64,000 nucleotides of DNA from an uncultured bacterium. GTDB taxonomy: Bacteria > Babelota > Babeliae > Babelales > JABCYS01. The notes under the pieces are model-generated. The model did not search any database. It saw only the letters and a program-made list of their open reading frames with translations, and was not told where the DNA came from. The stretch covers positions 1,740 to 65,739 of the forward strand of contig CAVPKK010000009.1 of NCBI GenBank assembly GCA_963705705.1, in the 5' to 3' direction. Shown one piece after another: positions 1 through 64,000 of this stretch. The stretch's first letter is position 1. Each line of letters begins with the position of its first letter. The position numbers were made by a program, and so were the translations under genes.

Positions 1-427
1 AAAGCATCTAAAGACCAACACGGTCAGATGGCAGCATAGAAACTAATGTTTTTATTTTCTCTTTTGCACATTCAAGGCGATTTGGTTTACAGTCTTGCGC
101 AAGCATTGATCGAGAAATATCTAAGGCAATAAATAAATCTCTACCTTTTTGCTGCACCTGCTCTTCGCGCTTGCCCCATTGTGGATGCAATAATGCAATG
201 AATAAGAAAACCAGTGCCACAATCCAGAGTGCCAATTTAATTTTTGTACGCACGGGCGAATAGCTCTTAAAAAAGGTATCGCGCCATTGCGGTGATGCCA
301 ATTGCGCTAATTGATTATTCACCCGCTTATAACGCAGTACCAGCAAGCCGATGAGCACAAAAAGAATCGGCAAGAAAATGAGGGACTGTACTGAGTCCCA
401 AGTAACGCCTAAAAATGATAACGTCAT
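1..427 (-). CDS. batB: BatB-like von Willebrand factor A (vWA) membrane protein, C-terminus beyond the left edge
   Basis: N-terminal TM helices are followed by the vWA MIDAS motif 'DLFIALDISRSM'. I chose the ATG at 427, which forms an ATGA start/stop overlap with the upstream batA-like gene. The longest ORF would start at 508. Confidence 0.7.
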
Positions 428-1414
428 AGCACCCGCCAGACAAGCGAAGAACAAATAATTTCTAACCCAAGCAATAAAATCACTAGCCAAACAAATGGCA
501 CAAACCAATCATAAATATTTGCAAACATTGGTGTTTCATGGCGTGTCTTTTCTAATTGATCAATCATGTCATAAATCTGGCGAAGCTCACCTGCATTGCG
601 CGCCTCAAAATAATGCCCGTGTGTAAATTCGGCAATCTTTTTCAATAGTGAGCGATTGAACGATTAAAATAACTGGCACATTGCCAAAGAAAGGATCCCG
701 CATATAGGCAACATCCGCTCCAATCCCAATAGTATATACTTTAATGCCAAGCTGCTGAGCCAGTGTAACGGCAGCTTCTGGCGGGCTATCACCAGGCGTT
801 GGCGCGCCATCAGTAAGCAAAATAATAACTTTACTCTTTGCTTTTGATTTTTTTAGCCGCGCACAAGAAATCAGAATTGCTTTAGAAAGCATTGTACCAT
901 TCTCTGGTATTACCCCTATGTGAATGTCTGCAATAATTGATTTGAGTAGTTTGTGATCTAACGTAACTGGTACGCGAGAGACAGCTTCTCGCCCAAAGAT
1001 AACTAGACCCATGGGATCATCCGGCCGTCGATCAATAAATCGGATGGCTTCGCGTTTGGCAATCTCAATACGCTGTTCAGGCTTATTGGGATCATCAAAC
1101 AATTGCATGCTTCCCGAGACGTCCAAGGCCAGCACCATATCAACCCCTTCAACCGACACCTTGGATTGCATATCAACCAATTGTGGTTTGGCGAGTAAGA
1201 AGGCAAGGGTTCCGAGTGCCGTAAACCGAAGAGCGAAAAGAACCATAGGTGCTATATGGCTTGTAGTACCAATTTTCTCTTGTAACCAATGAGCCAGTGG
1301 GTATTTATAGGCAGCCGGCTTGTAATACCACATACGGTATACGGCAAGCATTATGACTGCAAATAATGATGCAATTAGAATGTAAGGGTGCGCAAATTGA
1401 AAGGTCGTTTGCAT
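424..1414 (-). CDS. batA: BatA-like vWA membrane protein, reading frame broken near 670-680 (ORF pieces 605..1414 and 424..645)
   Basis: Two N-terminal TM helices, MIDAS 'VLALDVSGSM', 'IILLTDGAPT', then in another frame 'LLKKIAEFTHGHYFEA...IYDMIDQLEKT' and a C-terminal TM helix. Together the pieces make a normal-length (~330 aa) BatA. Confidence 0.75.
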
Positions 1415-1514
1415 AGATTTCTACGTTCTGATGTTTATCTTGGTAATAAGATACACGACCTAGGCGTTTGAGTCATCAGCTCATGCAGGAAAAAAGTTGT
1501 GAAATCAAGAAAAG

Positions 1515-2249
1515 TTACTTTCTTATTAGCGGCTCGCGTTGCACAAACCAGTTGCGCAGTCGTGCCACAAACTGCTCTTCAGATTCGTTCAACTGGCAAC
1601 TCATTGGTTCACCAATTATCACTTCAATCGGATATGGATAGATCCATGCCGTACGAGGTGGATTAACAATACCAGTATTAATAAGTGCGATAGGCACTAC
1701 TGGGCGTTGCGAATCACATGAAATGATGCCAACACCGCGGAGAAATTTATGCACCGTGCCATCTACGTGTCGACCACCTTCGGGGAAAATCATCAAATCC
1801 ATGGGATATTTGTTGAGTAGCCCGATGGCTGTATCAATTGTCTGTACCGCCCGCCGCGGACTTGCCTCTACTACAATTTGCGTTCTCCGGAATACAAAGT
1901 TCATTAAGCCAAATTTTGCAATTCCAAACCAAAAAACCCAGATGTGCGGACGGGCTGGTACTGATTTACTAACAACTAAAATATCTGTGGTTGACTGGTG
2001 ATTGATGGCAAAAATTACTGGCGCATCTGGAATATTTTGACTGCCTGATACAGTAACTTTAACCCCAGCCGCTAATAAAACTAATGTGGTGAAAAACCGC
2101 TCACCCCATAATAATATGCGTGAATTATAACGGTATTTTTCTGGCAAGCAGGAAATTATTGCCGATGGAATGGCAATTACTAGCACTCCCGGGATCCAGG
2201 CTATGCAGTAAAGGAATGTGCGAAAATAAACGGAGAAATTGTTCTTCAT
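1515..2249 (-). CDS. plsC: 1-acyl-sn-glycerol-3-phosphate acyltransferase
   Basis: Acyltransferase motifs 'NHQSTTD' (HX4D) and 'FPEGGR', with an N-terminal TM segment. Confidence 0.85.
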   Translation of the reverse strand: MKNNFSVYFRTFLYCIAWIPGVLVIAIPSAIISCLPEKYRYNSRILLWGERFFTTLVLLAAGVKVTVSGSQNIPDAPVIFAINHQSTTDILVVSKSVPARPHIWVFWFGIAKFGLMNFVFRRTQIVVEASPRRAVQTIDTAIGLLNKYPMDLMIFPEGGRHVDGTVHKFLRGVGIISCDSQRPVVPIALINTGIVNPPRTAWIYPYPIEVIIGEPMSCQLNESEEQFVARLRNWFVQREPLIRK

Positions 2250-2746
2250 TTTCCAAAATATAGTTGCGATTGTTCATCAATACGTTTTGTATAAAAATTA
2301 GCGATAATGCAAAACAATAATAAATATACAACGCACACAATCCAAACCATCCAGATGGCCATAAACAGAATCATGACCACCTGGCCATAATGGTTATTTG
2401 CAAAAAATAAGAATCTGTCGACCAGAACGCCGAAAAGACTATTTAAATATATGAGACAATCGGTAAAAAGCACAAATACAACCCAAAATGGCGCATTATA
2501 GATCATCATTAATAATGAACGATATACTGAAATAATAATTGAACTGAATGAAATAGGCTCATCAAGGATAAATAAAACAAGCACGGCGAGCCAAGGATTA
2601 ATGGCCGAATCTAAAATGTCGTAATGTTTTGATTGTAAGAAGATCTTTCCAATTATAATCGGCACGAAAAGAATAATAACCACGCTATACCGCAAAAAAG
2701 TTTGCATTAAATAATGGAGATCCTTTCGCGAAACAGACGGACGCAC
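2246..2746 (-). CDS. hypothetical polytopic membrane protein
   Basis: 166-aa ORF made of hydrophobic helices. ATGA-type overlap with plsC. No family recognised. Confidence 0.45.
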   Translation of the reverse strand: MRPSVSRKDLHYLMQTFLRYSVVIILFVPIIIGKIFLQSKHYDILDSAINPWLAVLVLFILDEPISFSSIIISVYRSLLMMIYNAPFWVVFVLFTDCLIYLNSLFGVLVDRFLFFANNHYGQVVMILFMAIWMVWIVCVVYLLLFCIIANFYTKRIDEQSQLYFGK

Positions 2747-2751
2747 AATAA

Positions 2752-3024
2752 TTAATTGGGTCCATTAATCATAACCGTTACCATGGCAGTCAATAACGCA
2801 ACTATCCACCACATTCTATCGGGCGATAATTCATAATGAGAACCAATAAAATGACGCATGGCATATAAAAAACCAGGTAACAGACACACTGCTATAGCAC
2901 CGGTTCGGACAAATACCATAAATGAGTCGTACAGCGCCTTAAGTGTGACCAATGCAAAAATTTTAAATTCCCGCAGCCGAAAAACGGCTAGTGAATCGCG
3001 CCACGAGGTCAATAACTGCGACAT
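2752..3024 (-). CDS. hypothetical small membrane protein
   Basis: 90-aa ORF with two hydrophobic helices directly upstream of 2246..2746. It could be the N-terminal part of that gene. Confidence 0.35.
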   Translation of the reverse strand: MSQLLTSWRDSLAVFRLREFKIFALVTLKALYDSFMVFVRTGAIAVCLLPGFLYAMRHFIGSHYELSPDRMWWIVALLTAMVTVMINGPN

Positions 3025-3241
3025 TGAGTCTCCTAATTTATATCTACTCTCAAATGGCCTTTGTTTACTTTAGTTTATAGGAGGAGGTGCAAAAATATCA
3101 AAGCTTGCTACCATTTGCGGTCAATTTGACCGAGGGCAATTGACTTTTATGGTATATCAACCGTAGTCTGAATAGAGAGTTAGGTGAGATTGGGGCCAGG
3201 CCTTTATTGTGCAACTAGGTATTTGACGGTATAAAAAAGAC

Positions 3242-5677
3242 ATGAAAAAATTACTTATCGTAGAATCTCCCGCCAAGATTAAGACCATCTCGAAATTCCT
3301 GGGTAGGGATTTTAAGATCATGTCCACCGTAGGGCACATCATGGATTTACCTGAGCGAAAGCTTGGTGTGACCATTGATGATAAAAAGATCGAACTCGAG
3401 TATGTGCCCATCAAAGATAAAGAAAAAGTAATCGAAGGCATTGTCGCAGAAGCTAAAAAAGCCGATGAGATTTATCTGGCACCCGATCCTGATCGCGAGG
3501 GAGAGATCATAGCCTGGCATGTTGAACAAGCTATTGAAAAAGCTGATAAAAAGCATGGCGCCATCCATCGCATTACCTATAACGAAATTACCAAAAAGGC
3601 CATTGAAGATGCCATTGCACATCCTCATGATGTCGATTTGAAAATGGTCGCAGCCCAGCAAGCTCGCCGTATTCTTGACCGCTGGGTAGGCTATGAAGTA
3701 TCCCCGATTTTATGGCGCAAAATTCAAAAAGGATTGTCTGCCGGTCGTGTGCAATCAGTTGCACTAAAGATTATTTGCGACCGCGAAGAAGAAATTCGTG
3801 CGTTCAAGCCGCAAGAATATTGGACCATTGATGGTTTATTCAAGCAGCATGGCGCAGAGCTACAAGCACAATTGGCGCAAATCGATAAAAAGAAACCTGA
3901 GATTGGCAATAAAGAACAAGCTGATGCAGTAATCAAAGAGTTGGAACGGGCATCCTATTCGGTAAGCTCAATCGAAGATAAGCAGCGGTCTCGTTCGCCT
4001 CTGGCTCCATTTATGACCAGTACCCTCCAGCAAGCCTCCTATAATACCCTTGGGTTTTCAGTCAAAAAGACCATGCAGGTTGCACAAAACTTGTATGAAG
4101 GTGTGCTACTTGAAGATGGCAGCCCGGTAGCGCTTATTACCTATATGCGAACCGACTCGTTAAAACTTTCAGATACCGCTCTTGGTCAAGCGCGCTCCTA
4201 TATTCAGCAAAAAATCGGCAAAGAATACCTTCCTGAGTCTGCCAATGTGTATGAGCGAAAAGGGAAAGCCGTTGCTGCGCAAGAGGCTCACGAAGCGATT
4301 CGCCCGATTGATATTTCAATCACGCCAGACTACGTCCGCCGGCACGTTGAGCCAGACCAGGCAAAGTTGTATGAGCTTATTTGGAAGCGAACCGTTGCTT
4401 CGCAAATGAAGCCGGCATTATATGCACAACGACAAGTAACCATTACAGGCGCAGGCAAAACTCAAGAATTTATTTTCAAGGTAACTGGCTCCACTTTAAT
4501 CTTCGATGGTTTCTTAAAAGTCTACAACGCTGAAGAAGATGAGAAGAGCGAAGAAGGCAAAGTAGTTATTCCAAAAGAGTTTAAGGCAAAAGCTTCGTGC
4601 GATCTAAAAAAGATACTGCCGAAGCAACATTTTACCCAACCGCCGCCAAGGTTTACTGAAGCATCATTAGTTAAAGATTTGGAAAAAGAAGGCATTGGCC
4701 GCCCGAGTACCTATGCAACTATTTTGAATACTATCCGAGCCAGATCGTATACCACGTTGGATGCCAAAAAACGGTTTGTGCCAACTGAGCTTGGTATGAC
4801 TGTATCCAAAATGCTTACAGAGCATTTGCCCAAGATCATGAATGTGAAGTTCACGGCAGAAATGGAAGAACATTTGGATAAAATCGCTGAGGGAGAAATC
4901 AAACGCGACCAATTATTGCGCAATTTCCATACTGAATTTGAAAAAGAATTGGATACTTTCCGCGGCGAGGCAAAGCGACCAACTGAAAAAACTGATGTTA
5001 CCTGTCCGCTGTGTCATAAAGGAAAATTACTTATCCGATTCGGCAAAGCAGGAAGTTTTTTAGGTTGCGAACGTTATCCGGAATGTAGCTTCACCACCAA
5101 TTTCAAACGTGATGAGGCTGGTAATATCGAACTCGTTAAAGCCGCGGCGCCAGAGATTCTCGATATCATGTGCGAGCTATGCGGTAAGCCATTACGCAAA
5201 TTGGTTGGCAAATATGGACCATTTATTGCCTGCTCAGGGTACCCTGAATGCAAATTTATCCATCAGGAAAAAGCTCCCTTTAAATGCCCGCTCGATGGCG
5301 GTGATGTGGTAAAACGCCGTTGGCGCGGTGGTAGTTTTTGGGGCTGCAGTAACTATCCTAAGTGCAACTTTGCCATCTTTGGTGAAATGGAACAAACCCC
5401 GTGCCCGCGCTGCAATTCGCCTTATTTGATAAAAAAGATAGCAAAAGACGGTTCAGTTATCTTACAATGTGGTAATAAAATGTGCGGCTACCAGCAGATA
5501 ACCGGCCCTGATGGTGAAGTAACGGAAAGTACCATTGTTGCACCAAGCGCTGTGGCAAAATCTGCTTCCGCCAAAGCGAAGGCGGGAAAGGTAACTGAGA
5601 AAAAGAAACCAGTTGCGGCTAAGAAAATTATTAAGGAAACTGCAACCAAAAAAGCGACGAAACCAAAGAAAAGTTAG
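3242..5677 (+). CDS. topA: DNA topoisomerase I
   Basis: TOPRIM N-terminus 'LLIVESPAKIKTISKFLG' and 'DPDREGE'. Active-site tyrosine region 'ITYMRTDS'. Four C-terminal CxxC...CxxC zinc ribbons and a Lys/Ala-rich tail. Confidence 0.97.
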   Translation: MKKLLIVESPAKIKTISKFLGRDFKIMSTVGHIMDLPERKLGVTIDDKKIELEYVPIKDKEKVIEGIVAEAKKADEIYLAPDPDREGEIIAWHVEQAIEKADKKHGAIHRITYNEITKKAIEDAIAHPHDVDLKMVAAQQARRILDRWVGYEVSPILWRKIQKGLSAGRVQSVALKIICDREEEIRAFKPQEYWTIDGLFKQHGAELQAQLAQIDKKKPEIGNKEQADAVIKELERASYSVSSIEDKQRSRSPLAPFMTSTLQQASYNTLGFSVKKTMQVAQNLYEGVLLEDGSPVALITYMRTDSLKLSDTALGQARSYIQQKIGKEYLPESANVYERKGKAVAAQEAHEAIRPIDISITPDYVRRHVEPDQAKLYELIWKRTVASQMKPALYAQRQVTITGAGKTQEFIFKVTGSTLIFDGFLKVYNAEEDEKSEEGKVVIPKEFKAKASCDLKKILPKQHFTQPPPRFTEASLVKDLEKEGIGRPSTYATILNTIRARSYTTLDAKKRFVPTELGMTVSKMLTEHLPKIMNVKFTAEMEEHLDKIAEGEIKRDQLLRNFHTEFEKELDTFRGEAKRPTEKTDVTCPLCHKGKLLIRFGKAGSFLGCERYPECSFTTNFKRDEAGNIELVKAAAPEILDIMCELCGKPLRKLVGKYGPFIACSGYPECKFIHQEKAPFKCPLDGGDVVKRRWRGGSFWGCSNYPKCNFAIFGEMEQTPCPRCNSPYLIKKIAKDGSVILQCGNKMCGYQQITGPDGEVTESTIVAPSAVAKSASAKAKAGKVTEKKKPVAAKKIIKETATKKATKPKKS

Positions 5678-5686
5678 GGTGTTAAT

Positions 5687-6154
5687 ATGAGTAGTAATAA
5701 TCCAAAATCAATCAATCACCGGCTCCAAGTTCAACTTGCAGCCCTTCGCCATGATCTTGAGCAAGCAAAAAATCATGGTTTGAATGGTGAATTCGTAACT
5801 AATCGAAATGAACTATTTCGCCATTTTGTACAATGCGCACGCGAATTTATGGCTTTCATTCCTGCATATTTGCAAAATCGTACTACCGCAACTGATTCTA
5901 TGTCGGAACCAGAACTTATACGCCAATTAGAGCTTGCGGGATTAATCACCCATGAGCAGCATCGCCTGCTATTAACGATGCTCGATGATCAAATTAAAGT
6001 GAAATCTGAACCAAGTAAGTCTCTTGCAGACGATATAGAAAAACGGGTTCGTGAATATTTTCGTTTGATGCTGGAGACGAGCCAGAAAATTGCCAAGGCA
6101 TTAGGTATATCTGAAAAAGGTGAACCTCAGCCAGACATACATGATTTGGTTTAG
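5687..6154 (+). CDS. hypothetical protein (helical)
   Basis: 155-aa ORF 9 nt after topA. No motif recognised with confidence. Confidence 0.45.
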   Translation: MSSNNPKSINHRLQVQLAALRHDLEQAKNHGLNGEFVTNRNELFRHFVQCAREFMAFIPAYLQNRTTATDSMSEPELIRQLELAGLITHEQHRLLLTMLDDQIKVKSEPSKSLADDIEKRVREYFRLMLETSQKIAKALGISEKGEPQPDIHDLV

Positions 6155-8067
6155 TTCAACACAATATGAATGAGCACATCCTCATCAACCTGCAGCGGCC
6201 GTTCTGCGCGCAATTGCATGCAACGTTTTTTTACGCCATAGGCCGGAGACATCCAGCCGTGATGAGCTGTAAAGCGTAGCTGTTCAGACCCAATGCGAGC
6301 AATTAATTCTTTAGAGGTAGCATCAAACAATTCCGCCCATTCGTCACGTATAACAACTGCAATATCTGGCGCCAGGGTAAAATTCCATTGGGTTATGAGA
6401 CCATCGGGATGATCGGTGTGGAGGCTGCTCCACCAATCATGAATTTCAATACCATCATCTTCTACAACCAATGCTCGATGCGCTTTCAAACCAAAACGTG
6501 CATACAAACTGTGATGACTAATTAATGGTGCCGGCAAACCGTTTGTATTAGGCACAAGCCAGGTCACCTTATTTTCTGGTACCGCTAAAGAAAATATCCC
6601 TTCATCAAGAGGAACGGGCTCATATCCTTTAATATAAAAGGAGTTGTGATTGGCTATTGATCTGAAATAATTGCGCCAGGTTTCGGATGGCGTATATACA
6701 TAGCTGCCAGGATCAATGATAAGAGGACGCTGTGTTGCTACTGTAATGCTGCCAGCATCGTTATGCATATGCGAGGCCGGTTGATTTTTGCGTCGGGCAT
6801 GATGGCGCAGGCTCACCCGCCAGGAAGCTTGTACGGCCAATGATAAGCCAAATGATGGATAGTGCCGTATACCTTGTGTGGCAGTTTCTCCAATCAAAAC
6901 TTTATTGATCATATCCTCAGTCAAACCGTGATATAACACACGGCCGCTATCATCATCTCCAATTTTAATATCAGCGAACCAGCGACTGGCGATCATCATG
7001 CCATAAAGTTGTGGCTGGACCCGTGATGCTTCGGCTTCATGGCCAAGTGCTTCGCACAATTTCCAACCATGGTAAACCAATTCAGTAACTAATCGATGGT
7101 AGCTAGTAGTTGATTCATAATCAGTTCCGTCGGCAAATACCTGCTTTTTTACCTCATGCTCAAACTCGGCGGCTGGGGCTTGCGTGTTAAAAAACCAACA
7201 CAGCGACAAATACCCAACTAAATCAGACATGTAATGGTTATTGGTAATGCCATCATATATCTCCCAATTGTTCTCCAAATATTCCATATGGTCATATAAG
7301 GAAACAGTTAGTCGCTCCCAAAAGGGTAAGGGAATTTCTTGATCGCTGCGCATATAACAGATTGCATAAACCAAATTCAATGCACGAATACCCACTTCCA
7401 TTGGGCACACCCAATTTGGCCCCAGCATGTAAGGATTGTTATCAAGCCAATCAGAAACGTGTTCGACGAATGCTTGGGTATATTTTTTATTGCCCGTGAT
7501 GTGGTAGGCATGCGATAATGCGCCGGCATGATAAAACCGAGAAAGCTCCCACGGGCCTTTAATATCTTTTTCTAATGAGTCGGTTGCGCCAACTTCGATG
7601 GGAATATCTTTGTAAAAAAGCCGCGCATTGAATGTAGCTCGTTGCATTGCCGCAAGCTCAGAAATACCTTCCCTGAGAAGTTGCTGATACAAACGCATAT
7701 CCACATGCCAGGGAATATTTTTGAATGAGAATGATCCAGAACCTAATAGATCAAATGTTTTATTAGCAGCTGCATCAGCAATAACTATGGCATCTGCGGC
7801 TGCCGTTGTACCTTCTTTAGGTACTAGATCCGCTAAATAAGAAAGAGATCGTTGAGATTGGAGATGCCAAAAAGTAGAAAATTCGGTGGGAAGAACATGC
7901 TTGGCCGCAATATCATGCCAACTATGGCTGAGTTGACCCTTTTTCGCTTTTGCTCGGATAGTGCGATCCGCCCAAGCCGTTTGCAGGCGCTTGGAAATAA
8001 TTTGCGCAGTTTTACGCGGGCCCAGTGCAACCAGCTTTTTGCTGATTTGCCGAATATGGCCAATCAT
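6151..8067 (-). CDS. heparinase II/III-like family protein
   Basis: Blocks typical of the family: 'WLDNNPYMLGPNWVCPMEVGIRALNLVY', 'ITNNHYMSDLVGYL', 'HMHNDAGSITV...IIDPGSYVYT', 'ANHNSFYIKG'. ATGA overlap with the metG stop. Confidence 0.7.
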   Translation of the reverse strand: MIGHIRQISKKLVALGPRKTAQIISKRLQTAWADRTIRAKAKKGQLSHSWHDIAAKHVLPTEFSTFWHLQSQRSLSYLADLVPKEGTTAAADAIVIADAAANKTFDLLGSGSFSFKNIPWHVDMRLYQQLLREGISELAAMQRATFNARLFYKDIPIEVGATDSLEKDIKGPWELSRFYHAGALSHAYHITGNKKYTQAFVEHVSDWLDNNPYMLGPNWVCPMEVGIRALNLVYAICYMRSDQEIPLPFWERLTVSLYDHMEYLENNWEIYDGITNNHYMSDLVGYLSLCWFFNTQAPAAEFEHEVKKQVFADGTDYESTTSYHRLVTELVYHGWKLCEALGHEAEASRVQPQLYGMMIASRWFADIKIGDDDSGRVLYHGLTEDMINKVLIGETATQGIRHYPSFGLSLAVQASWRVSLRHHARRKNQPASHMHNDAGSITVATQRPLIIDPGSYVYTPSETWRNYFRSIANHNSFYIKGYEPVPLDEGIFSLAVPENKVTWLVPNTNGLPAPLISHHSLYARFGLKAHRALVVEDDGIEIHDWWSSLHTDHPDGLITQWNFTLAPDIAVVIRDEWAELFDATSKELIARIGSEQLRFTAHHGWMSPAYGVKKRCMQLRAERPLQVDEDVLIHIVLN

Positions 8068-10064
8068 GACACACGTGTTCCATCAGGTACACGCTCGGCA
8101 ACGGTCAATGGCTTTACTTTGCCCTCACTATTCTTGGCAAATAACATCATCCCTTCAGACGAAAGGCCAAGCATTGGCCGTGGCGCCAAGTTAAATACAA
8201 ATACGCCCTGCTTTTCAAGAAGATCTTCGGCCGCCAAATCTTTGCGGACTCCGGAAAGGATCACTCGCTTACCATGTGGCCCGAAATCAACCTCAAGGCG
8301 ATACATCTTTTCTGATTTTTCAATCGGATCGCACGCGCGAACGGTACCCACCAGCAGCTCCACCTTGTTAAACTCATTAATGGAAATGATATTATCATTA
8401 GCCTTTGGCGCTTCCGGCTGAGGCACTGCTGGCTGCTCAGAAGGTTCAAATTTAGTAAATAATGGTTCAATTAACTTGAGCATAAACGTTTGACTCCAAG
8501 GTTCGGTTTGCAACTGCTTAATTAAATCATCTGATGATAATGTAAATGAATGTCCAAGTGCTGCAAGCAATGCTTCCATTTTTTTGGGTAGCACAGGCCA
8601 GAGCAAGAATGCAGCTGCTCTTAGGCTATGGCACGTGGCTGATATAATTTCTGCAAATTTTGCTGGATCTGATTTAGCTATCTTCCAGGGCTCTTGCGAG
8701 TGGAAATAGGCATTTGAATGTCCAATAAATTTCCACAATTCGCCTAGAGCCAGATGAAATTGATATTCGCGCATATGTGCTTGGTATAATTCTATGGTAT
8801 TGCGCAGTGAATTTTGGAGTTCACCCGCAGGAACACTCCAATTACCGCAGGCCTTTATTTCTTGCAACCCAAATTTTTGCGCCAAGACCAGCATACGATT
8901 GAGCAAGTTCCCCAGATCATTAGCAAGATCGGTAGAAATTTTTTGTTCTAAATCAGCATCGCTGAACGAACTATCATGCGTAATAGCCATGTAGCGCGTT
9001 AGATAATAGCGCACGGGTTCGGCGCCATAGCGATCAAATAGCAATTGCGGATCGACTACATTGCCCAGCGATTTAGACATTTTTTGCTCGCCAACTTTAA
9101 TCCAGCCGTGGACCAACAAATGCTTTGGCAGTTCTACCCCGGTCGCCATTAAAAATGCAGGCCAATAGACTGCATGAAATCGCACAATATCTTTGCCAAG
9201 CACGTGAAGATCAGGTGGCCACCAGCGCATGTAGGAATTATTCGGCCAGCCCACAGCCGTCAGATAGTTATTGAGCGCGTCAGCCCAAACGTAGACCACA
9301 TGCTTCGGATCGCCGGGAAATGGAATGCCCCAGGAAATAGTGGTGCGCGAGATGCTCAGATCTTTTAATCCCGCCTCCACAAACCGGATGACCTCTGCCG
9401 CTCGTTCCTTGGGTAAAATGAAATTGGCATGTTCACGATAAAATTGTAATAACTGATCTTGGTATTTGGATAATCTAAAAAAGTATGATTCTTCGGAAAC
9501 CCAGTGCGTCGGCCTATTACAAGTGGGGCATGCGGGATCAGTGTCACCCGGCTTGGGTTTATTTGCCGCGACAGAACCATCCCCACCCCGCTCATCAAGG
9601 GAATCCGCTCGTCCTGAGCCTGTCGAAGGATGCGAGCGCGTATTCTCTTCGATCGTCACAAAAGCCTCATCCGGCGTACAATACCATCCCTCATAGAAGC
9701 TCTTATAAATATCGCCCTTCTTCTGAAGCTGCTCGATCCACTGCTGAACTGCTTTTACGTGCTCAGGATCGGTAGTGCGTATAAAATGATCGTACGCTAT
9801 CTCATAAGTATCCCACATACCCTTATATGCCGGGATAAATTGATCAACAAACTTCTTAACTGGCATGCCTGCCTGCTCAGCCGCCTGAGCGATCTTCTGA
9901 CCATGTTCATCAGTGCCGGTCAAAAGAAAGGTGCGGTAACCCATAAGCTTATGCCACCGGGCAGCAACATCGGCTAATACGGTTGAATATAACGATCCAA
10001 GATGCGGCTTGGCAGTTACATAGTAGATGGGAGTGGTTATATAAAATTTTTTGTCGTTAGGCAT
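8064..10064 (-). CDS. metG: methionine--tRNA ligase with a C-terminal EMAP/Trbp111-like tRNA-binding domain
   Basis: 'TTPIYYVTAKPHLGSLY' (HIGH-type), 'KMSKSLGN' (KMSKS), a CPTC zinc knuckle, and a C-terminal 'LLVGTV...LEVDFG...ILSGV' OB-fold domain. Confidence 0.97.
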   Translation of the reverse strand: MPNDKKFYITTPIYYVTAKPHLGSLYSTVLADVAARWHKLMGYRTFLLTGTDEHGQKIAQAAEQAGMPVKKFVDQFIPAYKGMWDTYEIAYDHFIRTTDPEHVKAVQQWIEQLQKKGDIYKSFYEGWYCTPDEAFVTIEENTRSHPSTGSGRADSLDERGGDGSVAANKPKPGDTDPACPTCNRPTHWVSEESYFFRLSKYQDQLLQFYREHANFILPKERAAEVIRFVEAGLKDLSISRTTISWGIPFPGDPKHVVYVWADALNNYLTAVGWPNNSYMRWWPPDLHVLGKDIVRFHAVYWPAFLMATGVELPKHLLVHGWIKVGEQKMSKSLGNVVDPQLLFDRYGAEPVRYYLTRYMAITHDSSFSDADLEQKISTDLANDLGNLLNRMLVLAQKFGLQEIKACGNWSVPAGELQNSLRNTIELYQAHMREYQFHLALGELWKFIGHSNAYFHSQEPWKIAKSDPAKFAEIISATCHSLRAAAFLLWPVLPKKMEALLAALGHSFTLSSDDLIKQLQTEPWSQTFMLKLIEPLFTKFEPSEQPAVPQPEAPKANDNIISINEFNKVELLVGTVRACDPIEKSEKMYRLEVDFGPHGKRVILSGVRKDLAAEDLLEKQGVFVFNLAPRPMLGLSSEGMMLFAKNSEGKVKPLTVAERVPDGTRVS
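9601..9640 (-). repeat. GC-rich interspersed repeat (core CTCAGGA(C/T)GAGCG), in frame inside metG
   Basis: The reverse complement reads cgcatccttcgacaggctcaggacgagcggattccc. A 22-nt stretch 'ggctcaggacgagcggattccc' is identical to 60383-60404. Confidence 0.7.
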
Positions 10065-10176
10065 AGTTTCGCTTCAAATACAGGATAAAAAACTAGAAAT
10101 AGGGGGCTTTTGTTTTTTCACTAATAGCACTTATTCTTAACATTACTAATATTAACGTACATCAAGAGGTAATGCT

Positions 10177-11169
10177 ATGAAATTGCTAGTTATATTTCTT
10201 TCTATCATCAGCTCGATAAGCATCTTAGCAACTAGCGCAACAGCCGAAGATGAAAAGAGCCAAAATTCTGCTATTGCCCGTCCAATTTATGATTCTCGGA
10301 TAGATCATAAGGCTTTTACAGATCCGCAATATTCATTTATAGATTTTCCCGGCCGCGTACCCGGCCGAATTCGAGAGTTATTGCTTCGGTTTACTGGCAA
10401 GCATAAATCTCCCGAATTAACGAACAGTATTTTATTGTATGGACATACAGGCAATGGCATGGCCAGATTGGCAGAGGCTTTTGCGGGCGAAGCCCAAGCG
10501 GCATATTTACACATTCCTACTTCGCGATTTGAAAGCTCTTGGGACGTTGATCGTACCTTTAATAGCTTGCTAGCATACTCCCATAAGTTCAATAAAAAGG
10601 TAGTACTCTGTTTAAGATATCTTGATGCTGCTGGCACAGAGTGTTCCCGATATCCTGCTTGGCATGACGCCCAGCAAGCATTAATTACTAGGCTTATCGA
10701 ATTAAAAAACAACAAATCAATTTTTACCATTGCAACTAGCCATAAGCCGCAAATGTTAATTCCTGCATTTCGAGACTGTTCGATTTTGGCGGAAAACATT
10801 GAACTGCCTTTTCCAAATTTTGAAAATCGTAAAGATATAATTGAGTATTACTTACATACCCGACCACTATCAATCTCGCAACAACAACTAGCAACAGAAA
10901 TCGCGCTTGCCGCCCAAAAAACAAAAGGACTAGCTAGGTGCGATCTTAGGTCGATGGTAATGATGGAAGTTACAAGATCTTCTGACTTTCGGAATAAAAA
11001 TGACGGCCCACCAACAATAACGTCATCAGATATTGAAAATGGGGTCAAGAAAATAGTTGAAGATCCGATCCGAACATATTTCATCGAAAAAAACAAAAAC
11101 GAGGAAAGAAAAAATGATGCTGAAGGTAAAGTAGTACCTCTTAAGATTCATATGGAGCCAGAAGATTAG
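10177..11169 (+). CDS. signal-peptide protein with a degenerate AAA+ module
   Basis: Signal peptide 'MKLLVIFLSIISSISILATSATA'. The AAA-like core 'ILLYGHTGNGMARLAEAFAGEAQAAYLHIP' has a degenerate Walker A and 'VVLCLRYLDAAG' in place of Walker B. It is clearly related to module 2 of 14672..18316 ('LAEAFAGSAFAKFVCVS'). Confidence 0.6.
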   Translation: MKLLVIFLSIISSISILATSATAEDEKSQNSAIARPIYDSRIDHKAFTDPQYSFIDFPGRVPGRIRELLLRFTGKHKSPELTNSILLYGHTGNGMARLAEAFAGEAQAAYLHIPTSRFESSWDVDRTFNSLLAYSHKFNKKVVLCLRYLDAAGTECSRYPAWHDAQQALITRLIELKNNKSIFTIATSHKPQMLIPAFRDCSILAENIELPFPNFENRKDIIEYYLHTRPLSISQQQLATEIALAAQKTKGLARCDLRSMVMMEVTRSSDFRNKNDGPPTITSSDIENGVKKIVEDPIRTYFIEKNKNEERKNDAEGKVVPLKIHMEPED

Positions 11170-11364
11170 ATCATGCTACCTCAACAACCGTAGCTGCTGG
11201 ACAATCTTATAGAAATGCTCATCTAACAACGAGAAGCTGAGCATATGTTACCAAGCGAGCAACATTAGCCAAGACAATCGAATGAAGGGAAGCAAATTCG
11301 GCTTGATCATCACATAGAATTTTTTGTCCTATGAAAGTGTCATAGACTGGTATTATTCGTCCGA

Positions 11365-12192
11365 TTAACATTGCCCTGTCGAACGGTCGAAGCCGGTTGT
11401 TTCTACGAGCCAAAGCGATTTACCATTCTGGCAAAATTTAAGCACTATTAAGAAATAAAAAGCCAAATCTAGTGCTAATTCACCGTCATAATTTTTCATT
11501 TGGTATGGGCGCTGCGGGATAAAAAAGAAACAGCTGCTGGATGCACCCGAAATTAACTCAAGACGAGCCGGTCCTTTTTGCAAGAGCATTGTTTTGTCAT
11601 TATTAATAAACTCAACGAATGCCTCTTCATTCAAACGCCTGTCACCAGATTCATCAAAGATTTCAAAGCCGGCTTGTTTTATATTATGAAAGAACAAATT
11701 TGTTTGTTCCTTCATATTTTCATCACGCCAAACCCATGCAACATTGATTGACGGGCCTTCCACTGCGGGTGTGAGTGTGGGTTCTAGATCATTATCTTCT
11801 ATTCTGATTGTGCTTATTTTAAATACGTCCAATAATGGCAAAAGCTCATCAAAATACTTAGAAGCTTTCCCCCATCGATAGCTATAATAGGACTTTGATA
11901 ACTTAATCAGACCTGATTTCTCGTCAGGGCGAATGTACATGACTAAAGATATATTCTGAACTAGATTCCTTACAGTAAGCGGCTCTGAGTGAACTTGCGT
12001 AAGACCGAATTTATGACCCCTAATTATAAAATCCGCAGCTTCTTCCACTGAAAAATGTTGTTTTTCAATAGGTGAAGCGTAATAAATTTCGCAAGAAAAC
12101 ACATAGCCCAGATCAGCAATATGCTTAAGCAAGCGCAATATATTTAACTTGTTGAAACTCAAATCAAGGGTCAATGAAAAATTAACCTCCAT
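11365..12192 (-). CDS. hypothetical protein, coupled partner (immunity/antitoxin-like) of the upstream nuclease-like protein
   Basis: Its start overlaps the stop of 12182..14662 by 11 nt (ATGGAGGTTAA). It is a paralog of 26574..27350, sharing blocks 'NILRLLKHIADLGYVF'/'NIIKILEHGAKLGYSF', 'KQAGFEIFDESG'/'SAAGFKILDKPHG' and 'DLAFYF'/'DTAFYL'. Confidence 0.55.
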   Translation of the reverse strand: MEVNFSLTLDLSFNKLNILRLLKHIADLGYVFSCEIYYASPIEKQHFSVEEAADFIIRGHKFGLTQVHSEPLTVRNLVQNISLVMYIRPDEKSGLIKLSKSYYSYRWGKASKYFDELLPLLDVFKISTIRIEDNDLEPTLTPAVEGPSINVAWVWRDENMKEQTNLFFHNIKQAGFEIFDESGDRRLNEEAFVEFINNDKTMLLQKGPARLELISGASSSCFFFIPQRPYQMKNYDGELALDLAFYFLIVLKFCQNGKSLWLVETTGFDRSTGQC

Positions 12193-14662
12193 TAATTAAC
12201 CTCCATGCTAATTCATCTAAACTTAAAAATTGAATACCCTCTCCACGAGCCTCGTTTAGCAATGAAATAACTTCCTCTCTCAATGCAGCATCAGGGATAT
12301 GGTCCAAAGTCAATTTTTCCGGCGTTACAACAGCGAAAGATCGCCGCCCTTCAAATAAACGTTTTATTGATTCGCTCCGGGTAATGAATTGGTCTAGCTC
12401 GGTCTTTATTTTTTCAGGCGATAACATTTTCCAATCCCATGATTTACATTCAATCGCATAGCGTCTTCCATGCTTATCCGTAGCCAAAATATCAATTTCG
12501 AACTCTTGCTCACCAATTCTAGATATTCGATTCATTCCTTCAATTTCTCCCTCGGCCCGCTTTATAGTGCAGCCGACCTCTAACTCATAAATCTTGCCCT
12601 GGTTAGAATTCAACTTCCCATTCTTTCTAGTTTTTATATTATCCAAGGCGGCTGCAACTGTCTCATCTAATCCTGGAAATGGCCTTTCTGAAAGTTCGGT
12701 CTTTGCATTCTCTATCACTTCACGTGCAATTTCTTCTGTGCGATACCGTGCGCGAAAAACAAGTTCGCCGTTAGATGGCTCTTTCGGACCGGGTGGTTTT
12801 AAGCTAGTTCCCGGGCCGCTGGGCGATGGAGGTGGCGGCTTTTGTAACTGATATTCGCCGCATTCATTCAGATCCATTTCAAAAATATTATCTTCTAGGC
12901 ATGTATCTGGTATTGGATTAGTTTCAACCTCTGGCTTCGGCTCGACGTCATCAACATCAGATTCAGCTGATCCATTACTCGGCTTAGTCGCCGGCTCATC
13001 TGTTTCAGGTTTAATCCCCGGTTGAATTTCCGGACCAGCAGGTCCTGGATTTTCAGTAGGCGCTGGATCTTGTTTGGCAACATTAATATCACGCTGCTCA
13101 AGCCCTGTACGCTGCATTAAACCTTTATAGAAACCATTCTTATCAAGGAAAATTTCTTTAGTTGATCTGCCTGCGACTATTGGATGCTTATTAATAAAAT
13201 CATTGACCATCTCCTGCAATTTTATTTCTGGCAATGGTTTCTGATGCCGATCTGACGGACGTTGAGCCTCTACAAGTTCATACAAGAAATCATTTAGTTC
13301 AACGGCTGCAGCAGAATCATGTCGAATACCAAGTTTTTCCTCGAGAAGAAATTTTCTCTGGCCTCGAAGAATAACACTCATGGGCAATTTTATACTGTTA
13401 TCCGACCATTGATGACCTTCATACGGCGATTCTTCTATCCAGGGATCACGTGAGCACAGTGTCTCAGCAACTTCGTGCAATGCCGCGCGGAGACCATTAT
13501 GAGACCAATTCCATCCATCATTTTTATCAAAGCTGATTGCGCGAAGATCATTATTATCGTATGCATTGATAAGCATACGAACTGCTCCATTAAACTTATT
13601 ATTGCGAATAGCCTCTGAAGAAATCCTTCTTTTGGTATGAACGCAACCTTTTGGCCCTTTGCCATCACCTGTATAGCTGATTCCAAGCTGTTCTATTTTC
13701 TCTCGCCACCAATCCGCCCTGATTTCAGAATTCACCCGTGTAAGAAATTTATTTATATCGCGGGTTAATTTTGCAAGAATTGCCGATGCACATCCATTTG
13801 TTTTTATTAATTTTCCATTTTGGTGCCATCTAAAATCTTTAAGCGAGCCGTCCTCATTGAAGAAATGGGGAAGAAGCCACGCCTGAGTTTCAGCAAATTC
13901 TGCTGGCCATTCACTAACCGATTGCGGAATTAATAACTCAGCCAGCTCTAGTCGAGCGCGCAATGTATCTAACGAGGAAGCGCCCTTCCTATTAGGATTT
14001 GCCAGTTGCTGCATTACCGATCCAGGCTGTGCTGGCCCGGGCATAGCACCAAAAAGAGCCAGCGTGCTAAGATCAACAAAACGCATCATTTTAGCGATAT
14101 TGTATTGGCGAATTCTCGCTTCATATGCATCGGCCGGCGTTCCGATCTCAACCTTCGCTGATCCTCTTGGAGCTGGCATTGCGGGCTTTACTGCCTTGGT
14201 CTTGCCTGGTATAGCATGCTGTCGCCGTGAATTATTATTGGATACTGGAGCGAGGGTAGCCTCGGGTATTTGAGTAGGCGTCGGTTGCTTTGCAATTTCA
14301 CCTGAAGAATCGGCTACTGAGGAGGATGCCTCAGTGTATTTTTGCGCCCCTGGGACATCCTCGCGAACACCCTTCATGCGGAAATATTCTTCAGCAGATA
14401 CTGCCTCACAACGAATGCCGTTGACTGGTTTCGTTTGTTCAGCTATCCAATTCAGAGCAACAGCTAAACCAGGAACTGCAGCAACAAGCTTGTCGACTTG
14501 AACGGCGACCTGCGGATTATTTGCAAGGACTGTGCCTACCGTTGTTCCTACCTGATTTATAAGTTGGGCAACGGCAAACCCCAGAGATTTACGACAAGGT
14601 ACAAATATTAGCGCTAAAGCTACCAAACAAATCAGTAACCGTCGTCTGAGGCGAACTTGCAT
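12182..14662 (-). CDS. large membrane-anchored protein with a C-terminal PD-(D/E)xK (restriction-endonuclease-fold) nuclease-like domain
   Basis: N-terminal hydrophobic anchor 'LLICLVALALIFVPC', a long unique middle, a Pro/Glu-rich linker, then 'GKIYELEVG...EQEFEIDILATDKHGRRYAIECKSWDW' (E...D...ExK order). Confidence 0.6.
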   Translation of the reverse strand: MQVRLRRRLLICLVALALIFVPCRKSLGFAVAQLINQVGTTVGTVLANNPQVAVQVDKLVAAVPGLAVALNWIAEQTKPVNGIRCEAVSAEEYFRMKGVREDVPGAQKYTEASSSVADSSGEIAKQPTPTQIPEATLAPVSNNNSRRQHAIPGKTKAVKPAMPAPRGSAKVEIGTPADAYEARIRQYNIAKMMRFVDLSTLALFGAMPGPAQPGSVMQQLANPNRKGASSLDTLRARLELAELLIPQSVSEWPAEFAETQAWLLPHFFNEDGSLKDFRWHQNGKLIKTNGCASAILAKLTRDINKFLTRVNSEIRADWWREKIEQLGISYTGDGKGPKGCVHTKRRISSEAIRNNKFNGAVRMLINAYDNNDLRAISFDKNDGWNWSHNGLRAALHEVAETLCSRDPWIEESPYEGHQWSDNSIKLPMSVILRGQRKFLLEEKLGIRHDSAAAVELNDFLYELVEAQRPSDRHQKPLPEIKLQEMVNDFINKHPIVAGRSTKEIFLDKNGFYKGLMQRTGLEQRDINVAKQDPAPTENPGPAGPEIQPGIKPETDEPATKPSNGSAESDVDDVEPKPEVETNPIPDTCLEDNIFEMDLNECGEYQLQKPPPPSPSGPGTSLKPPGPKEPSNGELVFRARYRTEEIAREVIENAKTELSERPFPGLDETVAAALDNIKTRKNGKLNSNQGKIYELEVGCTIKRAEGEIEGMNRISRIGEQEFEIDILATDKHGRRYAIECKSWDWKMLSPEKIKTELDQFITRSESIKRLFEGRRSFAVVTPEKLTLDHIPDAALREEVISLLNEARGEGIQFLSLDELAWRLINGG

Positions 14663-14671
14663 GGTTTGCCT

Positions 14672-17600
14672 TTATTGTTTCTTTTCTTCTTCGCGTAGTC
14701 GTTCACGCTGTTTTTTTATGAATTCTTTTTGTTCCCTATCGGTTGCAACATCCTCGTCCATGGTTTCTATAACATTAAATGCACCAAACACCCATGCTGC
14801 TGGATTAGAGGATGATGCCGCCGAAGTAGCTGCAGATCGCAGATTCATCATGCGATCTTTTCGCTGTTGGTATTGCTGCTGTTCAAGTAGATCGAGTTGA
14901 AATTCTCGGTTTTTTATGGCCTCTCGTTCCTGAGAAGATTTACCCCATTTTATGCGATAGTCCACTAGTTTCCTAATAATCAGCACAGCATTTTGCAGAT
15001 CTTGCAATGTTACTTTTAGTCCTGTTTTTACTTGTTCCAAATATGTCTGTGAAACGGGAGTCCCGGCCAATACTGCATAACTTCTATCTATTGCAATATC
15101 CTCGGCTGTTACAACTAAATTTTCAAGGTCACGGCAGGCGAAGCCCCGTGTATCCTTCAAAACTTGATCGAGGGTTTCCGCCCTATGTTTCTCTTCCACA
15201 GCGCTATCAAAAATAGTGTGTTTGGTTTGAGCAAGATAATGCTCAAGAATCATCCGCCTGTTATATAGATCTGGTACATCCATCATAATATGAGCATCGA
15301 ATCGAGCATGAACTGCTTCATCCAGATCTTCCCGTCTATTGGTCGCTGCAATATAAAATATTAAATTGCAGTATTCTTTGCGCAATGAATTAAATTGACT
15401 AAGCAAAGCGTCATTCATTCTTGTTTCTTCTTTGTGAGAGTCGTTATTCCGTTTACCGCCAAGTCCTTCAAACTCATCAAAGAAAATAACAACTTTTTGC
15501 CCAGTAACATTCACAAATGTTTTAATGCGCTCGAAGAATTCATTTATTTTTCTTGGGCCCTCTCCAGCCCATTTATCTGCAAAGGCACCGCCATGACACA
15601 TGATAAATTTTGCGCCAGCTTGATGCGCGAAGATTTCCGCAATTGTTGTTTTCCCCGTGCCGGGAGGTCCGTATAATAAAATGCCCTTTTTCCGTTTGTT
15701 TCCAAGATCCCTAATTCCTGTTCCGAATTCGCGGCATAGACGTGGGATATCGGATGCTATGTCGCCTACAAATATTTTTGCTTCTGGAGCCATGATGGTA
15801 ATACCGTTATCTCGTAATTTATTTATTTCGCGATCATCTCGTTCACGGCACCAATCAGAAACAACCGTGGAACAGTGACGAAACACATCTAAGCGAGGCT
15901 CGCGCATAAGACCATCACGCACTTCATGGATCATATCTCTCATAGCACGACAATTAAAATTTTTGGTTGCTTTTACCAACATCATTATCTGATCTTCACG
16001 CAAATTAAAGCCAGTGGTTTCATGCTTCAGGATAGATTGTCTCGCTTGATCATTAGGAAATGTAATTTCAACCTGCTTAACAAATTTTCCTTGCTGACCT
16101 AACTCAAACTTAGCCGACAGACTATTGCAGATACCTATAACCGTTATAAATTTATTTTTGGTGTTGTGCGTTTCTGCTAAAATAAATTGTGCAGCTTGGG
16201 CGCGCAGTGGATCAAAATTATGTTGATCATTTTGGATCAGCTTCTCAATCCAATCAATTATGAGAACCGAAGGCCGATTGATCGATCGCAATGCAGAAAA
16301 TATTTTTTCAACTTGCTCCGGCCGCGTAATATGGCGAGCGTCAATGAAGACCATTTCGGCACCGACTTCTTGAGCAACACAGCGCGCAATATGCCCTTTT
16401 TCATCTGAATCACCGTAGAATATTGCATGGGCCCAGAGGCGATCTGCCTGTCTAAGTCTATTTAGATAATCCGTAATTTGGCCAGGTATGACAGGCGCCG
16501 CTCTACCTACTTGTTGATTTTCACCATTTGGATACACACCAAATGCTTCATATAAATTTAATGATGGATCGGGATTAATGAGCTGAGGAATCATCTGCTT
16601 GAGCCGTTCGCGATATTGAGCATGAACATCATTAAAACCTTGCTCTACATGTGTCTGCTCCAATCTTACTGCGCGGCCGCGTGCTTCATGAGCTTTTTCA
16701 GTCACAATCGCCTTGAGCTCGGCTATATTAAAACCTTCCGCTCTTTGCGCTAGATGTTCGATGAGTTGATCAAGGTTTTGAATATTGTGCTGTTGTTGTC
16801 GCAAATAATAAGTAAGAATTGCCCGACGCATTTCCAAACTTGGCAAATCCAAACGAATCTGAGCACCAAACCGCCCTGCGCGCATCAAGTTTTTATCAAG
16901 TTCGTCCTCATGATTCGTTGCACCAATCACAATTACTGATCTGCCAAATGGGGTTCTTGCAAGTTCCGATAGCTCAACCTTTAATTGGTTAATTGTATTA
17001 TCACCTTGATGATGGCCGCCGCGGCGCGCAAGCGAATCAAATTCATCGAAAAAGATAACAATACGTTCCTCTGGATTTTGTTCCAAATAGGTTTTGACTT
17101 GCCTAAAAATTGAACTTATACGTTCGGCGCCGCTTCCGATGAGGGCTCCGTTAACCATGCTTGCAGATACGCATACAAATTTTGCGAAAGCAGAACCTGC
17201 AAATGCCTCAGCCAAGAACGATTTGCCTGTACCACCAGGACCATATAACAACATGCCGGGCGACACTTCATGAGCTCGCCCATCTTGATTTCCTTGTTGC
17301 ATAAAACGATCCAATGTTGCCCGCGCTCTTTCGGGCACTTCCCCAGCAAAATCATCCAATGTGCACAGTGGGGCTTGGAACTTAATAGAATTTTCACGTT
17401 CTTGCTCTCTGAAAACGCGCTCAAGATCTTCATTTCTTCTTTGGCGTAGTTCATTTAATTGTTGGATCAGGCGGTGATGTTCAAAATTTGCTCGTGGCAT
17501 ATGGTCAATAGCACTGCATACATCCTTGGCGCTTAAGCAATGGGATCGAGTGATAAGTAGCTGTAATATTGCATCATCAACATTAACTTGCTGTTTCTCG

Positions 17601-18316
17601 AGATATGAACGAATAATTGCTGCACGAGCCTCAGCATTTGGCAATTCAAATTTTATATTTGCAGATTCAAGTTCGCCATTTTCTAGGAATGATCGCGAAA
17701 TAAGGCTAAGGTCTCGGATTGTACCTATTACAAAAATATTGCGATTAAGCGGATCGACAAGCTGTTCCATGAATGTACCAGCGGTATTCAAATATTCAGG
17801 ATGTTCGCCTTCTGGCTTTCGACCGAGCAGCATTTCAATTTGATCAACAATTAATAGCGTGGGCTTGTTTGATGCACGCAATTCTTTGAAAAGTTCTCTA
17901 ATTTTGTCAGCGCCTACACCAATATGCTTATCATTAAATGCAGCACCTATAATGCGCTTTTTATGGAAGCCAAGTTCGTCGGCAATAATAGAAGCAGAAA
18001 AACTTTTGCCCGTGCCAGAAGGTCCGTGAAAAAATACCAACCTTGGCGTATTGGCATGTCTCTGGTCCAAATGACGATATTGAGCTGCAAGATCATGGGC
18101 CTGCTGTGGCAAACCATGAACTTCGTCTAATCTAACTTTTTTGGCAACTGACTCATCGTCAAATTGTTCTTTTTCAAGGGTTCCGGTCAACCGTTGGAAG
18201 GAATAATAGAGAAGTGCTCTATTTCGCTCATTGTAGGATGTCCATTGAGTGAAGAGATCATTGGCTTGGACAAAGCCAGGGATTAAGAGAAGCAGTAGAA
18301 GCAGTAAGCGACACAT
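14672..18316 (-). CDS. signal-peptide protein with four tandem AAA+ ATPase modules
   Basis: 'MCRLLLLLLLLIPGFVQA' signal peptide. Walker A 'GPSGTGKS' (~18000-18040), 'GPGGTGKS' (~17220-17255), degenerate 'GDSDEKGH', and 'GPPGTGKT' (~15650-15690). Walker B 'LLIVDQIE', 'VIFFDEFDSL', 'VLIIDWIE', 'VIFFDEFEGL'. Sensor/Arg-finger 'GATN...MRAGRF' and 'AATN...HARFD'. Confidence 0.8.
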   Translation of the reverse strand: MCRLLLLLLLLIPGFVQANDLFTQWTSYNERNRALLYYSFQRLTGTLEKEQFDDESVAKKVRLDEVHGLPQQAHDLAAQYRHLDQRHANTPRLVFFHGPSGTGKSFSASIIADELGFHKKRIIGAAFNDKHIGVGADKIRELFKELRASNKPTLLIVDQIEMLLGRKPEGEHPEYLNTAGTFMEQLVDPLNRNIFVIGTIRDLSLISRSFLENGELESANIKFELPNAEARAAIIRSYLEKQQVNVDDAILQLLITRSHCLSAKDVCSAIDHMPRANFEHHRLIQQLNELRQRRNEDLERVFREQERENSIKFQAPLCTLDDFAGEVPERARATLDRFMQQGNQDGRAHEVSPGMLLYGPGGTGKSFLAEAFAGSAFAKFVCVSASMVNGALIGSGAERISSIFRQVKTYLEQNPEERIVIFFDEFDSLARRGGHHQGDNTINQLKVELSELARTPFGRSVIVIGATNHEDELDKNLMRAGRFGAQIRLDLPSLEMRRAILTYYLRQQQHNIQNLDQLIEHLAQRAEGFNIAELKAIVTEKAHEARGRAVRLEQTHVEQGFNDVHAQYRERLKQMIPQLINPDPSLNLYEAFGVYPNGENQQVGRAAPVIPGQITDYLNRLRQADRLWAHAIFYGDSDEKGHIARCVAQEVGAEMVFIDARHITRPEQVEKIFSALRSINRPSVLIIDWIEKLIQNDQHNFDPLRAQAAQFILAETHNTKNKFITVIGICNSLSAKFELGQQGKFVKQVEITFPNDQARQSILKHETTGFNLREDQIMMLVKATKNFNCRAMRDMIHEVRDGLMREPRLDVFRHCSTVVSDWCRERDDREINKLRDNGITIMAPEAKIFVGDIASDIPRLCREFGTGIRDLGNKRKKGILLYGPPGTGKTTIAEIFAHQAGAKFIMCHGGAFADKWAGEGPRKINEFFERIKTFVNVTGQKVVIFFDEFEGLGGKRNNDSHKEETRMNDALLSQFNSLRKEYCNLIFYIAATNRREDLDEAVHARFDAHIMMDVPDLYNRRMILEHYLAQTKHTIFDSAVEEKHRAETLDQVLKDTRGFACRDLENLVVTAEDIAIDRSYAVLAGTPVSQTYLEQVKTGLKVTLQDLQNAVLIIRKLVDYRIKWGKSSQEREAIKNREFQLDLLEQQQYQQRKDRMMNLRSAATSAASSSNPAAWVFGAFNVIETMDEDVATDREQKEFIKKQRERLREEEKKQ

Positions 18317-18437
18317 AAGATGCCCTTTAACTTAGAAGATTTGCTTGTCAACGAACTGCGCGCTACTATATGTTCAAACTTTGAAAAAAGCAAAGCCAGT
18401 AAGCAAAAAAGCCATCAAGCCACAACGAGGTTTACTC

Positions 18438-19106
18438 ATGATGCTTAAACGTGAAATTCTTTACATCGTTGCATTACTATCGCTTTTTAGTCATCCAGAT
18501 TGTTATGGTGCTACATCTGAGCAGTTGCCACAACTTCATCCCAATTCTTCATTCTATCAAAAGCAGCGATCTATCACCTGTAAAGTGCAGGCCTTATCAG
18601 CACGCGAAAGTGGTATGCTTTTCGGAACCAATATAATTAAAAAAGGTTTCCGCCCATTAATCCTAGCTATTGAAAATCACGGCTTGCGATCATATCTCCT
18701 GCCGGCACATGACATTCAGTATCAAGCACCATCCCAGATAATGCTCGACTTAGTATCAGCAGATATCATCATCAAAGCGTTATCGCTAAACACCTCTGGT
18801 TTTCTTATGGCAGGCGCCTCTGCGGCATATTATTTTAATTGGTCCATGCTCGTACCAGCTGGATTAATTGGATACGGTTTTTATCGTTTTAACAAGCGCG
18901 TTAGATCGCTCATCAATGACAACATTTTAGAGCAAACGCTGGAGATAGGGCCTCTTAAAACCATAAAGAGATTATTCTTTATTGCTGAAAACAAATTTTC
19001 AGCCCAGTTCAGTATTACGCTGTACGATCAAGTAGCAGAAGATTCCTTTACATTCGATGTCGATTTACTAAAAGGGCCGCACATACGTGGTCTAACATTG
19101 GAGTAA
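18438..19106 (+). CDS. hypothetical exported/membrane protein
   Basis: I chose the ATG at 18438 (GAGG 8 nt upstream). It has the N-terminal signal-like segment 'MMLKREILYIVALLSLFSHPDCYG' and an internal hydrophobic segment. No family recognised. Confidence 0.45.
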   Translation: MMLKREILYIVALLSLFSHPDCYGATSEQLPQLHPNSSFYQKQRSITCKVQALSARESGMLFGTNIIKKGFRPLILAIENHGLRSYLLPAHDIQYQAPSQIMLDLVSADIIIKALSLNTSGFLMAGASAAYYFNWSMLVPAGLIGYGFYRFNKRVRSLINDNILEQTLEIGPLKTIKRLFFIAENKFSAQFSITLYDQVAEDSFTFDVDLLKGPHIRGLTLE

Positions 19107-19113
19107 AAACAAC

Positions 19114-19728
19114 ATGAAATCAAAAATGATGCGTCAACTTTATTTGAGTTTTATTATTGGTTTAGGATTCCCAGCATTAACCTATGGTCAAACCGAAGCA
19201 CCGGGCTTAAGCAAGGCAGAGATACGCGCTTATGCCGAAGCCAACTTCAAAAGCTTGCTCGTTACCCAGGTTCTAATGCTTAGTTATGCAAGCTACAGTG
19301 TTTATACCTTTATTCAGTACATGTCTCGCCTTTTCCGCATGCGACCCTTCGACTACGTGACTGACTACAACTATTACTCAGCTTATGCCGCACCATTAAG
19401 CAAGTCATGTCAGCAGAACTTTGCACAATTGGAGACTCACCAGTTTCAGGAATTGATAGATGAACTCTTGGAAAATGCACACAACCAAACAGAAATGAAA
19501 TCAACATTAATTCATTCGTATAACTTGTATCAATTCCCAAATTTTTTGGCGTGCATCAGACAGTGGCCTGAGTACCAAAAGGATATGGAGATTCTGCTCA
19601 TCGTCGCGAAGACTGATCCAGAATTCCGAAAATTTTTTAATAAAATACCAGGGTTTAAAAAAGGTGAATTTCTGAAGTTAATTAAGCATGAAGCAAATGC
19701 AGCCGAGGCTTTTGATTCGCACGCTTGA
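19114..19728 (+). CDS. hypothetical secreted protein
   Basis: Signal peptide 'MKSKMMRQLYLSFIIGLGFPALTYG'. 204-aa ORF 8 nt after the previous gene. Confidence 0.45.
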   Translation: MKSKMMRQLYLSFIIGLGFPALTYGQTEAPGLSKAEIRAYAEANFKSLLVTQVLMLSYASYSVYTFIQYMSRLFRMRPFDYVTDYNYYSAYAAPLSKSCQQNFAQLETHQFQELIDELLENAHNQTEMKSTLIHSYNLYQFPNFLACIRQWPEYQKDMEILLIVAKTDPEFRKFFNKIPGFKKGEFLKLIKHEANAAEAFDSHA

Positions 19729-19757
19729 TCCTTCGAGCGGCCTCAGGATGAGCGTGA
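19727..19757 (+). repeat. GC-rich interspersed repeat copy
   Basis: atccttcgagcggcctcaggatgagcgtg, directly after the stop of 19114..19728. Confidence 0.6.
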
Positions 19758-19975
19758 ACCTTTTGCGATCAATAATAATATGTTCGACTGTAAACCTATA
19801 CCTGTACCTTTGATGATAAAAATTTACTTTTCCGTTTCTTTTTTTAATACTTAGCGCACTCGCTACATTGAATTAGTACATAATCGCCGCAATTGGTGCT
19901 TCCATCCCACGCCAAAGCTAGTTACTTACAGAGTTGTTAAAAGTAGGTATCGGCCCGGCAGAAGGAGAGTATCTC

Positions 19976-21538
19976 ATGATCGACCCGCAAAAAGATTCGG
20001 TCACTTACCACGAAACCACTCCCATCCCAGGGAGCGGGCAGCCAGTTCTTAATGAAATCCAAAATATTCCCAAGCAAGAAAAATTACTGAAAAGTTTTTG
20101 GGGTGGCCTCAAAGATTTTACCAATGGCGAATCCTATGCAAACATTTTCGGCTATTTCTGGCCGGAACTGATCTCGGCCATGATGTTCACCGCCTTCCTG
20201 CCAATGATCGATTCCCTTTTCGTAGCAGGCCTTAAATCCACCACGGCGTATGCAACGCTAAGTGTGGTATCCAACTTTGTTCATTTTATGAAGAAACTCG
20301 CCGAGGGGCTGACCATTGGGGCGATTGTTCTCTGTGGGCAATATAATGGCATAGGCCGCTATGCAGTGGCTGGCCAGACCTTGCGTGACATCTTTTGGAT
20401 AACAGTGGCAGTGGGTGGCACATTTTCTGCGCTTTTTGTCGCTGGCGCTCCCTATATTTGTGCCTGGTACGGAATGCCTGATAGCATGCTTGCTCTGGGA
20501 GTACCATTATTGCGACTCAAGGCAATCGGCGCCTTTTTTATGTTTATTTCCGTTGCCCTTTCCAGCTTTTTGCGTGGTATAAAAAATCCGCGGCCGCTTA
20601 TGATGATATTTATGGTCAGCGGTTCCTGCTTTGTATTTTTTGATTATGTATTGCTATATGGCAAATGGGGCTTTCCTTGCTTGGGTGTGTACGCTTCAGC
20701 GGCGGGCGATGCCATTCAATACGGCATCATGTCGTGTATTACTATGTGCTACATTTTGTTTCATCGAGACAATGAAAAGTTTCATATTTCACTCAAGCCA
20801 CAACTGCCGGATTGGCATACCATTAAACTAGTTTTTAAGCTCAGCTGGCCCCCGATTTTGGATAAAGCTTCATTTGCAGCTTCTTACATTTGGCTTGGCT
20901 CCATGGTCACCTCTATGGGCGAGAATGTCATTGCCAGCTTTGGGGTGATCAAGGATCTTGAAAGGTTCGCCTTTTTACCGGCAATTGCGTTTGCCAGCGT
21001 TATTACTTTCCTGGTCAGCAACTCGTATAGTCGTCGCGACTGGCAAGGCATTAAAAGCAATATAAAAAAGATTCTATTCCTGGCGATTATTGTGGTCATG
21101 GGCATTTTAATGAGCTGTTGCCTATTCTCGCAGCAGATTTTGCCTTGGTTTGATCATAATCATGAGTTTACTGCTTTTGCTGCACGCGCATTACCATATG
21201 TGAGTGTATTGGCTTTCTTCGATGTTGGGCAAATCATTTTGTCGGGTGCCTTGCGCGGTTCCACCAACGTGCGCACGGTCATGATAACTCGTATCTCAGT
21301 ATTCTTTGGTTTCGTATTCCCCGTAACTTATTTCATTTCAACCTCTTCAGCCGTTCAGGGCATGATGAAATTCTTTTTAATCTACAGCACCTTCTACTTC
21401 GGCCACCTCATCATGATTGGCGTATATATTTGGCGGTTCAGGGGCGAGGCTTGGAAAGGTGCAATTTTAGAAACAAGCTCATCTGAGCAGCTGGCACGAA
21501 AAACTACGATGCCAACTGAAAAGCAACCCCAAATCTAA
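19976..21538 (+). CDS. MATE-family efflux transporter
   Basis: About 12 predicted TM helices with a two-fold internal repeat and a MATE-like N-terminal region 'FWPELISAMMFTAFLPMIDSLFVAGL'. The start was moved to ATG 19976 behind GGAGAG. Confidence 0.6.
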   Translation: MIDPQKDSVTYHETTPIPGSGQPVLNEIQNIPKQEKLLKSFWGGLKDFTNGESYANIFGYFWPELISAMMFTAFLPMIDSLFVAGLKSTTAYATLSVVSNFVHFMKKLAEGLTIGAIVLCGQYNGIGRYAVAGQTLRDIFWITVAVGGTFSALFVAGAPYICAWYGMPDSMLALGVPLLRLKAIGAFFMFISVALSSFLRGIKNPRPLMMIFMVSGSCFVFFDYVLLYGKWGFPCLGVYASAAGDAIQYGIMSCITMCYILFHRDNEKFHISLKPQLPDWHTIKLVFKLSWPPILDKASFAASYIWLGSMVTSMGENVIASFGVIKDLERFAFLPAIAFASVITFLVSNSYSRRDWQGIKSNIKKILFLAIIVVMGILMSCCLFSQQILPWFDHNHEFTAFAARALPYVSVLAFFDVGQIILSGALRGSTNVRTVMITRISVFFGFVFPVTYFISTSSAVQGMMKFFLIYSTFYFGHLIMIGVYIWRFRGEAWKGAILETSSSEQLARKTTMPTEKQPQI

Positions 21539-21875
21539 GATTATTGCTGATCCTTTATATTCTATTTAGCCAGCCGAAGTATCGGCTTTCTTGGTTGGTG
21601 CAACTCTAATATCAATCTTCAATTTTAAGGGACCAGTAAGGCTACCGCTTTCTCATGAGGAAGCTCAACAGCTTGTACTACTTATGGAAACGTTGGGATC
21701 ATGTGGTATTGCGGGAATATAAGAAGATCGCATCCTGCTCGATATGATTAATGATTTGGATTGGAAACTGGTTCACATGATTTGGATAAGATTAAGCGTG
21801 CGGCAAAAAGGTAGGAGGTAACGGCAGCACACTAAGATGTTTTAACTGTGAAATTAACATGTATGGCAAGCGCAC

Positions 21876-21915
21876 AAAAAGAGATGCCCGCTCTTTCGAA
21901 CGGGCATCTCTTTTT
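21876..21915. terminator. bidirectional rho-independent terminator
   Basis: Perfect 10-bp stem gagatgcccg/cgggcatctc (21881-21890 and 21901-21910) flanked by A5 and T5. It lies between the convergent MATE gene and 21936..22784. Confidence 0.85.
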
Positions 21916-21935
21916 ATCCAAACTAATTTAAAGTT

Positions 21936-22784
21936 TTAGCAAGGGAAGTTTGGACCGCAACATGCTACTGGTTCTCCACCAATGATTGATAGCATACAGA
22001 TGATTTGCTTCAATAGGGTATTGTTCTCGTTAACAACATTAAAGACGAGGTCAACATCGCCATCGATATCGCCAAGTTGGCAAGTTACTTCTCTAAGCAC
22101 TGTGAATGTGCCGTTGAACTCTTCAACCAATTCAACCTTAATATCTCTTAGAGCTGTGAACACGCCTGATAGATCACATGCTGAACCTTCACAAGGACAA
22201 GCTAATAGATTCGCAAGCAGAGTGAATGTACCATTGAAACCAGCATCGATATCTGCATCAATGTCGATTACACGGCTTATAATGAAATCAAGATCAGATT
22301 CAATTTCTTCAAGTACTGTGAATGTACCGTTGAAACCAGCAACTAACTCAACTTTAATATCTACAAGGGCAGTAAATACACCTGAAAGATCGCAACCTGC
22401 AGCTTCGCAAGGGCAAGCTAATAGATTAGCAAGTAGAGTGAATGTACCATTGAAACCAGCATCGATATCTTCATCAAGATCGAGTACGCGGCTTATGATG
22501 AAATCAACGTCTTCATCGATTTCGTTCACTACGGTTAGGATTTCGCTAAGTACCGTGAATGTACCATTGAAATCAGCGATGAGTTCGCTGCAGCATTCCA
22601 TGCCTGGGCGGATACAGCTAGCTCTGTCATCTACGTCAGCCCGAACAACCGGCGCTGGCATAGACTTAGCTACTGTTCTACCCATAGGGGCAGCTGATTT
22701 GGTTAGTAGCGGGGCAGGAACAACCATGCCGAGGGCTACTAAAAATGATAGTTTGTGTAGGCTCGAATGAAGGTTTGACTTCAT
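21936..22784 (-). CDS. secreted Cys-containing 'FNGTF'-repeat protein (small paralog of 35717..40213)
   Basis: Signal peptide, five 'FNGTFT(V/L)L' units, and a twice-repeated block '...DIDAGFNGTFTLLANLLACPCE..CDLSGVFTAL.DIKVELV..FNGTFTVL'. It shares 'CDLSGVFT.LVDIK.ELV' with the giant protein. Confidence 0.7.
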   Translation of the reverse strand: MKSNLHSSLHKLSFLVALGMVVPAPLLTKSAAPMGRTVAKSMPAPVVRADVDDRASCIRPGMECCSELIADFNGTFTVLSEILTVVNEIDEDVDFIISRVLDLDEDIDAGFNGTFTLLANLLACPCEAAGCDLSGVFTALVDIKVELVAGFNGTFTVLEEIESDLDFIISRVIDIDADIDAGFNGTFTLLANLLACPCEGSACDLSGVFTALRDIKVELVEEFNGTFTVLREVTCQLGDIDGDVDLVFNVVNENNTLLKQIICMLSIIGGEPVACCGPNFPC

Positions 22785-23201
22785 GACCTCTCCTTATGAT
22801 ATGAATGGTTAATAAAACAACAACAACTCAGCAATAATTTCTGAAAAACTTTTGGATGTCAAGAATTTTTTTGAGTTCAGGATCACTCCAAAAACCGCAA
22901 TACGAGAGAAATCGCAGCAGATAAACAAAAAATCATTTTTGTTTTTAAACCCAATTATAATTCCCTGACATTTCATAGTTTCTAACACACCCTACATGCG
23001 AATCGTATTCAATCCCGATACCTATATGCAATAATTTTTAAACAATATAAGACTATTGTGCGCTCCAACAGCAAAATCAAATACAACCATCGCTTTAGTT
23101 CCGCTATTCGTTTCAATTAGTCAGTAGTTTTAGACGGTCACCCTTATGCCTAATCACAAATTTTCGCTAGAATATTCAGAGTTGCTAAAACCGAGGTACG
23201 C

Positions 23202-23906
23202 ATGATCCCTACAACAAAAGCCACAATATTATTCCTTACATTCTCTTTTTTCTCTGCACTCGCAGTTCCATTCACGCCCACTGATAAAGAGACATGGAGC
23301 GAGCATGAACGTGAGCTCAGCTCAATTATCCAGGATCAGCATTTAGAGCCTACCAATCGACTCCTCAACAAGGCACTTGCCTATGCCAAGGAGGCGATGG
23401 CCAATGATGGTTTGGCGCCGGAAATCCGCCGCTTTGCCTTTGATTTAAGTATCATCGCCACCAATGCAACTGCATATAAAAAATATAGAGATACAATTAA
23501 AGCATTCGAACAATTTCCCGAGCTAACTCTCCCGGCAGTAGCTTCCTTGCAGCAAAAAATATTCCGCGGTGATGTGATCATGATCGCCCGCGCCATTATC
23601 TGCAAAATGCTCAATGTGCCCTTATCCCTCGAGCGCCTAACCGGCCCCGGCCTGTGGGTAATTGAGCAAGAAAATAACATGTTTAAGGATCATCATTTTG
23701 CACAACGCCAGCCGATCATCGATGCGCTTACCGATACCGAATGCGCCGAGATTATTAAACTTGCCAGCCAAGCGCATGAACTTAATAAACGCGGCAACAT
23801 TCAAAACGCCATGGTTCAGCTCATGCAGATATTCAACCACCTCTTCAACATGCCACCAACTGCTATGGAAGTATCCAAGCAATATCGATCATTATCGCGG
23901 GTGTAG
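23202..23906 (+). CDS. secreted hypothetical protein, paralog of 27383..28117
   Basis: Signal peptide 'ILFLTFSFFSALA'. Shared blocks 'FAFDLSIIATNA'/'FAYDLSVLAKNK' and 'GPGLWVIEQE'/'GPGLWMIEFE'. Confidence 0.55.
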   Translation: MIPTTKATILFLTFSFFSALAVPFTPTDKETWSEHERELSSIIQDQHLEPTNRLLNKALAYAKEAMANDGLAPEIRRFAFDLSIIATNATAYKKYRDTIKAFEQFPELTLPAVASLQQKIFRGDVIMIARAIICKMLNVPLSLERLTGPGLWVIEQENNMFKDHHFAQRQPIIDALTDTECAEIIKLASQAHELNKRGNIQNAMVQLMQIFNHLFNMPPTAMEVSKQYRSLSRV

Positions 23907-23975
23907 GTTATTGCAACATTTAGCTGATAACAGTAATGTATTGGCCCATGTAGCAACTTGCAACGTGGAAGCTCA

Positions 23976-26573
23976 ATGCAAAACTCTTCAAAATTCGCAC
24001 GCATCAGAAAAAAATTAACTCCATTTTTCCTTGCCATTCTGATTGGCGTCCAAACACTTCTTTCCGCTATCGCTGCCCCCGCAGCCGCTATTTTTGGATT
24101 AGGCACAGCCATTGGCTTGGGTACCGTGGCCACGGTTGCCGCTCCGGTTGCACTCACCGTTGGCGTAGCCTACTTTTTTTATACGTTGCAAGGTTCAGGT
24201 TCCAAGACTTTTGCGACCCCCTATGCAGCAAGCAAAGCTGCCCCAACAAACCATACGGCTCAAGCCGCGGAAGCTGCACGAAATATTCATCAGTGGTTTG
24301 CCGGCGGCATGAATCCGGCCACGTCCCCGTTATCGCCAACCGAAAAATCAATCTTAGACAAAGTTTTAGATGCAAATGCTGGAAAAAAAGTAGATATTCA
24401 CTCAGCATTCCAAACTCAGATCAAAAAGGAAGTTAATGAGCGAATAAAAAATTTAAAAAGTGCCACGACTCGTAACTGCTTTCGTGACCAGCTTGAATTT
24501 CTTCAAACATTAATTGAAACCCTCGATTTGGCAGCAGCTCAGCCAGATAAAGCAATATTTACTGTATTCCATCATCTCGTTGGAGCCGATGGCAACTTTA
24601 TTCCCAATAAGAGCAAATGCCTTGATTCAATTCTTTATTTTGCATTGCAGTATTGCCCACTAAAGCCCGGCTTCTCTTTAGATGGTTTATTCCTAAATTC
24701 AGGTCTTTCGTATTCCAAAGATTGCGTTGATAATAAAAATACCAATTTAGGCGGGCAAAAGATTTTTGCTCCATGTGAACCCTGCATACAGAAATTGGCA
24801 GAGGCTATGCTGGTGCCTAGGGAGCAAATCGAACCGCTTGTCACTGACTTACGAAAAATTATCTATGCCCATACTGCTCAAGATCCTCGACAGCTGGAGC
24901 TTTCATCAAATGACCTTTTTCTCGCCAATCCATTTTGCACACACATTTTTGATATGTTCCTGCGAATGGGCTATTGCGGAAAAGACCCATTGCTCAAGCA
25001 AAAGGATCCCGATTTATCGCAAGTCCTCAAACGAGGGCAACAGCGAAAAGAAATTGATGTGCAATTAGGGCTTACTTCATCCCAATCCGCGGATCTGGCT
25101 ACATTAAATTATCGGCTCATATCAAAAGCAGGCGATCCAAAAGCGCAGGCCGATATATTACTTGCATATGTAAGCGGCTCAAAAGCAAAACCTGTAGACG
25201 GAATTGCGCCTCGCGAAATTTATTTTAATAAAGATGGCCGTTGTAAATTGGTTGAATTGGCTGCCATGGAAAACTTTTTACTTGAGGTATATCAAGGCAG
25301 ATCTAACAAACTAAACGCCCTTGCGTATTCATTTGCTAAAGATGCGTTAGTAAATGAAGAATTGTGCCAGCCTCTTATGACTGCAGCCCGCCAATTATCA
25401 AAATTCGCTTCTTCTGATTCAGTTCAGGACTTCCCAGAAACTGCCGCAGCCATTGGCAGCATCCAGGAATTTTCTCTGCCCGCTTCAGCCAACGATCAGC
25501 AAAAATCAATATATGAAGATACGGTGGCAATCATTAATGATATCGTCAATCTTTGTTGCATTAACCCGGGCACTGATTTACCACCAATTGGCGGTTCCAG
25601 CCCGATTGGAGAAACTGCGGATCCAAAAGGAACTTGCGGCTCCAGCAAGCTTGATCAACATCTAGCAAATTTGATCAAAAACCTTGCCTGCGGCCACGAT
25701 CTTAATAAAACTGGAAACATTGATTCGGCGTTAGACATTGTGAGAACCTGCGGCAAAGGATTAGGCGCCATCGAAGAGACGCCTAAATGGCGCTGCAATT
25801 GGAGCAAAGAACGAGGTAGCCGAATTGCCCCACCGAAGATAACCTGCAACGACGCCCAACAAATTGGGGAGCGGCTCAAGACCTCAGACCTGACTCTAGC
25901 CGCTATTGCTCGGGAGACGTTAGAACTAAAACCTGGCATCGGGCGCCTCAGTGAAAAATCATTTAATATTCCCGATCGACGGTATACGATCCCTGAAGCA
26001 GAAAAAATTATCGAGGATGCTAAGAATGTCTTTGGAAATAAAGGAATACCCGGTTTTGAAGAATTAATTCGAAACGCAGAGGCCCAACTCAAAAAAGCGA
26101 AAGAAGATATTGCCAAGGGTAATTCAGGGACGAACTTGGGTCATATTACCGAATTGGAAACGGCCCTATTCCTCAACACAAAAGGAATTAACATCGCGGC
26201 AATTAATTTGAAAATAAAAGAAGGCGGGAAATTGATAGCCGAATTTGACATGATTATTGAAATCGAAGGGAAATTATTTGCTGTAGAATGTAAATCTTTT
26301 GATTGGACGGTGCATTCCGAAGAAGGCTTACGAAAGGTCGTGACGCAAATTGAAAGACATATTAAAGCGATTAAGGATTATAAAGGTCTCTTAGACTCCA
26401 CTCTAAAATTGGCAGGCAGGACTCTCGGTTATCTTGTAATTACGCCAAATGCATTTCCCTCAGCTGAGCGGATTGCAACTCTTCCAACAAAAGAACAACT
26501 TTGGGCGATAATTTCTCATGCTAAAGAAAATTGTTATGAAATTTTGGGTCTTAGCAATTGGGGAGAAAAATAA
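23976..26573 (+). CDS. large membrane-anchored protein with a C-terminal PD-(D/E)xK nuclease-like domain (copy 2)
   Basis: A ~55-aa Gly/Ala/Val-rich hydrophobic region 'FFLAILIGVQTLLSAIAAPAAAIFGLGTAIGLGTVATVAAPVALTVGVAYFFY'. C-terminus 'GHITELETALFL...IAEFDMIIEIEGKLFAVECKSFDW'. I preferred the ATG at 23976; the longest ORF starts at 23958. Confidence 0.6.
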   Translation: MQNSSKFARIRKKLTPFFLAILIGVQTLLSAIAAPAAAIFGLGTAIGLGTVATVAAPVALTVGVAYFFYTLQGSGSKTFATPYAASKAAPTNHTAQAAEAARNIHQWFAGGMNPATSPLSPTEKSILDKVLDANAGKKVDIHSAFQTQIKKEVNERIKNLKSATTRNCFRDQLEFLQTLIETLDLAAAQPDKAIFTVFHHLVGADGNFIPNKSKCLDSILYFALQYCPLKPGFSLDGLFLNSGLSYSKDCVDNKNTNLGGQKIFAPCEPCIQKLAEAMLVPREQIEPLVTDLRKIIYAHTAQDPRQLELSSNDLFLANPFCTHIFDMFLRMGYCGKDPLLKQKDPDLSQVLKRGQQRKEIDVQLGLTSSQSADLATLNYRLISKAGDPKAQADILLAYVSGSKAKPVDGIAPREIYFNKDGRCKLVELAAMENFLLEVYQGRSNKLNALAYSFAKDALVNEELCQPLMTAARQLSKFASSDSVQDFPETAAAIGSIQEFSLPASANDQQKSIYEDTVAIINDIVNLCCINPGTDLPPIGGSSPIGETADPKGTCGSSKLDQHLANLIKNLACGHDLNKTGNIDSALDIVRTCGKGLGAIEETPKWRCNWSKERGSRIAPPKITCNDAQQIGERLKTSDLTLAAIARETLELKPGIGRLSEKSFNIPDRRYTIPEAEKIIEDAKNVFGNKGIPGFEELIRNAEAQLKKAKEDIAKGNSGTNLGHITELETALFLNTKGINIAAINLKIKEGGKLIAEFDMIIEIEGKLFAVECKSFDWTVHSEEGLRKVVTQIERHIKAIKDYKGLLDSTLKLAGRTLGYLVITPNAFPSAERIATLPTKEQLWAIISHAKENCYEILGLSNWGEK

Positions 26574-27350
26574 ATGGATTTTTATTATTTCTTTTTAACA
26601 GATTGCCGCTACACAGATAAAAATATCATTAAGATATTGGAACATGGCGCAAAATTAGGCTACTCATTTCGAATCCCTACTTATATTAGCGGTAATTCGG
26701 GTAACCCAGAATCTTTGGATATTGAAACGGCTACTAAATTTTTAATAAAAGAACACCCACTGTCGCGTTGGTATAGCGGGATTGAAGCCCACAAAAACAA
26801 TGGAAATACCTTAGAATTTGATGCTATCGATAAAAATGATTTTCTCCAAATAGATGGCGGCGGATATTTTGAGACCTACTCAGATATAGTTGGCTACATG
26901 CCGAATATGATTGAAATTCTACGACCCTTCAAAATTAACAACTTCCAAATGCAGGAAGAATATTTCATTGACACAAAAATTCCCACACCTGGATATCACG
27001 GCCCAATCATTTATTGCAATCGCTTTGGCATTTGGCCAGTATTAAAACAAAATATTTCTGCCGCCGGCTTTAAAATTTTAGATAAACCCCATGGCTCTGA
27101 GATTGATGTGGCTCTCTCCGATAAAGGAAAAGAGTACCGCTATGAATTAACGGCATTCCTACAAAAAGACGAAATCATTATCAAAGCCCAGATAAGCGGA
27201 TCTGATTTATGCTTAATGCCGTTCCCACCCTATGTTCAACATAAATATGAAAGCGGAGCTGATATTGATACCGCCTTTTATCTAGATTTTCTATTTAAAC
27301 TAGCCAAGGGGGCCGAGGCGCTTGATTTCATAGAAGCAAAGAATTTCTAA
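26574..27350 (+). CDS. hypothetical protein, coupled partner (immunity/antitoxin-like), paralog of 11365..12192
   Basis: Its ATG immediately follows the TAA of 23976..26573. Paralogy blocks are listed under 11365..12192. Confidence 0.55.
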   Translation: MDFYYFFLTDCRYTDKNIIKILEHGAKLGYSFRIPTYISGNSGNPESLDIETATKFLIKEHPLSRWYSGIEAHKNNGNTLEFDAIDKNDFLQIDGGGYFETYSDIVGYMPNMIEILRPFKINNFQMQEEYFIDTKIPTPGYHGPIIYCNRFGIWPVLKQNISAAGFKILDKPHGSEIDVALSDKGKEYRYELTAFLQKDEIIIKAQISGSDLCLMPFPPYVQHKYESGADIDTAFYLDFLFKLAKGAEALDFIEAKNF

Positions 27351-27382
27351 CAACAAACAACAACACAAACAAAGAGGCATCT

Positions 27383-28117
27383 ATGTTCAATACATCTACC
27401 ATCAAACTAATTTTTCTAATACTCGCATCAGTACAATTTAGTAATGCATCCAATCTCCCTGGAAATACGGATGCACAGACTCAGTATATTTTTGAATTAT
27501 GCTCGATTGTGGGAGATCAAATGCAAGATCAGAACAATCTATTGCTAGCAAAGGCAGCAGGTTACGCAGCTGAATCAACCAACGAAGAAAATCTTGATAT
27601 ATTTCTTTGCCACTTTGCATATGATCTGAGTGTGTTGGCAAAAAACAAAGAAGTTTGTAAACGGTATCCGAATACTGCAAAAGCATATGAGCAACTTACA
27701 ACACTTTCACGGCCTGCTACTGTATCAATTGTTCAGGGCATGCTTCAAAAAGATATCATAACATTGTTACGCGTGATTATTTGTGAAACTCTCACAATTC
27801 CTGTATCAGCAGATCGCATATTCGGTCCAGGCCTTTGGATGATTGAATTTGAAAAGTCTGTAAATATGCAAGAACATAGTTATAGAAATGAACCCATTAC
27901 TCTTCCCAAATTAACGGATAATGATTATGCAGGAATTATTAAGACTGCTAGCAAGGCATATGAGTTAAGCAAGTCTGGCGATGCCACAGCTGCAATGGCT
28001 GAATTAAAGGAACCATATATCAGATTATTCAATGCAGAGCCAAGCTCATTAAAGCTGGCCCACATCTTTGAGGAAGCAGGAAATCCTTCATATGTAATGC
28101 AGCCACGGGGCAAATAA
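27383..28117 (+). CDS. secreted hypothetical protein, paralog of 23202..23906
   Basis: Signal peptide 'IKLIFLILASVQFSNA'. It shares blocks with 23202..23906. Confidence 0.55.
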   Translation: MFNTSTIKLIFLILASVQFSNASNLPGNTDAQTQYIFELCSIVGDQMQDQNNLLLAKAAGYAAESTNEENLDIFLCHFAYDLSVLAKNKEVCKRYPNTAKAYEQLTTLSRPATVSIVQGMLQKDIITLLRVIICETLTIPVSADRIFGPGLWMIEFEKSVNMQEHSYRNEPITLPKLTDNDYAGIIKTASKAYELSKSGDATAAMAELKEPYIRLFNAEPSSLKLAHIFEEAGNPSYVMQPRGK

Positions 28118-28335
28118 TCGTTCTCCCCACTTTTCCTATGCTTCTAATCGAATGAGGAAAATTTTTCTGTATGGGCGTATATCTTGTTTTGAGCGATTTG
28201 AGTTGGATAAAAGGGAGATTGGTCATTTGAGTCCTGGCCCGACCGTCCCGTATGTATTTGCGCAGCAAAAACCAACGAAGTAAATCTGCATTCAAATGCA
28301 AGTGAACGCAGTACAGTTTAGACCCATAGGATCAA

Positions 28336-28370
28336 ATGTATCGAAGGGCGACAGGCTCAGGACGAGCGGT
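28336..28370 (+). repeat. GC-rich interspersed repeat copy
   Basis: atgtatcgaagggcgacaggctcaggacgagcgg, in an intergenic region. Confidence 0.65.
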
Positions 28371-28406
28371 TTTCATTTAAACCAAAATTTAGTTCTGCAA
28401 TTCAAT

Positions 28407-28438
28407 AAAAAGACCCGCCTTTTGAGCGGGTCTTTTTA
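28407..28438. terminator. bidirectional rho-independent terminator
   Basis: Stem agacccgc/gcgggtct with a 7-nt loop, flanked by A5 and T5. It lies between convergent 27383..28117 and 28443..30793. Confidence 0.8.
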
Positions 28439-28442
28439 TAAA

Positions 28443-30793
28443 TTAAACCAAATCAGCTTCATCCGGCGGTGGAGGTGGCGGGGTTTCGCTACGCCTACTT
28501 GGTGGCGTATCATTTATGCCAGGTTGGCTTTTAGAGGCCTCTGAATCTCGCGGAGGCGTGTTCCGGTCTGTAGTTGCCGCAGATGGGCGTCTTTCCGGTG
28601 ATTGTGGCGCCTCGAGGCTAAAATTCATGAATTTTGGCGTTCTAGGCGATGCAGCAATGGGTGACAGGAATTGCGATTCAGGATCTCCAATTGATAAGCG
28701 AATCCTTGATTGTGGTGATCGGGAACCCAATTCTATACTATCTTGAATCGATTGCTGTCTTGGAGTAGGCGCATCCAAATAAAGGCTATTGAAATTAGCC
28801 GATTCGCCCAGGCTTATCCGCGCAGGATTAATATTCATGTCGGATTGACAGCTATTAAGAATCTCGTCGTATACCTTTTTGGGAATGTTAAAAACTATAG
28901 CATCGGTGACTACTTGCAGATCTTCCCGTATCTTTTCATTTAAGGTAATACGCTGTTTGATAAAGATGTTTTTAAGTTGGCGTTTTGTTAAGCCAACTAA
29001 GTTCTTCTGCTTTAATGTAGTTGCAAAGGCATCTGCGATGCGATCTGTTTGATCATTATCGCATTCACCGATTGAAAACCTCACACGTTTCTCACTAAAG
29101 TGCGCAGCAAGAGATTTAAGTAGCTCATCAACCATTTCACAGAAATCTCGGCCTTCGCCCGCGGAGAAATCCCAGCAGTTTAGATCCAGTTTCTTGCGCA
29201 GAAGATCATGAAACTTCTTAGTTTCACGGTACTTGCTTCCTTTATGCCGTATCCATGCATAACGTGCTGCACCGGTTGCCACGGCACTACCAGCGCCATA
29301 AAGAATCTTGGTTATTACATCAGAAAAAAGGCTTCCGCCTGAACTCATATTAATGGGATCAGGTGGGTTGGAAGAAGTAGATCCCGTGCTAGAAGCTGTA
29401 GAATTATTTCCGTTGCTGCCGGTAGATCCGGTTAGTGTTGGCGCAGGTGGAGTCTCCAGTGACTGCAGGTATGCCGCAGTAAGCGCAATACCATAAATTT
29501 GATAATGGCCATTCTGGTTACCTTGCCATGCAACGAAGACGTCGCCATTGGGTAAGGCTGTGGCAACGGCATCTTGCTGATTGCCACCCTGAATCTGATT
29601 AATCATAAACGGCCCATAAATAATATTGCCGTTGCTATCTATTATCGTTCCATAGATATCATAATTAGTGCTGGTTGAAGACGCTTGGGCTGAAAAAACA
29701 ATCAACGCATTGTTACCGTTATTAAATATAGCCACATTATTGCCGTGGACTGCCGTAAATGCTTGATATAGATTCCCCTGTAAATTAAGTGAGCCCTTTA
29801 ATAAGCTGCCATTTGCGCCATTAAACAGGGCACCTGTCATACCAGATAAAGTGCTTGGCTTCACTGACCATACTGAGAGAACCTTATCATTGGCAAAGGC
29901 CCCTAATCCAATGCCGCCAGATATACCATATTGCCCACCGCCATCATTATATTGGGAGGTAAAACGCTGACCAAGCGTTTTATTAAATGAAGATAATCTT
30001 AAATAACCATTATGGTCAGCAAAAAAGATGTTCCCATTAGGGTCTGAGGCTGCAATAAAATAGGCCCGTCCACTAATACTATCCAGTTTGTGCGATACGG
30101 TAGTTTGAGGCTGCCCCCTTGATTAATTTCTTGACCAAAAAATTGGTTAGATGAGCCAATATTTTCAAAAGACAAAAGGACATTACCATTTACTAATGGC
30201 ACTGCATTAATCGAAGGATTGTTATAACTACCTTGACCCCCAGCAGCAATCTGCAAATCCGATGATTCGCCAATTCCATTTCTATTAAAAAGGCGAGCTT
30301 TAAAATTATTATTGCTATCTACCCATGCCACAGCTGCAGAGCTATCATTAAATGAAGAGATGGTGGGCCAAAGCTGGGAAGTTAAATTAGATACCGGGAT
30401 TTCACTCGTTAATAATGATCCATCTTCATTTATTGCACGAAATGACGAGATACTGCCCTGTTGCCAAACCGCGTATAGATGCCCATCTGGCCATCCGACA
30501 ATGCCTGGGTTGGTCAGATCACTAGCGCTAGGATCATTGAGCATAAATTCGGTGCCAACCTGAGATTCAATTTTTGGAACATGGGTTGCCAAAAGGCCTA
30601 AAATCAAGGTTTTTTTTGAGGTATTGGCAAACCATCTGACGCTATTGCGCCAGGCATTGCATACCTTTTTTATTGTGGAAGGATCTGAATGATCTTGCGA
30701 TGGGAAGTTACCCGCTTGAAGAGCAGGCATTAAACAAAAGCCGATAGCCAAAAATAAGGTTAATTTGCGTGTCATGATGGTCGCCAAATGCAT
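28443..30793 (-). CDS. single-pass membrane protein (signal peptide, repeat-rich ectodomain, S/T linker, TM, cytoplasmic domain with a poly-Pro tail), split by a frameshift in a G5 run (ORFs 29999..30793 and 28443..29864)
   Basis: Both pieces carry the same type of strand-like repeats ('HLYAVWQQG', 'SAAVAWVDSNNNFKARLF', 'AYFIAASDPNGNIFFAD', 'GDVFVAWQGNQNGHYQIYG'). The downstream frame is open from just after the G5 run. A TM segment 'ILYGAGSAVATGAARYAWI' is present, and the protein ends 'ETPPPPPPDEADLV'. Confidence 0.6.
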
Positions 30794-30867
30794 ATTTTAC
30801 CTTCCATTAATTCTGCACTATGAGACCAATATAAGGGCTATGATCAGGATTGCAAATGGTAAATAGG

Positions 30868-30911
30868 CAAAAAAATGGCCCCGCAAGCTATTTTTAACCT
30901 GCGAGGGCCAT
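30868..30911 (-). terminator. rho-independent terminator ending the beta-helix gene array
   Basis: Hairpin atggccc-cgcaag...ctgcg-a-gggccat (~12 bp with bulges), followed on the minus strand by T7. It lies 26 nt past the stop at 30937. Confidence 0.75.
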
Positions 30912-30936
30912 ATTTTAGACTAAATTTGAGGCATAA

Positions 30937-31836
30937 TTACGCCGCTGGGCGTATAGAAATATTATCAATCACAGGATCAATTACTAACCCTGCCGCCTGC
31001 TGGGTCCCATTTACAACTGGAGTATATCCAAGGACTAAGAGGAAAGAGAGATTATAATTATTATCAGCTTCGAGGGGAACAAATCCAAGTGCTGCGATAC
31101 CATTATTTCCGAATGCAATATTGCCCCGGAGTTGGCTATCGGTATTGGCAACCGAGAAGCCCCAGTTACCATTTTCTTCCGCACTTGAATTCTTAATAGT
31201 TACGACACTAGTACCCTCGACGTTGAACCCTACTCCACCATTGCTATTTGCCACGCAATTACTCACGAAAGAAGAGTAGCTGCTCATGAAATCAAATCCG
31301 ACGTTCGCGTTAAAGCTACATTCACAATTGGTTATCCATCCTTTATCGCCGCTGTTAAATATGATCCCATTCCCCGATGTAAGGACCTGACATCCATCAA
31401 TCCGTACAGCTGTGTTATTAGATTGCACATTGATCCCGATCCCCGGGGGGTTAAGGAAGTTGACTAGATTTAGGCCACTTAACAAGATGTTATTGATTGC
31501 TATAGGTTCTGTTACAATGCCGGTTAACGCCCCAGTAAGGCCGCCACCATCAAGCACCCCATTCTTTATAACAGTATTGCTACTGGTCACAACAACTAAG
31601 AAAGTTAACGCGGATCCCGCAGTAACGGTCTTTCCATTCAAATCAAATATCACATTAGTGCCAGTAATGTTAAGAGCTCCGGTTACTGTCGCATCATCAG
31701 TCAAAATATACTTGCCCGGCTGAGAAAAGGTTGCGCCCGAGGCAATTTCTTGCGGGCTCACGTAAAAAAGAGGTGTGGCCGTGGCGCTGCCGATACCTAG
31801 CAGGCAGCCCAGTGATAGTAGTTTTTTTAAATTCAT
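30937..31836 (-). CDS. secreted right-handed parallel beta-helix (PbH1-repeat) protein, paralog 1
   Basis: Signal peptide 'MNLKKLLSLGCLLGIGSATA'. 'NITGTNVIFDLNGKTVTA', then ~22-aa beta-helix coils ('CVANSNGGVGFNVEGTSVVTIKNSSAEENGNWGFSV'). It ends 'IDNISIRPAA'. Confidence 0.7.
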   Translation of the reverse strand: MNLKKLLSLGCLLGIGSATATPLFYVSPQEIASGATFSQPGKYILTDDATVTGALNITGTNVIFDLNGKTVTAGSALTFLVVVTSSNTVIKNGVLDGGGLTGALTGIVTEPIAINNILLSGLNLVNFLNPPGIGINVQSNNTAVRIDGCQVLTSGNGIIFNSGDKGWITNCECSFNANVGFDFMSSYSSFVSNCVANSNGGVGFNVEGTSVVTIKNSSAEENGNWGFSVANTDSQLRGNIAFGNNGIAALGFVPLEADNNYNLSFLLVLGYTPVVNGTQQAAGLVIDPVIDNISIRPAA

Positions 31837-31868
31837 TTTTAATCCTCTCTAATCATTACAATACATAA

Positions 31869-32759
31869 TTATGTTATAGAAATATTATTGAAGCCGAGAT
31901 TAAGTGTCTCATTTTCCGGAATCACTGATGTATTAGATACAGCGATAAAGCCAATTGATCCAGAATAATTTTTATCTGCACCAGTACCACCATTCCCATA
32001 AGCAATATTGCCACGAAACTGAGAAGTAGTATTAGCGGCGGATAACTGGAAGCCCCAAGAGGAATTGTCTTCCGCACTGCAGTTTTTAACAGATACGATG
32101 CTGTTGAATAAGATATTAAACCCTATTGCGATATTTCCATTTGCCACGCAATTGCTCACAAAACAGCGCCCAGTACTGCCTCCTGCCCTTCCAAAATCAA
32201 ACCCGTCGGCCATATTGAAGCTACATTCGGTATTGGTTACCCAGCAACTGTCGGTATTGCCAACGACTAAACCCGAAAATGAATTAATGACCTCGCATGC
32301 ATCAATCCGCACGCCTGTGCTACCACTACCACTTACAAAGATCCCAATGCTTTTGTTGTTAGTCGAGACGTTAACAACAGTCACTCCACTTACCGAAGCA
32401 TTTATAATACCGCCAGCTGTTTCGACCCCAAACATTGCATATGATGTAGGATTACCGCCATCAAGCAGGCCATTCTTGACAGCAGTGTTATTACCATTCA
32501 AAAGAACTAACGCGGTGGCAGGTGTGAAAGTTGAATCTGCAGTAAGTGTCTTTCCATTAAGATCAAAAATTACATCCGCAGAAAGAGAAATACTGCTCGT
32601 TACTATTGCATCATCAGTCAAAACATAGGTGCCTGGGTTCGAGAATGTATAGCCGCCCGAAATCTGACTTGGATTTACATAGAATACCTTGGGGGAAGTA
32701 GCCAGGGCGATGGTGCTCGCACTCAAGGCAAAAAATTGAACTATTCTTTTAATTTGCAT
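31869..32759 (-). CDS. secreted parallel beta-helix protein, paralog 2
   Basis: Start moved to ATG 32759 ('MQIKRIVQFFALSASTIALA', AGGAG upstream). Same coil pattern. It ends 'GFNNISIT'. Confidence 0.7.
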   Translation of the reverse strand: MQIKRIVQFFALSASTIALATSPKVFYVNPSQISGGYTFSNPGTYVLTDDAIVTSSISLSADVIFDLNGKTLTADSTFTPATALVLLNGNNTAVKNGLLDGGNPTSYAMFGVETAGGIINASVSGVTVVNVSTNNKSIGIFVSGSGSTGVRIDACEVINSFSGLVVGNTDSCWVTNTECSFNMADGFDFGRAGGSTGRCFVSNCVANGNIAIGFNILFNSIVSVKNCSAEDNSSWGFQLSAANTTSQFRGNIAYGNGGTGADKNYSGSIGFIAVSNTSVIPENETLNLGFNNISIT

Positions 32760-32842
32760 TATCACTCCTAGGATATTTAATTTCTCAGTTAGACCTAACT
32801 TAGTTTGTGTTCGTCCACGCTTTGGCCCGAATCGTATAATCA

Positions 32843-33691
32843 TCAGGAGATTATACTATAATTAACCAACCCTTGGTCAAAAGTCGATGTTCCTACCGGA
32901 AATGATGTGTTGGTTATTGAATAAAAAGGCGGAACATTCATGCCTGCATAATTGCCCGCATCAGTAGCGTTAAAGGCAATATTTCCCAAGAATAAGGCAC
33001 TAGAGTAAGATGCATCGCTTTGAAAGTTAACCGAACTATTCATATAAGCCTTACAATTCTGAACCACTACAGATGACGAAGCATTAACAAAAAAGCCAGT
33101 AATGCCAAAATTGGCTACGCAATTATTTACCCATGCTTTTGTGCTTGAGGCAAAAGTGAACCCATTGGCGCAAGAGTCTACAGAACATGCTTCGATTCGT
33201 GCTTCTGTATCACTGTTAAGATAGAATGCATTCTCACAACTATCTGCAGTACAATTTCTGATTGTTACTTCTGTAGCTCCTGTAACTCCCGAAACGTTTA
33301 CGCCATAGAAGCAGTTAATGAAATCAATCCCATTAATTGAGGCAACTGGGCCGTGAGTTATTAATACCCCAATCGTTGTACCACCATTTGGAGCCATACC
33401 GCTGATAGTTCCATTTTGAACTGTTATATTCTTCCCAGTTAAGCTGAAAACCGTGACGCCCGTATTATCAGTAATGGTCTTTCCATTCATATCAAATATC
33501 ACATTAGTGCCAGTAATGTTAAGGGCTCCAGTTATTGTCGCATCATCAGTCAAAACATAGGTACCCGGGTTTGACATTGTAAAACCATTCACAATCTGTT
33601 TTTGGCATAAATAATATACCGGGTTGACCTCGGCCAGAACGATTGTGGTCGCGCTCAAGGCAATCAATTGAACTATTTTTTTAATTTTCAT
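32843..33691 (-). CDS. secreted parallel beta-helix protein, paralog 3
   Basis: Signal peptide 'MKIKKIVQLIALSATTIVLA', 'NITGTNVIFDMNGKTITD', beta-helix coils. It ends 'LVNYSIIS'. Confidence 0.7.
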   Translation of the reverse strand: MKIKKIVQLIALSATTIVLAEVNPVYYLCQKQIVNGFTMSNPGTYVLTDDATITGALNITGTNVIFDMNGKTITDNTGVTVFSLTGKNITVQNGTISGMAPNGGTTIGVLITHGPVASINGIDFINCFYGVNVSGVTGATEVTIRNCTADSCENAFYLNSDTEARIEACSVDSCANGFTFASSTKAWVNNCVANFGITGFFVNASSSVVVQNCKAYMNSSVNFQSDASYSSALFLGNIAFNATDAGNYAGMNVPPFYSITNTSFPVGTSTFDQGLVNYSIIS

Positions 33692-33738
33692 ATTACTCCT
33701 TGGATAGTTAAATATCTGGATGCAGGTTATTGGATCGC

Positions 33739-34779
33739 TTAATTAATAGAAATATTATCAACTACATGGTCAAGGCTTGTAGCCAATTGTAGACCATTAG
33801 TTACTGGGACGAATCCGCCTACTGTATCCCAGTCATAATTGTTGTCAGATCCAGCACTGCCGCCGACTCCACCATTTAAGGAAGCAACATTGCCACGTAG
33901 TTGAGCATTAGTGCCTGACAGAGCCTTGAACCCCCAACTGGTATTAGATTCCGCTTTTGAATGACTAAATACCGACTTACCCGTCACAATCATAGAATTA
34001 AAGCCTACGCCACCATTACCGTTTGCAACAGAGTTATATACCAAAACTGTAGAAGTATCTGAAACATCCAAACCATCGGCTGAATTGAAGTTTAATTCAC
34101 AGTTAGTAACCGTAGCGGATGTACCGGTACCGAAAGAAATTCCTGTCGTTCCAAAAATGGCTTCACAGTCAGTAACCGTACCGTATGTACCATTATCGAA
34201 AAGAATTCCGTTTGAGCAAAATTTTGCAGTACATCCTTTCAACGATGCATTGAAGAAGGCGTTATGGAACCCAGCGAACCCACAACTTACTGCGGTACAA
34301 TCTTGGATTTCTAATCCTATGCTGTCATTCCAAAATCCTTCTGAACAATTATATGCAGAGCATCTTTCGAATCGCGATGACCCCCCAGAGAATCCAGTTT
34401 GCATCCCCCTGAAACCGTTGAAAAAAACTATATCGCTGACTACAGTCTGTCCATCAACAGATAGTCCAGTTGTGAACCCTTGGCCAATGATGGTTCCATT
34501 TTTAACTACAGAATTATTAGCCGATACTTCGATAACTGGTCTAATTCCTGCAATATCTGTAATTGTTTTCCCGTTCAAATCAAACACCACATTAGGGGCA
34601 CTGATAAGGATTTGATGAGTTACAGATGCATCCTCGGTTACGATATACAGCCCTTGTACTGCCGCAGTATAACCTGCAGGGTCTTGCAATTGCGCTTTGC
34701 TCACATAGTAGACTGGGCTACCTAGAGCAATTGTGCTCGCACTTAGGGCGAACATTTGCACTATTTTTTTAATTTCCAT
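33739..34779 (-). CDS. secreted parallel beta-helix protein, paralog 4
   Basis: ATG 34779 ('MEIKKIVQMFALSASTIALG', AAGGAG upstream), 'VVFDLNGKTITD', beta-helix coils. It ends 'VVDNISIN'. Confidence 0.7.
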   Translation of the reverse strand: MEIKKIVQMFALSASTIALGSPVYYVSKAQLQDPAGYTAAVQGLYIVTEDASVTHQILISAPNVVFDLNGKTITDIAGIRPVIEVSANNSVVKNGTIIGQGFTTGLSVDGQTVVSDIVFFNGFRGMQTGFSGGSSRFERCSAYNCSEGFWNDSIGLEIQDCTAVSCGFAGFHNAFFNASLKGCTAKFCSNGILFDNGTYGTVTDCEAIFGTTGISFGTGTSATVTNCELNFNSADGLDVSDTSTVLVYNSVANGNGGVGFNSMIVTGKSVFSHSKAESNTSWGFKALSGTNAQLRGNVASLNGGVGGSAGSDNNYDWDTVGGFVPVTNGLQLATSLDHVVDNISIN

Positions 34780-34794
34780 TATCACTCCTTATAG

Positions 34795-35697
34795 TTAAAC
34801 AATCTCAATATTATCAATTGGGCTTATACGAATACCAGGTGGTAATTGAGCACCATTGTCAATTACAATCGAACCTACAGGTCCAGGACCACTATAATTC
34901 CCACCGGCATTATTATAGGCAAAGTTACCAGTCAGAACTGCGCCGGTATTGTTATAAAAACCTGAACCGGTATTGCCAACTGCTCTGCAGTTTTGAACAA
35001 TAATGTTACTGGTACCATTCAAGTAAAACCCTTCCACAACATTTTTTATAGCAGCGCATTTGCGTAGCAAAACCGATCTAGCGCCGGAATCTACATAGAA
35101 GCCATACCCGCTGCCACCATTACCACTACATTCTCCGATAAAATAATCGATTGCGGTAGGACGGATATAGAAACCAATACCTGAGTCATCAGCTTGGATA
35201 TTTCGGGCGACCACATGTGACGCACCGTTATCAAGACCCGTAGAAAAATTAGTGATACGGCCATTAGAAACTGTCACATAACTAAATCCACCAGCCACAT
35301 CTATACCTACGCCATTACTATTATTATTCGTTTGATTGACAGAGAAACCAGCCAGATCAAGCTCAACGCTTGAAGTAAATATCCTAATTGCCGGAGTTGT
35401 AAGGGTATAATTGCCAGAAACGTCGCCGCACAATATATAGCTACCCGGTACAGTTATTGTAATGGTTGTATTAGCAGGAAATATAGAAGGCGGAGTTCCG
35501 TCAGCATAAATAATCTCATACCCTGCACCACCTGGCAGCGGCTTAATGATATTCGTGCATGCAAAGCTATCATTGTCTTCATCCGATTCGAAAGACTCTG
35601 CATCAAAAAATGATCGCGTAGCAAACATTGGTGGGGAGGCCAGGGTGATCCCCCAGCCTCCCATGATCAAGATTGCTATTAAGCGTTTGATAACCAT
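34795..35697 (-). CDS. secreted parallel beta-helix protein, paralog 5
   Basis: Signal peptide 'MVIKRLIAILIMGGWGITLA'. The domain is collinear with the C-terminal domain of 35717..40213 ('YEIIYADGT...ITVPGSYILCGD', '...SVELDLAGFSV'). It ends 'PIDNIEIV'. Confidence 0.7.
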   Translation of the reverse strand: MVIKRLIAILIMGGWGITLASPPMFATRSFFDAESFESDEDNDSFACTNIIKPLPGGAGYEIIYADGTPPSIFPANTTITITVPGSYILCGDVSGNYTLTTPAIRIFTSSVELDLAGFSVNQTNNNSNGVGIDVAGGFSYVTVSNGRITNFSTGLDNGASHVVARNIQADDSGIGFYIRPTAIDYFIGECSGNGGSGYGFYVDSGARSVLLRKCAAIKNVVEGFYLNGTSNIIVQNCRAVGNTGSGFYNNTGAVLTGNFAYNNAGGNYSGPGPVGSIVIDNGAQLPPGIRISPIDNIEIV

Positions 35698-35716
35698 CGT
35701 TATTCCTTACGGACAG

Positions 35717-38700
35717 TTATGCTACTTGGATTTCAATATTATCAATTGAACGATCAATGCACATTCCTGGCGGCACTTGAGCACCATTGCCAATTACAAT
35801 TGAACCGAATGGTCCAGTTCCGCCATAGTTGGCAGTTGTATTATTGAATGCAAAGTTACCAAGCAATACACCCGTTGAGCTATCATTTTCGAATCCAAGC
35901 GTGCCATTGTTCGTAGCTTTGCTAGATTGAATGATTACATTGACTGCAGAAGATCCAATCGAGAAACCAGCACTTCCATTCTGAGTTGCTGAACATTCCT
36001 TCATATAAACATCTGTAGTTGATGGACCGTTAATAAAGAACCCGATACTACCATTGTTTGATGCATGGCTTCGCTCAATGAACACAAACGAAGATCCAGG
36101 TTGGATAAACATGCCCACAGTAAATGCATCCTCAACTTGGATGTCCTTTATAACTACATGGCTAGCGCTATCTATCACAATGTTCGTACCAAACTTAACC
36201 ACGCGGCCGTTATACATCGTTATATACGAAACAGGGGCTAAACTGGTATTTATACCAACACTGCTACCTGGAGCTCCATTTTGAATAACGGAGAAGCCAC
36301 CTAAATTAAGTTCGACACTTGAAGCAACTATATCAATACCATCGGTACCAGCAGCATCGATATCGCCGCATAGTTGATAACTGCCAGGCACGGTTATTAA
36401 CACAGGCGCTGGCGCACAAGGTCCGACTGTTCCGTCAGCATAGATAATCTGGTATCCACCAGGGCAAGCTACGATGAAGTTTGTGCAATCCACATCCTCA
36501 TCGGCAAGGCTTTCGAGCACCGTGAATGTGCCATTGAAGCCAGCTACCAGCTCAGCTTTGATATCGATTAATTCGCTGAAGGTTCCATTGAAGTCTGCAA
36601 CCAACTCAGTCTTGATATCAATCAACTCACTGAATGTGCCGTTAAAGTCATCAACGATAAGTGACTCGAGATCCGCTAGGATTGAGAACGTACCATTGAA
36701 GTCGGCCACAAGCTCATCTTTGATATCAATTAATTCAGTGAAGGTACCGTTGAAGAAAGCAACCAATTCAGTCTTGATATCGATCAACTCACTAAATGTG
36801 CCATTGAAGTCATCAACGATAAGTGACTCGAGGTCCGCTAGGATTGAGAACGTACCATTGAAATCGGCTACAAGTTCAGTCTTGATATCTATCAATTCAC
36901 TGAAGGTTCCGTTGAAGTCTGCAATGAGTGTTACCAAGATATCTTCAAGCACTGTGAAGGTGCCGTTGAATTCGGATTCAATGTCGTCATTGAGGCTTTC
37001 CAAAATGTTATTCAACATTGTGAACGTGCCATTGAAATCGGCTACGAGCTCCGTCTTGATATCGATCAACTCGCTGAACGTACCATTGAACTCTTCAATG
37101 ATAAGCACTTCGAGATCCTCTAGGAATGAGAATGTGCCGTTGAAGTCTGCAACTAGCTCTGTTTTGATATCAATTAATTCACTGAACGTACCATTGAAGT
37201 CAGCAATGATTAACGCTTCAATATCTGCTAGAACCGTGAATGTGCCATTGAAATCAGAAACAATATCATCCTCAATAGCATTCAACATTGTGAACGTGCC
37301 GTTGAAGTAAGCGACCAACTCAGTCTTGATATCGATCAACTCGCTGAAGGTTCCATTGAACTCTTCAATGATAAGCGCTTCGAGATCCGCTAAGATTGTG
37401 AACGTGCCATTGAAGTCTGAAACAATGTCATCCTCAATAGCATTCAACATAGTGAAGGTGCCATTGAAGTCGGCGACCAACTCAGTCTTGATATCGATCA
37501 ATTCACTGAAGGTACCGTTGAACTCCTCAATGATGAGAGCCTCGAGATCCTCTAGGAATGAGAACGTGCCATTGAAATCAGCTACGAGCTCAGTCTTAAT
37601 ATCAATCAATTCAGTGAAGGTACCGTTGAAGAAAGCGACTAATTCAGTCTTGATATCGATCAATTCGCTGAAGGTTCCATTGAACTCTTCAATGATAAGC
37701 GCTTCGAGATCCGCTAAGACTGTGAACGTGCCATTGAAGTCTGAAACAATGTCATCCTCAATAGCATTCAACATGGTAAACGTACCGTTGAAGTCAGCAA
37801 CTAACTCAGTCTTGATATCAATTAATTCAGTGAAGGTACCGTTGAAGAAAGCGACCAATTCCGTCTTGATATCGATCAACTCGCTGAAAGTTCCATTGAA
37901 CTCTTCAATGATAAGCGCTTCGAGATCCGCTAAGACTGTGAATGTGCCATTGAAGTCAGAAATAATATCATCCTCAATAGCATTCAACATAGTGAACGTA
38001 CCGTTGAAGTCGGCGACCAACTCAGTCTTGATATCGATCAATTCACTGAAGGTACCGTTGAACTCTTCAATGATAAGCACCTCTAGATCCTCTAAGACCG
38101 AGAATGTGCCATTGAAGTCTGCAACTAACTCAGTCTTGATATCAATTAATTCGCTGAACGTGCCATTGAACTCAGCAATGATTAACGCTTCGATATCTGC
38201 TAGGACTGTGAACGTACCATTGAAGTCTGAAATAATATCATCTTCGATAGCATTCAACATGGTGAATGTGCCGTTGAAGCCAGCAACTAACTCCGTCTTG
38301 ATATCAATCAACTCACTGAAGGTACCATTGAACTCTTCAATGATTAACGCTTCGATGTCTGCGAGCACTGAGAAGGTGCCATTAAATTCGCAAACTAAGA
38401 AGCAGCCAATCGCCTCGACTTCTGACAGGATTTCATCAACATCACAGTCAATCTCTTGCACAATGCTTAGGATAGAATCTATATCACTTTCAATCTCTTC
38501 TAGCACCGAGAACGTGCCGTTGAAATCAGCTACGAGTTCAGTCTTAATATCGATCAACTCACTGAAAGTGCCGTTGAATTCGCAAAGCAGGAAGCAGCCA
38601 AGCGCCTCGACTTCTGACAGAATTGCATCAACATCACAATCAATATCTTTCACAATGCTTAGAACCGAGTCTATATCACTTTCAATCTCGGCAAGTGTTG

Positions 38701-40213
38701 TGAATGTGCCATTGTTATTAGCTACTAGCTCAGTCTTAATATCGATCAACTCGCTGAAAGTGCCGTTGAATTCGCAAAGCAGGAAGCAGCCAAGCGCCTC
38801 GACTTCTGACAGAATTGCATCAACATCACAATCGATGTCTTTCACAATGCTTAAGATAGAATCTATATCACTTTCAATATCTTCTAGCACCGAGAACGTG
38901 CCATTGAAATCAGCTACGAGTTCTATCTTAATATCAATCAACTCGCTGAACGTACCGTTAAAGTCAGCATCAATTGTTACCAAGATATCTTCAAGCACGG
39001 TAAATGTGCCATTAAAGCCTTCTTCGATATCACTTTCAATTGATGCAAGACGAGAATTAACCTCGCACTCAAAGTTCAGAAGCTCATCAAATATTGCATC
39101 AACATCACACTCAATTCTTTCAACGGTGCTCTCAATTGATTCAACTTCACTGAGGATCTCAGATAGCACTGTGAATGTGCCATTGGAATTAGCCACAAGT
39201 TCAACTTTGATATCGATCAATTCACTGAACGTGCCGTTGAAATCAGTCACAAGCTCAATTTTAATATCAATCAACTCGGTGAATGTACCGTTAAAGCCAG
39301 CATTAATATCGCTTTCTAGACTTTCGATTTCAGACAATATTTGATCAACGCCACATTCAATATCGAAAACAACTTCTTCGATAACGTCCAGTTCGCAAAG
39401 AATATCATCAACTTTAGAATTTATGCTGTTAATTTCAGATGTAAGATCCTCGAGCACTGAAAATGTACCATTGAAGTCGACCACAAGCTCGGTCTTAATA
39501 TCGACAAGCTCAGTGAATACACCGGAAAGATCGCAGGCCGCTTGATCACATGCGCATGCCGCGATGGCTTCTAGCATTGAGAATGTGCCGTTGAACTCAG
39601 TAATGATTAGACTTTCTAGGCTCTCAACCTCAGACAATATTTGATCAACATCGCAATCAATATCGAAAACGACTTCTTGGATGACGTCCAATTCGCAAAG
39701 AATTTCATCGACTTTTGAATTTATGCTTTCAACTACATCACAACAATCGCCTTCAGCAGCACAGCAAGCGGATATTGTGTTTAGAATGTCATTTAGAACG
39801 GTGAACGTACCAGCTGCTATAGTGCCCAGTTCCACTTCAAGGGTATTAAAGCCATTATTTAATGTAGTAAATACACCGGAAAGATCGCAAGTTCCACGAT
39901 TCTCGCAACATGATTCGAGACTCTCGATTTCACAGAGAATATTATCAAGCTTGGCATTTACGCGAGCCAATGATGAGTTAATTGGTGTAAGGTCACAGTT
40001 GCCCGGGGGAGGCACTGGTTGATTGCCTTGGTCGGGGCCAAGCGGCGTCGCAGTATTTGCATTAGGCCGCGGCGCTCGATCATCAGCAAGCTTCCTCGTC
40101 GTTTCCTCATCCGATAATTTGCGGACTTCATTGCCCTGATCTAATGGCTGGTCAGCAACTGCTATAGTAGCAGGCAAACCAAAGGCCATTGCCAATGTTA
40201 ATAATATCCTCAT
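35717..40213 (-). CDS. giant secreted acidic protein: Cys-rich N-region, ~47 x 18-aa 'FNGTF' repeats, C-terminal parallel beta-helix domain
   Basis: One uninterrupted minus-strand ORF. Start set to ATG 40213 ('MRILLTLAMAFGLPATIAVA', GAGGAG upstream); the longest ORF begins at 40270. The last ~270 aa are homologous to 34795..35697 and end 'SIDNIEIQVA'. Confidence 0.8.
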   Translation of the reverse strand: MRILLTLAMAFGLPATIAVADQPLDQGNEVRKLSDEETTRKLADDRAPRPNANTATPLGPDQGNQPVPPPGNCDLTPINSSLARVNAKLDNILCEIESLESCCENRGTCDLSGVFTTLNNGFNTLEVELGTIAAGTFTVLNDILNTISACCAAEGDCCDVVESINSKVDEILCELDVIQEVVFDIDCDVDQILSEVESLESLIITEFNGTFSMLEAIAACACDQAACDLSGVFTELVDIKTELVVDFNGTFSVLEDLTSEINSINSKVDDILCELDVIEEVVFDIECGVDQILSEIESLESDINAGFNGTFTELIDIKIELVTDFNGTFSELIDIKVELVANSNGTFTVLSEILSEVESIESTVERIECDVDAIFDELLNFECEVNSRLASIESDIEEGFNGTFTVLEDILVTIDADFNGTFSELIDIKIELVADFNGTFSVLEDIESDIDSILSIVKDIDCDVDAILSEVEALGCFLLCEFNGTFSELIDIKTELVANNNGTFTTLAEIESDIDSVLSIVKDIDCDVDAILSEVEALGCFLLCEFNGTFSELIDIKTELVADFNGTFSVLEEIESDIDSILSIVQEIDCDVDEILSEVEAIGCFLVCEFNGTFSVLADIEALIIEEFNGTFSELIDIKTELVAGFNGTFTMLNAIEDDIISDFNGTFTVLADIEALIIAEFNGTFSELIDIKTELVADFNGTFSVLEDLEVLIIEEFNGTFSELIDIKTELVADFNGTFTMLNAIEDDIISDFNGTFTVLADLEALIIEEFNGTFSELIDIKTELVAFFNGTFTELIDIKTELVADFNGTFTMLNAIEDDIVSDFNGTFTVLADLEALIIEEFNGTFSELIDIKTELVAFFNGTFTELIDIKTELVADFNGTFSFLEDLEALIIEEFNGTFSELIDIKTELVADFNGTFTMLNAIEDDIVSDFNGTFTILADLEALIIEEFNGTFSELIDIKTELVAYFNGTFTMLNAIEDDIVSDFNGTFTVLADIEALIIADFNGTFSELIDIKTELVADFNGTFSFLEDLEVLIIEEFNGTFSELIDIKTELVADFNGTFTMLNNILESLNDDIESEFNGTFTVLEDILVTLIADFNGTFSELIDIKTELVADFNGTFSILADLESLIVDDFNGTFSELIDIKTELVAFFNGTFTELIDIKDELVADFNGTFSILADLESLIVDDFNGTFSELIDIKTELVADFNGTFSELIDIKAELVAGFNGTFTVLESLADEDVDCTNFIVACPGGYQIIYADGTVGPCAPAPVLITVPGSYQLCGDIDAAGTDGIDIVASSVELNLGGFSVIQNGAPGSSVGINTSLAPVSYITMYNGRVVKFGTNIVIDSASHVVIKDIQVEDAFTVGMFIQPGSSFVFIERSHASNNGSIGFFINGPSTTDVYMKECSATQNGSAGFSIGSSAVNVIIQSSKATNNGTLGFENDSSTGVLLGNFAFNNTTANYGGTGPFGSIVIGNGAQVPPGMCIDRSIDNIEIQVA
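36500..39620 (-). repeat. in-frame tandem coding repeat, unit 54 nt (18 aa), organised in higher-order blocks
   Basis: 'ccattgaa' recurs at 37353, 37407 and 37461 (exact 54-nt spacing). The peptide units are 'FNGTFSELIDIKTELVAD', 'FNGTFTMLNAIEDDI(I/V)SD' and 'FNGTFTVLAD(I/L)EALIIEE'. Confidence 0.9.
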
Positions 40214-40273
40214 TTCCACTGTCGCTCCTCGCTTAAAAGAAACCATTGCCAAGCATTCACCCAATGCCAACTA

Positions 40274-40349
40274 CTAATACTGAGTGGCTTAATGCCACTA
40301 ATACTGGGCGGCTGTCGCCACCTATCAATACTGAGCGGCTAACGCCGCC
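40274..40349 (-). repeat. three tandem ~24-28-nt stem-loop repeats in the spacer between the OMP gene and the giant repeat gene
   Basis: ctaatactgagtggcttaatgcca / ctaatactgggcggctgtcgccac / ctatcaatactgagcggctaacgccgcc. Two units contain a perfect 5-bp hairpin (gtggc-ttaat-gccac, gcggc-taac-gccgc); the middle unit has only an imperfect one (ggcggc-tgtc-gccacc, 5/6 pairs). Confidence 0.7.
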
Positions 40350-40396
40350 CATACCGCGCTTCGCTCGCCGGAGAATAAATTCTCCGACTCACTTCG

Positions 40397-42328
40397 CTAA
40401 TATTGAACCACCATACCTATATGCCATGATGTCTCACGCATCACTTCCTTACCTCCAACCACATGCGTCCAACCCAAGAAGAGGTCGCCTGAGTTCCAAT
40501 GATGGAAAAATTCAAGGCGCATTTTATGAGAAAGACGTTGTGTCTGACGTTCCAACACTCGCGGATCGAGCGTTTGTAGATTGCCAAAAAGATCAGGTGC
40601 CATAGTGCGGACTGATTCATTGCTGTTGCTGCACACGTTGCTCTTTTGGCCACATGATGCATTTTCAATTTCAGGATTTACAAATTCAATTCTATCCTTG
40701 CTCTTGCCATAGAATTCATAACCGACAAGGAAACCAAGGCCAGGATTGTTTGGATGGTAGAAGTTAAGATCGAATTTTACCAAGCCGTAATCCCACTGAA
40801 CTTCAGCGTCTACAGTTGGGTTAATATTCTTAATAGTGGCGCCAACAAATGATGCAGCTACTTTCTCGCGGCGTTTACATACATGGAAGTAATCACCTTC
40901 GAAATTCATACCAAACCAACAAACAGGCATGTAATACCATTGGGTTCCAACGCGGACCTCATAATGGCCATCATTGCCGGTTGCCATGCGATATACTTCA
41001 CCAGGATTTTTATCGCGCTTATCTGTTGGCCAACGAACACCAAATCGGCCTTCGCCATACATATTTTTATCACACAAGAAGTCATAGCCTAGGTAAATCG
41101 TGGTATCAAGATTACCTACACCACGTTCTTTTTCCGTATCAAAAGTAATGCCATTATTCGCTAAAAATTCTGATGGCGTTACGAATGTACCAGCAGTGTT
41201 AATCAACGATTCAATTTCACTCTCAGCAGTTATCCACTCTGATGATGGACCAATATCACCTGCAGCATCTGAGTAGAATGTCGGTACAAACCAAAATTTT
41301 GATTTCGCGGCATTGCTGTCGCTCAAGACAGTGTAATCAACACCCTGTCCGAATACCCAACGGCTACCTGGAACGCCACCAACAGCGGCACCGGCGCCAT
41401 CTAGCACTGGATAAGCAAATGCCCCTGGCGCACCAGGAACACCATTAACACCCACTTGAAATTCTCCCGCTGCAAAACGATCAACTGGCGGTATACCAGG
41501 TGTTTCTTGCAAGAGATGCGCGGGCACTGCAATCATTCCATTTCCACCGGTGTAAAAATCTGAAACACCCAACGGCACATGGCCAGCATCGGTTACATCA
41601 ATTGGCCCTGGTTGGAAAGCTTGATTTAAAATGGCTGTACCCCAAGTGATTCCGGGCAAAAGACCATTACTTTCAGCGAGCGCATCAAGGAAGTCTAGGC
41701 GGTAGGTACATTCATATTGCTTAAGAGTTCCAGAACCGAAACTGTTACCAAGCGGATCTGTAGGGTATGTATCATAGAAATCAGAGGAACAACGACGTAC
41801 CTCTGCAAGCCCTTCTTCACCTAAACCGCAATCACAGTTACGGCGATGCATTTCAACCACGCGGAATGGCAAGTTCACCCGCAAGCCAACATGCATTCTG
41901 TCGTCTAGGAAACGACGGGCTACATTTAAACCAACTACAATACCTTCTTCGTTATATTCAACACGCGGTTTAACGGTAGAAAATGAAAGAAAAATGGTAG
42001 ATGGCGAAACAGTGGAAACTGTATTGTTAGCAAAAACTTCCGAAACGGTAAAATCTGACAAACCAAATAACAATTGTGTTATTGGTACACGATGGTTGTC
42101 GCATGGGCCAAAGGCATCAGCAGCATTTTGCGCATAGCCAGCACCCCATACATCAAAGTCCCAACACGGGATACTTTTTTCATCCTCTTCCCATTCGATA
42201 GGAATGTGGAAATGCCCTAACGGCTCATTTTGCAGATTGAGCGGTGTACGAATGTCACGCGCTGTCAATGCGCCTAACCCAAACGCACTTAAGAGTGCTG
42301 CCTGAATTAATATGTTCCTCTTAACCAT
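40397..42328 (-). CDS. putative outer-membrane beta-barrel protein
   Basis: Signal peptide 'MVKRNILIQAALLSAFGLGALTA'. Gly/aromatic-rich alternating segments and a C-terminal aromatic residue ('HIGMVVQY'). No named family recognised. Confidence 0.4.
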   Translation of the reverse strand: MVKRNILIQAALLSAFGLGALTARDIRTPLNLQNEPLGHFHIPIEWEEDEKSIPCWDFDVWGAGYAQNAADAFGPCDNHRVPITQLLFGLSDFTVSEVFANNTVSTVSPSTIFLSFSTVKPRVEYNEEGIVVGLNVARRFLDDRMHVGLRVNLPFRVVEMHRRNCDCGLGEEGLAEVRRCSSDFYDTYPTDPLGNSFGSGTLKQYECTYRLDFLDALAESNGLLPGITWGTAILNQAFQPGPIDVTDAGHVPLGVSDFYTGGNGMIAVPAHLLQETPGIPPVDRFAAGEFQVGVNGVPGAPGAFAYPVLDGAGAAVGGVPGSRWVFGQGVDYTVLSDSNAAKSKFWFVPTFYSDAAGDIGPSSEWITAESEIESLINTAGTFVTPSEFLANNGITFDTEKERGVGNLDTTIYLGYDFLCDKNMYGEGRFGVRWPTDKRDKNPGEVYRMATGNDGHYEVRVGTQWYYMPVCWFGMNFEGDYFHVCKRREKVAASFVGATIKNINPTVDAEVQWDYGLVKFDLNFYHPNNPGLGFLVGYEFYGKSKDRIEFVNPEIENASCGQKSNVCSNSNESVRTMAPDLFGNLQTLDPRVLERQTQRLSHKMRLEFFHHWNSGDLFLGWTHVVGGKEVMRETSWHIGMVVQY

Positions 42329-42393
42329 CTGATTCCCTTTTGCTTAAGGCACGCGCTTATATTTGAATTAAAGCGCGTGCCCACTATTTGCTA

Positions 42394-45300
42394 TTAAATT
42401 GATACGTTTATCGAAGCTATCGAATTATTTGAATTCAAGAGCAATGAAATAGATCCAATATCTAATGAGTGTGTGAAGTCAACCACTGGAATACCACCCG
42501 GTCCAGTAGCACCTGTAACTATTTTACGGAATATAGTTGCGTCATTTTCGTAAACGAGAATATTTGTATCGATCGTGCTCTTAGCGAATGGTACGCGTGG
42601 GAAGCTGTATGATGGGAATGGTTCATCCCGTAATGCTAAGTAGGTAAATAATTGGTCAGCCGATACATTAATTTGACTAGAACCAAACATTTTGATGGTA
42701 GCATTATCAAGCAGCATCGCAGCCGAACTCATAATACCTACACGAGCGAGGCCACCTGGCACCGCAATCGTTCCATTAAAGTCGGTAACCGTTATCGAAG
42801 CATCCGTAATTGTCGGATCAAGCTTCACGAGATTACCGCCACCTCGAATGAGGGCATCAACGCTGTCAAATACGAAGCTGAATTTACCGTCAGCGTTGCC
42901 GCCGATTGCAAACAAGGTTGAACGAAGGTCATTTCCATCTACGATTGAGTTATAGCTAAATGCACCCATTGCAATATTGATAGTGATGCTGTTAACGTTA
43001 AACAATGATGACACAGTCCATTGATTTGCCGGCGCTCCTGCTGGTTTTGAAACAACACCTACGCCAAGACCAAAGAAGCCACGATATTGAGTTACAAAGT
43101 TTGCACTCACACCGTCAAGCTCAAGGCTGAAGGTCACTGAACGATCTTCGCTTGGTACCGTATCACCCACTTGGAATGCACCACCTGGAGTAGAGAAATC
43201 ACCTACGGCGATTCGTGCTCCATCCTGCACATGGAATAATAGATTCGTAGACACATCGCACTCTGCCATGGTTTCAATACCAACAACGGCATTCTCATGA
43301 ACAAACATTTGCGAAGCATCGGTAAAGCGTACTTCACCGGTACCAATAAATCGTGCACGAACAACCTGATCGGCCGATGTAGGGACGCTCATTGGATCTG
43401 ACGTTTGTACTATGATTCCTGAATCTTCACTAAACAGAAGAAGGCCGCCGCCTAGTCGTACGGTTGAACCAACTTCAAGAACCAATTTCAATTGACCAGT
43501 AAACTCAACTACTTGGCTTGGCTTGGTCATAGATGATAGATCTAATACGCCGCCATTACGTACACGGATTTCCTTTTCAATTTCTGAACGGAAAACCAAT
43601 GTATCGGTATTAGCAAGACCAAATTCAGGCCCTGCAGCAATTTGGCATACGTTATTAATGATAAGGCTATCGTTAACTTCGATAATACCGCCACCATTAT
43701 TTGGAATAATAGTTACGCCATTTGCTCCAAGAACAACAGCTGCATCAACAGAATCTACGTTGCGGCTTGCGCTGCCGAGACCAACACGGCCACCGTCTTC
43801 AACCACCACCACGCCTGTTGGCGCTTCAGCAGAATCATAACCGCTCAAGAATACGAGTTCGCGAACATAGCCGCCATCGCCTACCTTAAGGTGAGCCATA
43901 TCACCAATACGTGAGCGCTTGATTTGGAATTGGTACACCTCGCCATGCACTTCAGGCAAGCTGATTAAATTATTATCGCTTACTGGCGGATATTCACACG
44001 GGAATGCATTGCAGAATTCGTACGGCATCCAACCACATAATGGAATGAATGGTCTGCCATTGCGAACGCATGGAACCGCATAGTTTTTCTTGGTTGCAAT
44101 CCAATCAAGTGTGTAATCAGTAATGAGACTGCCCGCTGGCACAATATCAAGTTGCGATGGATCGGTAAGATTAAGTTGCCAGTTGGTAATACCTACGCGC
44201 AAGTTGAAGAATATTTGCGATGCAGGAAGATCCACGCGACCATTATGACTCTTGACCACCATCGTTGAGATATTGGCGCGACGGTATGGTTTAACATCAA
44301 AGAGACCATTAGTATCAACAAAAATAGCACCCTCGCCCGTTACACCACTTTCTTCTGGATAGCTAATATCGCCACCACGAGTGTCAAAGGAGAAATAACA
44401 ACCATCAATAGTAAGGGTTGGCGTTGTGGTTAGAAGGAATGTACCACTACAATCAGATGTTGTACCAACCGTATCCTGTACACCCAAAGAGATGTTGCTT
44501 GCATGGCCAAGATAGATGGTATGCACAGAAGCTTGACGACGCAGTTCATGCGGTGGGATTAAAGGATTGATTTCATCATTAATCGAGCTGTCACTTGCAG
44601 CCGTTCTTAGATGTACATGATGCGTGCCTGGCCTTGGGTCAGGAAGTTCTTGAATCACATCGAAATGCGCATTGCGATCAATGAGTTTGCCATCGCATGC
44701 AAATGAACCAACATCAGTACCTAATACCATTTGACGTCCTACGCCATTATCAACTGCGCGACCGTTGGTATAGAAAATGAACGGCTGGTTATTGCCCGGG
44801 CAACCGAGCCCACCACATGGATTATTTGGTACAAGAATATCAACACCAGTAAATGCCACATCACTGAGCAAGTGGAATGGCGCATTAACAAAGCTTATCT
44901 TTGGTCGACCCTCAAAGGCGGTATCTCGGGAACAGTCTGTTCTTGGGCAGATACCGATTTCGGTTAAGAAGTGATGCTCACCACCGACATATGTTGGTTC
45001 GGAAGTGGTATCATTTTTCTCAAGCACCTCGTGATTTTCATCATCGTGTACTAATGAGACCCCATTTAAATTAAGCCGTCCATTGATTAAGAAATAGGCT
45101 TTATCATAGCGTAGTAAATGACCATGCTTATCTGTGGCAAAGGTACGCGCAGGGAAGTATGGTAAGCCTTCACGAACAACTGCAAAGCCGCCGGTAGGAG
45201 TTACCTGTAATGATAAGACGCGTATACCTTCCAGATGCTTATCAGCTCCTTGAATATCAAGTGCACCTTCGACATCAAGCACCACATTGCCGGCGCTAGG

Positions 45301-46728
45301 CCCTCTATCATGATCGAAGTCGTGGTGGGAGAATGTAGAGAGATGATCAAAATCAAATAGTTCCGAACGGAAATAAAGGCCCGAATTGCCGGTCATAATA
45401 ATTAGTGGCGATGGCGCCCCTGGCGTTGCATCAGCTATAAATGCAGATGCGTTTCGCGGTTTTGTAATTGAATCTTCATCAAAGCCAAGCTCGGTGAGCG
45501 CTTCTGGCAGCTTACAGCATGCTTTTGGACAGTGATTGAATCTGGTGCCAATGTAATCAAAATAGGTGCGATCGGTGATATCAATTACGCCGTTACTACC
45601 CAAAATAAAGCCATATTGCATACCACCCGCAGTGATAAAGGCGTTATCACAGAACGGATTATTCATATAGGTGGTTACAACATCGTTACGATTAACCACT
45701 ACTAATGAAGCAGGGAAATCAGGCAACGAATTGATAACATCAAAAGATGCGGTGCCACCACCGAGAACTTCAGGATCTACGTCACTAATCAAATAATCAT
45801 TAAACGAACCAGTTGTTAGCCAACGCGGAGAAATAAGCACATTCCCTTTAGGCGAGACGTGCAATACCAAGCGACCGGTACCAGTGTTAGCGGCATCAAA
45901 AGTAATGTTTGCCAGCGGGCCAGTTGCCGGTGATTGAACTGGAGAGACATAGCCCATTATTGAATTAGGGCCAACCTTAATTTCTGCATCATCGGCCACG
46001 ACGCCATCGCGTTTAAAAAGCAATTTAGGATTATCAGCACTCATATCCATAAACAGCTTAACGCCACCCGTACCATGAGCTCCCGTGAATGAAACTTTTT
46101 CACCGCCAAAAACATCGAAAATCACCGTGCCTGGGCCGGAGATAGATACTAATAGATCGATAAGCGTAGATCCGTTATTAGTTCCTTGGAAGGTAAGTGA
46201 GTTTTCTAATGAGAAGGTAATTGTTTGATCCGTATTTGCCCAGAGGTATAAACGTGGTTGGGTTAAATTACAACCAGTTATTACCGCATCGCCAGAGTTT
46301 ACGGTTACGAGAACATTGCAAGTATTTGCTATTACATGAATTGGACCAACGATTTGGTTGGTACCTGAGACATCGATATTTTGATCGACCACATCAGTGT
46401 TAACGCCAGTGGCACAGCTATTTAGATTGTGCCAGAGTACAGTGGTGCCGCATGCAGGGTCAGCGACTATCCTGTCTTGAACTACTTCTGATTTCTTAGG
46501 TACTGCGGCTGTTACTGTTTTTATTTGTTGATTAACCGCTGGTTTTTTTGCTTTATCGGTTGCTACCTTTTTAACCGTTGCAGCTGCAGGAGCCTTAGAT
46601 GCAGAGGCATCAGACTTACGAACAGTATCTTTTGCAACGGTAGGGGAACCATACAGCGGAAGCACCAAACTAAAAACTACTGCGCCTAAGACAGCAAAAA
46701 TCTTAGGCCGAGCTACAACAAATTGCAT
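42394..46728 (-). CDS. 1444-aa secreted protein, probable beta-solenoid surface protein
   Basis: Signal/anchor 'IFAVLGAVVFSLVLPLYG' and a Lys/Ala-rich linker, followed by long G/N/T/V-rich strand-like sequence. It ends 'SIASINVSI'. Confidence 0.55.
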   Translation of the reverse strand: MQFVVARPKIFAVLGAVVFSLVLPLYGSPTVAKDTVRKSDASASKAPAAATVKKVATDKAKKPAVNQQIKTVTAAVPKKSEVVQDRIVADPACGTTVLWHNLNSCATGVNTDVVDQNIDVSGTNQIVGPIHVIANTCNVLVTVNSGDAVITGCNLTQPRLYLWANTDQTITFSLENSLTFQGTNNGSTLIDLLVSISGPGTVIFDVFGGEKVSFTGAHGTGGVKLFMDMSADNPKLLFKRDGVVADDAEIKVGPNSIMGYVSPVQSPATGPLANITFDAANTGTGRLVLHVSPKGNVLISPRWLTTGSFNDYLISDVDPEVLGGGTASFDVINSLPDFPASLVVVNRNDVVTTYMNNPFCDNAFITAGGMQYGFILGSNGVIDITDRTYFDYIGTRFNHCPKACCKLPEALTELGFDEDSITKPRNASAFIADATPGAPSPLIIMTGNSGLYFRSELFDFDHLSTFSHHDFDHDRGPSAGNVVLDVEGALDIQGADKHLEGIRVLSLQVTPTGGFAVVREGLPYFPARTFATDKHGHLLRYDKAYFLINGRLNLNGVSLVHDDENHEVLEKNDTTSEPTYVGGEHHFLTEIGICPRTDCSRDTAFEGRPKISFVNAPFHLLSDVAFTGVDILVPNNPCGGLGCPGNNQPFIFYTNGRAVDNGVGRQMVLGTDVGSFACDGKLIDRNAHFDVIQELPDPRPGTHHVHLRTAASDSSINDEINPLIPPHELRRQASVHTIYLGHASNISLGVQDTVGTTSDCSGTFLLTTTPTLTIDGCYFSFDTRGGDISYPEESGVTGEGAIFVDTNGLFDVKPYRRANISTMVVKSHNGRVDLPASQIFFNLRVGITNWQLNLTDPSQLDIVPAGSLITDYTLDWIATKKNYAVPCVRNGRPFIPLCGWMPYEFCNAFPCEYPPVSDNNLISLPEVHGEVYQFQIKRSRIGDMAHLKVGDGGYVRELVFLSGYDSAEAPTGVVVVEDGGRVGLGSASRNVDSVDAAVVLGANGVTIIPNNGGGIIEVNDSLIINNVCQIAAGPEFGLANTDTLVFRSEIEKEIRVRNGGVLDLSSMTKPSQVVEFTGQLKLVLEVGSTVRLGGGLLLFSEDSGIIVQTSDPMSVPTSADQVVRARFIGTGEVRFTDASQMFVHENAVVGIETMAECDVSTNLLFHVQDGARIAVGDFSTPGGAFQVGDTVPSEDRSVTFSLELDGVSANFVTQYRGFFGLGVGVVSKPAGAPANQWTVSSLFNVNSITINIAMGAFSYNSIVDGNDLRSTLFAIGGNADGKFSFVFDSVDALIRGGGNLVKLDPTITDASITVTDFNGTIAVPGGLARVGIMSSAAMLLDNATIKMFGSSQINVSADQLFTYLALRDEPFPSYSFPRVPFAKSTIDTNILVYENDATIFRKIVTGATGPGGIPVVDFTHSLDIGSISLLLNSNNSIASINVSI

Positions 46729-47077
46729 ATGCTCATCCTTGTCCTGTAAAGGAGGTTTAATTATTGCGAGATCAAAAGATATAAATGTATGACGCGCGCT
46801 CGCGCTGTATTACTCAGATGTGAATTCTTGGAACGGAGTGTCAGCCATTCTCCTCTTTTTTCGTTCTCACTTTTGTCAAATATTCTGGAGCTAATAATTA
46901 CACCGAGCTGATCGTGCTGTCAAGGGTTTATTTTTTTAATTTTTTGCAGATATTAAGAAACGTTGTCCAGTCAGCATTTCATATTTATTTTTTGTTTCAT
47001 CCTTTTTGAACGAACACAAAGGTATAGTTCATTTTCAGGAAAACAGTGCATAAAACTTGCGCCAAAAATACAATTTT

Positions 47078-48124
47078 TTATGCAGATTTAAGCAATAACC
47101 AAAATTCGTTCACCATTTCTTCGGGAACAATATTGCGGAAGAATTGAAAATTTTGATATTTTTCATACGCCATATCTGGCGCAGGAACATCTTGACGAGA
47201 AGGAAAGAAGCAGGTTTTATCGGCATGATACTGCATCACTTCAGGCTCGTATAAGAAATTAATAAATTCGTATACCAAATCCTGTTTGGTTGATGCTGCT
47301 GGAATAACAAAGGATTCAATCATAGCGAATGTTCCCTCATCGGGAAGTATGAATGAAAGATCATCGTTCTCAGGCAGGATGCGCAAGATATACGGTGTCG
47401 CAACTAGTGCGAGTGCAACTTGGCCCGAAGCTAATACATAGGGTGCCGTATAATCACCATAGGCCAATACATATTTTTTTTGATCAACAAGTAATTTTGT
47501 GATCGCCTGCATTTTTTGTTCATTAATATTTTGATCAGAGCCAAATAGGTAAAAGGCTGCTACCAAAATAAGTTCTCTCGGATCTTCGAGCATGGTACGC
47601 GGGCCGGTTGATATAGTTGGATCAAATATCGCGCGCCAACTTTCAGGTATTTGACTACCAGGGGCAAAGAACGATTTATTTACGCCGATACCATACATGC
47701 TCCACAAATATGGTATTGAGTATTGGTTTTTTGGATCCGCATACAAATCTAATAGTCGAGGATCTAGTTTGTTCCAAAAAGGTAATTTTTTACGATCAAT
47801 TTTTTGTAATAGTTTTTCTTGAATGAGGGTATCAACCATATATTCGGTTGGCATCAATAAATCATACCCTTCACCGTTAGTTATTTTTACTTTGGCATAA
47901 AGTTCTTCATTATTCTCGTAATATCCAATGTTTACATTGATGCCAGTTCGTTCTTCAAACTCTGCAATTTTTTTGCCATCGATGAGCTCTGTCCATGAAA
48001 AGACATTAATAGTCCGCGTGGCTGATTTTGTTGGCCACCAGCCTGGCAGTATCAAGAAAGCCGCAATTATTGCGAGCCAAAAAAAGATAATGAAGGCGCG
48101 TAGTGCAATTTGGGTTCTATTCAT
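47078..48124 (-). CDS. potD: spermidine/putrescine ABC transporter substrate-binding protein
   Basis: PotD-like blocks 'INVFSWTELID...FEERTGINVNIGYYENNEELYAK', 'YDLLMPTEYMV' and 'YSIPYLWSMYGIGVN'. I preferred the ATG at 48124, which overlaps the potC stop; the longest ORF starts at 48148. Confidence 0.85.
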   Translation of the reverse strand: MNRTQIALRAFIIFFWLAIIAAFLILPGWWPTKSATRTINVFSWTELIDGKKIAEFEERTGINVNIGYYENNEELYAKVKITNGEGYDLLMPTEYMVDTLIQEKLLQKIDRKKLPFWNKLDPRLLDLYADPKNQYSIPYLWSMYGIGVNKSFFAPGSQIPESWRAIFDPTISTGPRTMLEDPRELILVAAFYLFGSDQNINEQKMQAITKLLVDQKKYVLAYGDYTAPYVLASGQVALALVATPYILRILPENDDLSFILPDEGTFAMIESFVIPAASTKQDLVYEFINFLYEPEVMQYHADKTCFFPSRQDVPAPDMAYEKYQNFQFFRNIVPEEMVNEFWLLLKSA

Positions 48125-48904
48125 TGGTGCCCTTACCGCCAACACCATCCAATTTTATCGAGCAAAACCCGAGCACTAGTAAACTGCTAACGGCCAATAT
48201 AATAGTTGATAAGGCATTAATAATTGGCGAAGAGCCAAGCCGAAGTAGCCCAAAGATATACAGAGAAAGTGTTTGTGCAGAGGCGCCTGAACAAAAGAAT
48301 GAGATGAGAAAATCGTCCATAGATAAGATAAATACCAACAATCCGCTGGCAATAATAGCCGGCATCATCAGCGGCAACGTGATCTTAATAAAGGTTTGAA
48401 ATTCCGAAGCCCCAAGATCTGCTGATGCCTCCATAATGCGCGGATCAATTTCCAAAAAGCGTGTGCGTAACATCGGCATTACAAAACCCATGCTCAACAA
48501 AATATGACCGGTAATTAAGGTGGGCAGACCCAATGGTACCGAAAAAAGCTAAAAAAACTCAATAAACTGACGGCCATAACAATTTCAGGAATTGCTATAC
48601 CAGCTAAAAATATAGGCATTAATTTTGCCATGCGTGAATGCACACCAAAACAGATATAAGACAGACCCATTGAAATAGTAAGCACTGCGGTTGAGGTTGC
48701 CACAATAAGACTATTCTTGAGCGAAACCAATAGCTCGGGTTCATCCAATAAAGCCCCATACCATTTAGTGGTAAAACCGCCCCACTTAAAAGGCATTGCT
48801 GAATCATTGAACGAAAATAGTACCAGCACAATAATAGGCAAGTACAAAAACAGGTAGGTAACACCTGCAAGCAAAGGTAATGCGCTTGGCAATCGTCTAG
48901 TCAT
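48117..48904 (-). CDS. potC: spermidine/putrescine ABC transporter permease, frame broken in an A6/T6 run at 48542-48547 (ORF pieces 48515..48952 and 48117..48533)
   Basis: The N-terminal piece has TM helices. The C-terminal piece has the permease EAA loop 'EASADLGASEFQTFIKITLPL'. Together they make a normal ~260-aa PotC. Confidence 0.8.
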
Positions 48905-48908
48905 ATTA

Positions 48909-49766
48909 TTATTCTTCAATCTGCATGGTCTTGGGGGAACGTAATAGTTCATAGATCACGCGCACTGCAATCAGGATCGCAATCCCGCTCAAAACGGTAA
49001 ATGCGGCGCTCACCATTGGATTACGAGCACGCAGGTAATAGCCACCTATAAGCGTGCCCACATTTAAATATTTATCGCCACCAACCAGTGATGGTATGGC
49101 ATACTCACCAAAAACTGGCACCATAACTAAAAAAAATCCATTGCGAATGCCGGAAAGCGTCAACGGCAATGTCACCTTAAAAAAAGTTTGTGTGGGCGTG
49201 GCACCGAGATCCAATGAAGCTTCGACCAACGTTGTATTAAATTTTTCGAGCACTGAAAATAATGGCAACATCATGAATGGCAAATAACAATAAATCATTA
49301 CCAGCTGAATCGCACCCTGCGTATATAATAATGATAGTGGTTCACTAATAATGCCAAGCTTAAGCAACAGCGAGTTTATAAGCCCATGCCGTTCAAGGAT
49401 ATAAAACCAGGCATATATATGTACGAGAAAATTGGTCCAAAAAGGCAGTAGTAGAAAAAATAAAAAAAATGTTCGCCATCGTCGCATACTCACGGCAAAC
49501 AGGTAGGCAACGGGATAAGCGATAAGCAAACAGGTAGTTGCGATAAAGATCGATTGCACCAACGACTTGAAAATAATTTTCAGATGAATGGAATTTGCTA
49601 CTGCCTTAAAATTTGCCAAGGTAAGATGCGTAAGGCTAATTACATCCCAATGCGAAAAAAAGCTGGCAGCAAGTACAAAGGTCAACGGTATATAAAGGAA
49701 AAGGATTTGCCAGATGATTGCTGGCACCGTGAGGAAGTAATTAATCTGTTGTCGAAAAATTTTCAT
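48909..49766 (-). CDS. potB: spermidine/putrescine ABC transporter permease
   Basis: Six TM helices and the EAA loop 'EASLDLGATPTQTFFKVTLPL'. The ATG at 49766 overlaps the potA stop (TAATG). Confidence 0.85.
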   Translation of the reverse strand: MKIFRQQINYFLTVPAIIWQILFLYIPLTFVLAASFFSHWDVISLTHLTLANFKAVANSIHLKIIFKSLVQSIFIATTCLLIAYPVAYLFAVSMRRWRTFFLFFLLLPFWTNFLVHIYAWFYILERHGLINSLLLKLGIISEPLSLLYTQGAIQLVMIYCYLPFMMLPLFSVLEKFNTTLVEASLDLGATPTQTFFKVTLPLTLSGIRNGFFLVMVPVFGEYAIPSLVGGDKYLNVGTLIGGYYLRARNPMVSAAFTVLSGIAILIAVRVIYELLRSPKTMQIEE

Positions 49767-50857
49767 TACCTCTCCAATAAAACGGCATTTTCCTTTTGCC
49801 AATACAAATGAACCTCGTCATAGTAATCAATCACTTCCTCCGGAAAGTGTTCCTCATTTTGTTGGAACACCTGGACCGAAGAATCATTCTTTAAACGAAT
49901 TTTGTATAACGTGGAACGCCCCTGGTATACAATCGCATCCACAATACCGGTTAAATGATTACTAAAATTTTCCAACGGTTTTTTTGAAATCTCAATTTTT
50001 TCCGGTCGCACACTCAGGGCTACTAGGGCACCATCGCGCACCCATCTTTTTTCACTTGGTACTTCGATAGCAATATCAGGTAATCCATTAACCTGCAGAT
50101 GCATGATTCCATGCTGCGTGCGAATAATACCTTTTAATATATTGGTGGTACCAACAAACTGCGCAACAAATGAAGATACGGGAAATTCATACACCCGCTT
50201 TGGCGTATCAAGCTGCTCGATTTGACCTTCGGTATTCATAATTGCCATATGATCAGCAACCGCAAGCGCCTCAGCCTGATCATGCGTTACATATATGAAG
50301 GTAGTACGAAATTTTTCCTGCAAATCAACCAACTCAACCAACATTCGTTCACGCAATGTAGGATCAAGGGCTGCTAGTGGTTCATCCAAAAGTAAAACAT
50401 CAGGCTCGGTAACCATTGCACGCGCAAGCGCCACTCGCTGTTGCTGCCCACCAGAAAGTTGATAAATATTGCGATACATATAAGGCTCAAGCCGAACCGC
50501 TTTGAGCATGCGTTGCACTTTTTCATCAATAAGATGTTTGTTGAGCTTCTTGATACGCAGACCATAGGCAACATTGTCGTACACATTCATGTGCGGGAAT
50601 AATGCGTAATTTTGGAAAACGGTTTTAATCGGTCGTTCATAAATTGGCAGATTAGTAATGTCTTGGTCATTGAGATAAATACTGCCACCATCTACAGATT
50701 CAAAACCGGCAATCATGCGCAAAACGGTGGTTTTTCCGCTCCCGCTTGGCCCAAGCAACGCAAAAAAGGTGCCCTCTTTCACGGTCAGATTCAGATTTTC
50801 GATGATCAACTCACCGCGATAATATTTAGTTATATTCTGCAGACGAATACCGCTCAT
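49766..50857 (-). CDS. potA: spermidine/putrescine ABC transporter ATP-binding protein
   Basis: Walker A 'GPSGSGKTT', signature 'LSGGQQQRVALARA', Walker B 'LLLDEPL', and a C-terminal TOBE-like domain. Start set at ATG 50857 ('MSGIRLQNI'). Confidence 0.92.
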   Translation of the reverse strand: MSGIRLQNITKYYRGELIIENLNLTVKEGTFFALLGPSGSGKTTVLRMIAGFESVDGGSIYLNDQDITNLPIYERPIKTVFQNYALFPHMNVYDNVAYGLRIKKLNKHLIDEKVQRMLKAVRLEPYMYRNIYQLSGGQQQRVALARAMVTEPDVLLLDEPLAALDPTLRERMLVELVDLQEKFRTTFIYVTHDQAEALAVADHMAIMNTEGQIEQLDTPKRVYEFPVSSFVAQFVGTTNILKGIIRTQHGIMHLQVNGLPDIAIEVPSEKRWVRDGALVALSVRPEKIEISKKPLENFSNHLTGIVDAIVYQGRSTLYKIRLKNDSSVQVFQQNEEHFPEEVIDYYDEVHLYWQKENAVLLER

Positions 50858-50870
50858 TATTACTCGCTTT

Positions 50871-51575
50871 TTATTTATTGATTCTCTTTGCAAAAATCAT
50901 TGGTACGACAACATCAGATACCGTGCATGGAATGAGTACGGCAACTATTAAGAATAAAAATACATAGCCAATTTGATGCGACCATTCAAAAAAGCCATTG
51001 GCTAGTAGATACAAACTTGCTGCCACTGAACTTATAAGTATATGGACAAAATGAGATCCAACTGAAAAGCTACCGAGCTTGTTGTAATGATGATGCCCCA
51101 TCACAAAACCAGTTAAAATACCAGTAAATAAGAATGGCAAAATATTCGGAAGCTCTGAATAAAAGCAGATATGCCAATCCATTGGGACGCCGAGCAGACG
51201 ACCACCGTAATACGGTATGACTGCGTCGGACAAGGTGCAAAAGATAGCCGGGGAAAAAATACCCATCAACAAACCAGGTAGTATCATCCTGCTAAAACGT
51301 AGGTAGGTCACTACAGTACCAGTAGCGGCAAAAATGATGTGCAGAAAGTGAAAATTATGAAACAGGGCATCCGCTCTATCGGTGACTGCCTCTAAAGATT
51401 CATTACTAGTCCCACCGTACGTTAGCAAACTGAGAATGCACAGGGCAAACGCTACTGAAAAAATAGCGTACGGTAGGTGATGCATAAGTTCATGCCATAA
51501 TGAAGCATCATGTGCCTCATGTTCATGCCGATTATCCGGACTATGATTATGTGATATATCGTGATGTGAAGCCAT
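50871..51575 (-). CDS. polytopic membrane protein with a His-rich N-terminus (possible metal-ion transporter)
   Basis: 'MASHHDISHNHSPDNRHEHEAHD' followed by ~6 hydrophobic helices. The function is a guess from the His-rich tail only. Confidence 0.4.
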   Translation of the reverse strand: MASHHDISHNHSPDNRHEHEAHDASLWHELMHHLPYAIFSVAFALCILSLLTYGGTSNESLEAVTDRADALFHNFHFLHIIFAATGTVVTYLRFSRMILPGLLMGIFSPAIFCTLSDAVIPYYGGRLLGVPMDWHICFYSELPNILPFLFTGILTGFVMGHHHYNKLGSFSVGSHFVHILISSVAASLYLLANGFFEWSHQIGYVFLFLIVAVLIPCTVSDVVVPMIFAKRINK

Positions 51576-51653
51576 ATATTCCTTAGCTGGATGTATTATA
51601 GTGCGGTGAATATACAGCTTTTTACAGGCAGCGCAAAAGTGGCAATTTCTAAC

Positions 51654-54600
51654 CTAGAACGCATTGCCCAACGCCAGATACCATGCAACTCGATGTTCAT
51701 TCTCGTGCGGCGCTCGCCACTTGATGCCTACATCTAAGCGCAGCGGCCCAATTGGGGTATTGTATCGTACTCCACAGCCAGTTGTAGTTACAAATCGATC
51801 CTTAATAAAGGCGGCAAAATCGTCGCCGAACAGTCCCCCCGCATCTTGAAAGATGGCGCCTGAGAATTTTTGGTAAATGGGAAAACGGATTTCCGCATTT
51901 AGGTTAACCATCGTGCGGCCGCCTTGCGGTACATATATACACCGCCCTTTTTCCTCATATCTACCCAGGGGCGGTACAAAATCGAGTTGATAACCACGAA
52001 TCGTTTGGGCACCGCCGAGAAAGAAGCGTTCCGGGGGCATGATTTGACTAAACTTTTGATTGAAGACGTGGCCACCCCGAATACGAAATGCCAAGATGGT
52101 TTGATAGCATGGCACAAACCATGAGTGCTTGTGCTAAAAATTTTACAAATGAGGTCGAACTTGTTTCACGGCCATCTACTTTGTTGCGCAGCGACGCTAC
52201 ACATTTAAGAGTAGCAACGGTGAAGGTACCACGTGTCGGATTCAGTTTATTATCTAAGCGATCAAGCACAATCGTAGGCTCAATGTAAAAATATGGAATT
52301 TTTACCCCATCAAGGGCGGGTGCAAAATTAATCGCGCGTGCTGCCTGCACATACCGTGCCCGGGCCTCATCGTCGCCCGCAAAATCGGGTAAGGTAGTTT
52401 TTACCCATTCGAAACCAATGTTAGTACCAAGGGTTGATACTGCTCGTTGCCCCCATTGAATCCAAGGGATTTGAATATCATGCTTATGCGTCAAACCGAC
52501 TAGACCACCCTGCTGAGTAACAAAATACAGCGGCAGACGCCGCCCCACCATAACTGGTTGTGTAAATTTATTGTTGTATCCTTTAATGAGTGTGCTGACG
52601 TGTTTGCCAAACAGCCATGGATGGCGGTAAAAACCAGCAATTCGCTGTTCATAGATAAAAAAATCACAATCCATACCTAAAATACCGCCTTGATTCCCAA
52701 CATTTTTATATAAAAATGAGCCGCCCACTTTGTAGGTTACCCCATCACGCCAGATAAAATTGTTGGCAATACCAAGCGCACCTGCTCGTAACCGGAATTC
52801 AAATGGATCATCAGGCACTAGATTCAGCATGATCGGCTTTTCCCCTGCAGGCAGTGCCACATCTTCAGGATATAAGTGAATGTGAGAAAAAAGTTGTAAA
52901 TCGCGTAACCGTGAAACGGATTGCTCCATTTTCTCCTTACTCCATACATCACCTTCCTGAAATGCCAACTCTGTTTGTAAATGCTGAAAAGGAATCGGAC
53001 AAATACCAGGTACAATCGTTTTTCCAAACCGCACCGGTTCCGCGATGCCGCCAATACTCCAGGTAAGATTAACGTTGATTCTGCGCGGATGCAGTAGCCC
53101 GGGCTCACCATGCAATGCAATTGATGGTCGAGCATCGGCATACATATACCCATTGCGATGCAAATAAGTCGTAAACCACATCCGCTGCCTTTGGATTACA
53201 GCGTAATCGAGTGGCTCATCAATTTTTACACAGGCGAATGGTTCCTCTTCCAATAATTGAGGGAATTGGGGAATGGTCAACGATTGCAAGTAATAACGAG
53301 GGCCTACGTCAATGGAAAGATTTAATATGCCGGTTTTGGCATCAAATTGCTGGGAAATAACTGCGACATCCCAATGGCCTAACGCACGGAACTGGGCCTT
53401 AATTGATTCAATGCCTCGTGCAACCAACTCTGTTTCATAATATGAATTGGGTGGAATCACGTTTGTGTTAATTGAATATGTTTCAATAAGATCTGCCTTT
53501 TGAACATTAACCTCACGAATGATAACGCGCTCTCCTTCTTGGATATTAACGAGGGCGTGTTCCGAGCCTTGCGAAGTCCGACAAAGCTCATGTTCGCGCT
53601 TCGATCCTTCGATTAACTCAGGATGAGCGCATTCAAGTCGACCTGGTTCAGTAAGAGCGTCGGCGGAGAGTTCAATGTCGACATGCACATCGGTAAAACC
53701 ATGAGCACGATAAAGGCGTTCAATTTCGGCAGCAAGCAAAGCTGGTGGTGGCTCATTCATAACGCCGAACGCATTGAGCAGTTTGAGCAATCGTTCATTG
53801 GTGAAAAATTGATTGCCGGAGAAAACAAATTGATGATGTGAAGATAATTGGACAAGAAAATCGAGTGCTACTTCATACTCCTTATCATCTTGCCGGAGTG
53901 ATAAATGTATGACCGGATGTAGGTAGCCAAATAGTTGCAGCTGCTGCTTGAGTTGTTTGGTGCATTCAGCAATCCGCTCAGCCGAATATTTTTTCCCATC
54001 AAGGTTGTTGAGCCGTTCAATAATTGGTGCAAAGGATTCATTTGATGAAATATCTTTTCCGTGCTGATCGCGAATAACGACATTAACTTCCTCAATTTTA
54101 TAATGCCTACCCCGATCTACGCGCAGAACCACTGTAATAGTTTTATTCTTTTCATCTTCAAGAAGCTGATCTGTTATTGTGGCACCCAAATATCCTTGAT
54201 CATACAGTTCGGCAATAATTTTTTTGTTCGATTCTGCATGCCTTTGCTCATCAAACGGCGCGCCTGGTTCTTGTTGATATAAATGGGTAAGCCGATCCTT
54301 ATGCTTACTGATTCCCTTGATATGTAATTTGTCAAAGGTCCAATAGCTTTCGAGCGCGATATGTAGAGATGCCTGCTCTTCGACGGGTGTTACTGTTAAC
54401 ACGGCCCGTTTGAACTTTTTTTTGCGCGCAAGATTTATTAATGTAGGTGCCACTTTGCCAACAAGTAATGGCTGCCCTATTGGCAGATCGCACAAATAAT
54501 AAAATTCGGGCGGGTCTAATTTTGTGTCAGCTTCATAGGTTAACGCAGCTAGCTGCGGCTCGGCAATTAATAAGGCATCCAACGGATCCAAGTTTGGTTT

Positions 54601-54693
54601 GCCCCCGATTGGAAACTCAATAATAGCCATCTGCCCAAACGTCGGCAGGCAAAAATTAAGAAGGAATATTGATAAAATGAGGCGAGACAACAT
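51654..54693 (-). CDS. bamA: outer membrane protein assembly factor BamA, frame broken near 52100-52135 (ORF pieces 52048..54705 and 51654..52115)
   Basis: Signal peptide, POTRA-like repeats and a barrel. The C-terminal piece carries 'PPERFFLGGAQTIRGY' and ends 'LALGNAF'. Confidence 0.9.
53604..53630 (+). repeat. GC-rich interspersed repeat copy, antisense and in frame inside bamA
   Basis: atccttcgattaactcaggatgagcgc. The adjacent 'cgaagtccgacaaagc' also matches 62481-62496 ('cgaagtccgacatagc'). Confidence 0.6.
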
Positions 54694-54759
54694 CGAAAAT
54701 ACCACACTGGTGCTAGTTCATTAGTTAGCATAGTGTAGCATGTTTTACATCGTTTCTGA

Positions 54760-55044
54760 CTATTCAATAATGCGGAAAACGCCTCGATAATCTTTGGGCT
54801 TGAAAACTGGCTCTACCGCAACGTCTACCAACTCTTGCTTGCGCTCGCGCATATGAATTTGATCCAAAAACTGGTCCAGCTGTTCCCGTGGCCCGCAAGC
54901 GATAACATAAATCTCTTCACCCTGTAATGCCGGTTGCACAAATCCTTCGATTGCACAATCATGGGCGGCTTGCTTTATATATGTTGCGAGTTGTTGCTTG
55001 CAACCAGTTTCCGCTGTTACCGAAATCTTCAAACAGTAGCTCAT
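54760..55044 (-). CDS. acylphosphatase-like small protein (catalytic motifs degenerate)
   Basis: 94 aa with a beta-alpha-beta-beta-alpha-beta pattern resembling acylphosphatase ('...IEGFVQPALQGEEIYVIACGPREQLDQFLDQI...VFRII'), but the 'VQGVGFR' motif is absent. Confidence 0.3.
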   Translation of the reverse strand: MSYCLKISVTAETGCKQQLATYIKQAAHDCAIEGFVQPALQGEEIYVIACGPREQLDQFLDQIHMRERKQELVDVAVEPVFKPKDYRGVFRIIE

Positions 55045-55057
55045 CTACTCTCCCCCT

Positions 55058-55076
55058 CAGGGCTCGCCCTGGACCC
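55058..55076. repeat. GC-rich CAGGG-N4-6-CCCTG hairpin element
   Basis: cagggctcgccctggaccc. Its reverse complement resembles 60456-60477. Confidence 0.45.
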
Positions 55077-55281
55077 AATTAGCACTTACCTTACCTAGAA
55101 GGCAGCCAATGGTCCTCGGTGGTCCTTTTTAGTAAAATTAATTTAACGCTCAGAAATATACCAATCCGGCTATAAAGATTTCAAAGCATTCGCCTTAAAA
55201 GGGGAGTTAAGCTATATTCCTACGCTACTTTCCGTTGCAGAGAAGATAGGTGGCCCAGCCACGCAAATTTTAGGTCCCATA

Positions 55282-56733
55282 ATGAAACACAATCCTATCC
55301 CAGAACATGTACGCGTACGATTTGCACCGGCGCCCACGGGCTTGATGCATCTTGGCAATGTCCGCACGGCACTGCTAAATTATGTTTTCGCTCGCCGTTA
55401 CAACGGCAGCTTTGTTTTGCGCATTGAAGATACTGATCCAGAACGGAATATTGATCCGCAAGCCAAGGGGATTATGGAGATGCTTCATTGGCTCGGCTTG
55501 AAGTTTGATGAAGGGCCTGAGGTCGGCGGAAAGTATGGACCCTATTTTCAGTCACAGCGCTCCTCTTTTTATACAGAGAAGCTAGAACAACTTATAAAAA
55601 GTAATCATGTATACCGCTGCTTTTGTACGCCAGAAGAGCTGGAGAAAAAGCGGCAGCGGCAAATTGCACTCAAGCAACCACCACGATATGACCGCACATG
55701 TCTAAAATTAACGCACGATGAAATTGTAGAAAAATTAGCGGTTAAGACGCCATTTATTTGGCGACTTAAAATAACCGAAGAACGTCATATCAATATTAAT
55801 GATTTGGCGCACGGCACCATCACGTTCAACTTAGCAGATATTGCAGATTTGCCGCTCACCCGTGCCGATGGCAGCTTTACATTTGTATTTGCAAATGGCG
55901 TCGATGATATTTTGATGAAGATTACCTACGTGATTCGCGGCGAAGATCATATTACAAATACCGCCGCGCAAATTGTATTATACGAAGCTTTAGGCGCACC
56001 AATTCCAGCTTTTTGGCACTTGCCCATCATATGTAATATCGACGGTAAAAAACTATCCAAACGCGATTTTGGATTCTCATTACTCGATTTACAGAACGCT
56101 GGTTATTTGCATGAAGCAATTGATAATTATCTTTCTATCATCGGCGGCGGCACCTATGAAAATGAAATCATGTCACTTGATGAGATTGTGCAGCAATTTG
56201 ATATCAATCAAGTGAGCTCAACCGGCCAGATCAAATATGACGTTGAGAAATTGCGTTGGGTTAATCATCGATGGATTGCAAAATTGGCTATTGCTGATTT
56301 AACTAAGCGCTGCTTGCCATGGCTCGAGAAGGCATATCCTGATGTTGCAAACATGTCGCAGAATGAATTACAAGCGTTGATTGAATTAGTTCGCACTGAT
56401 TTAGTCACACTTGGCGATTGCACTGAGCTATTAAAATTTTATTTTGTGAAGCCAATCGAAACGAAAAAAGATCTGCATACATTAGTTGGGCACGAAAAAG
56501 AGAATCTCATTGTTTCGATTATTCAGAAACATCTAAATTTATTAAATGAACCTGATCAGTTCTTAAATGCCATCAGAGCTGATGCAAAAGCACACAATAT
56601 CGGCAAAGAATTGTATTGGGCTTTGCGACTCATGCTTACTGGCTTTCCTGAGGGATTAGGTGTCAAGGAGTTGCTCGCTGCTTTGGGTGAGAAGCGAGCG
56701 AGGGAGCGTATTGAGGCCGGGTTAAGAAACTGA
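55282..56733 (+). CDS. gltX: glutamate--tRNA ligase
   Basis: 'RVRFAPAPTGLMHLGNVRTAL' (HIGH-type), 'RIEDTD' and 'KLSKRD' (KMSKS-type). Confidence 0.96.
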   Translation: MKHNPIPEHVRVRFAPAPTGLMHLGNVRTALLNYVFARRYNGSFVLRIEDTDPERNIDPQAKGIMEMLHWLGLKFDEGPEVGGKYGPYFQSQRSSFYTEKLEQLIKSNHVYRCFCTPEELEKKRQRQIALKQPPRYDRTCLKLTHDEIVEKLAVKTPFIWRLKITEERHININDLAHGTITFNLADIADLPLTRADGSFTFVFANGVDDILMKITYVIRGEDHITNTAAQIVLYEALGAPIPAFWHLPIICNIDGKKLSKRDFGFSLLDLQNAGYLHEAIDNYLSIIGGGTYENEIMSLDEIVQQFDINQVSSTGQIKYDVEKLRWVNHRWIAKLAIADLTKRCLPWLEKAYPDVANMSQNELQALIELVRTDLVTLGDCTELLKFYFVKPIETKKDLHTLVGHEKENLIVSIIQKHLNLLNEPDQFLNAIRADAKAHNIGKELYWALRLMLTGFPEGLGVKELLAALGEKRARERIEAGLRN

Positions 56734-56770
56734 TTAGGTGGCCTCATGATGATATTTCCTCGCTCCCTAT

Positions 56771-56889
56771 GAGATGAAACTCAAACGGTCGCTGCGGAAC
56801 ACCATCATTTCGGCCCAATAACTTGCCCCGTGAAAATCTTTTTACGAGATGCAGCTCAAATGATCGCTGCAGATGCCATCATTTTTTCG
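56771..56889 (+). repeat. two ~42-nt direct repeats downstream of gltX
   Basis: gagatgaaactcaaacggtcgctgcggaacaccatcatttcg (56771-56812) versus gagatgcagctcaaatgatcgctgcagatgccatcattttttcg (56846-56889). Confidence 0.6.
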
Positions 56890-57044
56890 CTATCCCCAAA
56901 TTCAGCACTGAGCTGTCTGAAAAATCAAGGCAAATATTAATTGTGTATACCATCATTTGCTTTCCCCTTTTTGGACTCATAAAAGATCCTACCCAAAAAC
57001 TAAGCACTTAGCGCCTATGCGAGAAAGCTCACATTCGCTACGAA

Positions 57045-57087
57045 CAAATACAAGCTCATTCGCCGAGGCGATGAGTTTGATATTTTG
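57045..57087. repeat. AT-rich long palindromic element, copy 1 (terminator-like)
   Basis: The arms caaatacaagctcattcgcc / ggcgatgagtttgatattttg pair over ~18 bp. The element lies just downstream of 57102..57365. Confidence 0.6.
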
Positions 57088-57101
57088 AGAACATGAAATT
57101 A

Positions 57102-57365
57102 TTAAACTTTCTCGTTTGGATCCAACAATCTATTTTGCATTTTCTGCAAGTCACACACAATTCCTTCTTTTTCAAAATAACGCATGATCTCTTCAAATGA
57201 GCCTTCAAGTGAAGGTGGCACATAAAACTCGAATACGCTATGCTCTTTATCGATGGTGCGATCAAAGCACAAATGTTCAAACGAGCGTAGTATGCCAGTC
57301 ACGAACCAACAATGCTTTGGAACTACGTGAGCTTGGTAGTACGAACAAAATTTAAGGGTTTGCAT
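57102..57365 (-). CDS. hypothetical small protein
   Basis: 87-aa ORF followed by a long palindromic hairpin at 57045..57087. Its ATG overlaps the ATG of the divergent permease gene. Confidence 0.4.
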   Translation of the reverse strand: MQTLKFCSYYQAHVVPKHCWFVTGILRSFEHLCFDRTIDKEHSVFEFYVPPSLEGSFEEIMRYFEKEGIVCDLQKMQNRLLDPNEKV

Positions 57366-58533
57366 GCAATCTCAACTAGTGCAAAAAAAGTTTGGTATTT
57401 TCACAGCGACTCTCATTGGCATGAACGCCATGATTGGAGCTGGTATTTTTACTTCTCCAGCAAAATTAGCAACTGCCGTCGGACCAGCCGCATTGCTGAC
57501 ATATCTTTTTGTAATCGTTGCCGTGTGGTGCATGGCACAGTCATTCGGCCGATTAGGTGAGCTATTTCCAGGTGTTGGATCCTTTTGGCAATTCACGCGC
57601 CCATGGGCTGGCGATTTTGTTGGCAAGCTTGTTACATGGTCATATATTATTGGTTTAGCGGTAGCGATGGGTTTCTTAACTGAACGTGCTGGTATCTATC
57701 TGCAAGAATATTTTCCTACCATTGCAAATACCTATTTATCGTTCATGGTGCTATTGGCAATCATGATCCTGCAATTTATTGGTGGCAAAGCAATCGCAGT
57801 GTCGCAATACATTTCGATTTGCTGCACCATTTTCCCTCTGATCACAATCGTTGGCTTGTGCATTACAAAGGCGTCGTGGCACAATCTCATTCCATTCGCT
57901 CCGTTTGGTTATGCTGCGGCAATCAGAGAAATTCCTGCAGTCATTTTTGGATTTATGGGATTTGAAACAATCACAACACTCTATGCTGTTGTAGAGGATC
58001 CGAAAAAAACATTGCCGCGCGCATTAAATTATGCAGTTCTTGCCGTTGGCACGATCTATCTAATCTTTATCGGCACCATTTTTGCCACAATCCCTGCAGA
58101 ATTATTTGCAAATGCCAGTGTGCCATTGTCACAACCGTTCAAGCAACTATTTCCTGAGTACCATTGGCTCGTCAATTTGATTCATGCTTCGATGACCATT
58201 GCGTTTATAAGTGTGATTAATGCGGTATCGTATGCGATGAGTCAACTTATACTGCCATTGCGCCCGTTTGGTCTTTCACGCATTAAAGATTATGCGCGAC
58301 TAACTTCGATTATTGATGTACTTCTTTTGATCTATTTAGCATTTCGATTACTCAAAACGCCCGATCTATTCTTTGCAGTCGCATCTATGCTACTTATGAT
58401 TCCATTTTTAACTTCATTTATTACTCTGCTAACCTTGCCACGTGAACGAACCGTGGTAACCTACATAACATGTGCAACGACTGTAATTGTTTTTTGTTCC
58501 GCGGTATATAATGTCGCACAGCAGTTGCTCTAA
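57364..58533 (+). CDS. amino acid permease (APC superfamily)
   Basis: 'LIGMNAMIGAGIFTSPAKLA' consensus in TM1 and about 11-12 TM helices. Confidence 0.8.
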   Translation: MQSQLVQKKFGIFTATLIGMNAMIGAGIFTSPAKLATAVGPAALLTYLFVIVAVWCMAQSFGRLGELFPGVGSFWQFTRPWAGDFVGKLVTWSYIIGLAVAMGFLTERAGIYLQEYFPTIANTYLSFMVLLAIMILQFIGGKAIAVSQYISICCTIFPLITIVGLCITKASWHNLIPFAPFGYAAAIREIPAVIFGFMGFETITTLYAVVEDPKKTLPRALNYAVLAVGTIYLIFIGTIFATIPAELFANASVPLSQPFKQLFPEYHWLVNLIHASMTIAFISVINAVSYAMSQLILPLRPFGLSRIKDYARLTSIIDVLLLIYLAFRLLKTPDLFFAVASMLLMIPFLTSFITLLTLPRERTVVTYITCATTVIVFCSAVYNVAQQLL

Positions 58534-58555
58534 AAATTTGAAAAAGGGTGTTCGA

Positions 58556-60031
58556 ATGCTTCAGTTCAAGGTAATGCGATACGCATTAGGGGTGTTAGTA
58601 ATCGGCTGTTTGTATCATGTCCCATTGAGCGGCATGGCATCATTCAATGCCTATGATCCACTTCCTTTATTCACTGCTTATGATCCTCATGAATTTTTAC
58701 AGACATCACAGATAGAGCGCAGGCTTGGCTATGAGCCAGAGATCAGAAGTGAGCGTATTAATTTAACCGTGTCTCCCTTTGGCCAATGGGCTAATTTTGC
58801 TGAAACGGAGCAGAAAGAGCATGTCCAACTCGGTGATATTCATGGAACATGGAATATGCTCGGCATGCTATACAATTCGCGCGATTGTGTAGTTCCATGT
58901 GCTCCAGACAATACGAGAGCGCAGAATCTGTACACAGAACTATTTAATATTCCCTATTGCCAAGCTCCATTCACTTTTGGCCAGGAATTAGCTTTATCAG
59001 ATACCTTTGTTCAAAGCACCATTGGTCCAAATTTCGGTCACATATCTGTACCATTACGTTATCGCAAAACTGGTGTACGCGGCGAATTTGCAATACGTGT
59101 ATTGGGTGACCTATGCATAAAGCTACAAGTTGGGTTTGCTGATATTCAGCAATTATTAACACCGGCCAAATATGTAGATCTTGCTCATACTGATACAGTC
59201 AATATTTATGGCTGTCCAATTACTCTTTGCGCGCCGGACAATACGGCTTGTTTTTATCAAAATGTGTCCAATTTGATGGCACATGTAACGGACGAGATTT
59301 CTGTACCACGAGTTACCCGATTGTTTGGCCTCGATGTCCATAATTTTAAAAAGGCAGGCATCGAAGATCTTAAGCTGTGGGCATATGTACGGCATGCCTT
59401 CGTATTTAATGAGGGTAGCTCGGGCGATCCAAATGATTGGCCACGATTCTTATTGACCCCTTTTGCGCAGGTCATCGGCTGTATTGGCGTGGCTGAATTT
59501 AAAGATATAAATAGGGCATTGGCCGTGGCGTTTAATAATGATGGGCATGATGCGATTGGCTTTAATACTGGCGTATGCCTCGACTTCCTTGATACTATTC
59601 AAGCAACGGTAGAAGGTGGCGGCAGTTTCTTCTCGCAAGAATGTCGTCAGCTACGGGTACCAACTGCTCATTTACAGCAGGGTATTTTCCCCTGTGTAGC
59701 CCAGGTTAATTACAAACCAGGTAATACGTGGCATCTAATCGGTACCCTTCTTGCCCGAAGATTTTTAGGGAAACTTTCAGCCTTCGTGCAATTTGCTCTC
59801 TTAAACCACGAAGAAGACGACTTTAAGATCAGACAGGGGCCCTGCCCGCCACGGTTCTATCCTGAAATTCTGCATAACCAATCCAAGTGGAGCATGTCAC
59901 TCTTTAATGCGGCCTTTTATTATGATATTTCCCCTAATATTACCCTTGGCGCCCTCTGGCAAGTACCACTCAAGCGCCGCAACACGCCAAAATGCAAGAC
60001 TCTTATTGGTTCTATAATCGCTAATTTCTAA
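58556..60031 (+). CDS. putative outer-membrane/secreted protein
   Basis: ATG 58556 behind AAGGGTG. Signal peptide 'MRYALGVLVIGCLYHVPLSGMA' and a C-terminal 'GSIIANF' (terminal Phe). No family recognised. Confidence 0.4.
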   Translation: MLQFKVMRYALGVLVIGCLYHVPLSGMASFNAYDPLPLFTAYDPHEFLQTSQIERRLGYEPEIRSERINLTVSPFGQWANFAETEQKEHVQLGDIHGTWNMLGMLYNSRDCVVPCAPDNTRAQNLYTELFNIPYCQAPFTFGQELALSDTFVQSTIGPNFGHISVPLRYRKTGVRGEFAIRVLGDLCIKLQVGFADIQQLLTPAKYVDLAHTDTVNIYGCPITLCAPDNTACFYQNVSNLMAHVTDEISVPRVTRLFGLDVHNFKKAGIEDLKLWAYVRHAFVFNEGSSGDPNDWPRFLLTPFAQVIGCIGVAEFKDINRALAVAFNNDGHDAIGFNTGVCLDFLDTIQATVEGGGSFFSQECRQLRVPTAHLQQGIFPCVAQVNYKPGNTWHLIGTLLARRFLGKLSAFVQFALLNHEEDDFKIRQGPCPPRFYPEILHNQSKWSMSLFNAAFYYDISPNITLGALWQVPLKRRNTPKCKTLIGSIIANF

Positions 60032-60077
60032 CCAGGGCCACAACCCCACGTGGTAATGTTCAAATAGGCAACTGCTT

Positions 60078-60145
60078 ACAAATATCAAACTCATCACCTC
60101 CTCGAGCTCAAAGGCTCTATGTCGTCGAGTGAGTTTGTATTTTGT
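60078..60145. repeat. AT-rich long palindromic element, copy 2
   Basis: Arms acaaatatcaaactcatcacc / gtcgagtgagtttgtattttgt with a 25-nt loop. The arms are near-identical to copy 1. It lies just downstream of 58556..60031. Confidence 0.55.
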
Positions 60146-60367
60146 CGCGCGGGGAACAGCATCACCCTAAGAAAACGTCTCGAGCAAATAACTTAACGGA
60201 GGCAGGAGGCGGTAGCCTCCTGATGAAGTGGGGAGGGGTTATAGGGGAGGGAACGGACCCTACGCTAGAATTATGGCCTGACTGCGGTTACTAACATTGT
60301 TATATTCACCTTGCCGCTCGCATCCTTTTACCCCAAACCGATCACCCTGAGTGTTTTGCGAAGCAAA

Positions 60368-60404
60368 ATGTATCGAAGGGCAGGCTCAGGACGAGCGGAT
60401 TCCC
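60368..60404 (+). repeat. GC-rich interspersed repeat copy
   Basis: atgtatcgaagggcaggctcaggacgagcggattccc, in the long rpsU upstream region. Confidence 0.7.
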
Positions 60405-60455
60405 AGCCAGAGACCGCACTCATGCTGACTGCCTACCTGCCCGTGGCTGCTAACC

Positions 60456-60477
60456 GGGTCCAGGGTTGCGACCCTGG
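60456..60477. repeat. GC-rich CAGGG-N4-6-CCCTG hairpin element
   Basis: gggtccagggttgcgaccctgg. Confidence 0.45.
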
Positions 60478-60559
60478 TTGCTATAAGTCACAAAACCGCC
60501 TAAAATTAGCAGCTCTTAATAGGTATAACCCTTTACAGTTAAGGATGGTTACGAACTTT

Positions 60560-60802
60560 ATGAATCGAAATAGAAAAGCCAACATCGTTATCCCAGTTCA
60601 TGACAATGTTGATCGTGCATTACGCCAACTGAAGAAGAAAATTGAACGCGAAGGCGTATCACGCGATATGAAGCGCTCGGTCTACTTTGAACCAGCATCA
60701 CAAAAGAAGCGCAAACGCCTTATCCGCGCTGTAAAACAAAATCTTCTGCGTATGGCAACACAAGGCCTTATCGATATCTCTAAGCACACCCTCCCATCGT
60801 AA
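60560..60802 (+). CDS. rpsU: 30S ribosomal protein S21
   Basis: 'NIVIPVHDNVDRALRQLKKKIEREGVSRDMKRSVYFEPASQKKRKR' matches the S21 pattern. The start is uncertain (ATG 60545 or 60560). The upstream part of the 163-aa ORF reads through GC-rich repeats and is not coding. Confidence 0.85.
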   Translation: MNRNRKANIVIPVHDNVDRALRQLKKKIEREGVSRDMKRSVYFEPASQKKRKRLIRAVKQNLLRMATQGLIDISKHTLPS

Positions 60803-60808
60803 TTCAAT

Positions 60809-61180
60809 ATGACATCACCCCGCAGCCAATATCGTTCGGTTCGCCAAGCACAAAAAGAGTCATTGCTCTATCGCGAGGTCGCCGAACTTTTCCGGCAACA
60901 TGCGCAAGATGAACCTGCCTTACAGGATTTGTATGTTACGCGGGTTGATCTTGCCCCTGATCTGAGCATGTGCATAGTTTTTTTCTTTTCCCCTAAGGGT
61001 GAGGAATATTTCAAACAACAGCTCAGACAACTTATTTTATATAAACCGTCTTTGCGTCGCGCTATAGCTCATAAAGTGGCTTTGCGCCGAACACCAGATT
61101 TTGTTTTCCGGTTTGATGAAACAGTAGAAAAGCAGCAGCGTCTCGAGTCATTATTTGAGAAGATCAAAAGCGATTCATGA
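60809..61180 (+). CDS. rbfA: ribosome-binding factor A
   Basis: RbfA-like 'RQAQKESLLYREVAELF...LYVTRVDLAPDLSMCIVFF...LRRTPDFVFRFDE'. Confidence 0.85.
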   Translation: MTSPRSQYRSVRQAQKESLLYREVAELFRQHAQDEPALQDLYVTRVDLAPDLSMCIVFFFSPKGEEYFKQQLRQLILYKPSLRRAIAHKVALRRTPDFVFRFDETVEKQQRLESLFEKIKSDS

Positions 61181-61923
61181 TTGCCATCTTCCTATTCTTT
61201 ATCTTTCTTTGCTGGGGCTCATTTCTGAATGTGGTTGGCTACCGCCTCATGCACCGAGTGCCGATGGATAAACGCTCGCATTGTCCGTCATGTGGCCATC
61301 AATTAGCTTGGTATGATCTTATTCCGATTGCTTCCTGGCTCTGGCTGCGTGGTCATTGCCGTACATGTCATGAACCGATTTCCATACTTTATCCATTTAT
61401 TGAGCTCTATACGGCGATTTTGCTCATTATTCTCTGGCACCTAAGTGACCCGCGTTTTTTTATCTCTTATTTTTGGCTCTTTTCCGCGCTGATTGTGGTT
61501 ACACGCACTGATCTAGAAAAAATGCTCATTTCTCGCGCCACCACCCTTTTCTTAATTCCCTTGGGAACATTTCTTGCCACGATTGGTCTTCTGCCAATGT
61601 CGCCCTGGGGTAGCCTATATGGCGCTGGCTTTGGCTATGGTGTTCTTTGGCTAGTTCGCACGCTCTTTTTTCTGGCCACGGGCAAAGAGGGCCTTGGATT
61701 GGGTGATGTAGAGTTGCTTGCAATGATCGGCGCTTTTGTTGGCATTATTGGCGCATGGTTTTCATTATTAGTTGGTTCGGTTCTCGGTAGCATTTTCGGG
61801 ATTGCGTATTTGCTTATTACCAAAAATCGTAAAATCCCATTCGGTCCATTTTTGGCCCTTGGCGCCATGGTTTATGTTTTAACACATCCTTTTCTTACAA
61901 CCTTTTTCTTTCAATATACGTAA
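61177..61923 (+). CDS. pilD: type IV prepilin peptidase (A24 family)
   Basis: 'CPSCGHQLAWYDLIPIASWLWLRGHCRTCHEPIS' zinc motif, 'GLGLGDVELLAMIGAFVG', and a polytopic architecture. Confidence 0.9.
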   Translation: MIAIFLFFIFLCWGSFLNVVGYRLMHRVPMDKRSHCPSCGHQLAWYDLIPIASWLWLRGHCRTCHEPISILYPFIELYTAILLIILWHLSDPRFFISYFWLFSALIVVTRTDLEKMLISRATTLFLIPLGTFLATIGLLPMSPWGSLYGAGFGYGVLWLVRTLFFLATGKEGLGLGDVELLAMIGAFVGIIGAWFSLLVGSVLGSIFGIAYLLITKNRKIPFGPFLALGAMVYVLTHPFLTTFFFQYT

Positions 61924-61979
61924 AATTGTTGACGCGAGATTATGCTCTGTGTTCTGCTATATAGAACATAGGAGTTTTC

Positions 61980-62465
61980 ATGATTAACATTAAACGAACG
62001 CGTAGAGAATCTGCTCGTGCCATATCCGGCTTTACCCTTTTCGAGCTTATGGTGGTTGTGGCCATCATTGCCTTTATATCCCTCATCGCCATACCAAATG
62101 TAATGCGATACCTAGCCAAATCGAAACGGGCAGAGGCCTACATCCATCTCGGATCTATTTATACTGCAGAAAAAATTTACTGGTCAGAACACGGAACATA
62201 CACCAATAAATTACGTGGCAAAGATGGTGCCGGTTGGTCGGCTGAAGGGACAACCCATTACACCTACGGCTTCCCTGGAACTGACGGAGAAAATTTTGTG
62301 ATGGGCAAACTCGGTGCCGGGCAAGATCAATTACAAAAAGGTTACGCTAATAAGAGCGGCTTCCTGGTACTCGCGGTTGCAGACATTGATGGCGATGGCA
62401 AATGCGACATTATCGGTATTAACGAAAAGCACGAGATTATTATTCTCGAGGATGATTTGGATTAG
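61980..62465 (+). CDS. type IV pilin-like protein
   Basis: Prepilin leader ending in Gly, followed by 'FTLFELMVVVAIIAFISLIAIPN' (Glu at +5). Confidence 0.85.
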   Translation: MINIKRTRRESARAISGFTLFELMVVVAIIAFISLIAIPNVMRYLAKSKRAEAYIHLGSIYTAEKIYWSEHGTYTNKLRGKDGAGWSAEGTTHYTYGFPGTDGENFVMGKLGAGQDQLQKGYANKSGFLVLAVADIDGDGKCDIIGINEKHEIIILEDDLD

Positions 62466-62510
62466 CAGGGCCCGCCCTGCCGAAGTCCGACATAGCCTTG
62501 GCGTCGGCGG
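62465..62510. repeat. GC-rich hairpin element between the convergent pilin and tsaC genes (possible terminator)
   Basis: gcagggcccgccctgc followed by cgaagtccgacatagccttggcgtcggcgg (stem ccgac/gtcgg). Confidence 0.45.
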
Positions 62511-62552
62511 AACCCGCTATGCAATCTTTCTCTTTGTAGGCAGAACTACTGA

Positions 62553-63140
62553 TCATTTGGTTCGATTTACTTCGTCTGCTGGTATAGCACCTGCGCGAAT
62601 AACTTTTACCTCTTTACCCGAACAATCAACAATCGTTGATGGCACAATGGGATAATGAGCCGCATCGTTATCTATTACCGCAGCAACCGATGCAAGAATT
62701 GACGGATCGATATCAGTTAATCGTTCAGGAACTGGTTGACCAGTGATATTAGCACTCGTTGAATACAATAGGCCCGTTTCAGCAAGTAACTTTAATAGAC
62801 CTGAATGATTAGGCACCCTCACTGCCAGTCCACTAGGCAATACAATCGTCAATGGTCCCGGCCAGAACTGTGCCATCAATCCTTTTGTAGTCTTTTCCAT
62901 TTGTGTGGATTTAAAGTCGCCTGCCATGCTCAAAGCTTTCTGATTGGAAACTGCCAAGATTAGATATGGTTTTTCATTTCTTTGTTTCACATGGTCAAGA
63001 GCTATTCGTCCTTGCTCATTCGCGATTGCTAACAATCCGAGCACTGTATCTGAGCTTCCTAAAACCACTTTATTCTGCCCAATTAGAGCTGCGATCAACG
63101 TAATATCGGAATCTGATTTCCAGCTCAATATGTCATCCAT
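62553..63140 (-). CDS. tsaC: L-threonylcarbamoyladenylate synthase (YrdC/TsaC)
   Basis: YrdC-domain blocks 'SSDTVLGLLA', 'RNEKPYLIL', 'WPGPLTIVLP' and 'LYSTSANITGQP'. I chose the ATG at 63140 behind AAAGGA; the longest ORF starts with TTG at 63161. Confidence 0.85.
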   Translation of the reverse strand: MDDILSWKSDSDITLIAALIGQNKVVLGSSDTVLGLLAIANEQGRIALDHVKQRNEKPYLILAVSNQKALSMAGDFKSTQMEKTTKGLMAQFWPGPLTIVLPSGLAVRVPNHSGLLKLLAETGLLYSTSANITGQPVPERLTDIDPSILASVAAVIDNDAAHYPIVPSTIVDCSGKEVKVIRAGAIPADEVNRTK

Positions 63141-63383
63141 ATAGATCCTTTTACTTTCCAAAACAATGGTTAAGCTAGGCTACATTCTAAATGAAATTAA
63201 ATTTGCGTTTGATATGCTGATGCAATTTCAAACCATACATGCTTAACTACTTCCAAGCTTATGCAAAGTATACGAGCTCAAGCAATCCCATGGAAGGAAA
63301 TGTTTATGTCCCACGGTGTTCTAATATAACGCCTACGGAAGTTAAATATTTATAAAAACTCTTTTAATTATGGGGTTAATAGA

Positions 63384-64000
63384 ATGTTACAGAATCAACA
63401 ACAGAATGCTACTAATAACGCAATGTCCAGTGGTATACCATGCTCATACCCGGATATTGTTACTTGGTTAGATAAAAATTGGTCCAAGGACGGATCGTTG
63501 GACCGGATAAAGGCGCTTGATGCAGCAGCCGGCTCACCATCAAAATCAATTAACGCAATTTTTGTTGCTGGAACTAATGGCAAGAGTTTAACCTTGTCAT
63601 TTGCCACACGATTGCTCCACGCTGAAGGCCTCAAAGTAGGTTCATTTTATAGCCCACACATAACATCGTATCAAGAGCGAATCGCAATTAATCGCGAAAC
63701 AATATCACAGAATTCATTTACCGATTTAGCCAATCAGTTATTAATGTCAGCCAACACGCATGCTATTCCAGTAACTAGTGGCGACTTATTAACTATGATT
63801 GCTTTGCTTTATTTTAAACAGCAAAACATAGATGTGGCTGTTCTTGAAGTCGGAGAACTCGGCATTCAGGATCCAGTAACCATCTGCAATCCAAAAATTC
63901 TTGCCATTACTCGCGTGACTGATAAGGCATGCGCACTACCATCTAATGGTAATAAGACAGATGATTCATCTGCAATTAATAATGACCTCGAATCGAAATG
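63384..64000 (+). CDS. folC: folylpolyglutamate synthase/dihydrofolate synthase, C-terminus beyond the right edge
   Basis: My own translation from ATG 63384 is open to the window end (not in the ORF track): '...AIFVAGTNGKSLTLSFATRLLHAEGLKVGSFYSPHITSYQERI', a Mur-ligase P-loop in FolC context. Confidence 0.8.
   Translation, partial: MLQNQQQNATNNAMSSGIPCSYPDIVTWLDKNWSKDGSLDRIKALDAAAGSPSKSINAIFVAGTNGKSLTLSFATRLLHAEGLKVGSFYSPHITSYQERIAINRETISQNSFTDLANQLLMSANTHAIPVTSGDLLTMIALLYFKQQNIDVAVLEVGELGIQDPVTICNPKILAITRVTDKACALPSNGNKTDDSSAINNDLESK

Follow-up and report, generated by a model that had tools for sequence, protein, structure and literature searches.

In barnase-barstar and in Anabaena NucA-NuiA, a signal-peptide nuclease is encoded alongside a small, acidic inhibitor that stays in the cytoplasm, and the producer is protected prior to export. 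The same plan of an export-type nuclease and an inhibitor is suggested for a gene pair that occurs as copy 1 and copy 2 in the 64,000-nt stretch of DNA analyzed here (the window), although the folds are unrelated and the nuclease of copy 1 is the tail of an 826-aa protein instead of a small single-domain enzyme. Polymorphic toxins of the Tox-REase-1 to -10 type, as characterized by Zhang, de Souza, Anantharaman, Iyer and Aravind (2012, PMC3482391), carry a C-terminal restriction endonuclease (REase)-fold module with an E / D / ExK site, are variable exported proteins, and are followed immediately downstream by an immunity gene, as is the case here. Within the motif table of that paper, the Tox-REase-7 entry is nearest to the GxxxE ... 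D ... ExK motif of the window pair, and the Tox-REase cassette arrays with a shared pre-toxin segment find a likeness in one relative (locus L007). Unlike Tox-REase toxins, the module passes no Pfam Tox-REase threshold, the partner falls outside the Pfam immunity families, RHS, FilH, PAAR and LXG are absent, and genes of AAA ATPases are linked to the module in the window clade.

The PoNe/PoNi and TseV/TsiV pairs are type VI DNase effectors neutralized by a cognate immunity protein (PMC6688995, PMC9635880). They share with the window pair a C-terminal PD-(D/E)xK DNase-type domain in modular proteins and a cognate downstream gene, but belong to different nuclease families (PoNe, VRR-Nuc); here, there are no type VI markers or genes and no DUF1911 match, and the immunity family is unrelated. 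CdiA-CT/CdiI resembles the present case in its cassettes of toxin C-terminus and immunity gene, and in L007 the module alternates with CdiI_ImmP (PF24172) genes. Filamentous haemagglutinin repeats, a VENN motif or a CdiB transporter, in contrast to CdiA, were not detected. The best match in both sequence-profile and structure searches is Card1/Can2 (PDB 6wxw, 6xl1), whose catalytic D and E-C-K align residue for residue. Card1, however, is cytoplasmic, fused to a CARF domain and activated by cyclic oligoadenylate, whereas the window protein is of the exported type, lacks CARF, and has a separate partner as its predicted control.

Copy 1 consists of a large ORF of 826 aa (12182..14662, minus strand), with an export signal or anchor, a middle region, a Pro-rich linker and a C-terminal nuclease module, and of a partner gene of 275 aa (11365..12192, minus strand), a predicted immunity or inhibitor gene with an N-module (~135 aa) and a C-module. 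Both ORFs agree with the preliminary description, and the peptide strings quoted there were found. The 11-nt overlap of the two ORFs (ATGGAGGTTAA) is likewise present: the partner gene starts with an ATG at 12190..12192, and the large ORF stops with a TAA at 12182..12184. A GGAGG (12200..12204) is located 7 nt 5' of this ATG, and the putative translational-coupling junction (12182..12204, minus strand) lies inside a 12-nt direct repeat, ATGGAGGTTAAT-TA-ATGGAGGTTAAT. The pair forms the end of a three-gene same-strand cluster headed by a gene for a 1214-aa AAA ATPase (14672..18316, minus strand), which lies upstream of the large ORF with a 9-nt gap and had not been included in the preliminary description. 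A single-module AAA ATPase gene (330 aa, 10177..11169, plus strand), whose product has a signal-peptide-like N-terminus, runs convergently to the partner gene. Scans for promoters and terminators near the operon returned fewer sites than shuffled sequence, and no tRNA or Rfam features were found in the window.

The large ORF of copy 2 (23976..26573, plus strand) combines a bilobed N-terminal hydrophobic stretch with a C-terminal nuclease module. It had been given as 871 aa at these coordinates, which conflates two starts: 871 aa holds from TTG 23958, while translation from ATG 23976 yields 865 aa. The ATG of the partner gene (258 aa, 26574..27350, plus strand), a paralog of the copy 1 partner, directly abuts the TAA of the large ORF without a gap. 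The divergence of the two large ORFs outside their C-termini, noted earlier, was recovered, with similarity confined to the last ~190 aa (27% identity, E 3e-13), and the small ORFs align as paralogs from end to end (22% identity, E 4e-14). Judged by these alignments, both similarities are far beyond chance. The N-terminal and middle regions of the large proteins are unrelated to each other, and no cassette swap is visible between them.

The nuclease module of copy 1 (aa 639-826; 12185..12748, minus strand) is supported by AlphaFold2, Foldseek, a PDB profile match and sub-threshold Pfam matches. The AlphaFold2 model of the last ~190 aa (pLDDT 89.4, pTM 0.87) contains two leading helices followed by an alpha-beta-beta-beta-alpha-beta core (H51-64, E68-78, E81-90, E96-101, H111-131 and E138-142 in model numbering). 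A structure search with Foldseek is in line with the REase fold proposed earlier, as the best matches are PD-(D/E)xK nucleases, namely Card1 (E 9e-5), XisH, ACE1/Cas4, NucS/EndoMS and BstEII. Defence nucleases are found among the nearest structural relatives (Card1, Avs4, Hachiman and Argonaute-associated Cas4). The PDB profile match of the module is to the Card1 nuclease site (E 0.004), with D724 and E738-x-K740 aligned to the D and ECK of Card1; PDB 6xl1 is the D294N mutant of Card1, changed at the D that matches D724.

The ordered E / D / E-x-K pattern is kept among homologs: G689, E693, D724, E738 and K740 are invariant in 16 domains, the others of which are otherwise just 19-28% identical to copy 1. 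In the model, E693 is placed on helix 1, D724 on strand 2, and E738 and K740 on strand 3. The invariant residues of copy 1 span 12443..12598 on the minus strand, with verified codon coordinates of 12596..12598 (G689), 12584..12586 (E693), 12491..12493 (D724), 12449..12451 (E738) and 12443..12445 (K740), and correspond to G722, E726, D758, E771 and K773 of copy 2 (865-aa numbering). The last ~150-190 residues of copy 1 are thus assigned to the PD-(D/E)xK fold with conserved catalytic residues, and nuclease activity is predicted.

Pfam NERD, Mrr_cat_2 and DUF4143 all matched the module below threshold. None of Tox-REase-2, -3, -5, -7 and -9 passed its gathering threshold; only Tox-REase-3 appeared at all, in 3 of the 16 members (best E 0.0014). 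For Tox-REase-1, -4, -6, -8 and -10, the motif table of Zhang et al. (2012, PMC3482391) gives E, D and ExK motifs that are not specific enough to decide membership. A scan of the genome contigs with the two-copy alignment and motif retrieved only an archaeal Hjc-like resolvase gene, a match that speaks for the REase fold, and these patterns missed the close ortholog at locus L003. With a pI of 5.4-6.5, the nuclease segment in the window clade ranges from acidic to neutral, an unusual property among toxins that bind DNA; the domains of distant relatives are basic (pI ~9).

The N-terminus of copy 1 contains a hydrophobic segment after MQVRLRRR (aa 8-32; 14567..14641, minus strand), detected by a Kyte-Doolittle scan and inspection, that may be either a signal peptide with a possible AVA|Q cleavage site or a signal anchor. 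The membrane anchoring of copy 1 given in the earlier label is therefore uncertain, a cleaved signal peptide being equally possible. This Sec-type N-terminus, judged by inspection, is the only export hint of the copy 1 large protein. The N-terminus of copy 2 has a bilobed hydrophobic stretch of ~55 residues in the Kyte-Doolittle scan, and such a domain, similar to the bilobed 40-60-residue one near the N-terminus of chlamydial Inc-type membrane proteins, is shared by copy 2 and its ortholog but not by copy 1; its two lobes could put the nuclease on the cytoplasmic side. A Pro-rich low-complexity linker (aa 530-635, 21% Pro; 12758..13075, minus strand) precedes the nuclease module of copy 1. 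The middle region has no detectable relatives, and the first 638 aa of the protein match nothing in Pfam, NCBIfam or PDB. Neither recognized trafficking domains (RHS, FilH, PAAR, LXG, VENN, PT-HINT etc.) nor secretion-system genes were found beside the window copies.

The copy 1 partner is acidic (pI 5.4) and without a signal peptide, which is absent from all partner-family proteins; the N-modules are acidic in 9 of 10 loci. A Pfam search with 11 family members gave no credible match, including Imm*, SUKH, CdiI and PoNi/DUF1911, and PDB sequences, NCBIfam and PADLOC gave none for the partner either. Taken together, neither the nuclease nor the partner family has an above-threshold match in Pfam, NCBIfam, PADLOC or PDB sequences. 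The structural model of the partner, computed from a 2-sequence alignment, is poor (pLDDT 47), and its Foldseek matches are noise (best E 0.24). An internal duplication of N-half and C-half was considered but lacks statistical support (hhalign probability 18%, covering just a 22-residue terminal helix). The partner diverges faster than the nuclease domain (15-25% vs 21-44% identity).

Co-conservation of the pair, proposed earlier as a check, is found in related loci: a partner-family gene follows the nuclease domain within a few bases in all 12 loci with downstream sequence. At the close ortholog locus (L003), a 256-aa partner overlaps the nuclease gene by 4 nt, and the genes downstream in the distant loci L005, L006 and L007 are homologous to the partner (hhalign probability 94.8%, E 5e-8). 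Five further loci (L008-L012) were found with the nuclease motif alone in a metagenome scan based on a 7-sequence alignment. All five have a partner-family gene beside the nuclease gene (15-76 bits with an HMM from which they were excluded), and it comes immediately after that gene in L008, L010, L011 and L012; the contig of L009 stops 113 bases past the nuclease gene, and a partner fragment is located upstream. A partner-family gene is also present in L014/L015 (52.6 bits). Pairwise distances between the domains are correlated with those between the partners (r 0.60, Mantel p 0.001).

Across these loci, the nuclease domain forms the extreme C-terminus of proteins of 186-1135 aa that are unrelated in the remainder; in most pairs of an all-against-all BLAST comparison, similarity is limited to the module. 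Short members (186-294 aa) comprise little beyond it, and most proteins with the domain have a signal-peptide-like N-terminus. At the metagenomic locus L007, two toxin-like ORFs lie side by side and have a 78-aa pre-toxin segment in common (40% identity, E 2e-11), beyond which they differ; a CdiI_ImmP immunity gene (E 2.7e-24) comes after one of them, and a partner-family gene after the ORF with the nuclease domain. This locus puts the pair in a classic polymorphic-toxin cassette array beside CdiI-type immunity genes. Tandem cassettes are also seen in L009. The cassette-swapping signature is restricted to these two distant relatives and is absent from the window copies. Whole-protein and partner searches of a word-indexed 5.8-billion database, a method insensitive for these families, returned only the window's own proteins, and a 12-sequence domain alignment gave 4 matches in the same database and missed known members. 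No relatives were found in viral contigs, and both families have so far been seen only in uncultured organisms.

The 1214-aa protein has a signal-peptide-like N-terminus (MCRLLLLLLLLIPGFVQA) and four AAA modules of the classic clade (CDC48/FtsH/PAN-like). A conserved version of its C-terminal tail is encoded upstream of the L003 ortholog, and AAA genes also lie beside the nuclease/partner module in two other loci; all linked AAA ATPases have signal-peptide-like N-termini. In most relatives, the signal peptide is plain and an AAA neighbor is lacking. The 1214-aa protein is probably a third component or a co-exported protein. Many orphan paralog families with signal peptides are encoded in the window, which also contains one NleE-like segment, and LRR proteins are encoded on the L003 contig.

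The preliminary description had left a choice between a toxin/immunity pair, a toxin-antitoxin (TA) pair and an effector/chaperone pair. The toxin/immunity option is favored by the exported-type large proteins and by a partner that tracks the C-terminal domain. Being exported-type and multidomain, the large proteins argue against a TA pair, and an effector/chaperone pair is disfavored because the partner goes with the C-terminal domain rather than with the N-terminus. A type II TA module, in which a small cytoplasmic toxin is paired with a small antitoxin that is usually upstream and DNA-binding, was accordingly given little weight, as the toxin module here ends an 826-aa protein that carries an export signal and the partner is located downstream without a match to a DNA-binding domain. 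A type III effector with a class I chaperone was given little weight as well, as the partner follows the C-terminal module across unrelated N-termini. The 826-aa protein is therefore read as an exported nuclease toxin and the 275-aa protein as its cytoplasmic immunity partner, with a probability of roughly 0.65. Its nuclease activity, toxicity, physical binding by the partner, export route and target, be it rival bacteria or a eukaryotic host or prey, are predictions. The toxin would leave the cytoplasm via the Sec signal or sit anchored by its N-terminus, and its last ~150-190 residues would act as a catalytically competent PD-(D/E)xK nuclease. The acidic immunity protein would bind this module and hold it inactive in the producer until export; it may also, or instead, protect sibling cells. 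Translational coupling through the internal Shine-Dalgarno sequence and the 11-nt overlap would ensure that the nuclease is always produced together with its inhibitor.

This simple toxin/immunity model leaves the linked AAA ATPases unexplained. They are the starting point of a possible but rather unlikely alternative, in which the nuclease is an effector against a eukaryotic host or prey, co-exported with the AAA ATPases by an intracellular or predatory bacterium, and the partner only shields the producer before export, in the manner of barstar with barnase or NuiA with NucA. The signal-peptide-like N-termini of all linked AAA ATPases fit this proposal, as an ATPase outside the cytoplasm is sensible only in a target compartment that contains ATP. 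It also agrees with the orphan signal-peptide paralog families and NleE-like segment of the window, the LRR proteins on the L003 contig and the Inc-like bilobed hydrophobic domain of copy 2 and its ortholog. REase-fold effectors of amoeba symbionts, described by Zhang et al. (2012, PMC3482391), fit as well; the same paper has host-directed REase effectors usually without immunity genes, whereas a partner is present at every locus here, and the module in L007 lies among interbacterial immunity genes of the CdiI type. An extension of the idea, in which nuclease, partner and exported classic-clade AAA+ unfoldases form a three-component set delivered into an ATP-containing host or prey cell, has no described precedent and is distinctly improbable; the delivered ATPase would, e.g., strip the inhibitor off the toxin or remodel target proteins.

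It is very unlikely that the nuclease is a membrane-tethered, cytoplasm-facing abortive-infection or anti-phage effector, with the partner as an antitoxin-like protein and the AAA ATPase as sensor or activator. The nearest structural relatives do include Card1, Avs4, Hachiman and Argonaute-associated Cas4, a hairpin anchor in copy 2 would leave the C-terminus cytoplasmic, and PADLOC models are weakly matched by the nuclease (CARF_PDDEXK, PD_DExK) and by the AAA proteins (IetA, TRIP13). The nuclease matches are marginal, however (E 0.0025-0.006), the AAA matches reflect generic AAA similarity, and no component significantly matches a defined anti-phage system in PADLOC-DB. The AAA proteins look exported, most relatives combine a plain signal peptide with the lack of an AAA neighbor, and neither relatives in viral contigs nor a mobile defence-island context were seen. 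Least probable of all is a role of the small protein as secretion chaperone or as accessory or specificity subunit, in an effector/chaperone pair or a two-subunit DNA-processing enzyme. Its N-module is small (~135 aa), acidic and client-adjacent like class I type III chaperones, but secretion chaperones bind N-terminal regions and the partner accompanies the nuclease module regardless of the N-terminus, including in proteins of 186-294 aa. There are no type III genes within the window, and the partner evolves faster than the nuclease, in the fashion of immunity proteins.

The arrangement itself is most likely the familiar toxin/immunity one, built from two protein families without a database name. 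If the toxin/immunity reading is correct, the pair would represent a new REase-fold toxin domain and a new cognate immunity family, both absent from Pfam, NCBIfam, PADLOC and PDB. In metagenome-assembled genomes, such pairs can serve to mark inter-bacterial or host-directed conflict, and they are a source of nuclease-inhibitor pairs for biotechnology. The recurrent linkage to seemingly exported AAA ATPases is the one feature outside the textbook toxin/immunity model and may point to biology peculiar to intracellular or predatory bacteria.

Two pairs of a large ORF and a small downstream partner, copy 1 and copy 2, are encoded in the window. Copy 1 belongs to three closely packed minus-strand ORFs spanning 11365-18316. 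An ORF of 1214 aa with four AAA modules (14672..18316, -) is located upstream of the large ORF (826 aa, 12182..14662, -) at a distance of 9 nt. The large ORF in turn overlaps the partner ORF (275 aa, 11365..12192, -) by 11 nt (ATGGAGGTTAA), and a GGAGG motif is found 7 nt 5' of the partner ATG, within the large ORF. The same junction (12181..12206, -) contains a 12-nt direct repeat, ATGGAGGTTAAT-TA-ATGGAGGTTAAT, in which the GGAGG for the ATG of the second repeat copy comes from the first. Copy 2 is encoded on the plus strand. Its large ORF (23976..26573, +) was correctly located in the preliminary description but not correctly sized: it comprises 865 aa from 23976, and 871 aa from the TTG at 23958. 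The stop codon directly abuts the start codon of the partner ORF (258 aa, 26574..27350, +). The two large proteins are similar only within their C-terminal ~190 residues (27% identity, E 3e-13), and the two small proteins are paralogous over their full length (22% identity, E 4e-14), as had been proposed. Given this ORF layout and the similarities between the copies, the earlier observation of a nuclease-like ORF overlapping a small ORF by 11 nt is real, and a chance pattern is dismissed. No further copy of either family was detected in the window by all-against-all BLAST of its ORFs and HMM searches for both families.

The conserved C-terminal module of the copy 1 large protein (aa 639-826) matches only PD-(D/E)xK families in Pfam, namely NERD, Mrr_cat_2, DUF4143 and DUF1853, all below threshold (NERD: 21.9 bits, cutoff 22.1). 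Among PDB sequences, a profile of both copies matched the Card1 nuclease domain (E 0.004) with the aspartate and E-C-K aligned; the Card1 entry 6xl1 is a D294N mutant, exactly at the aligned aspartate. An AlphaFold2 model of aa 639-826, built from a 12-sequence alignment, reached a pLDDT of 89.4 and a pTM of 0.87. It consists of two leading helices followed by helix-strand-strand-strand-helix-strand; in this core, the first helix carries E693, strand two D724 and strand three both E738 and K740. Foldseek placed Card1 at the top of the PDB matches (E 9e-5, probability 1.0), along with XisH, Argonaute-associated Cas4, NucS/EndoMS, BstEII, the Avs4 nuclease domain, EcoO109I and AdnAB. Sixteen homologous domains with 19-28% identity to copy 1 were aligned; G689, E693, D724, E738 and K740 are invariant among them, and C739 and W744 nearly so. 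The restriction-endonuclease fold and the conserved E/D/E-x-K residues expected in the preliminary description were thus both recovered, and we assign the module to this fold, with a conserved active site, with high confidence. The invariance of these residues indicates that the catalytic constellation is under selection, and as judged from the sequences the module is very probably an active enzyme.

When 1.84 billion representative proteins were searched exhaustively with HMMER, the two-copy profile retrieved 13 at E <= 0.001, including both window proteins and one full-length ortholog of the copy 2 large protein (P0005, 760 aa, 34% identical along its entire length). In the remaining matches, a looser set, the same domain ends proteins of 150-1135 aa with the pattern G..YE[LI]E ... 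E[FI]DI ... IECKxxxW. Five more loci came from scanning metagenomes with the ECK motif; viral contigs yielded no relative. The sole genome-contig match to the ECKSWD motif is a 128-aa Hjc-like Holliday-junction resolvase gene in a Micrarchaeota MAG (L002, 9932-10318), which confirms the nuclease affinity of the motif and is otherwise unrelated to the nuclease/partner system. Every member comes from a metagenome or a MAG, and no functional name is attached to any of them. They are mostly unrelated to one another outside the C-terminal module, and by inspection most have a signal-peptide-like N-terminus. For the first 638 residues of copy 1, which terminate in a proline-rich linker, Pfam, NCBIfam and PDB sequences contain no detectable relative.

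The partner gene accompanies the module throughout. In L003, the locus of the copy 2 ortholog, the large ORF overlaps by 4 nt a downstream gene for a 256-aa protein whose relationship to the window partners is clear. In L005, L006 and L007, the nuclease-domain protein is followed after 0-9 nt by a gene for a protein of 138, 296 and 278 aa, respectively, that is homologous to the window partners (profile-profile probability 94.8%, E 5e-8, 238 columns). As an independent test, a partner HMM was built without the five loci retrieved by the nuclease motif alone. A partner-family gene adjoins the nuclease gene in all five (L012, 76 bits; L011, 45; L009, 35; L010, 27.5; L008, 15.5), directly downstream in four; in L009, where 113 bases of contig follow the nuclease gene, a partner fragment is found upstream. 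The partner-family gene of L014/L015 scored 52.6 bits. With the upstream fragment of L009 counted, the two genes are neighbors in 12 of 12 loci, so that the pair is indeed co-conserved. Every partner contains an N-module of ~135 aa. A C-module is fused to it in the window, L003, L006, L007 and L014, is absent from L005 and L010, and forms a separate next gene in L011 (both genes 3223-4037) and L012 (both genes 5346-6178). In pairwise comparisons, the divergence of the domain correlates with that of the partner (r 0.60, Mantel p 0.001), which evolves faster. The partners are acidic and lack signal peptides; in the distant clade, the nuclease domains are basic. No credible match to the partner family was obtained in Pfam, NCBIfam, PADLOC or PDB sequences; neither the partner nor the middle region of copy 1 thus falls into a named family, as anticipated.

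The arrangement of two further loci bears on the function of the pair. L007 (1..4798) is a textbook polymorphic-toxin array: two adjacent toxin ORFs have in common a 78-residue pre-toxin segment carrying VTPEG[IV]xIPV (40% identity, E 2e-11), beyond which they differ. Behind the first, with an unassigned C-terminal toxin, lies a CdiI_ImmP immunity gene (PF24172, E 2.7e-24); behind the second, with the REase-like nuclease domain, lies a partner-family gene, and a further orphan CdiI_ImmP gene comes next. In L009, the end of one partner gene precedes another nuclease-domain ORF, as in tandem cassettes. The position of the partner is therefore that of an immunity gene, and we favor, at a probability of roughly 0.65, an exported nuclease toxin neutralized by a translationally coupled immunity protein. 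The preliminary description had also considered a toxin-antitoxin module and an effector/chaperone pair. A secretion chaperone is unlikely because the partner follows the C-terminal module whatever the N-terminus, and a classical toxin-antitoxin module is excluded since the 'toxin' forms the end of a large exported-type protein.

Ten REase-fold toxin families with their motifs, together with immunity families, have been defined in polymorphic toxin systems (Zhang et al. 2012, PMC3482391), and the GxxxE, D, ExK motif of the module resembles the one listed there for Tox-REase-7. None of the 16 domains reaches the threshold of a Pfam Tox-REase model (Tox-REase-2, -3, -5, -7 and -9); three of them weakly match Tox-REase-3, the sole such model to appear. 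We therefore file the pair by its working likeness to a polymorphic REase toxin/immunity pair and, as far as the Pfam models reach, as a member of no named Tox-REase or Imm family.

Several other features of the window were noted. The copy 2 pair is flanked by paralogous ORFs (23202..23906, + and 27383..28117, +; 36% identity, E 3e-47) with signal-peptide-like N-termini and no match in Pfam or NCBIfam; the former also resembles aa 449-592 of the copy 2 large protein (E 7e-7). Genes downstream of the copy-2-type pair in the window (28443..29864, -) and in L003 (3718-5865, -) encode similar proline-rich C-terminal tails (...SETPPPPPP...), and the two loci are therefore syntenic. The region 30937..40270 (-) contains an array of five right-handed beta-helix paralogs and a 1517-aa protein. 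The many internal repeats of the latter are common to a 282-aa ORF (21936..22784, -). One segment of the 1517-aa protein scores 34 bits against the model of the NleE cysteine-methyltransferase effector, above the cutoff of 27. BamA is apparently split (51654..54705, -) into an 885-aa ORF with POTRA domains and a 153-aa ORF with the Omp85 barrel end; their 68-nt overlap suggests a frameshift or assembly error.

The linked AAA ATPases are a feature that does not fit a simple toxin/immunity model. The four modules of the 1214-aa protein belong to the classic clade (best matches VCP/CDC48, FtsH and PAN), and its N-terminus resembles a Sec signal peptide (MCRLLLLLLLLIPGFVQA). Its Walker motifs, as read by eye (D1 IVDQ, D2 FFDE, D3 GDSDEKGH/IIDW, D4 FFDE), suggest that degenerate and intact modules may alternate. 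Directly upstream of the copy 2 ortholog in L003, where the AAA gene occupies the place taken in the window by a 234-aa ORF, the conserved C-terminal tail of the 1214-aa protein recurs; the order AAA, large protein, partner therefore predates the duplication. In the unrelated locus L012 (32% GC), a 554-aa AAA gene is located directly upstream of the nuclease gene and two more just downstream, all three of the classic clade with signal-peptide-like N-termini (659-2323, 7430-8374 and 8489-10228). A 330-aa exported-type AAA gene of the classic clade (10177..11169, +) is convergent with the copy 1 partner. No adjacent AAA genes are found at copy 2, L005, L006, L007 and L010, and the link is therefore facultative, although, at three of eight loci, it is still more frequent than would be expected of a gene family with few members per genome. 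Exported AAA ATPases are unusual. Outside the cytoplasm, such proteins would need a destination that contains ATP, which hints that they may be delivered into a host or prey cell.

Follow-up and report, generated by a model that had tools for sequence, protein, structure and literature searches.

The window analyzed in this study is a 64,000-nucleotide stretch of DNA from a genome of the Babeliales (Dependentiae/TM6); its TopA shares 65% identity with a Candidatus Babeliales MAG, compared with about 45% for all other matches. On its minus strand, it contains an open reading frame of 1214 aa (14672..18316) that encodes an AAA-type ATPase and is referred to below as the AAA gene. It is followed on the same strand by the gene of an 826-aa protein (12182..14662), whose N-terminus carries a signal or transmembrane segment and whose C-terminal domain is of the PD-(D/E)xK (NERD-like) nuclease type, and by the gene of a 275-aa partner that has no signal peptide (11365..12192). 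A plus-strand gene convergent with this operon (10177..11169) encodes a 330-aa signal-peptide protein with a single pseudo-AAA module. On the other flank, the plus-strand genes X (222 aa; 18438..19106) and Y (204 aa; 19114..19728), both encoding proteins with signal peptides, are divergent from the AAA gene, which lies 121 bp away from gene X.

The start of the AAA gene is delimited by an in-frame TAA six codons upstream of the ATG and by an AAGGG sequence that ends 7 nt before it. The initial annotation had noted no alternative Met before the first P-loop, and a scan of codons 2-130 bore this out, detecting neither ATG nor GTG; weak alternatives remain in the TTG codons 43, 69, 83, and 93, none of which has a Shine-Dalgarno-like sequence. 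Residues 1-18 (MCRLLLLLLLLIPGFVQA; 18263..18316, minus strand) display the tripartite layout of a Sec/signal peptidase I leader, namely, the n-region MCR (+1), the h-region L8-I, and the segment PGFVQA, with Val at -3 and Ala at -1 of a predicted signal peptidase I cleavage site after VQA. The uncharged stretch of this leader comprises 13 residues, and its N-terminal hydrophobicity ranks highest among the 49 ORFs of the window. Leader calls throughout this work rest on a heuristic (positive n-region, h-region of 7-15 residues, and small residues at -3/-1). Leaders of the same layout and character were found in six relatives, the proteins P0122, P0123, P0181, P0151, and P0214 and the product of the second AAA gene of locus L084, and in the alignment of the family conserved sequence begins right after the predicted cleavage site. 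The signal peptide proposed earlier for the 1214-aa protein was thus recovered as a Sec-type leader kept in character in every relative found, and the protein is predicted on this basis to be exported across the inner membrane.

The segment that follows the leader (residues 19-75; 18092..18262, minus strand, as for all segments below) was modeled by AF2 as a helix and then a disordered stretch and carries a family-specific motif, F..L..(Y/F)N.RNR..Y..F, which is common to the two-module relatives P0181 and P0151. A Pfam scan matched PF00004 to four stretches of the protein (E 4.5e-88), and the modules scanned singly scored 61.4, 96.4, 38.3, and 109.6 bits from M1 to M4, all above the curated cut-off of 21.2 bits. 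In the AF2 model (pLDDT 82.3, pTM 0.49), an alpha/beta nucleotide-binding fold and then a helical lid, with the same strand/helix order, make up each of the four modules, and their relative placement carries low model confidence. The earlier assignment of four AAA folds, including modules 1 and 3, is therefore corroborated by both approaches, and the Walker A and B motifs were located where it had put them.

Module M1 (residues 76-318; 17363..18091) has an intact Walker A (GPSGTGKS, residue 98), a Walker B with DQ (LLIVDQIE, 154), a replaced sensor-1 Asn, and neither of the two Arg fingers, and it probably binds nucleotide without hydrolyzing it, as judged from these motifs. M1 is catalytically impaired in each of the three four-module proteins, whose Walker B sequences in this module (DQ, ED, and DD) depart from the canonical form. 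Module M2 (319-575; 16592..17362) possesses the full catalytic set of GPGGTGKS (359), DE (VIFFDEFD, 420), TN, and RAGR, and its pore loop 1, ALIG, is devoid of an aromatic residue. The linker between the two halves (576-614; 16475..16591) includes a 16-aa insertion absent from the relatives, and its pLDDT falls below 50 at model residues 580-590. Module M3 (615-845; 15782..16474) was folded confidently by AF2. Its degenerate P-loop GDSDEKGH at about residue 635 has no P-loop Lys, its Walker B reads DW (VLIIDWIE, 684), its pore loop is deleted, and its Arg fingers are changed to Gln and Lys, a set of replacements by which M3 of the window copy is classed as a pseudo-ATPase. Module M4 (846-1100; 15017..15781) is canonical in Walker A (GPPGTGKT, 883), Walker B (VIFFDEFE, 943), and sensor 1; its pore loop, KWAG, is aromatic, and of the two Arg fingers one is kept (HARFD). 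The catalytic set is thus complete in M2, complete except for one Arg finger in M4, and incomplete in M1 and M3. The C-terminal tail (1101-1214; 14675..15016), which had no Pfam match, consists of long helices in the AF2 model; it includes a short patch of hydrophobic residues (AAWVFGAFNVI) and ends highly charged. The whole protein has approximately 14 cysteines.

An exhaustive search of 1.84 billion representatives retrieved only two full-length relatives, P0122 and P0123 (1194 and 1193 aa; 32-36% identity to the window protein), and a few two-module relatives; all of these relatives have N-terminal signal peptides. The two halves of the window protein are collinear (26% identity over 517 aa, E 5e-41), M1 and M3 form one clade in the tree (76% bootstrap), and M2 and M4 are each other's best alignment, a pairing that the tree backs weakly. 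Origin of the four-module protein by duplication of a two-module unit, as put forward in the initial annotation, is supported by these sequence comparisons. The same proposal had the duplicated unit consist of one regulatory and one catalytic module, and this part did not hold for the family: M3 of P0122 and of P0123 is fully canonical, a dead M3 being confined to the window copy, and both modules of the two-module relatives are canonical. The window copy has lost M3 and part of M1 and may have decayed in function to some extent. Locus L084 has two adjacent genes for signal-peptide AAA (SP-AAA) proteins, an arrangement which suggests that hetero-oligomers preceded the fused four-module protein. 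The single module of the 330-aa protein (PF00004, 34.9 bits) has the P-loop GHTGNGMA and no Walker B acid, and is nearest to module 2 of the four-module family (28.5% identity to P0122 module 2 over 228 aa, E 6.6e-26).

Six distinct loci (the window, L082, L083, L084, L086/L087/L090, and L088) have gene X beside the AAA gene in divergent orientation. In five of these, gene Y comes after X, and the L088 contig breaks off within X. Profile (HMM) E-values ranged from 1e-90 to 6e-19 for X and from 1e-89 to 1e-30 for Y. The AF2 model of X (pLDDT 77.7, pTM 0.70) is a beta-sandwich with an inserted helical hairpin, which is hydrophobic, and the fold search with it returned generic matches only. The Y protein has the conserved motif HYNLYQFP..F...I..WPEY and no match in Pfam, PDB, or PHROGs. 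We defined an SP-AAA/X/Y module by a signal peptide, the post-leader motif (Y/F)N..(N/K)R, tandem classical AAA modules, and divergent X-then-Y genes upstream; all of these elements are present in the window and at L082, L083, L084, and L086/L087/L090, and part of them at L088. The conserved partnership of the AAA gene is therefore with the X-Y pair and not with the nuclease/partner pair.

The Babeliales/Dependentiae are intracellular parasites of protists; Chromulinavorax depends on host ATP, and signal peptides occur in 44% of its CDS and, among these CDS, in 78% of those for ankyrin proteins and nucleases (PMC6561590). Core components of TM6 are Sec and a type II secretion system that has two gspD genes (PMC4776705), and the window also encodes a prepilin peptidase and a pilin-like gene. 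Leader-type N-termini were found on about half of the ORFs of the window and not on the housekeeping proteins TopA, MetRS, and GltX, and effector-like secreted proteins are abundant around the AAA gene. Since a leader is kept in the few known relatives, the motor is likely to be active outside the cytoplasm of the bacterium, driven by host ATP. Delivery to a place with foreign ATP, an idea already raised in the initial annotation, fits a parasite of the Babeliales, given the secretome and the host-ATP reliance in this group.

From the anatomy of the AAA protein, its conserved leader, its family, and its neighbors, we infer the following scheme of export, stoichiometry, substrate, and final location. 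The very hydrophobic leader would drive export across the inner membrane and be cut after VQA, and the mature protein of ~135 kDa would consist of two covalently joined two-module (D1-D2-like) units. A two-tier p97-like hexamer could be built from three such chains, one of its rings formed by alternating M1 and M3 and the second by alternating M2 and M4. In the window copy, only M2 and M4 would hydrolyze ATP, M1 would bind nucleotide, and M3 would serve as a structural spacer. The motor would pull on or unfold protein substrates via pore loops (KWAG in M4 and KHIG in M1), with X and Y as putative exported docks or adaptors, and would run on host-derived ATP at the host-parasite interface. Delivery to the host side, with the protein acting as an effector that leaves through type II secretion or in vesicles, is favored over residence in the cell envelope; the cysteine content of the AAA protein and its large size for both Sec and type II secretion count against the effector reading.

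The same leader could instead supply a machine that stays in the envelope, Sec-exported, periplasmic, and tethered to the membrane by the C-terminal hydrophobic region together with X and Y, a possibility that we consider real yet rather unlikely. Such a machine would use putative periplasmic host ATP bound for inner-membrane nucleotide transporters, in line with the dependence of Dependentiae on host ATP (PMC6561590), and its targets would be envelope or secreted proteins. Its topology would be akin to that of the mitochondrial i-AAA protease, which has its AAA ring on the intermembrane-space side, and inverted AAA topologies in mitochondria are cited in PMC6981957. Among the five relatives with complete C-termini, three have hydrophobic tails, Gly/Ala-rich in P0122 and P0151 and Leu-rich in P0123, and the patch and charged end of the window protein are like a stop-transfer anchor. 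These tails in the relatives and the X hairpin would be more in keeping with an envelope-anchored machine than with a freely secreted effector; the signal peptides on X and Y and the maintenance of AAA-X-Y as a unit at five loci point in the same direction. However, no 19-residue segment of the C-terminal tails reaches the standard transmembrane hydropathy threshold, the tails have no Pfam match, and the neighborhood is full of effector-like secreted proteins.

It is improbable that the N-terminus is an uncleaved anchor, or unused, and that the modules work inside the bacterium like membrane-tethered AAA proteins. AAA ATPases normally require cytoplasmic ATP, and translation of a leaderless protein could conceivably begin at one of the TTG codons in positions 43-93. 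However, these codons have no Shine-Dalgarno sequence, and the conserved mature helix starts right after the predicted cleavage site. The h-regions of the family span no more than 9-13 residues and are accompanied by a positive n-region and by small residues at -3/-1; an anchor inserted N-in would still leave the ATPase outside; and the leader has persisted among proteins that share only 25-36% identity.

The genes downstream were examined with respect to the earlier proposal that the AAA gene is the first gene of a nuclease/partner operon. The stop codon of the AAA gene is separated by 9 nt from the ATG of the 826-aa gene (TAA-aggcaaacc-ATG), and not by the 10 nt given previously; the 826-aa and 275-aa genes share 11 nt, the latter having GGAGG 7 nt ahead of its ATG, and the AAA gene and the nuclease/partner genes are not separated by a terminator. 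These features suggest that the genes are probably co-transcribed in the window, so the proposed link probably stands here, but only locally, as a second nuclease/partner cassette of the window (23958-27350) has no AAA gene. The nuclease-type domain of the 826-aa protein shows the motif ELE...EIDIL...ECKSW and a faint CARF_PDDEXK match in PADLOC, and no further members of this protein were found among 5.8 billion proteins; the 275-aa partner has the paralogues W_258 and L82_261. The nuclease cassette is present in two copies in the window and in one copy near a relative (L082), in varying positions, and we regard it as an effector-plus-cytoplasmic-partner cassette in its own right within the same secretome-rich region. 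A dedicated three-gene system of toxin-delivery or defence type, in which the AAA protein would be the unfoldase or loader for the PD-(D/E)xK protein and its partner, is highly improbable, even though the spacing of the genes, PADLOC IetA-type models that match the AAA modules, faint PD-(D/E)xK matches on the nuclease proteins, and the related L082 cassette 1 kb from the AAA gene speak for it, since the L082 cassette is split from the AAA gene by an oppositely oriented X-Y pair, L083, L084, and L086 have no partner gene, the IetA matches reflect generic AAA similarity with no IetS-type protease, and the proteins have signal peptides, unlike defence systems.

Cdc48/p97/VAT proteins are the best solved relatives of all four modules, with E down to 5e-45 (VAT D2 for M2, 8.6e-44; VAT D1 for M3, 7.6e-08; VAT for M4, 5.3e-45), and Foldseek ranks p97/VCP highest for the AAA model (E about 1e-24). 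In common with this family, the modules have a classical second region of homology, including Arg fingers, and the usual linker motif stands before each of them. In contrast to it, the window protein has four modules rather than two and a Sec leader. Its TIGR01243 score of 239 bits against a cut-off of 802.65 rules out membership in the Cdc48/p97/VAT family, and its modules fall outside the Cdc48 D1+D2 clade (100% bootstrap). A Cdc48 N domain (PF02359/PF02933) was found neither in the Pfam scan of residues 19-330 nor among the whole-protein hits shown, and residues 19-75 have no match outside P-loop families. FtsH (TIGR01241) was also rejected, with 252.7 bits against 600 and one N-terminal hydrophobic segment where FtsH has two transmembrane helices, and separate Pfam scans of the C-terminal 125 residues and of each module gave no peptidase match. 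The IetA-type defence ATPase (NF042959) was rejected with 167 bits against a cut-off of 510 and no adjacent IetS-type protease; the neighbors of the AAA gene have no protease or PADLOC system match. Several classical modules per chain also occur in the metagenomic FtsH-like proteins P0003 (3 AAA + M41) and P0126 (4 AAA + M41), but these keep FtsH-type transmembrane anchors and the M41 peptidase, and their modules arose from separate internal duplications (own clades, 100% bootstrap).

In Pex1/Pex6 and other alternating AAA heterohexamers, paralogous D1-D2 units alternate in a two-tier ring, of which the D1 tier is largely inactive and the D2 tier is active. The impaired M1 and M3, the active M2 and M4, and the two adjacent paralogous genes of L084 are similar to this arrangement, whereas here the two units are fused in one chain that is predicted to be exported, and the sequence affinity to Pex is that of the AAA clade only. 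Torsin, a eukaryotic AAA+ ATPase with one module, resides in the ER lumen, bears a signal sequence, and acts together with catalytically dead partner subunits. The window protein is like it in having a signal sequence on an AAA-type ATPase predicted to work outside the cytosol, but Torsins are a different AAA+ clade. Torsin (PF06309) membership was excluded, as the match spans only profile positions 42-77 (P-loop) and M1 alone scored 21.4 bits against 27. A precedent comes from phytoplasmas, which are also intracellular bacteria: the AAA domains of their membrane AAA+ ATPases and FtsH paralogues are predicted to lie beyond the bacterial cytoplasm, exposed to the host cytosol, and these proteins are discussed as virulence factors (PMC6981957; Seemuller 2013 cited therein). 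These FtsH-type proteins are single-module and transmembrane-anchored in a wall-less bacterium, and topology predictions for them conflict; the window protein, in contrast, has a cleavable-type leader, four modules, a diderm bacterium as its source, and the partners X and Y.

Based on these comparisons, we tentatively propose, at somewhat short of even confidence, that the AAA protein represents a small, undescribed, Sec-exported branch of the classical (Cdc48/VAT-like) AAA ATPases, which probably acts at the host-parasite interface on host ATP. A more doubtful extension is that the SP-AAA motor with X and Y in the periplasm or on the surface, supplied with host ATP via the outer membrane, would be the first bacterial AAA+ unfoldase system outside the cytoplasm. 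If so, it would be a bacterial counterpart of the mitochondrial i-AAA, extracting, unfolding, or moving proteins across the host-parasite interface.

The AAA gene was confirmed as a minus-strand ORF of 1214 aa (14672..18316). Its ATG follows an in-frame TAA by six codons, and 6 nt separate it from an upstream AAGGG. Neither ATG nor GTG occurs within codons 2-130, and none of the four TTG codons there (43, 69, 83, and 93) has a ribosome-binding site. The encoded leader is tripartite, with MCR followed by eight Leu plus Ile and then by PGFVQA (Val at -3, Ala at -1), and this N-terminus has the highest hydrophobicity of the 49 ORFs in the window. A lipoprotein signal was ruled out because Cys is absent after the h-region. 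A simple heuristic for the Sec/SPI layout recognized leader-like N-termini in 23 of the 49 ORFs and none in TopA, MetRS, GltX, or an ABC ATPase.

A word-indexed search with the full AAA protein retrieved generic Cdc48 proteins alone (~25% identity) and missed the two genuine full-length relatives obtained by exhaustive search of 1.84 billion representatives, namely P0122 (1194 aa, 36% identical to the window protein, E 6e-166) and P0123 (1193 aa, 32% identical, E 6e-134). Each aligns with the window protein from end to end and opens with a signal peptide (MIKFRWLLLIMPSVLLPNIFS in the former, MNKWLVITVALVSNVYA followed by EG in the latter). In the mature proteins, conservation sets in directly past the predicted cleavage site, where a helix specific to the family (F..L..FN.RNR..Y..F) begins. 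Next in similarity come proteins with two AAA modules that share this helix and M1, the first of the modules M1-M4 counted from the N-terminus; they comprise P0181 (654 aa), P0151 (703 aa), and the 5'-truncated P0150, as well as the more distant P0214, and likewise bear signal peptides. A metagenome scan with the N-terminal/M1 alignment gave no match, and the signal-peptide-bearing (SP-AAA) four-module family is so far known from just a handful of uncultured genomes. The relatives lie on contigs of GCA_027452085.1, GCA_964475585.1, SRR22388340, and ERZ27253656. The leader of the AAA gene is probably functional, the strongest evidence here being its retention across proteins that are just 25-36% identical. 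The export, assembly, and location of the protein we still infer from sequence.

Pfam detected four PF00004 stretches in the AAA protein, and the modules scanned singly scored 61.4 (M1), 96.4 (M2), 38.3 (M3), and 109.6 bits (M4) against a cut-off of 21.2. The AlphaFold2 model of residues 19-1214 (pLDDT 82.3, pTM 0.49) has an identical order of strands and helices, plus a lid, in all four modules. The suspicion that modules 1 and 3 might not be AAA folds can thus be set aside, and the AAA motifs listed in the initial annotation were all found in place. In an alignment of M1-M4 with Cdc48 D1 and D2, both M2 and M4 show an intact Walker A, a DE Walker B, and an intact sensor 1; M2 has both Arg fingers and a non-aromatic pore loop 1 (ALIG), and M4 has one of the two Arg fingers (HARFD) and the pore loop 1 KWAG. 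M1 keeps an intact Walker A, has DQ as Walker B and KHIG as pore loop 1, and has lost the sensor 1 Asn and both Arg fingers (LENGELE). M3 reads GDSDEKGH without the P-loop Lys, with DW as Walker B, Q and K in place of the Arg fingers, a deleted pore loop 1, and the sensor 1 Asn kept. A further element, HPEY after the M1 Walker B (17783-17794, minus strand; residues 172-175), is invariant in all three four-module proteins; it is family-specific, lies in the pore-loop-2 region, and has the counterpart YPEY in M3 of P0123.

The closest solved relatives of all four modules are VAT, Cdc48, or p97, and a Foldseek search with the model concurred. Nevertheless, the protein is not a Cdc48, since it lacks the N domain, scores 239 bits with TIGR01243 (Cdc48) versus a cut-off of 803, and has modules that lie outside the Cdc48 D1+D2 clade. 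By membership tests it falls outside Cdc48/p97/VAT, FtsH, Torsin, and IetA. We interpret it as a new, predicted exported, four-module branch of the classical AAA ATPases, with conserved partners that are likewise predicted to be exported.

The two halves of the protein are collinear (26% identity over 517 aa, E 5e-41), M2 matching M4 at E 2e-31 and M1 matching M3 at E 4e-12. When the 12 modules of the window protein, P0122, and P0123 were placed with references in a neighbour-joining tree, all M4 modules grouped together at 100% and all M1 modules at 95%. M1 and M3 formed a clade with 76% bootstrap, whereas M2 and M4 were joined weakly (36%); the FtsH-like P0003 and P0126, as well as P0128, fell in clades of their own. 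Collinearity and the tree thus bear out the proposal that the chain is a duplicated two-module unit. At the two-module locus L084, two adjacent SP-AAA genes overlap by stop and start, which suggests by inference that the four-module chain originated by fusion of adjacent genes. The second of these genes (L084 6906-7490, plus strand) begins with a tandem of nearly identical leader-like segments, MMLRNSSKKVTTLLICYSLITAPVKA ... MILRNYFKKIVAALLVCYGLITTSVKA, which may reflect a duplicated leader or an upstream mis-start. The suggested alternation of regulatory and catalytic modules held for M1, which is impaired in each of the three four-module proteins (Walker B reads DQ, ED, or DD; sensor 1 and Arg fingers absent), but not for M3, which P0122 and P0123 keep in fully canonical form and which is dead in the window copy alone. 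In the two-module relatives, both modules are canonical. We concluded that the ATP sites decayed stepwise after fusion, M1 in the three four-module proteins and M3 in the window copy. This natural case of two fused paralogous two-module AAA units bears on the evolution of asymmetric AAA rings.

Directly upstream of the AAA gene and on the opposite strand, a gene for a ~220-aa protein, X, is present at every locus (n=6). At five of these loci X is followed by a second gene, Y (~170-230 aa); at the sixth, L088, the contig stops within X. Besides the window (X 18438-19106, Y 19114-19728) and L088, the X-Y loci are L082, L083, L084, and L086/L087/L090; in L082 and L083 the AAA gene is flanked on its other side by an additional X-Y pair. 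Both proteins bear signal peptides. Given this recurrence, SP-AAA, X, and Y form the conserved unit. In the model of X (pLDDT 77.7, pTM 0.70), a rather hydrophobic helical hairpin is inserted into a beta-sandwich, and Foldseek returned generic beta-sandwich matches alone (E above 2e-3). Y contains an invariant NLY.F..F...I...PEY motif. Neither protein matched Pfam, PHROGs, or PDB sequence profiles; an X-family profile search found nothing beyond the input loci, and a metagenome scan with the Y alignment recovered the P0151 locus in a second copy and nothing else. Separately, about 35 of 142 top-scoring multi-AAA metagenome proteins among the top matches of the representative search (for example, P0124, P0127, P0135, P0140, P0146, and P0186) have one N-terminal signal-like segment before the first Walker A according to a crude heuristic. 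Some have four to six modules and 1500-2100 aa, and one, P0154 (locus L089), is without an X-Y pair. Tandem AAA proteins of exported appearance may therefore be more widely spread than the SP-AAA family.

The topoisomerase I of the window shares 65% identity with its counterpart in a Candidatus Babeliales MAG versus ~45% for all other genomes. Babeliales are part of Babelota (Dependentiae, TM6), whose members live as parasites inside protists. Chromulinavorax, a cultured member, needs host ATP, and signal peptides are found on 44% of all its CDS, including 78% of ankyrin-repeat proteins and also nucleases (PMC6561590). Both Sec and type II secretion, the latter with two gspD genes, belong to the TM6 core (PMC4776705). 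The Sec leader on the AAA protein was initially regarded as odd; with 44% of CDS in Chromulinavorax and 23 of 49 window ORFs, leaders on cytosolic-type domains are instead the rule in the phylum.

Several other features of the window were recorded. Parts of a type II secretion or type IV pilus system, a prepilin peptidase (A24) and a pilin-like gene with an N-terminal methylation motif, are encoded at 61177-62465 (plus strand). A 330-aa signal-peptide-bearing protein (10177-11169, plus strand), convergent with the operon end, contains a single dead AAA module with a GHTGNGMA P-loop and no Walker B acid; it is closest to M2 of the SP-AAA family (P0122, E 6.6e-26) and may represent an exported subunit or regulator that has degenerated. 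A 282-aa signal-peptide-bearing protein of GFNGTFT(L/V)L...ACPCE repeats (21936-22784, minus strand) had no Pfam match and has a 262-aa ORF antisense to it. A same-strand run of leader-bearing proteins at 29999-46728 (minus strand) looks like an effector or surface-protein array; it includes several ~300-aa beta-helix proteins whose N-termini are alike, a protein of 1517 aa whose NleE-like and beta-helix matches are weak, and proteins of 643 and 1444 aa without a Pfam match. A heparinase II/III-like protein between topA and metG (6151-8067, minus strand) is unexpected for a reduced intracellular parasite. Scans of the 64-kb window for tRNAs and Rfam families were both empty.

The AAA protein would be exported via Sec, its poly-Leu h-region favouring co-translational targeting, and the leader would be cleaved. 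Three chains could assemble into a ring of two tiers, one in which M1 and M3 alternate and one in which M2 and M4 do. ATP hydrolysis would be confined to M2 and M4, and the aromatic pore loops of M4, and perhaps of M1, would engage substrates. The ATP would necessarily be host-derived. Delivery to the host side, which the effector-rich context favours, is the reading we tentatively adopt, at somewhat under an even chance; vesicles or type II secretion could be the route, in line with what has been proposed for the phylum's many effectors that bear leaders. Residence in the bacterial envelope is less likely. It would suit an energy parasite whose ATP must cross the periplasm to inner-membrane transporters, and it is favoured by the hydrophobic hairpin of X and the hydrophobic C-terminal tails (Gly/Ala-rich in P0122 and P0151, Leu-rich in P0123). 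Pfam found nothing significant in these tails, and "glycine-zipper anchor" describes them without assigning a family. A cytoplasmic AAA protein whose leader is unused or acts as an anchor is improbable.

Downstream of the AAA gene lies a cassette of an 826-aa gene (12182..14662, minus strand), which starts 9 nt past the AAA stop with AAGG upstream, and a 275-aa gene (11365..12192, minus strand), which overlaps it by 11 nt and has GGAGG ahead of its start. A consensus scan, which gave fewer promoter/terminator sites than shuffled sequence and is not informative on operon structure, placed no terminator-like site within the run. From the short gap, the overlap, and this absence, co-transcription of the three genes in the window genome is plausible, as the initial annotation had supposed, but the AAA-nuclease linkage is not conserved. 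At its N-terminus the 826-aa protein bears a signal or TM segment; its C-terminal PD-(D/E)xK pattern (ELE...EIDIL...ECKSW) is shared with an 871-aa paralogue (23958-26573) and a 975-aa L082 protein. Family-model support is faint, consisting of a NERD match on the 871-aa paralogue and PADLOC PD-(D/E)xK matches; for the 826-aa protein the PADLOC match is faint, Pfam and PHROGs were empty, and a search found no relatives. The 275-aa partner is leaderless, had no match in Pfam or PHROGs, and has paralogues right after the 871-aa gene and the L082 975-aa gene. That the AAA protein serves this cassette as a dedicated nuclease-handling system is very unlikely despite the plausible co-transcription, because the second window cassette (23958-27350) has no AAA gene, an opposite-strand X-Y pair separates cassette and AAA gene in L082, and the partner gene is absent from loci other than the window and L082. 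A defence-system reading was rejected in view of the signal peptides, sub-threshold IetA scores, and the lack of a conserved nuclease linkage. We read the cassette as a separate putative exported effector with a cytoplasmic, immunity- or chaperone-like partner, placed in the same region rich in secretome genes, and not as a fixed part of the AAA system. At the 826-aa/275-aa junction, the 12-nt sequence ATGGAGGTTAAT forms an exact direct repeat whose two copies are separated by 2 nt (12180-12203, minus strand); copy 1 would encode M-E-V-N-stop alone, and copy 2 is the true 275-aa start. The second cassette (plus strand; nuclease-type 871 aa, partner 258 aa) is bracketed by paralogous signal-peptide-bearing proteins of 234 aa (23202-23906) and 244 aa (27383-28117) that are 36% identical (E 2e-47), and part of the 234-aa protein resembles the middle of the 871-aa protein.

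AAA+ motors of bacteria are regarded as cytoplasmic because the periplasm and the outside are without ATP, an assumption that an intracellular energy parasite breaks. A full-text literature search on periplasmic, secreted, or extracytoplasmic AAA proteins returned nothing relevant. If our reading is true, the SP-AAA family and its dedicated exported partners would perform ATP-driven protein remodelling beyond the bacterial cytoplasm. SP-AAA/X/Y is a concrete three-gene system open to experiment and, in a phylum whose effectors are almost all unknown, a candidate host-manipulation machine. The proposed three-chain ring resembles fused Pex1/Pex6-type pairs, and the likeness to Cdc48/p97/VAT-type unfoldases is one of working mode, not of family membership. 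Torsins, which reside in the eukaryotic ER lumen, and the i-AAA protease of mitochondria offer further parallels. The nearest conceptual precedent is provided by the phytoplasma AAA+/FtsH paralogues, which are predicted to face the host cytosol (PMC6981957).

Follow-up and report, generated by a model that had tools for sequence, protein, structure and literature searches.

Why would an uncultured, amoeba-parasite-type bacterium of the Dependentiae carry a very rare gene pair twice, in diverged copies, one gene encoding a large nuclease-like protein and the other a smaller partner? We addressed this question in the window, the whole 64,000-nucleotide stretch of DNA that was analysed, which belongs to a Dependentiae-like MAG. 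A sequence-only reading had proposed four consecutive genes on the plus strand, and the open reading frames agree with it in order and position: sec234 (23202..23906, 234 aa), nuc871 (23958..26573, 871 aa from a TTG), the partner gene par258 (26574..27350, 258 aa) and sec244 (27383..28117, 244 aa). For nuc871, the ATG at 23976, with GGAAG 5 nt upstream, is more likely to be the start than the TTG; the identical database protein P0001 begins at this ATG and has 865 aa. Gaps of 51-69 nt and 32 nt separate sec234 from nuc871 and par258 from sec244, respectively, and the four-gene block is bounded by a 417-nt intergenic region upstream and a convergent gene downstream. The ATG of par258 directly abuts the TAA of nuc871, the junction reading GGGGAGAAAAATAA followed by ATG, and a Shine-Dalgarno-like GGGGAG lies inside the 3' end of the nuc871 gene.

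The second, diverged pair noticed in the same reading was found about 9 kb away on the minus strand, where the large protein nuc826 (12182..14662, 826 aa) is followed by the partner par275 (11365..12192, 275 aa), the first 11 nt of which overlap the end of nuc826. Pairwise alignment placed the paralogy of the two copies far above chance: the C-terminal ~190 aa of nuc871 and nuc826 shared 27% identity (E=4e-13), par258 and par275 aligned over their full length with 22% identity (E=4e-14), and the middle domains were also alignable at ~20% identity. Between these window paralogs the nuclease domain was the most conserved part (28% vs 20% for the middle domain). The partners are acidic (pI 4.8-5.4; 5.1 for par258), and a hydropathy scan found no hydrophobic segment in them. 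par258 is 44-46% identical to partners in other loci, but it had no match in Pfam, PDB, NCBIfam or PADLOC, and the partner matched no Imm family.

Searched exhaustively, 1.84 billion representative proteins yielded only 12 matches, four of them the window's own genes. Seven loci (the two in the window, L002, L082, L084, L085/L086 and L087) were found in about four or five related organisms, several of them in low-quality or decayed assemblies (L084, L087). The partner gene lies invariably, in all seven loci with visible context, directly downstream of the nuclease-like end; partner starts abut or overlap the large gene, with a Shine-Dalgarno-like site within the upstream gene. Two paralogs in the related MAG clean339 display a sharp recombination breakpoint: the 238 nt leading to the junction ahead of the C-terminal region are 92.4% identical in DNA, and past it no DNA similarity is detectable, the C-terminal regions being <30% and the partners 24% identical. 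The modules are also incongruent, since the middle domains of nuc871, P0003, L002 and L087 are 44-50% identical, whereas their partners fall into at least three classes with 21-26% identity between classes. The clean339 junction, together with these partner classes beside similar middle domains, indicates that the C-terminal domain and the partner are exchanged as one unit. Seven loci, constant adjacency and modular recombination thus bear out the view of an evolving cassette family, not a one-off gene. All C-terminal domains across the loci belong to one family, and no orphan C-terminal or immunity cassettes were found in the window.

The C-terminal ~200 aa of both large proteins form a PD-(D/E)xK, NERD-like domain, which in nuc871 spans aa 673-871 (25974..26570, plus strand). 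Scanned alone, this domain scored 24.5 bits against NERD (gathering cut-off, 22.1), whereas the whole protein scored 21.9 bits, below the cut-off. NERD was matched by three of five family members, and other members gave weak Pfam matches to Mrr_cat, Mrr_cat_2, Tox-REase-3 (one member only, E=0.0034), UPF0102/YraN, DUF4143 and DUF234. PDB profiles of Card1 and AF1548 matched the domain at the ExK strand, and PADLOC gave weak matches to PD_DExK and CARF_PDDEXK, with no family significantly matched by the large or the partner gene. AF2 placed a helix, three to four strands and a helix in order at low confidence; model quality was poor, with pLDDT values of 49.7 and 38.1, and Foldseek searches with the models returned no significant match. 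E732, E734, D764 and E777-C778-K779, the putative catalytic residues, were invariant in all five members compared. The NERD score of the domain alone and the invariant E..D..ExK pattern support the description of the large protein as nuclease-like, and we infer that it is catalytically active. Alternatively, the domain may be inert or serve housekeeping (membrane-associated DNA binding or processing) in an ordinary lineage-specific membrane complex without a conflict function. According to the Pfam family description, some NERD proteins of unknown role have transmembrane helices; the nuclease function here is putative, and the charge of the nuclease domains is near-neutral, not basic. We nevertheless regard this alternative as very improbable: the metal-binding and catalytic positions are all invariant although overall identity is 27%, and the duplication, extreme divergence, modular recombination, decay of L084 and rarity are signatures of conflict genes.

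The middle domain of nuc871 (aa 81-445, 24198..25292, plus strand), defined by alignment with P0003, P0007, P0008 and nuc826, ends in the conserved junction motif Y-F-[ND]-K-x-G-x-C-K and had no match in Pfam or PDB. Linkers of the large proteins are rich in Pro/Glu/Thr. The sequence-only reading had overlooked an internal domain of nuc871 (aa 449-592, 25302..25733, plus strand), which BLASTP found homologous to the flanking secreted proteins: sec234 matched with 27% identity over 154 aa (E=3e-8, 40.8 bits; 200 shuffles gave 12.9 +/- 4.5 bits, maximum 23.9) and sec244 with E=1e-4. Alignments showed it to be an insert relative to nuc826 and the L002 homolog; nuc826 has the same architecture, but a Pro/Glu-rich linker at this place. 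Judged by these comparisons, nuc871 has captured a copy of the flanking secreted-protein family as this insert, a new finding here. Its homologs are small proteins with a signal-like N-terminus only, which we count in favour of an exported nuclease. Cys is enriched in the middle domain (2.5%) and the insert (4.1%) over the nuclease domain (0.9%), and we count this, with the Pro/Glu/Thr-rich linkers, likewise towards export.

The flankers themselves are true paralogs, as proposed, with 36% identity over 226 aa (E=4e-49). Both N-termini, judged by eye, are signal-peptide-like, in line with the signal peptides claimed for them: a brief charged segment leads into a hydrophobic core of 11-15 residues and an end of the ALA/SNA type. 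The hydropathy scan placed the hydrophobic N-terminus of sec234 at aa 6-27. sec234 had no match in Pfam, NCBIfam or PDB. The four genes did not hold as a co-conserved unit: of the four other loci whose visible context suffices, L082, L002 and L087 have no flanker, and L084 shows no more than a decayed flanker fragment, a sec244 homolog in the same position (1580-1924). Because they are not co-conserved, we regard the flankers as local accessories, not core. The earlier reading also missed that two loci have an AAA+ ATPase gene, not a flanker, upstream of the pair. In the window, aaa1214 (14672..18316, minus strand, 1214 aa), with four AAA+ modules (Pfam AAA 4.5e-88, four stretches), precedes nuc826 by 9 nt and shares its strand; in L082, the C-terminal end of an aaa1214 homolog stands directly upstream of the nuc871 ortholog. 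aaa1214 is possibly linked to the pair, and it matches IetA/IteA anti-phage ATPase models, well below the NCBIfam cut-off. Signal-like starts are common to the neighbouring genes sec234, sec244, aaa1214, aaa330, o264 and o282, as would fit a host-directed effector operon in which flankers and AAA+ proteins are further effectors and the partner is either a second effector delivered together with the large protein or a chaperone dedicated to its export. The Dependentiae have been described as effector-rich (PMC6561590), and immunity genes are usually absent for effectors of intracellular bacteria (PMC3482391). However, the partner has no export signal, which makes co-delivery unlikely, and it recombines and co-varies with the C-terminal domain, which fits binding specific to that domain and not to a conserved N-terminal export region. 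Gene-by-gene encoded chaperones are also not known as a pattern for Sec substrates, and we consider such an operon unlikely.

The N-terminal region of nuc871 (aa 20-77, 24015..24188, plus strand) consists of 58 Gly/Ala/Val-rich residues that were continuously hydrophobic by Kyte-Doolittle (19-aa windows, at least 1.6), with K12, R15, R17, K18 and K19 ahead of them. The unusually long stretch described earlier is thus real and unbroken, and at 58 aa it is too long to be just a cleaved signal peptide; its insertion as a hairpin into a foreign membrane is speculation. A charged lead-in and a hydrophobic N-terminus are common to the four full-length large proteins. In the other three, a signal-like core is followed by a second hydrophobic or amphipathic segment, which in nuc826 is amphipathic and not clearly membrane-spanning. 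If the second segment were a true membrane helix, whether as part of a hairpin or as a stop-transfer segment after signal cleavage, most of the large protein and with it the nuclease domain would lie on the cytoplasmic side. The 58 aa, with five positive charges ahead, do fit a two-helix hairpin (N-in, C-in), and a membrane-anchored, cytoplasm-facing nuclease checked by its cytoplasmic partner would act as a toxin-antitoxin, abortive-infection/defence or locus-stabilising addiction module. NERD and related PD-(D/E)xK domains are found in phage-defence contexts, to which the weak PADLOC matches and the IetA/IteA resemblance of the adjacent AAA+ protein also point, and tight translational coupling and co-variation fit toxin-antitoxin pairs equally well. 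We consider this arrangement possible but doubtful: no PADLOC family was significant for either gene, the embedded domain shared with small signal-like-only proteins argues for an extracytoplasmic location, the copy-1 N-terminus resembles a signal peptide and then an amphipathic segment that is not clearly membrane-spanning, a ~800-aa multi-domain protein with Pro-rich linkers is atypical of such toxins, and a signal-like N-terminus is also present on the AAA+ neighbour. A BamA-like protein and a prepilin peptidase are encoded in the window, which makes an outer membrane and a pilus/T2SS-type route plausible. Signal peptides were reported on ~44% of Dependentiae proteins, putative nuclease effectors among them (PMC6561590), and restriction-endonuclease-fold toxins delivered with a signal peptide alone are a described class (PMC3482391).

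On our best reading, to which we give about an even chance, the nuclease is exported, resembles polymorphic toxins and has a cognate inhibitor. The pair would be a two-gene module confined to a clade of the Dependentiae (TM6), built and evolving like a polymorphic toxin-immunity pair. The large protein would reach the Sec machinery through its positively charged, hydrophobic N-terminus and would carry beyond it a Cys-containing middle domain, a variable linker (housing the captured flanker domain in nuc871) and the C-terminal PD-(D/E)xK (NERD-like) domain with an intact E..D..ExK metal-binding site. The partner, the proposed inhibitor or immunity protein, would be made by translational coupling to the end of the large gene and most probably keeps the nuclease domain bound and silent within the producer until export, by analogy with barstar, colicin-DNase Im proteins and MafI. 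At the junction where the middle domain ends, recombination swaps the C-terminal domain and partner together. The target could be host (protist) nucleic acids, which fits a nucleotide-scavenging parasite, or co-infecting competitors. Several findings count against an exported toxin: a single C-terminal family, in contrast to the assorted unrelated toxin domains typical of polymorphic toxins; the lack of orphan cassettes in the window; a nuclease domain that is the best conserved, not the most variable, part between window paralogs, and near-neutral; and the usual absence of immunity genes from intracellular bacteria in polymorphic-toxin surveys (PMC3482391).

Among known families, NERD (Pfam PF08378; PD-(D/E)xK clan) is the best sequence match of the C-terminal domain and shares its E..D..ExK pattern and the order helix, strand, strand, strand; transmembrane helices occur in some NERD proteins, as they may in nuc871. 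However, the match is borderline, typical NERD proteins are single-domain without a dedicated partner, and neither the ~650-aa N-terminal part nor the partner has a described relative. Barnase-barstar, colicin E DNase-Im and NucA-NuiA are alike only in logic, an exported nuclease with an acidic cytoplasmic inhibitor guarding the producer; the gene for the colicin inhibitor adjoins that of the nuclease, and the inhibitor diverges in step with it. There is no homology, the partner has ~260 aa vs ~85-135 aa for those inhibitors, and the fold is PD-(D/E)xK vs barnase-type or HNH. Chlamydial inclusion-membrane (Inc) proteins, with a 40-60-aa bilobed hydrophobic N-terminal segment, resemble nuc871 at aa 20-77, a feature less clear in copy 1, but they are type III secretion substrates, and such a system is neither evident here nor described for Dependentiae.

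The APD1/APD2 proteins of Amoebophilus asiaticus and the Tox-REase-8/-9 effectors of Wolbachia and Parachlamydia likewise come from amoeba- or host-associated bacteria, combine a signal peptide and a shared N-terminal region with variable C-terminal effector domains, and include REase-fold nucleases thought to act on the host (PMC3482391). They have no immunity genes, whereas a partner is present at every locus here; an ankyrin array is absent and a lipobox is not evident. A near system is the signal-peptide-only ('T2SS-type') Tox-REase-1 to -10 class of polymorphic toxins, e.g. Neisseria MafB/MafI (Zhang et al. 2012, PMC3482391). Sequence membership is lacking: Pfam MafB-N/DUF1020, RHS, filamentous haemagglutinin and other trafficking domains were not found; unlike in that class, the partner has no Imm family, the C-terminal domains form one family without orphan cassettes, and the host belongs to an obligate intracellular-type lineage, in which immunity genes are usually missing. 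Shared with it are the N-terminal signal, the conserved N-terminal/central region, the D-(E/Q)xK site in a C-terminal domain of the REase fold, the small gene without export signal directly downstream, and the joint exchange of both at a sharp junction, and the small signal-bearing protein encoded upstream recalls mafA.

The second copy of the cassette comprises four plus-strand ORFs, in the order sec234 (23202-23906, 234 aa), nuc871 (23958-26573, 871 aa counted from a TTG), par258 (26574-27350, 258 aa) and sec244 (27383-28117, 244 aa). Here nuc871 is the large nuclease-like protein, par258 its partner and proposed inhibitor, and the two sec proteins are the flankers. These positions matched those of the sequence-only reading exactly, and its description of this copy as a whole was confirmed. 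The database version of nuc871 (P0001, 865 aa) begins at the ATG at 23976, with GGAAG 5 nt 5′ of it, and this ATG is a more plausible start than the TTG. At the nuc871/par258 junction, GGGGAGAAAAATAA is followed immediately by ATG, so the start of par258 abuts the stop of nuc871, and a Shine-Dalgarno-like site lies within the 3′ end of the nuc871 gene. The intervals before nuc871 and after par258 measure 51-69 nt and 32 nt. Because a 417-nt intergenic region lies 5′ of copy 2 and a convergent gene lies 3′, transcription of the four genes as a single unit is plausible. A terminator scan found one terminator-like hairpin (28286-28311), past the last gene, and a promoter scan of the region returned fewer promoter-like sites than were present in shuffled sequences.

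Copy 1, on the minus strand, consists of the large protein nuc826 (12182-14662, 826 aa) and its partner par275 (11365-12192, 275 aa). Their junction (12181-12208, minus strand) carries a direct duplication, ATGGAGGTTAAT-TA-ATGGAGGTTAAT; the first repeat gives a GGAGG ribosome-binding site and lengthens nuc826 by a few codons, and the second gives the par275 ATG, resulting in an overlap of 11 nt. The two large proteins share 27% identity over their last ~190 aa (E=4e-13), and the two partners can be aligned over their whole length (22% identity, E=4e-14). Once relatives were added, the middle domains of nuc871 and nuc826 could be aligned too (~20% identity); DPR, C-x-DP, RG and LG motifs are conserved. 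At the DNA level, the sole trace of paralogy between the copies was 29 nt (79%) at the ECKS(F/W)DW active-site codons. A repeat scan found no mobile-element boundaries around either copy, tblastn found no further cassette copies or orphan C-terminal/immunity cassettes in the window, and no Rfam family or tRNA was detected there.

To place the pair among known proteins, nuc871 and par258 were concatenated and searched exhaustively with phmmer against 1.84 billion representative proteins. Only 12 matches were obtained, four of them the window's own genes. The other eight were one full-length ortholog of nuc871 (P0003, 760 aa, 41% identity), three partners (44-46% identity), three fragments and a 327-aa protein with only the nuclease domain in common. 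In a word-indexed search of 5.8 billion proteins, the full 871-aa query found only itself and a three-sequence nuclease-domain profile found nothing; a partner profile found no relatives in JGI metagenomes.

Relatives of the window's clade are represented by the MAGs clean339 (DAIDHG01) and DAIDIB01 and by ENA data (ERZ25039486; runs ERR10755948 and ERR12035940). In the MAG clean339, contig 11 (L082) carries the end of an AAA+ gene, P0003, its partner P0005 and a convergent gene resembling o473, a window ORF near the cassette, with no flankers, and contig 60 (L002) carries a truncated large gene, its own partner and MetRS, corresponding to the position of window copy 1. The MAG DAIDIB01 (L084) retains a nuclease end, a partner, a flanker fragment and a gene like o264, another nearby window ORF, with all three cassette genes decayed. 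Two contigs of ~1 kb (L085, L086) hold a partner gene, in L086 also with a nuclease end 5′ of it. An ENA contig (L087) has a MATE gene, a frameshifted large gene, its own partner and an o473-like gene, corresponding to the position of window copy 2. In 7/7 loci, a homologous partner gene free of an export signal lies directly 3′ of the nuclease-like end, abutting or overlapping it. Outside the window, the one flanker seen was the decayed one of L084, and the four genes thus are not a co-conserved unit. The interpretation of the sequence-only reading was supported in part: it stands for a cassette family with a nuclease-like/partner core but not for the flankers as part of that core. The core pairs the nuclease-like gene with its partner, and the flankers are an accessory local expansion.

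Several features of these loci deserve mention. In L084 (600-1975), the nuclease gene is reduced to its last ~80 codons and its partner is cut short, and the homolog of the flankers has lost its start and carries a stop and a frameshift, reflecting either pseudogenisation or poor assembly. The large gene of L087 (2045-4079) is spread over at least four frames, from frameshifts or long-read errors, and the switch to very high-GC coding sequence past ~5.9 kb suggests that this assembly is chimeric. Two orphan genes 3′ of the cassette (28443-29864 and 29999-30793, both minus strand) are syntenic in three related loci (L082 3718-5865, L084 2152-3045 and L087 5316-5909); in L082 their place seems to be taken by one 715-aa protein ending in a Pro-rich tail, either a fusion of the two or a replacement.

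The C-terminal domain of the large proteins was then compared with known nuclease families. Residues 654-871 of nuc871 alone matched Pfam NERD (PF08378) at 24.5 bits (E=4.2e-5; gathering cut-off 22.1 bits), a borderline domain match given that the whole protein scored 21.9 bits, just short of the cut-off. NERD was matched by three of the five family members, and other members weakly matched Mrr_cat, Mrr_cat_2, Tox-REase-3, UPF0102/YraN, DUF4143, DUF234 and DUF1853, mostly restriction-endonuclease-fold families. Overall identity among the five was 27-44%, beside which G721, G728, E732, L733, E734, G743, D764, E777, C778, K779 and W783 were invariant in all members. These include a NERD-like pattern of E732/E734 (acidic, first helix), D764 (strand 2) and E777-x-K779 (strand 3). 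Searched against the PDB, a five-sequence profile matched the catalytic D...ExK strands of Card1 and AF1548, and in the HMM alignment the D and ECK of the domain fall on the catalytic D and ExK of both proteins. An AF2 model from a two-sequence alignment was poor (mean pLDDT 49.7); its low-confidence order of elements (H75-88, E92-102, E105-116, E119-126, H135-152) fits an alpha-beta-beta-beta-alpha-beta core, and Foldseek of this model against the PDB gave no match at E<=0.001, with AF1548 and Can2 appearing only non-significantly. Taken together, the C-terminal domain of nuc871 is a putative PD-(D/E)xK (NERD-like) nuclease. Separately, a ~150-aa PD-(D/E)xK ORF in a Chthonomonas MAG (L083, 8187-8639) has the same VECKSFTW active-site strand; its context looks like restriction-modification because an N6-adenine methyltransferase-like gene lies ~1.4 kb away.

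The partners contain no hydrophobic segment and all are acidic (pI 4.8-5.4). Partner, middle domain and flanker family had no match in Pfam, NCBIfam, PADLOC or PDB sequences, and PDB profile searches with all three gave nothing below E=0.4. A Pfam scan of seven partners found no Imm and no other recurrent family, and a scan of middle-domain family members likewise found no recurrent family. The seven aligned partner sequences have diverged too far for patterns to be derived from them, and an AF2 partner model from a two-sequence alignment was poor (pLDDT 38.1).

Comparison across loci revealed how the cassettes diversify. The two clean339 paralogs share 92.4% DNA identity over 238 nt (L002:1-238 and L082:1664-1901; 91% at the protein level), and the similarity ends sharply right after YFDKSGRCKIPW..AAIKEDAQ. 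Past this junction the two share no DNA similarity, and identity is <30% for the nuclease regions and 24% for the partners. Over its last ~100 aa, the middle domain shows 44-50% identity across nuc871, P0003, L002 and L087. Four partner classes can be told apart, namely class A (par258, P0005, P0006, P0004 and P0013; 42-48% mutual identity), class B (par275), class C (that of L002) and class D (that of L087), the classes being mutually only 21-26% identical, and from locus to locus, similarity of the middle domains does not track similarity of the partners. The sharp breakpoint together with this incongruence indicates that the C-terminal domain and the partner move jointly and are exchanged at the junction. 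Between nuc871 and P0003, every part is about equally diverged (39-47% identity; partners 46%), and between nuc871 and nuc826 the nuclease domain is better conserved than any other part. Domain-wise identities are reported instead of dN/dS, which is not meaningful here because synonymous sites are saturated at 22-46% aa identity. With related loci in other MAGs and recombination at the junction, the earlier proposal that the nuclease-like/partner pair is a real diversifying family was borne out.

The proposed paralogy of sec234 and sec244 was also upheld (36% identity over 226 aa, E=4e-49), and both have a short, signal-peptide-like hydrophobic core at the N-terminus. A flanker profile found no relatives in GTDB species genomes. 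Residues 449-592 of nuc871 are homologous to sec234 (BLASTP E=3e-8; 40.8 bits vs 12.9 ± 4.5 in 200 shuffles) and match sec244 at E=1e-4. Since only a Pro/Glu-rich linker occupies this site in copy 1 and the L002 homolog, the segment is an insert at the junction preceding the nuclease domain; P0003 retains only the C-terminal half of it. Thus the large protein has captured one flanker copy.

The N-terminus of nuc871 has five positive charges followed by an unbroken Gly/Ala/Val-rich hydrophobic stretch (aa 20-77), which is far longer than a signal peptide alone would need. A charged lead-in and hydrophobic core were present in 4/4 full-length large proteins; in nuc826 the matching stretch is weaker and amphipathic. 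A second hydrophobic segment could retain nuc871 in the membrane, and if it were a stable membrane helix the nuclease domain would face the cytoplasm, which would give weight to a membrane-anchored TA or defence module. We consider this module unlikely. In PADLOC-DB 2.0, the nuclease-like proteins matched only generic PD-DExK models (E=0.0025-0.0064) and the partners none, with no significant defence or TA model matched by either. The free relatives of the captured domain bear only a signal-like N-terminus, which argues that residues 449-592 of nuc871 would act outside the cytoplasm. Chlamydial Inc proteins have a 40-60 aa bilobed hydrophobic domain, resembling the stretch of nuc871, but they are type III secreted and nuc871 has no sequence similarity to them.

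The window also encodes a prepilin (type IV leader) peptidase (61177-61923, plus strand) and a BamA-like POTRA protein (52048-54705, minus strand), which indicate an outer membrane and pilus/T2SS-type machinery; this machinery could serve signal-peptide-bearing proteins. Two AAA+ proteins, one of 1214 aa with four AAA+ modules (14672-18316, minus strand) and one of 330 aa with a single module (10177-11169, plus strand), begin with a signal-peptide-like sequence, an unexpected feature in ATPases that would make sense if they act in the host cytosol or if the N-terminus serves as a membrane anchor. The gene of the 1214-aa protein precedes nuc826 by 9 nt, and in L082 (32-385) the end of a homologous gene precedes the nuc871 ortholog; because it adjoins the large gene in both loci, it may be functionally tied to the cassette.

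Dependentiae are host-dependent protist parasites. The window MetRS (8064-10064) is 77% identical to that of clean339 (DAIDHG01) and 54-57% identical to its counterparts in MAGs annotated as Candidatus Dependentiae, TM6 or Babeliales. The window is ordinary chromosomal DNA that also encodes an ABC transporter; an origin from a prophage or plasmid was rejected because of the chromosomal housekeeping genes around the cassettes (TopA, MetRS, GltX, BamA-like protein) and the conserved synteny with relatives. Adjoining MetRS is a heparinase II/III-like protein (6151-8067, minus strand), surprising for a reduced host-dependent bacterium. The gene at 21936-22784 (minus strand) encodes a Cys-rich (5%) protein of 282 aa that starts with a signal-like sequence and is built of 216/120-nt internal repeats, of which a Babeliales MAG (L016) has many homologous copies (~40% identity); the 262-aa plus-strand ORF overlapping this gene is probably spurious. 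Five tandem paralogous right-handed beta-helix proteins of 282-348 aa (30937-35697, minus strand) are followed by a 1517-aa protein with a beta-helix C-terminus (35717-40270, minus strand) that matches the NleE cysteine-methyltransferase effector family (34.4 bits, cut-off 27). In the isolate Chromulinavorax destructans, ~44% of proteins bear signal peptides, putative secreted nucleases among them (PMC6561590).

Dependentiae are widespread and almost uncultured, and their signal-peptide-bearing orphan proteins, which form very large sets, are functionally blank. The locus yields a hypothesis for four such families: the middle domain, the NERD-like C-terminal domain, the partner and the flankers. 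Should the partner prove to be an immunity protein, a new immunity family would be defined, and an intracellular-type lineage would keep a toxin-immunity pair, which is exceptional according to comparative surveys. With the nuclease on the cytoplasmic side, the pair would instead be a new TA or defence module anchored in the membrane. Under either topology, cassette diversification is documented by the abrupt recombination junction and by the flanker domain taken up into nuc871. A far-reaching version, which we hold to be quite improbable, is a first Dependentiae toxin-immunity-type system: a Sec-exported protein whose Gly/Ala-rich hairpin would enter a non-self membrane, along the lines of the foreign-membrane insertion on which the sequence-only reading speculated (that of a host vacuole or organelle or of a rival infecting the same host), and expose or deliver a NERD-type nuclease, with a new ~260-aa immunity family protecting the producer, modules shuffled between strains for kin discrimination in a shared protist host, and captured and free sec proteins as receptor-binding or decoy modules. 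The proposed toxin may act on the host or on a competitor.

Compared with polymorphic toxins (Zhang et al. 2012), the pair differs in several respects. Polymorphic toxins carry unrelated toxin domains, whereas here all C-terminal domains are mutually homologous, as are all partners; they have nearby orphan C-terminal/immunity cassettes, of which the window holds none; and the only trace of a named Tox/Imm family was one weak Tox-REase-3 match in one member (E=0.0034). Because there is no named family, a single C-terminal type and no orphan cassette, we class the pair as working like a polymorphic toxin and not as a member. Intracellular bacteria are mostly without immunity genes, with exceptions including Odyssella, and REase-fold toxins delivered with a signal peptide alone are a described class (PMC3482391). 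Polymorphic toxins have a toxin-fold C-terminal domain, and a putative REase-fold domain is present in nuc871 too; their immunity gene lies directly 3′ of the toxin, as the partner, presumably protective, does in 7/7 cassette loci; and their C-terminal domain and immunity gene are varied by recombination, matched by L002 vs L082. The family is real and very rare, mechanistically suggestive and of a known general kind. In its anatomy and in the way it evolves, the pair follows the polymorphic-toxin pattern, and we give an even chance to its being a polymorphic-toxin-like exported nuclease with a cognate inhibitor: the large multi-domain protein, bearing a C-terminal REase-fold nuclease, would be exported, and the partner would be produced by translational coupling as its cognate cytoplasmic inhibitor.
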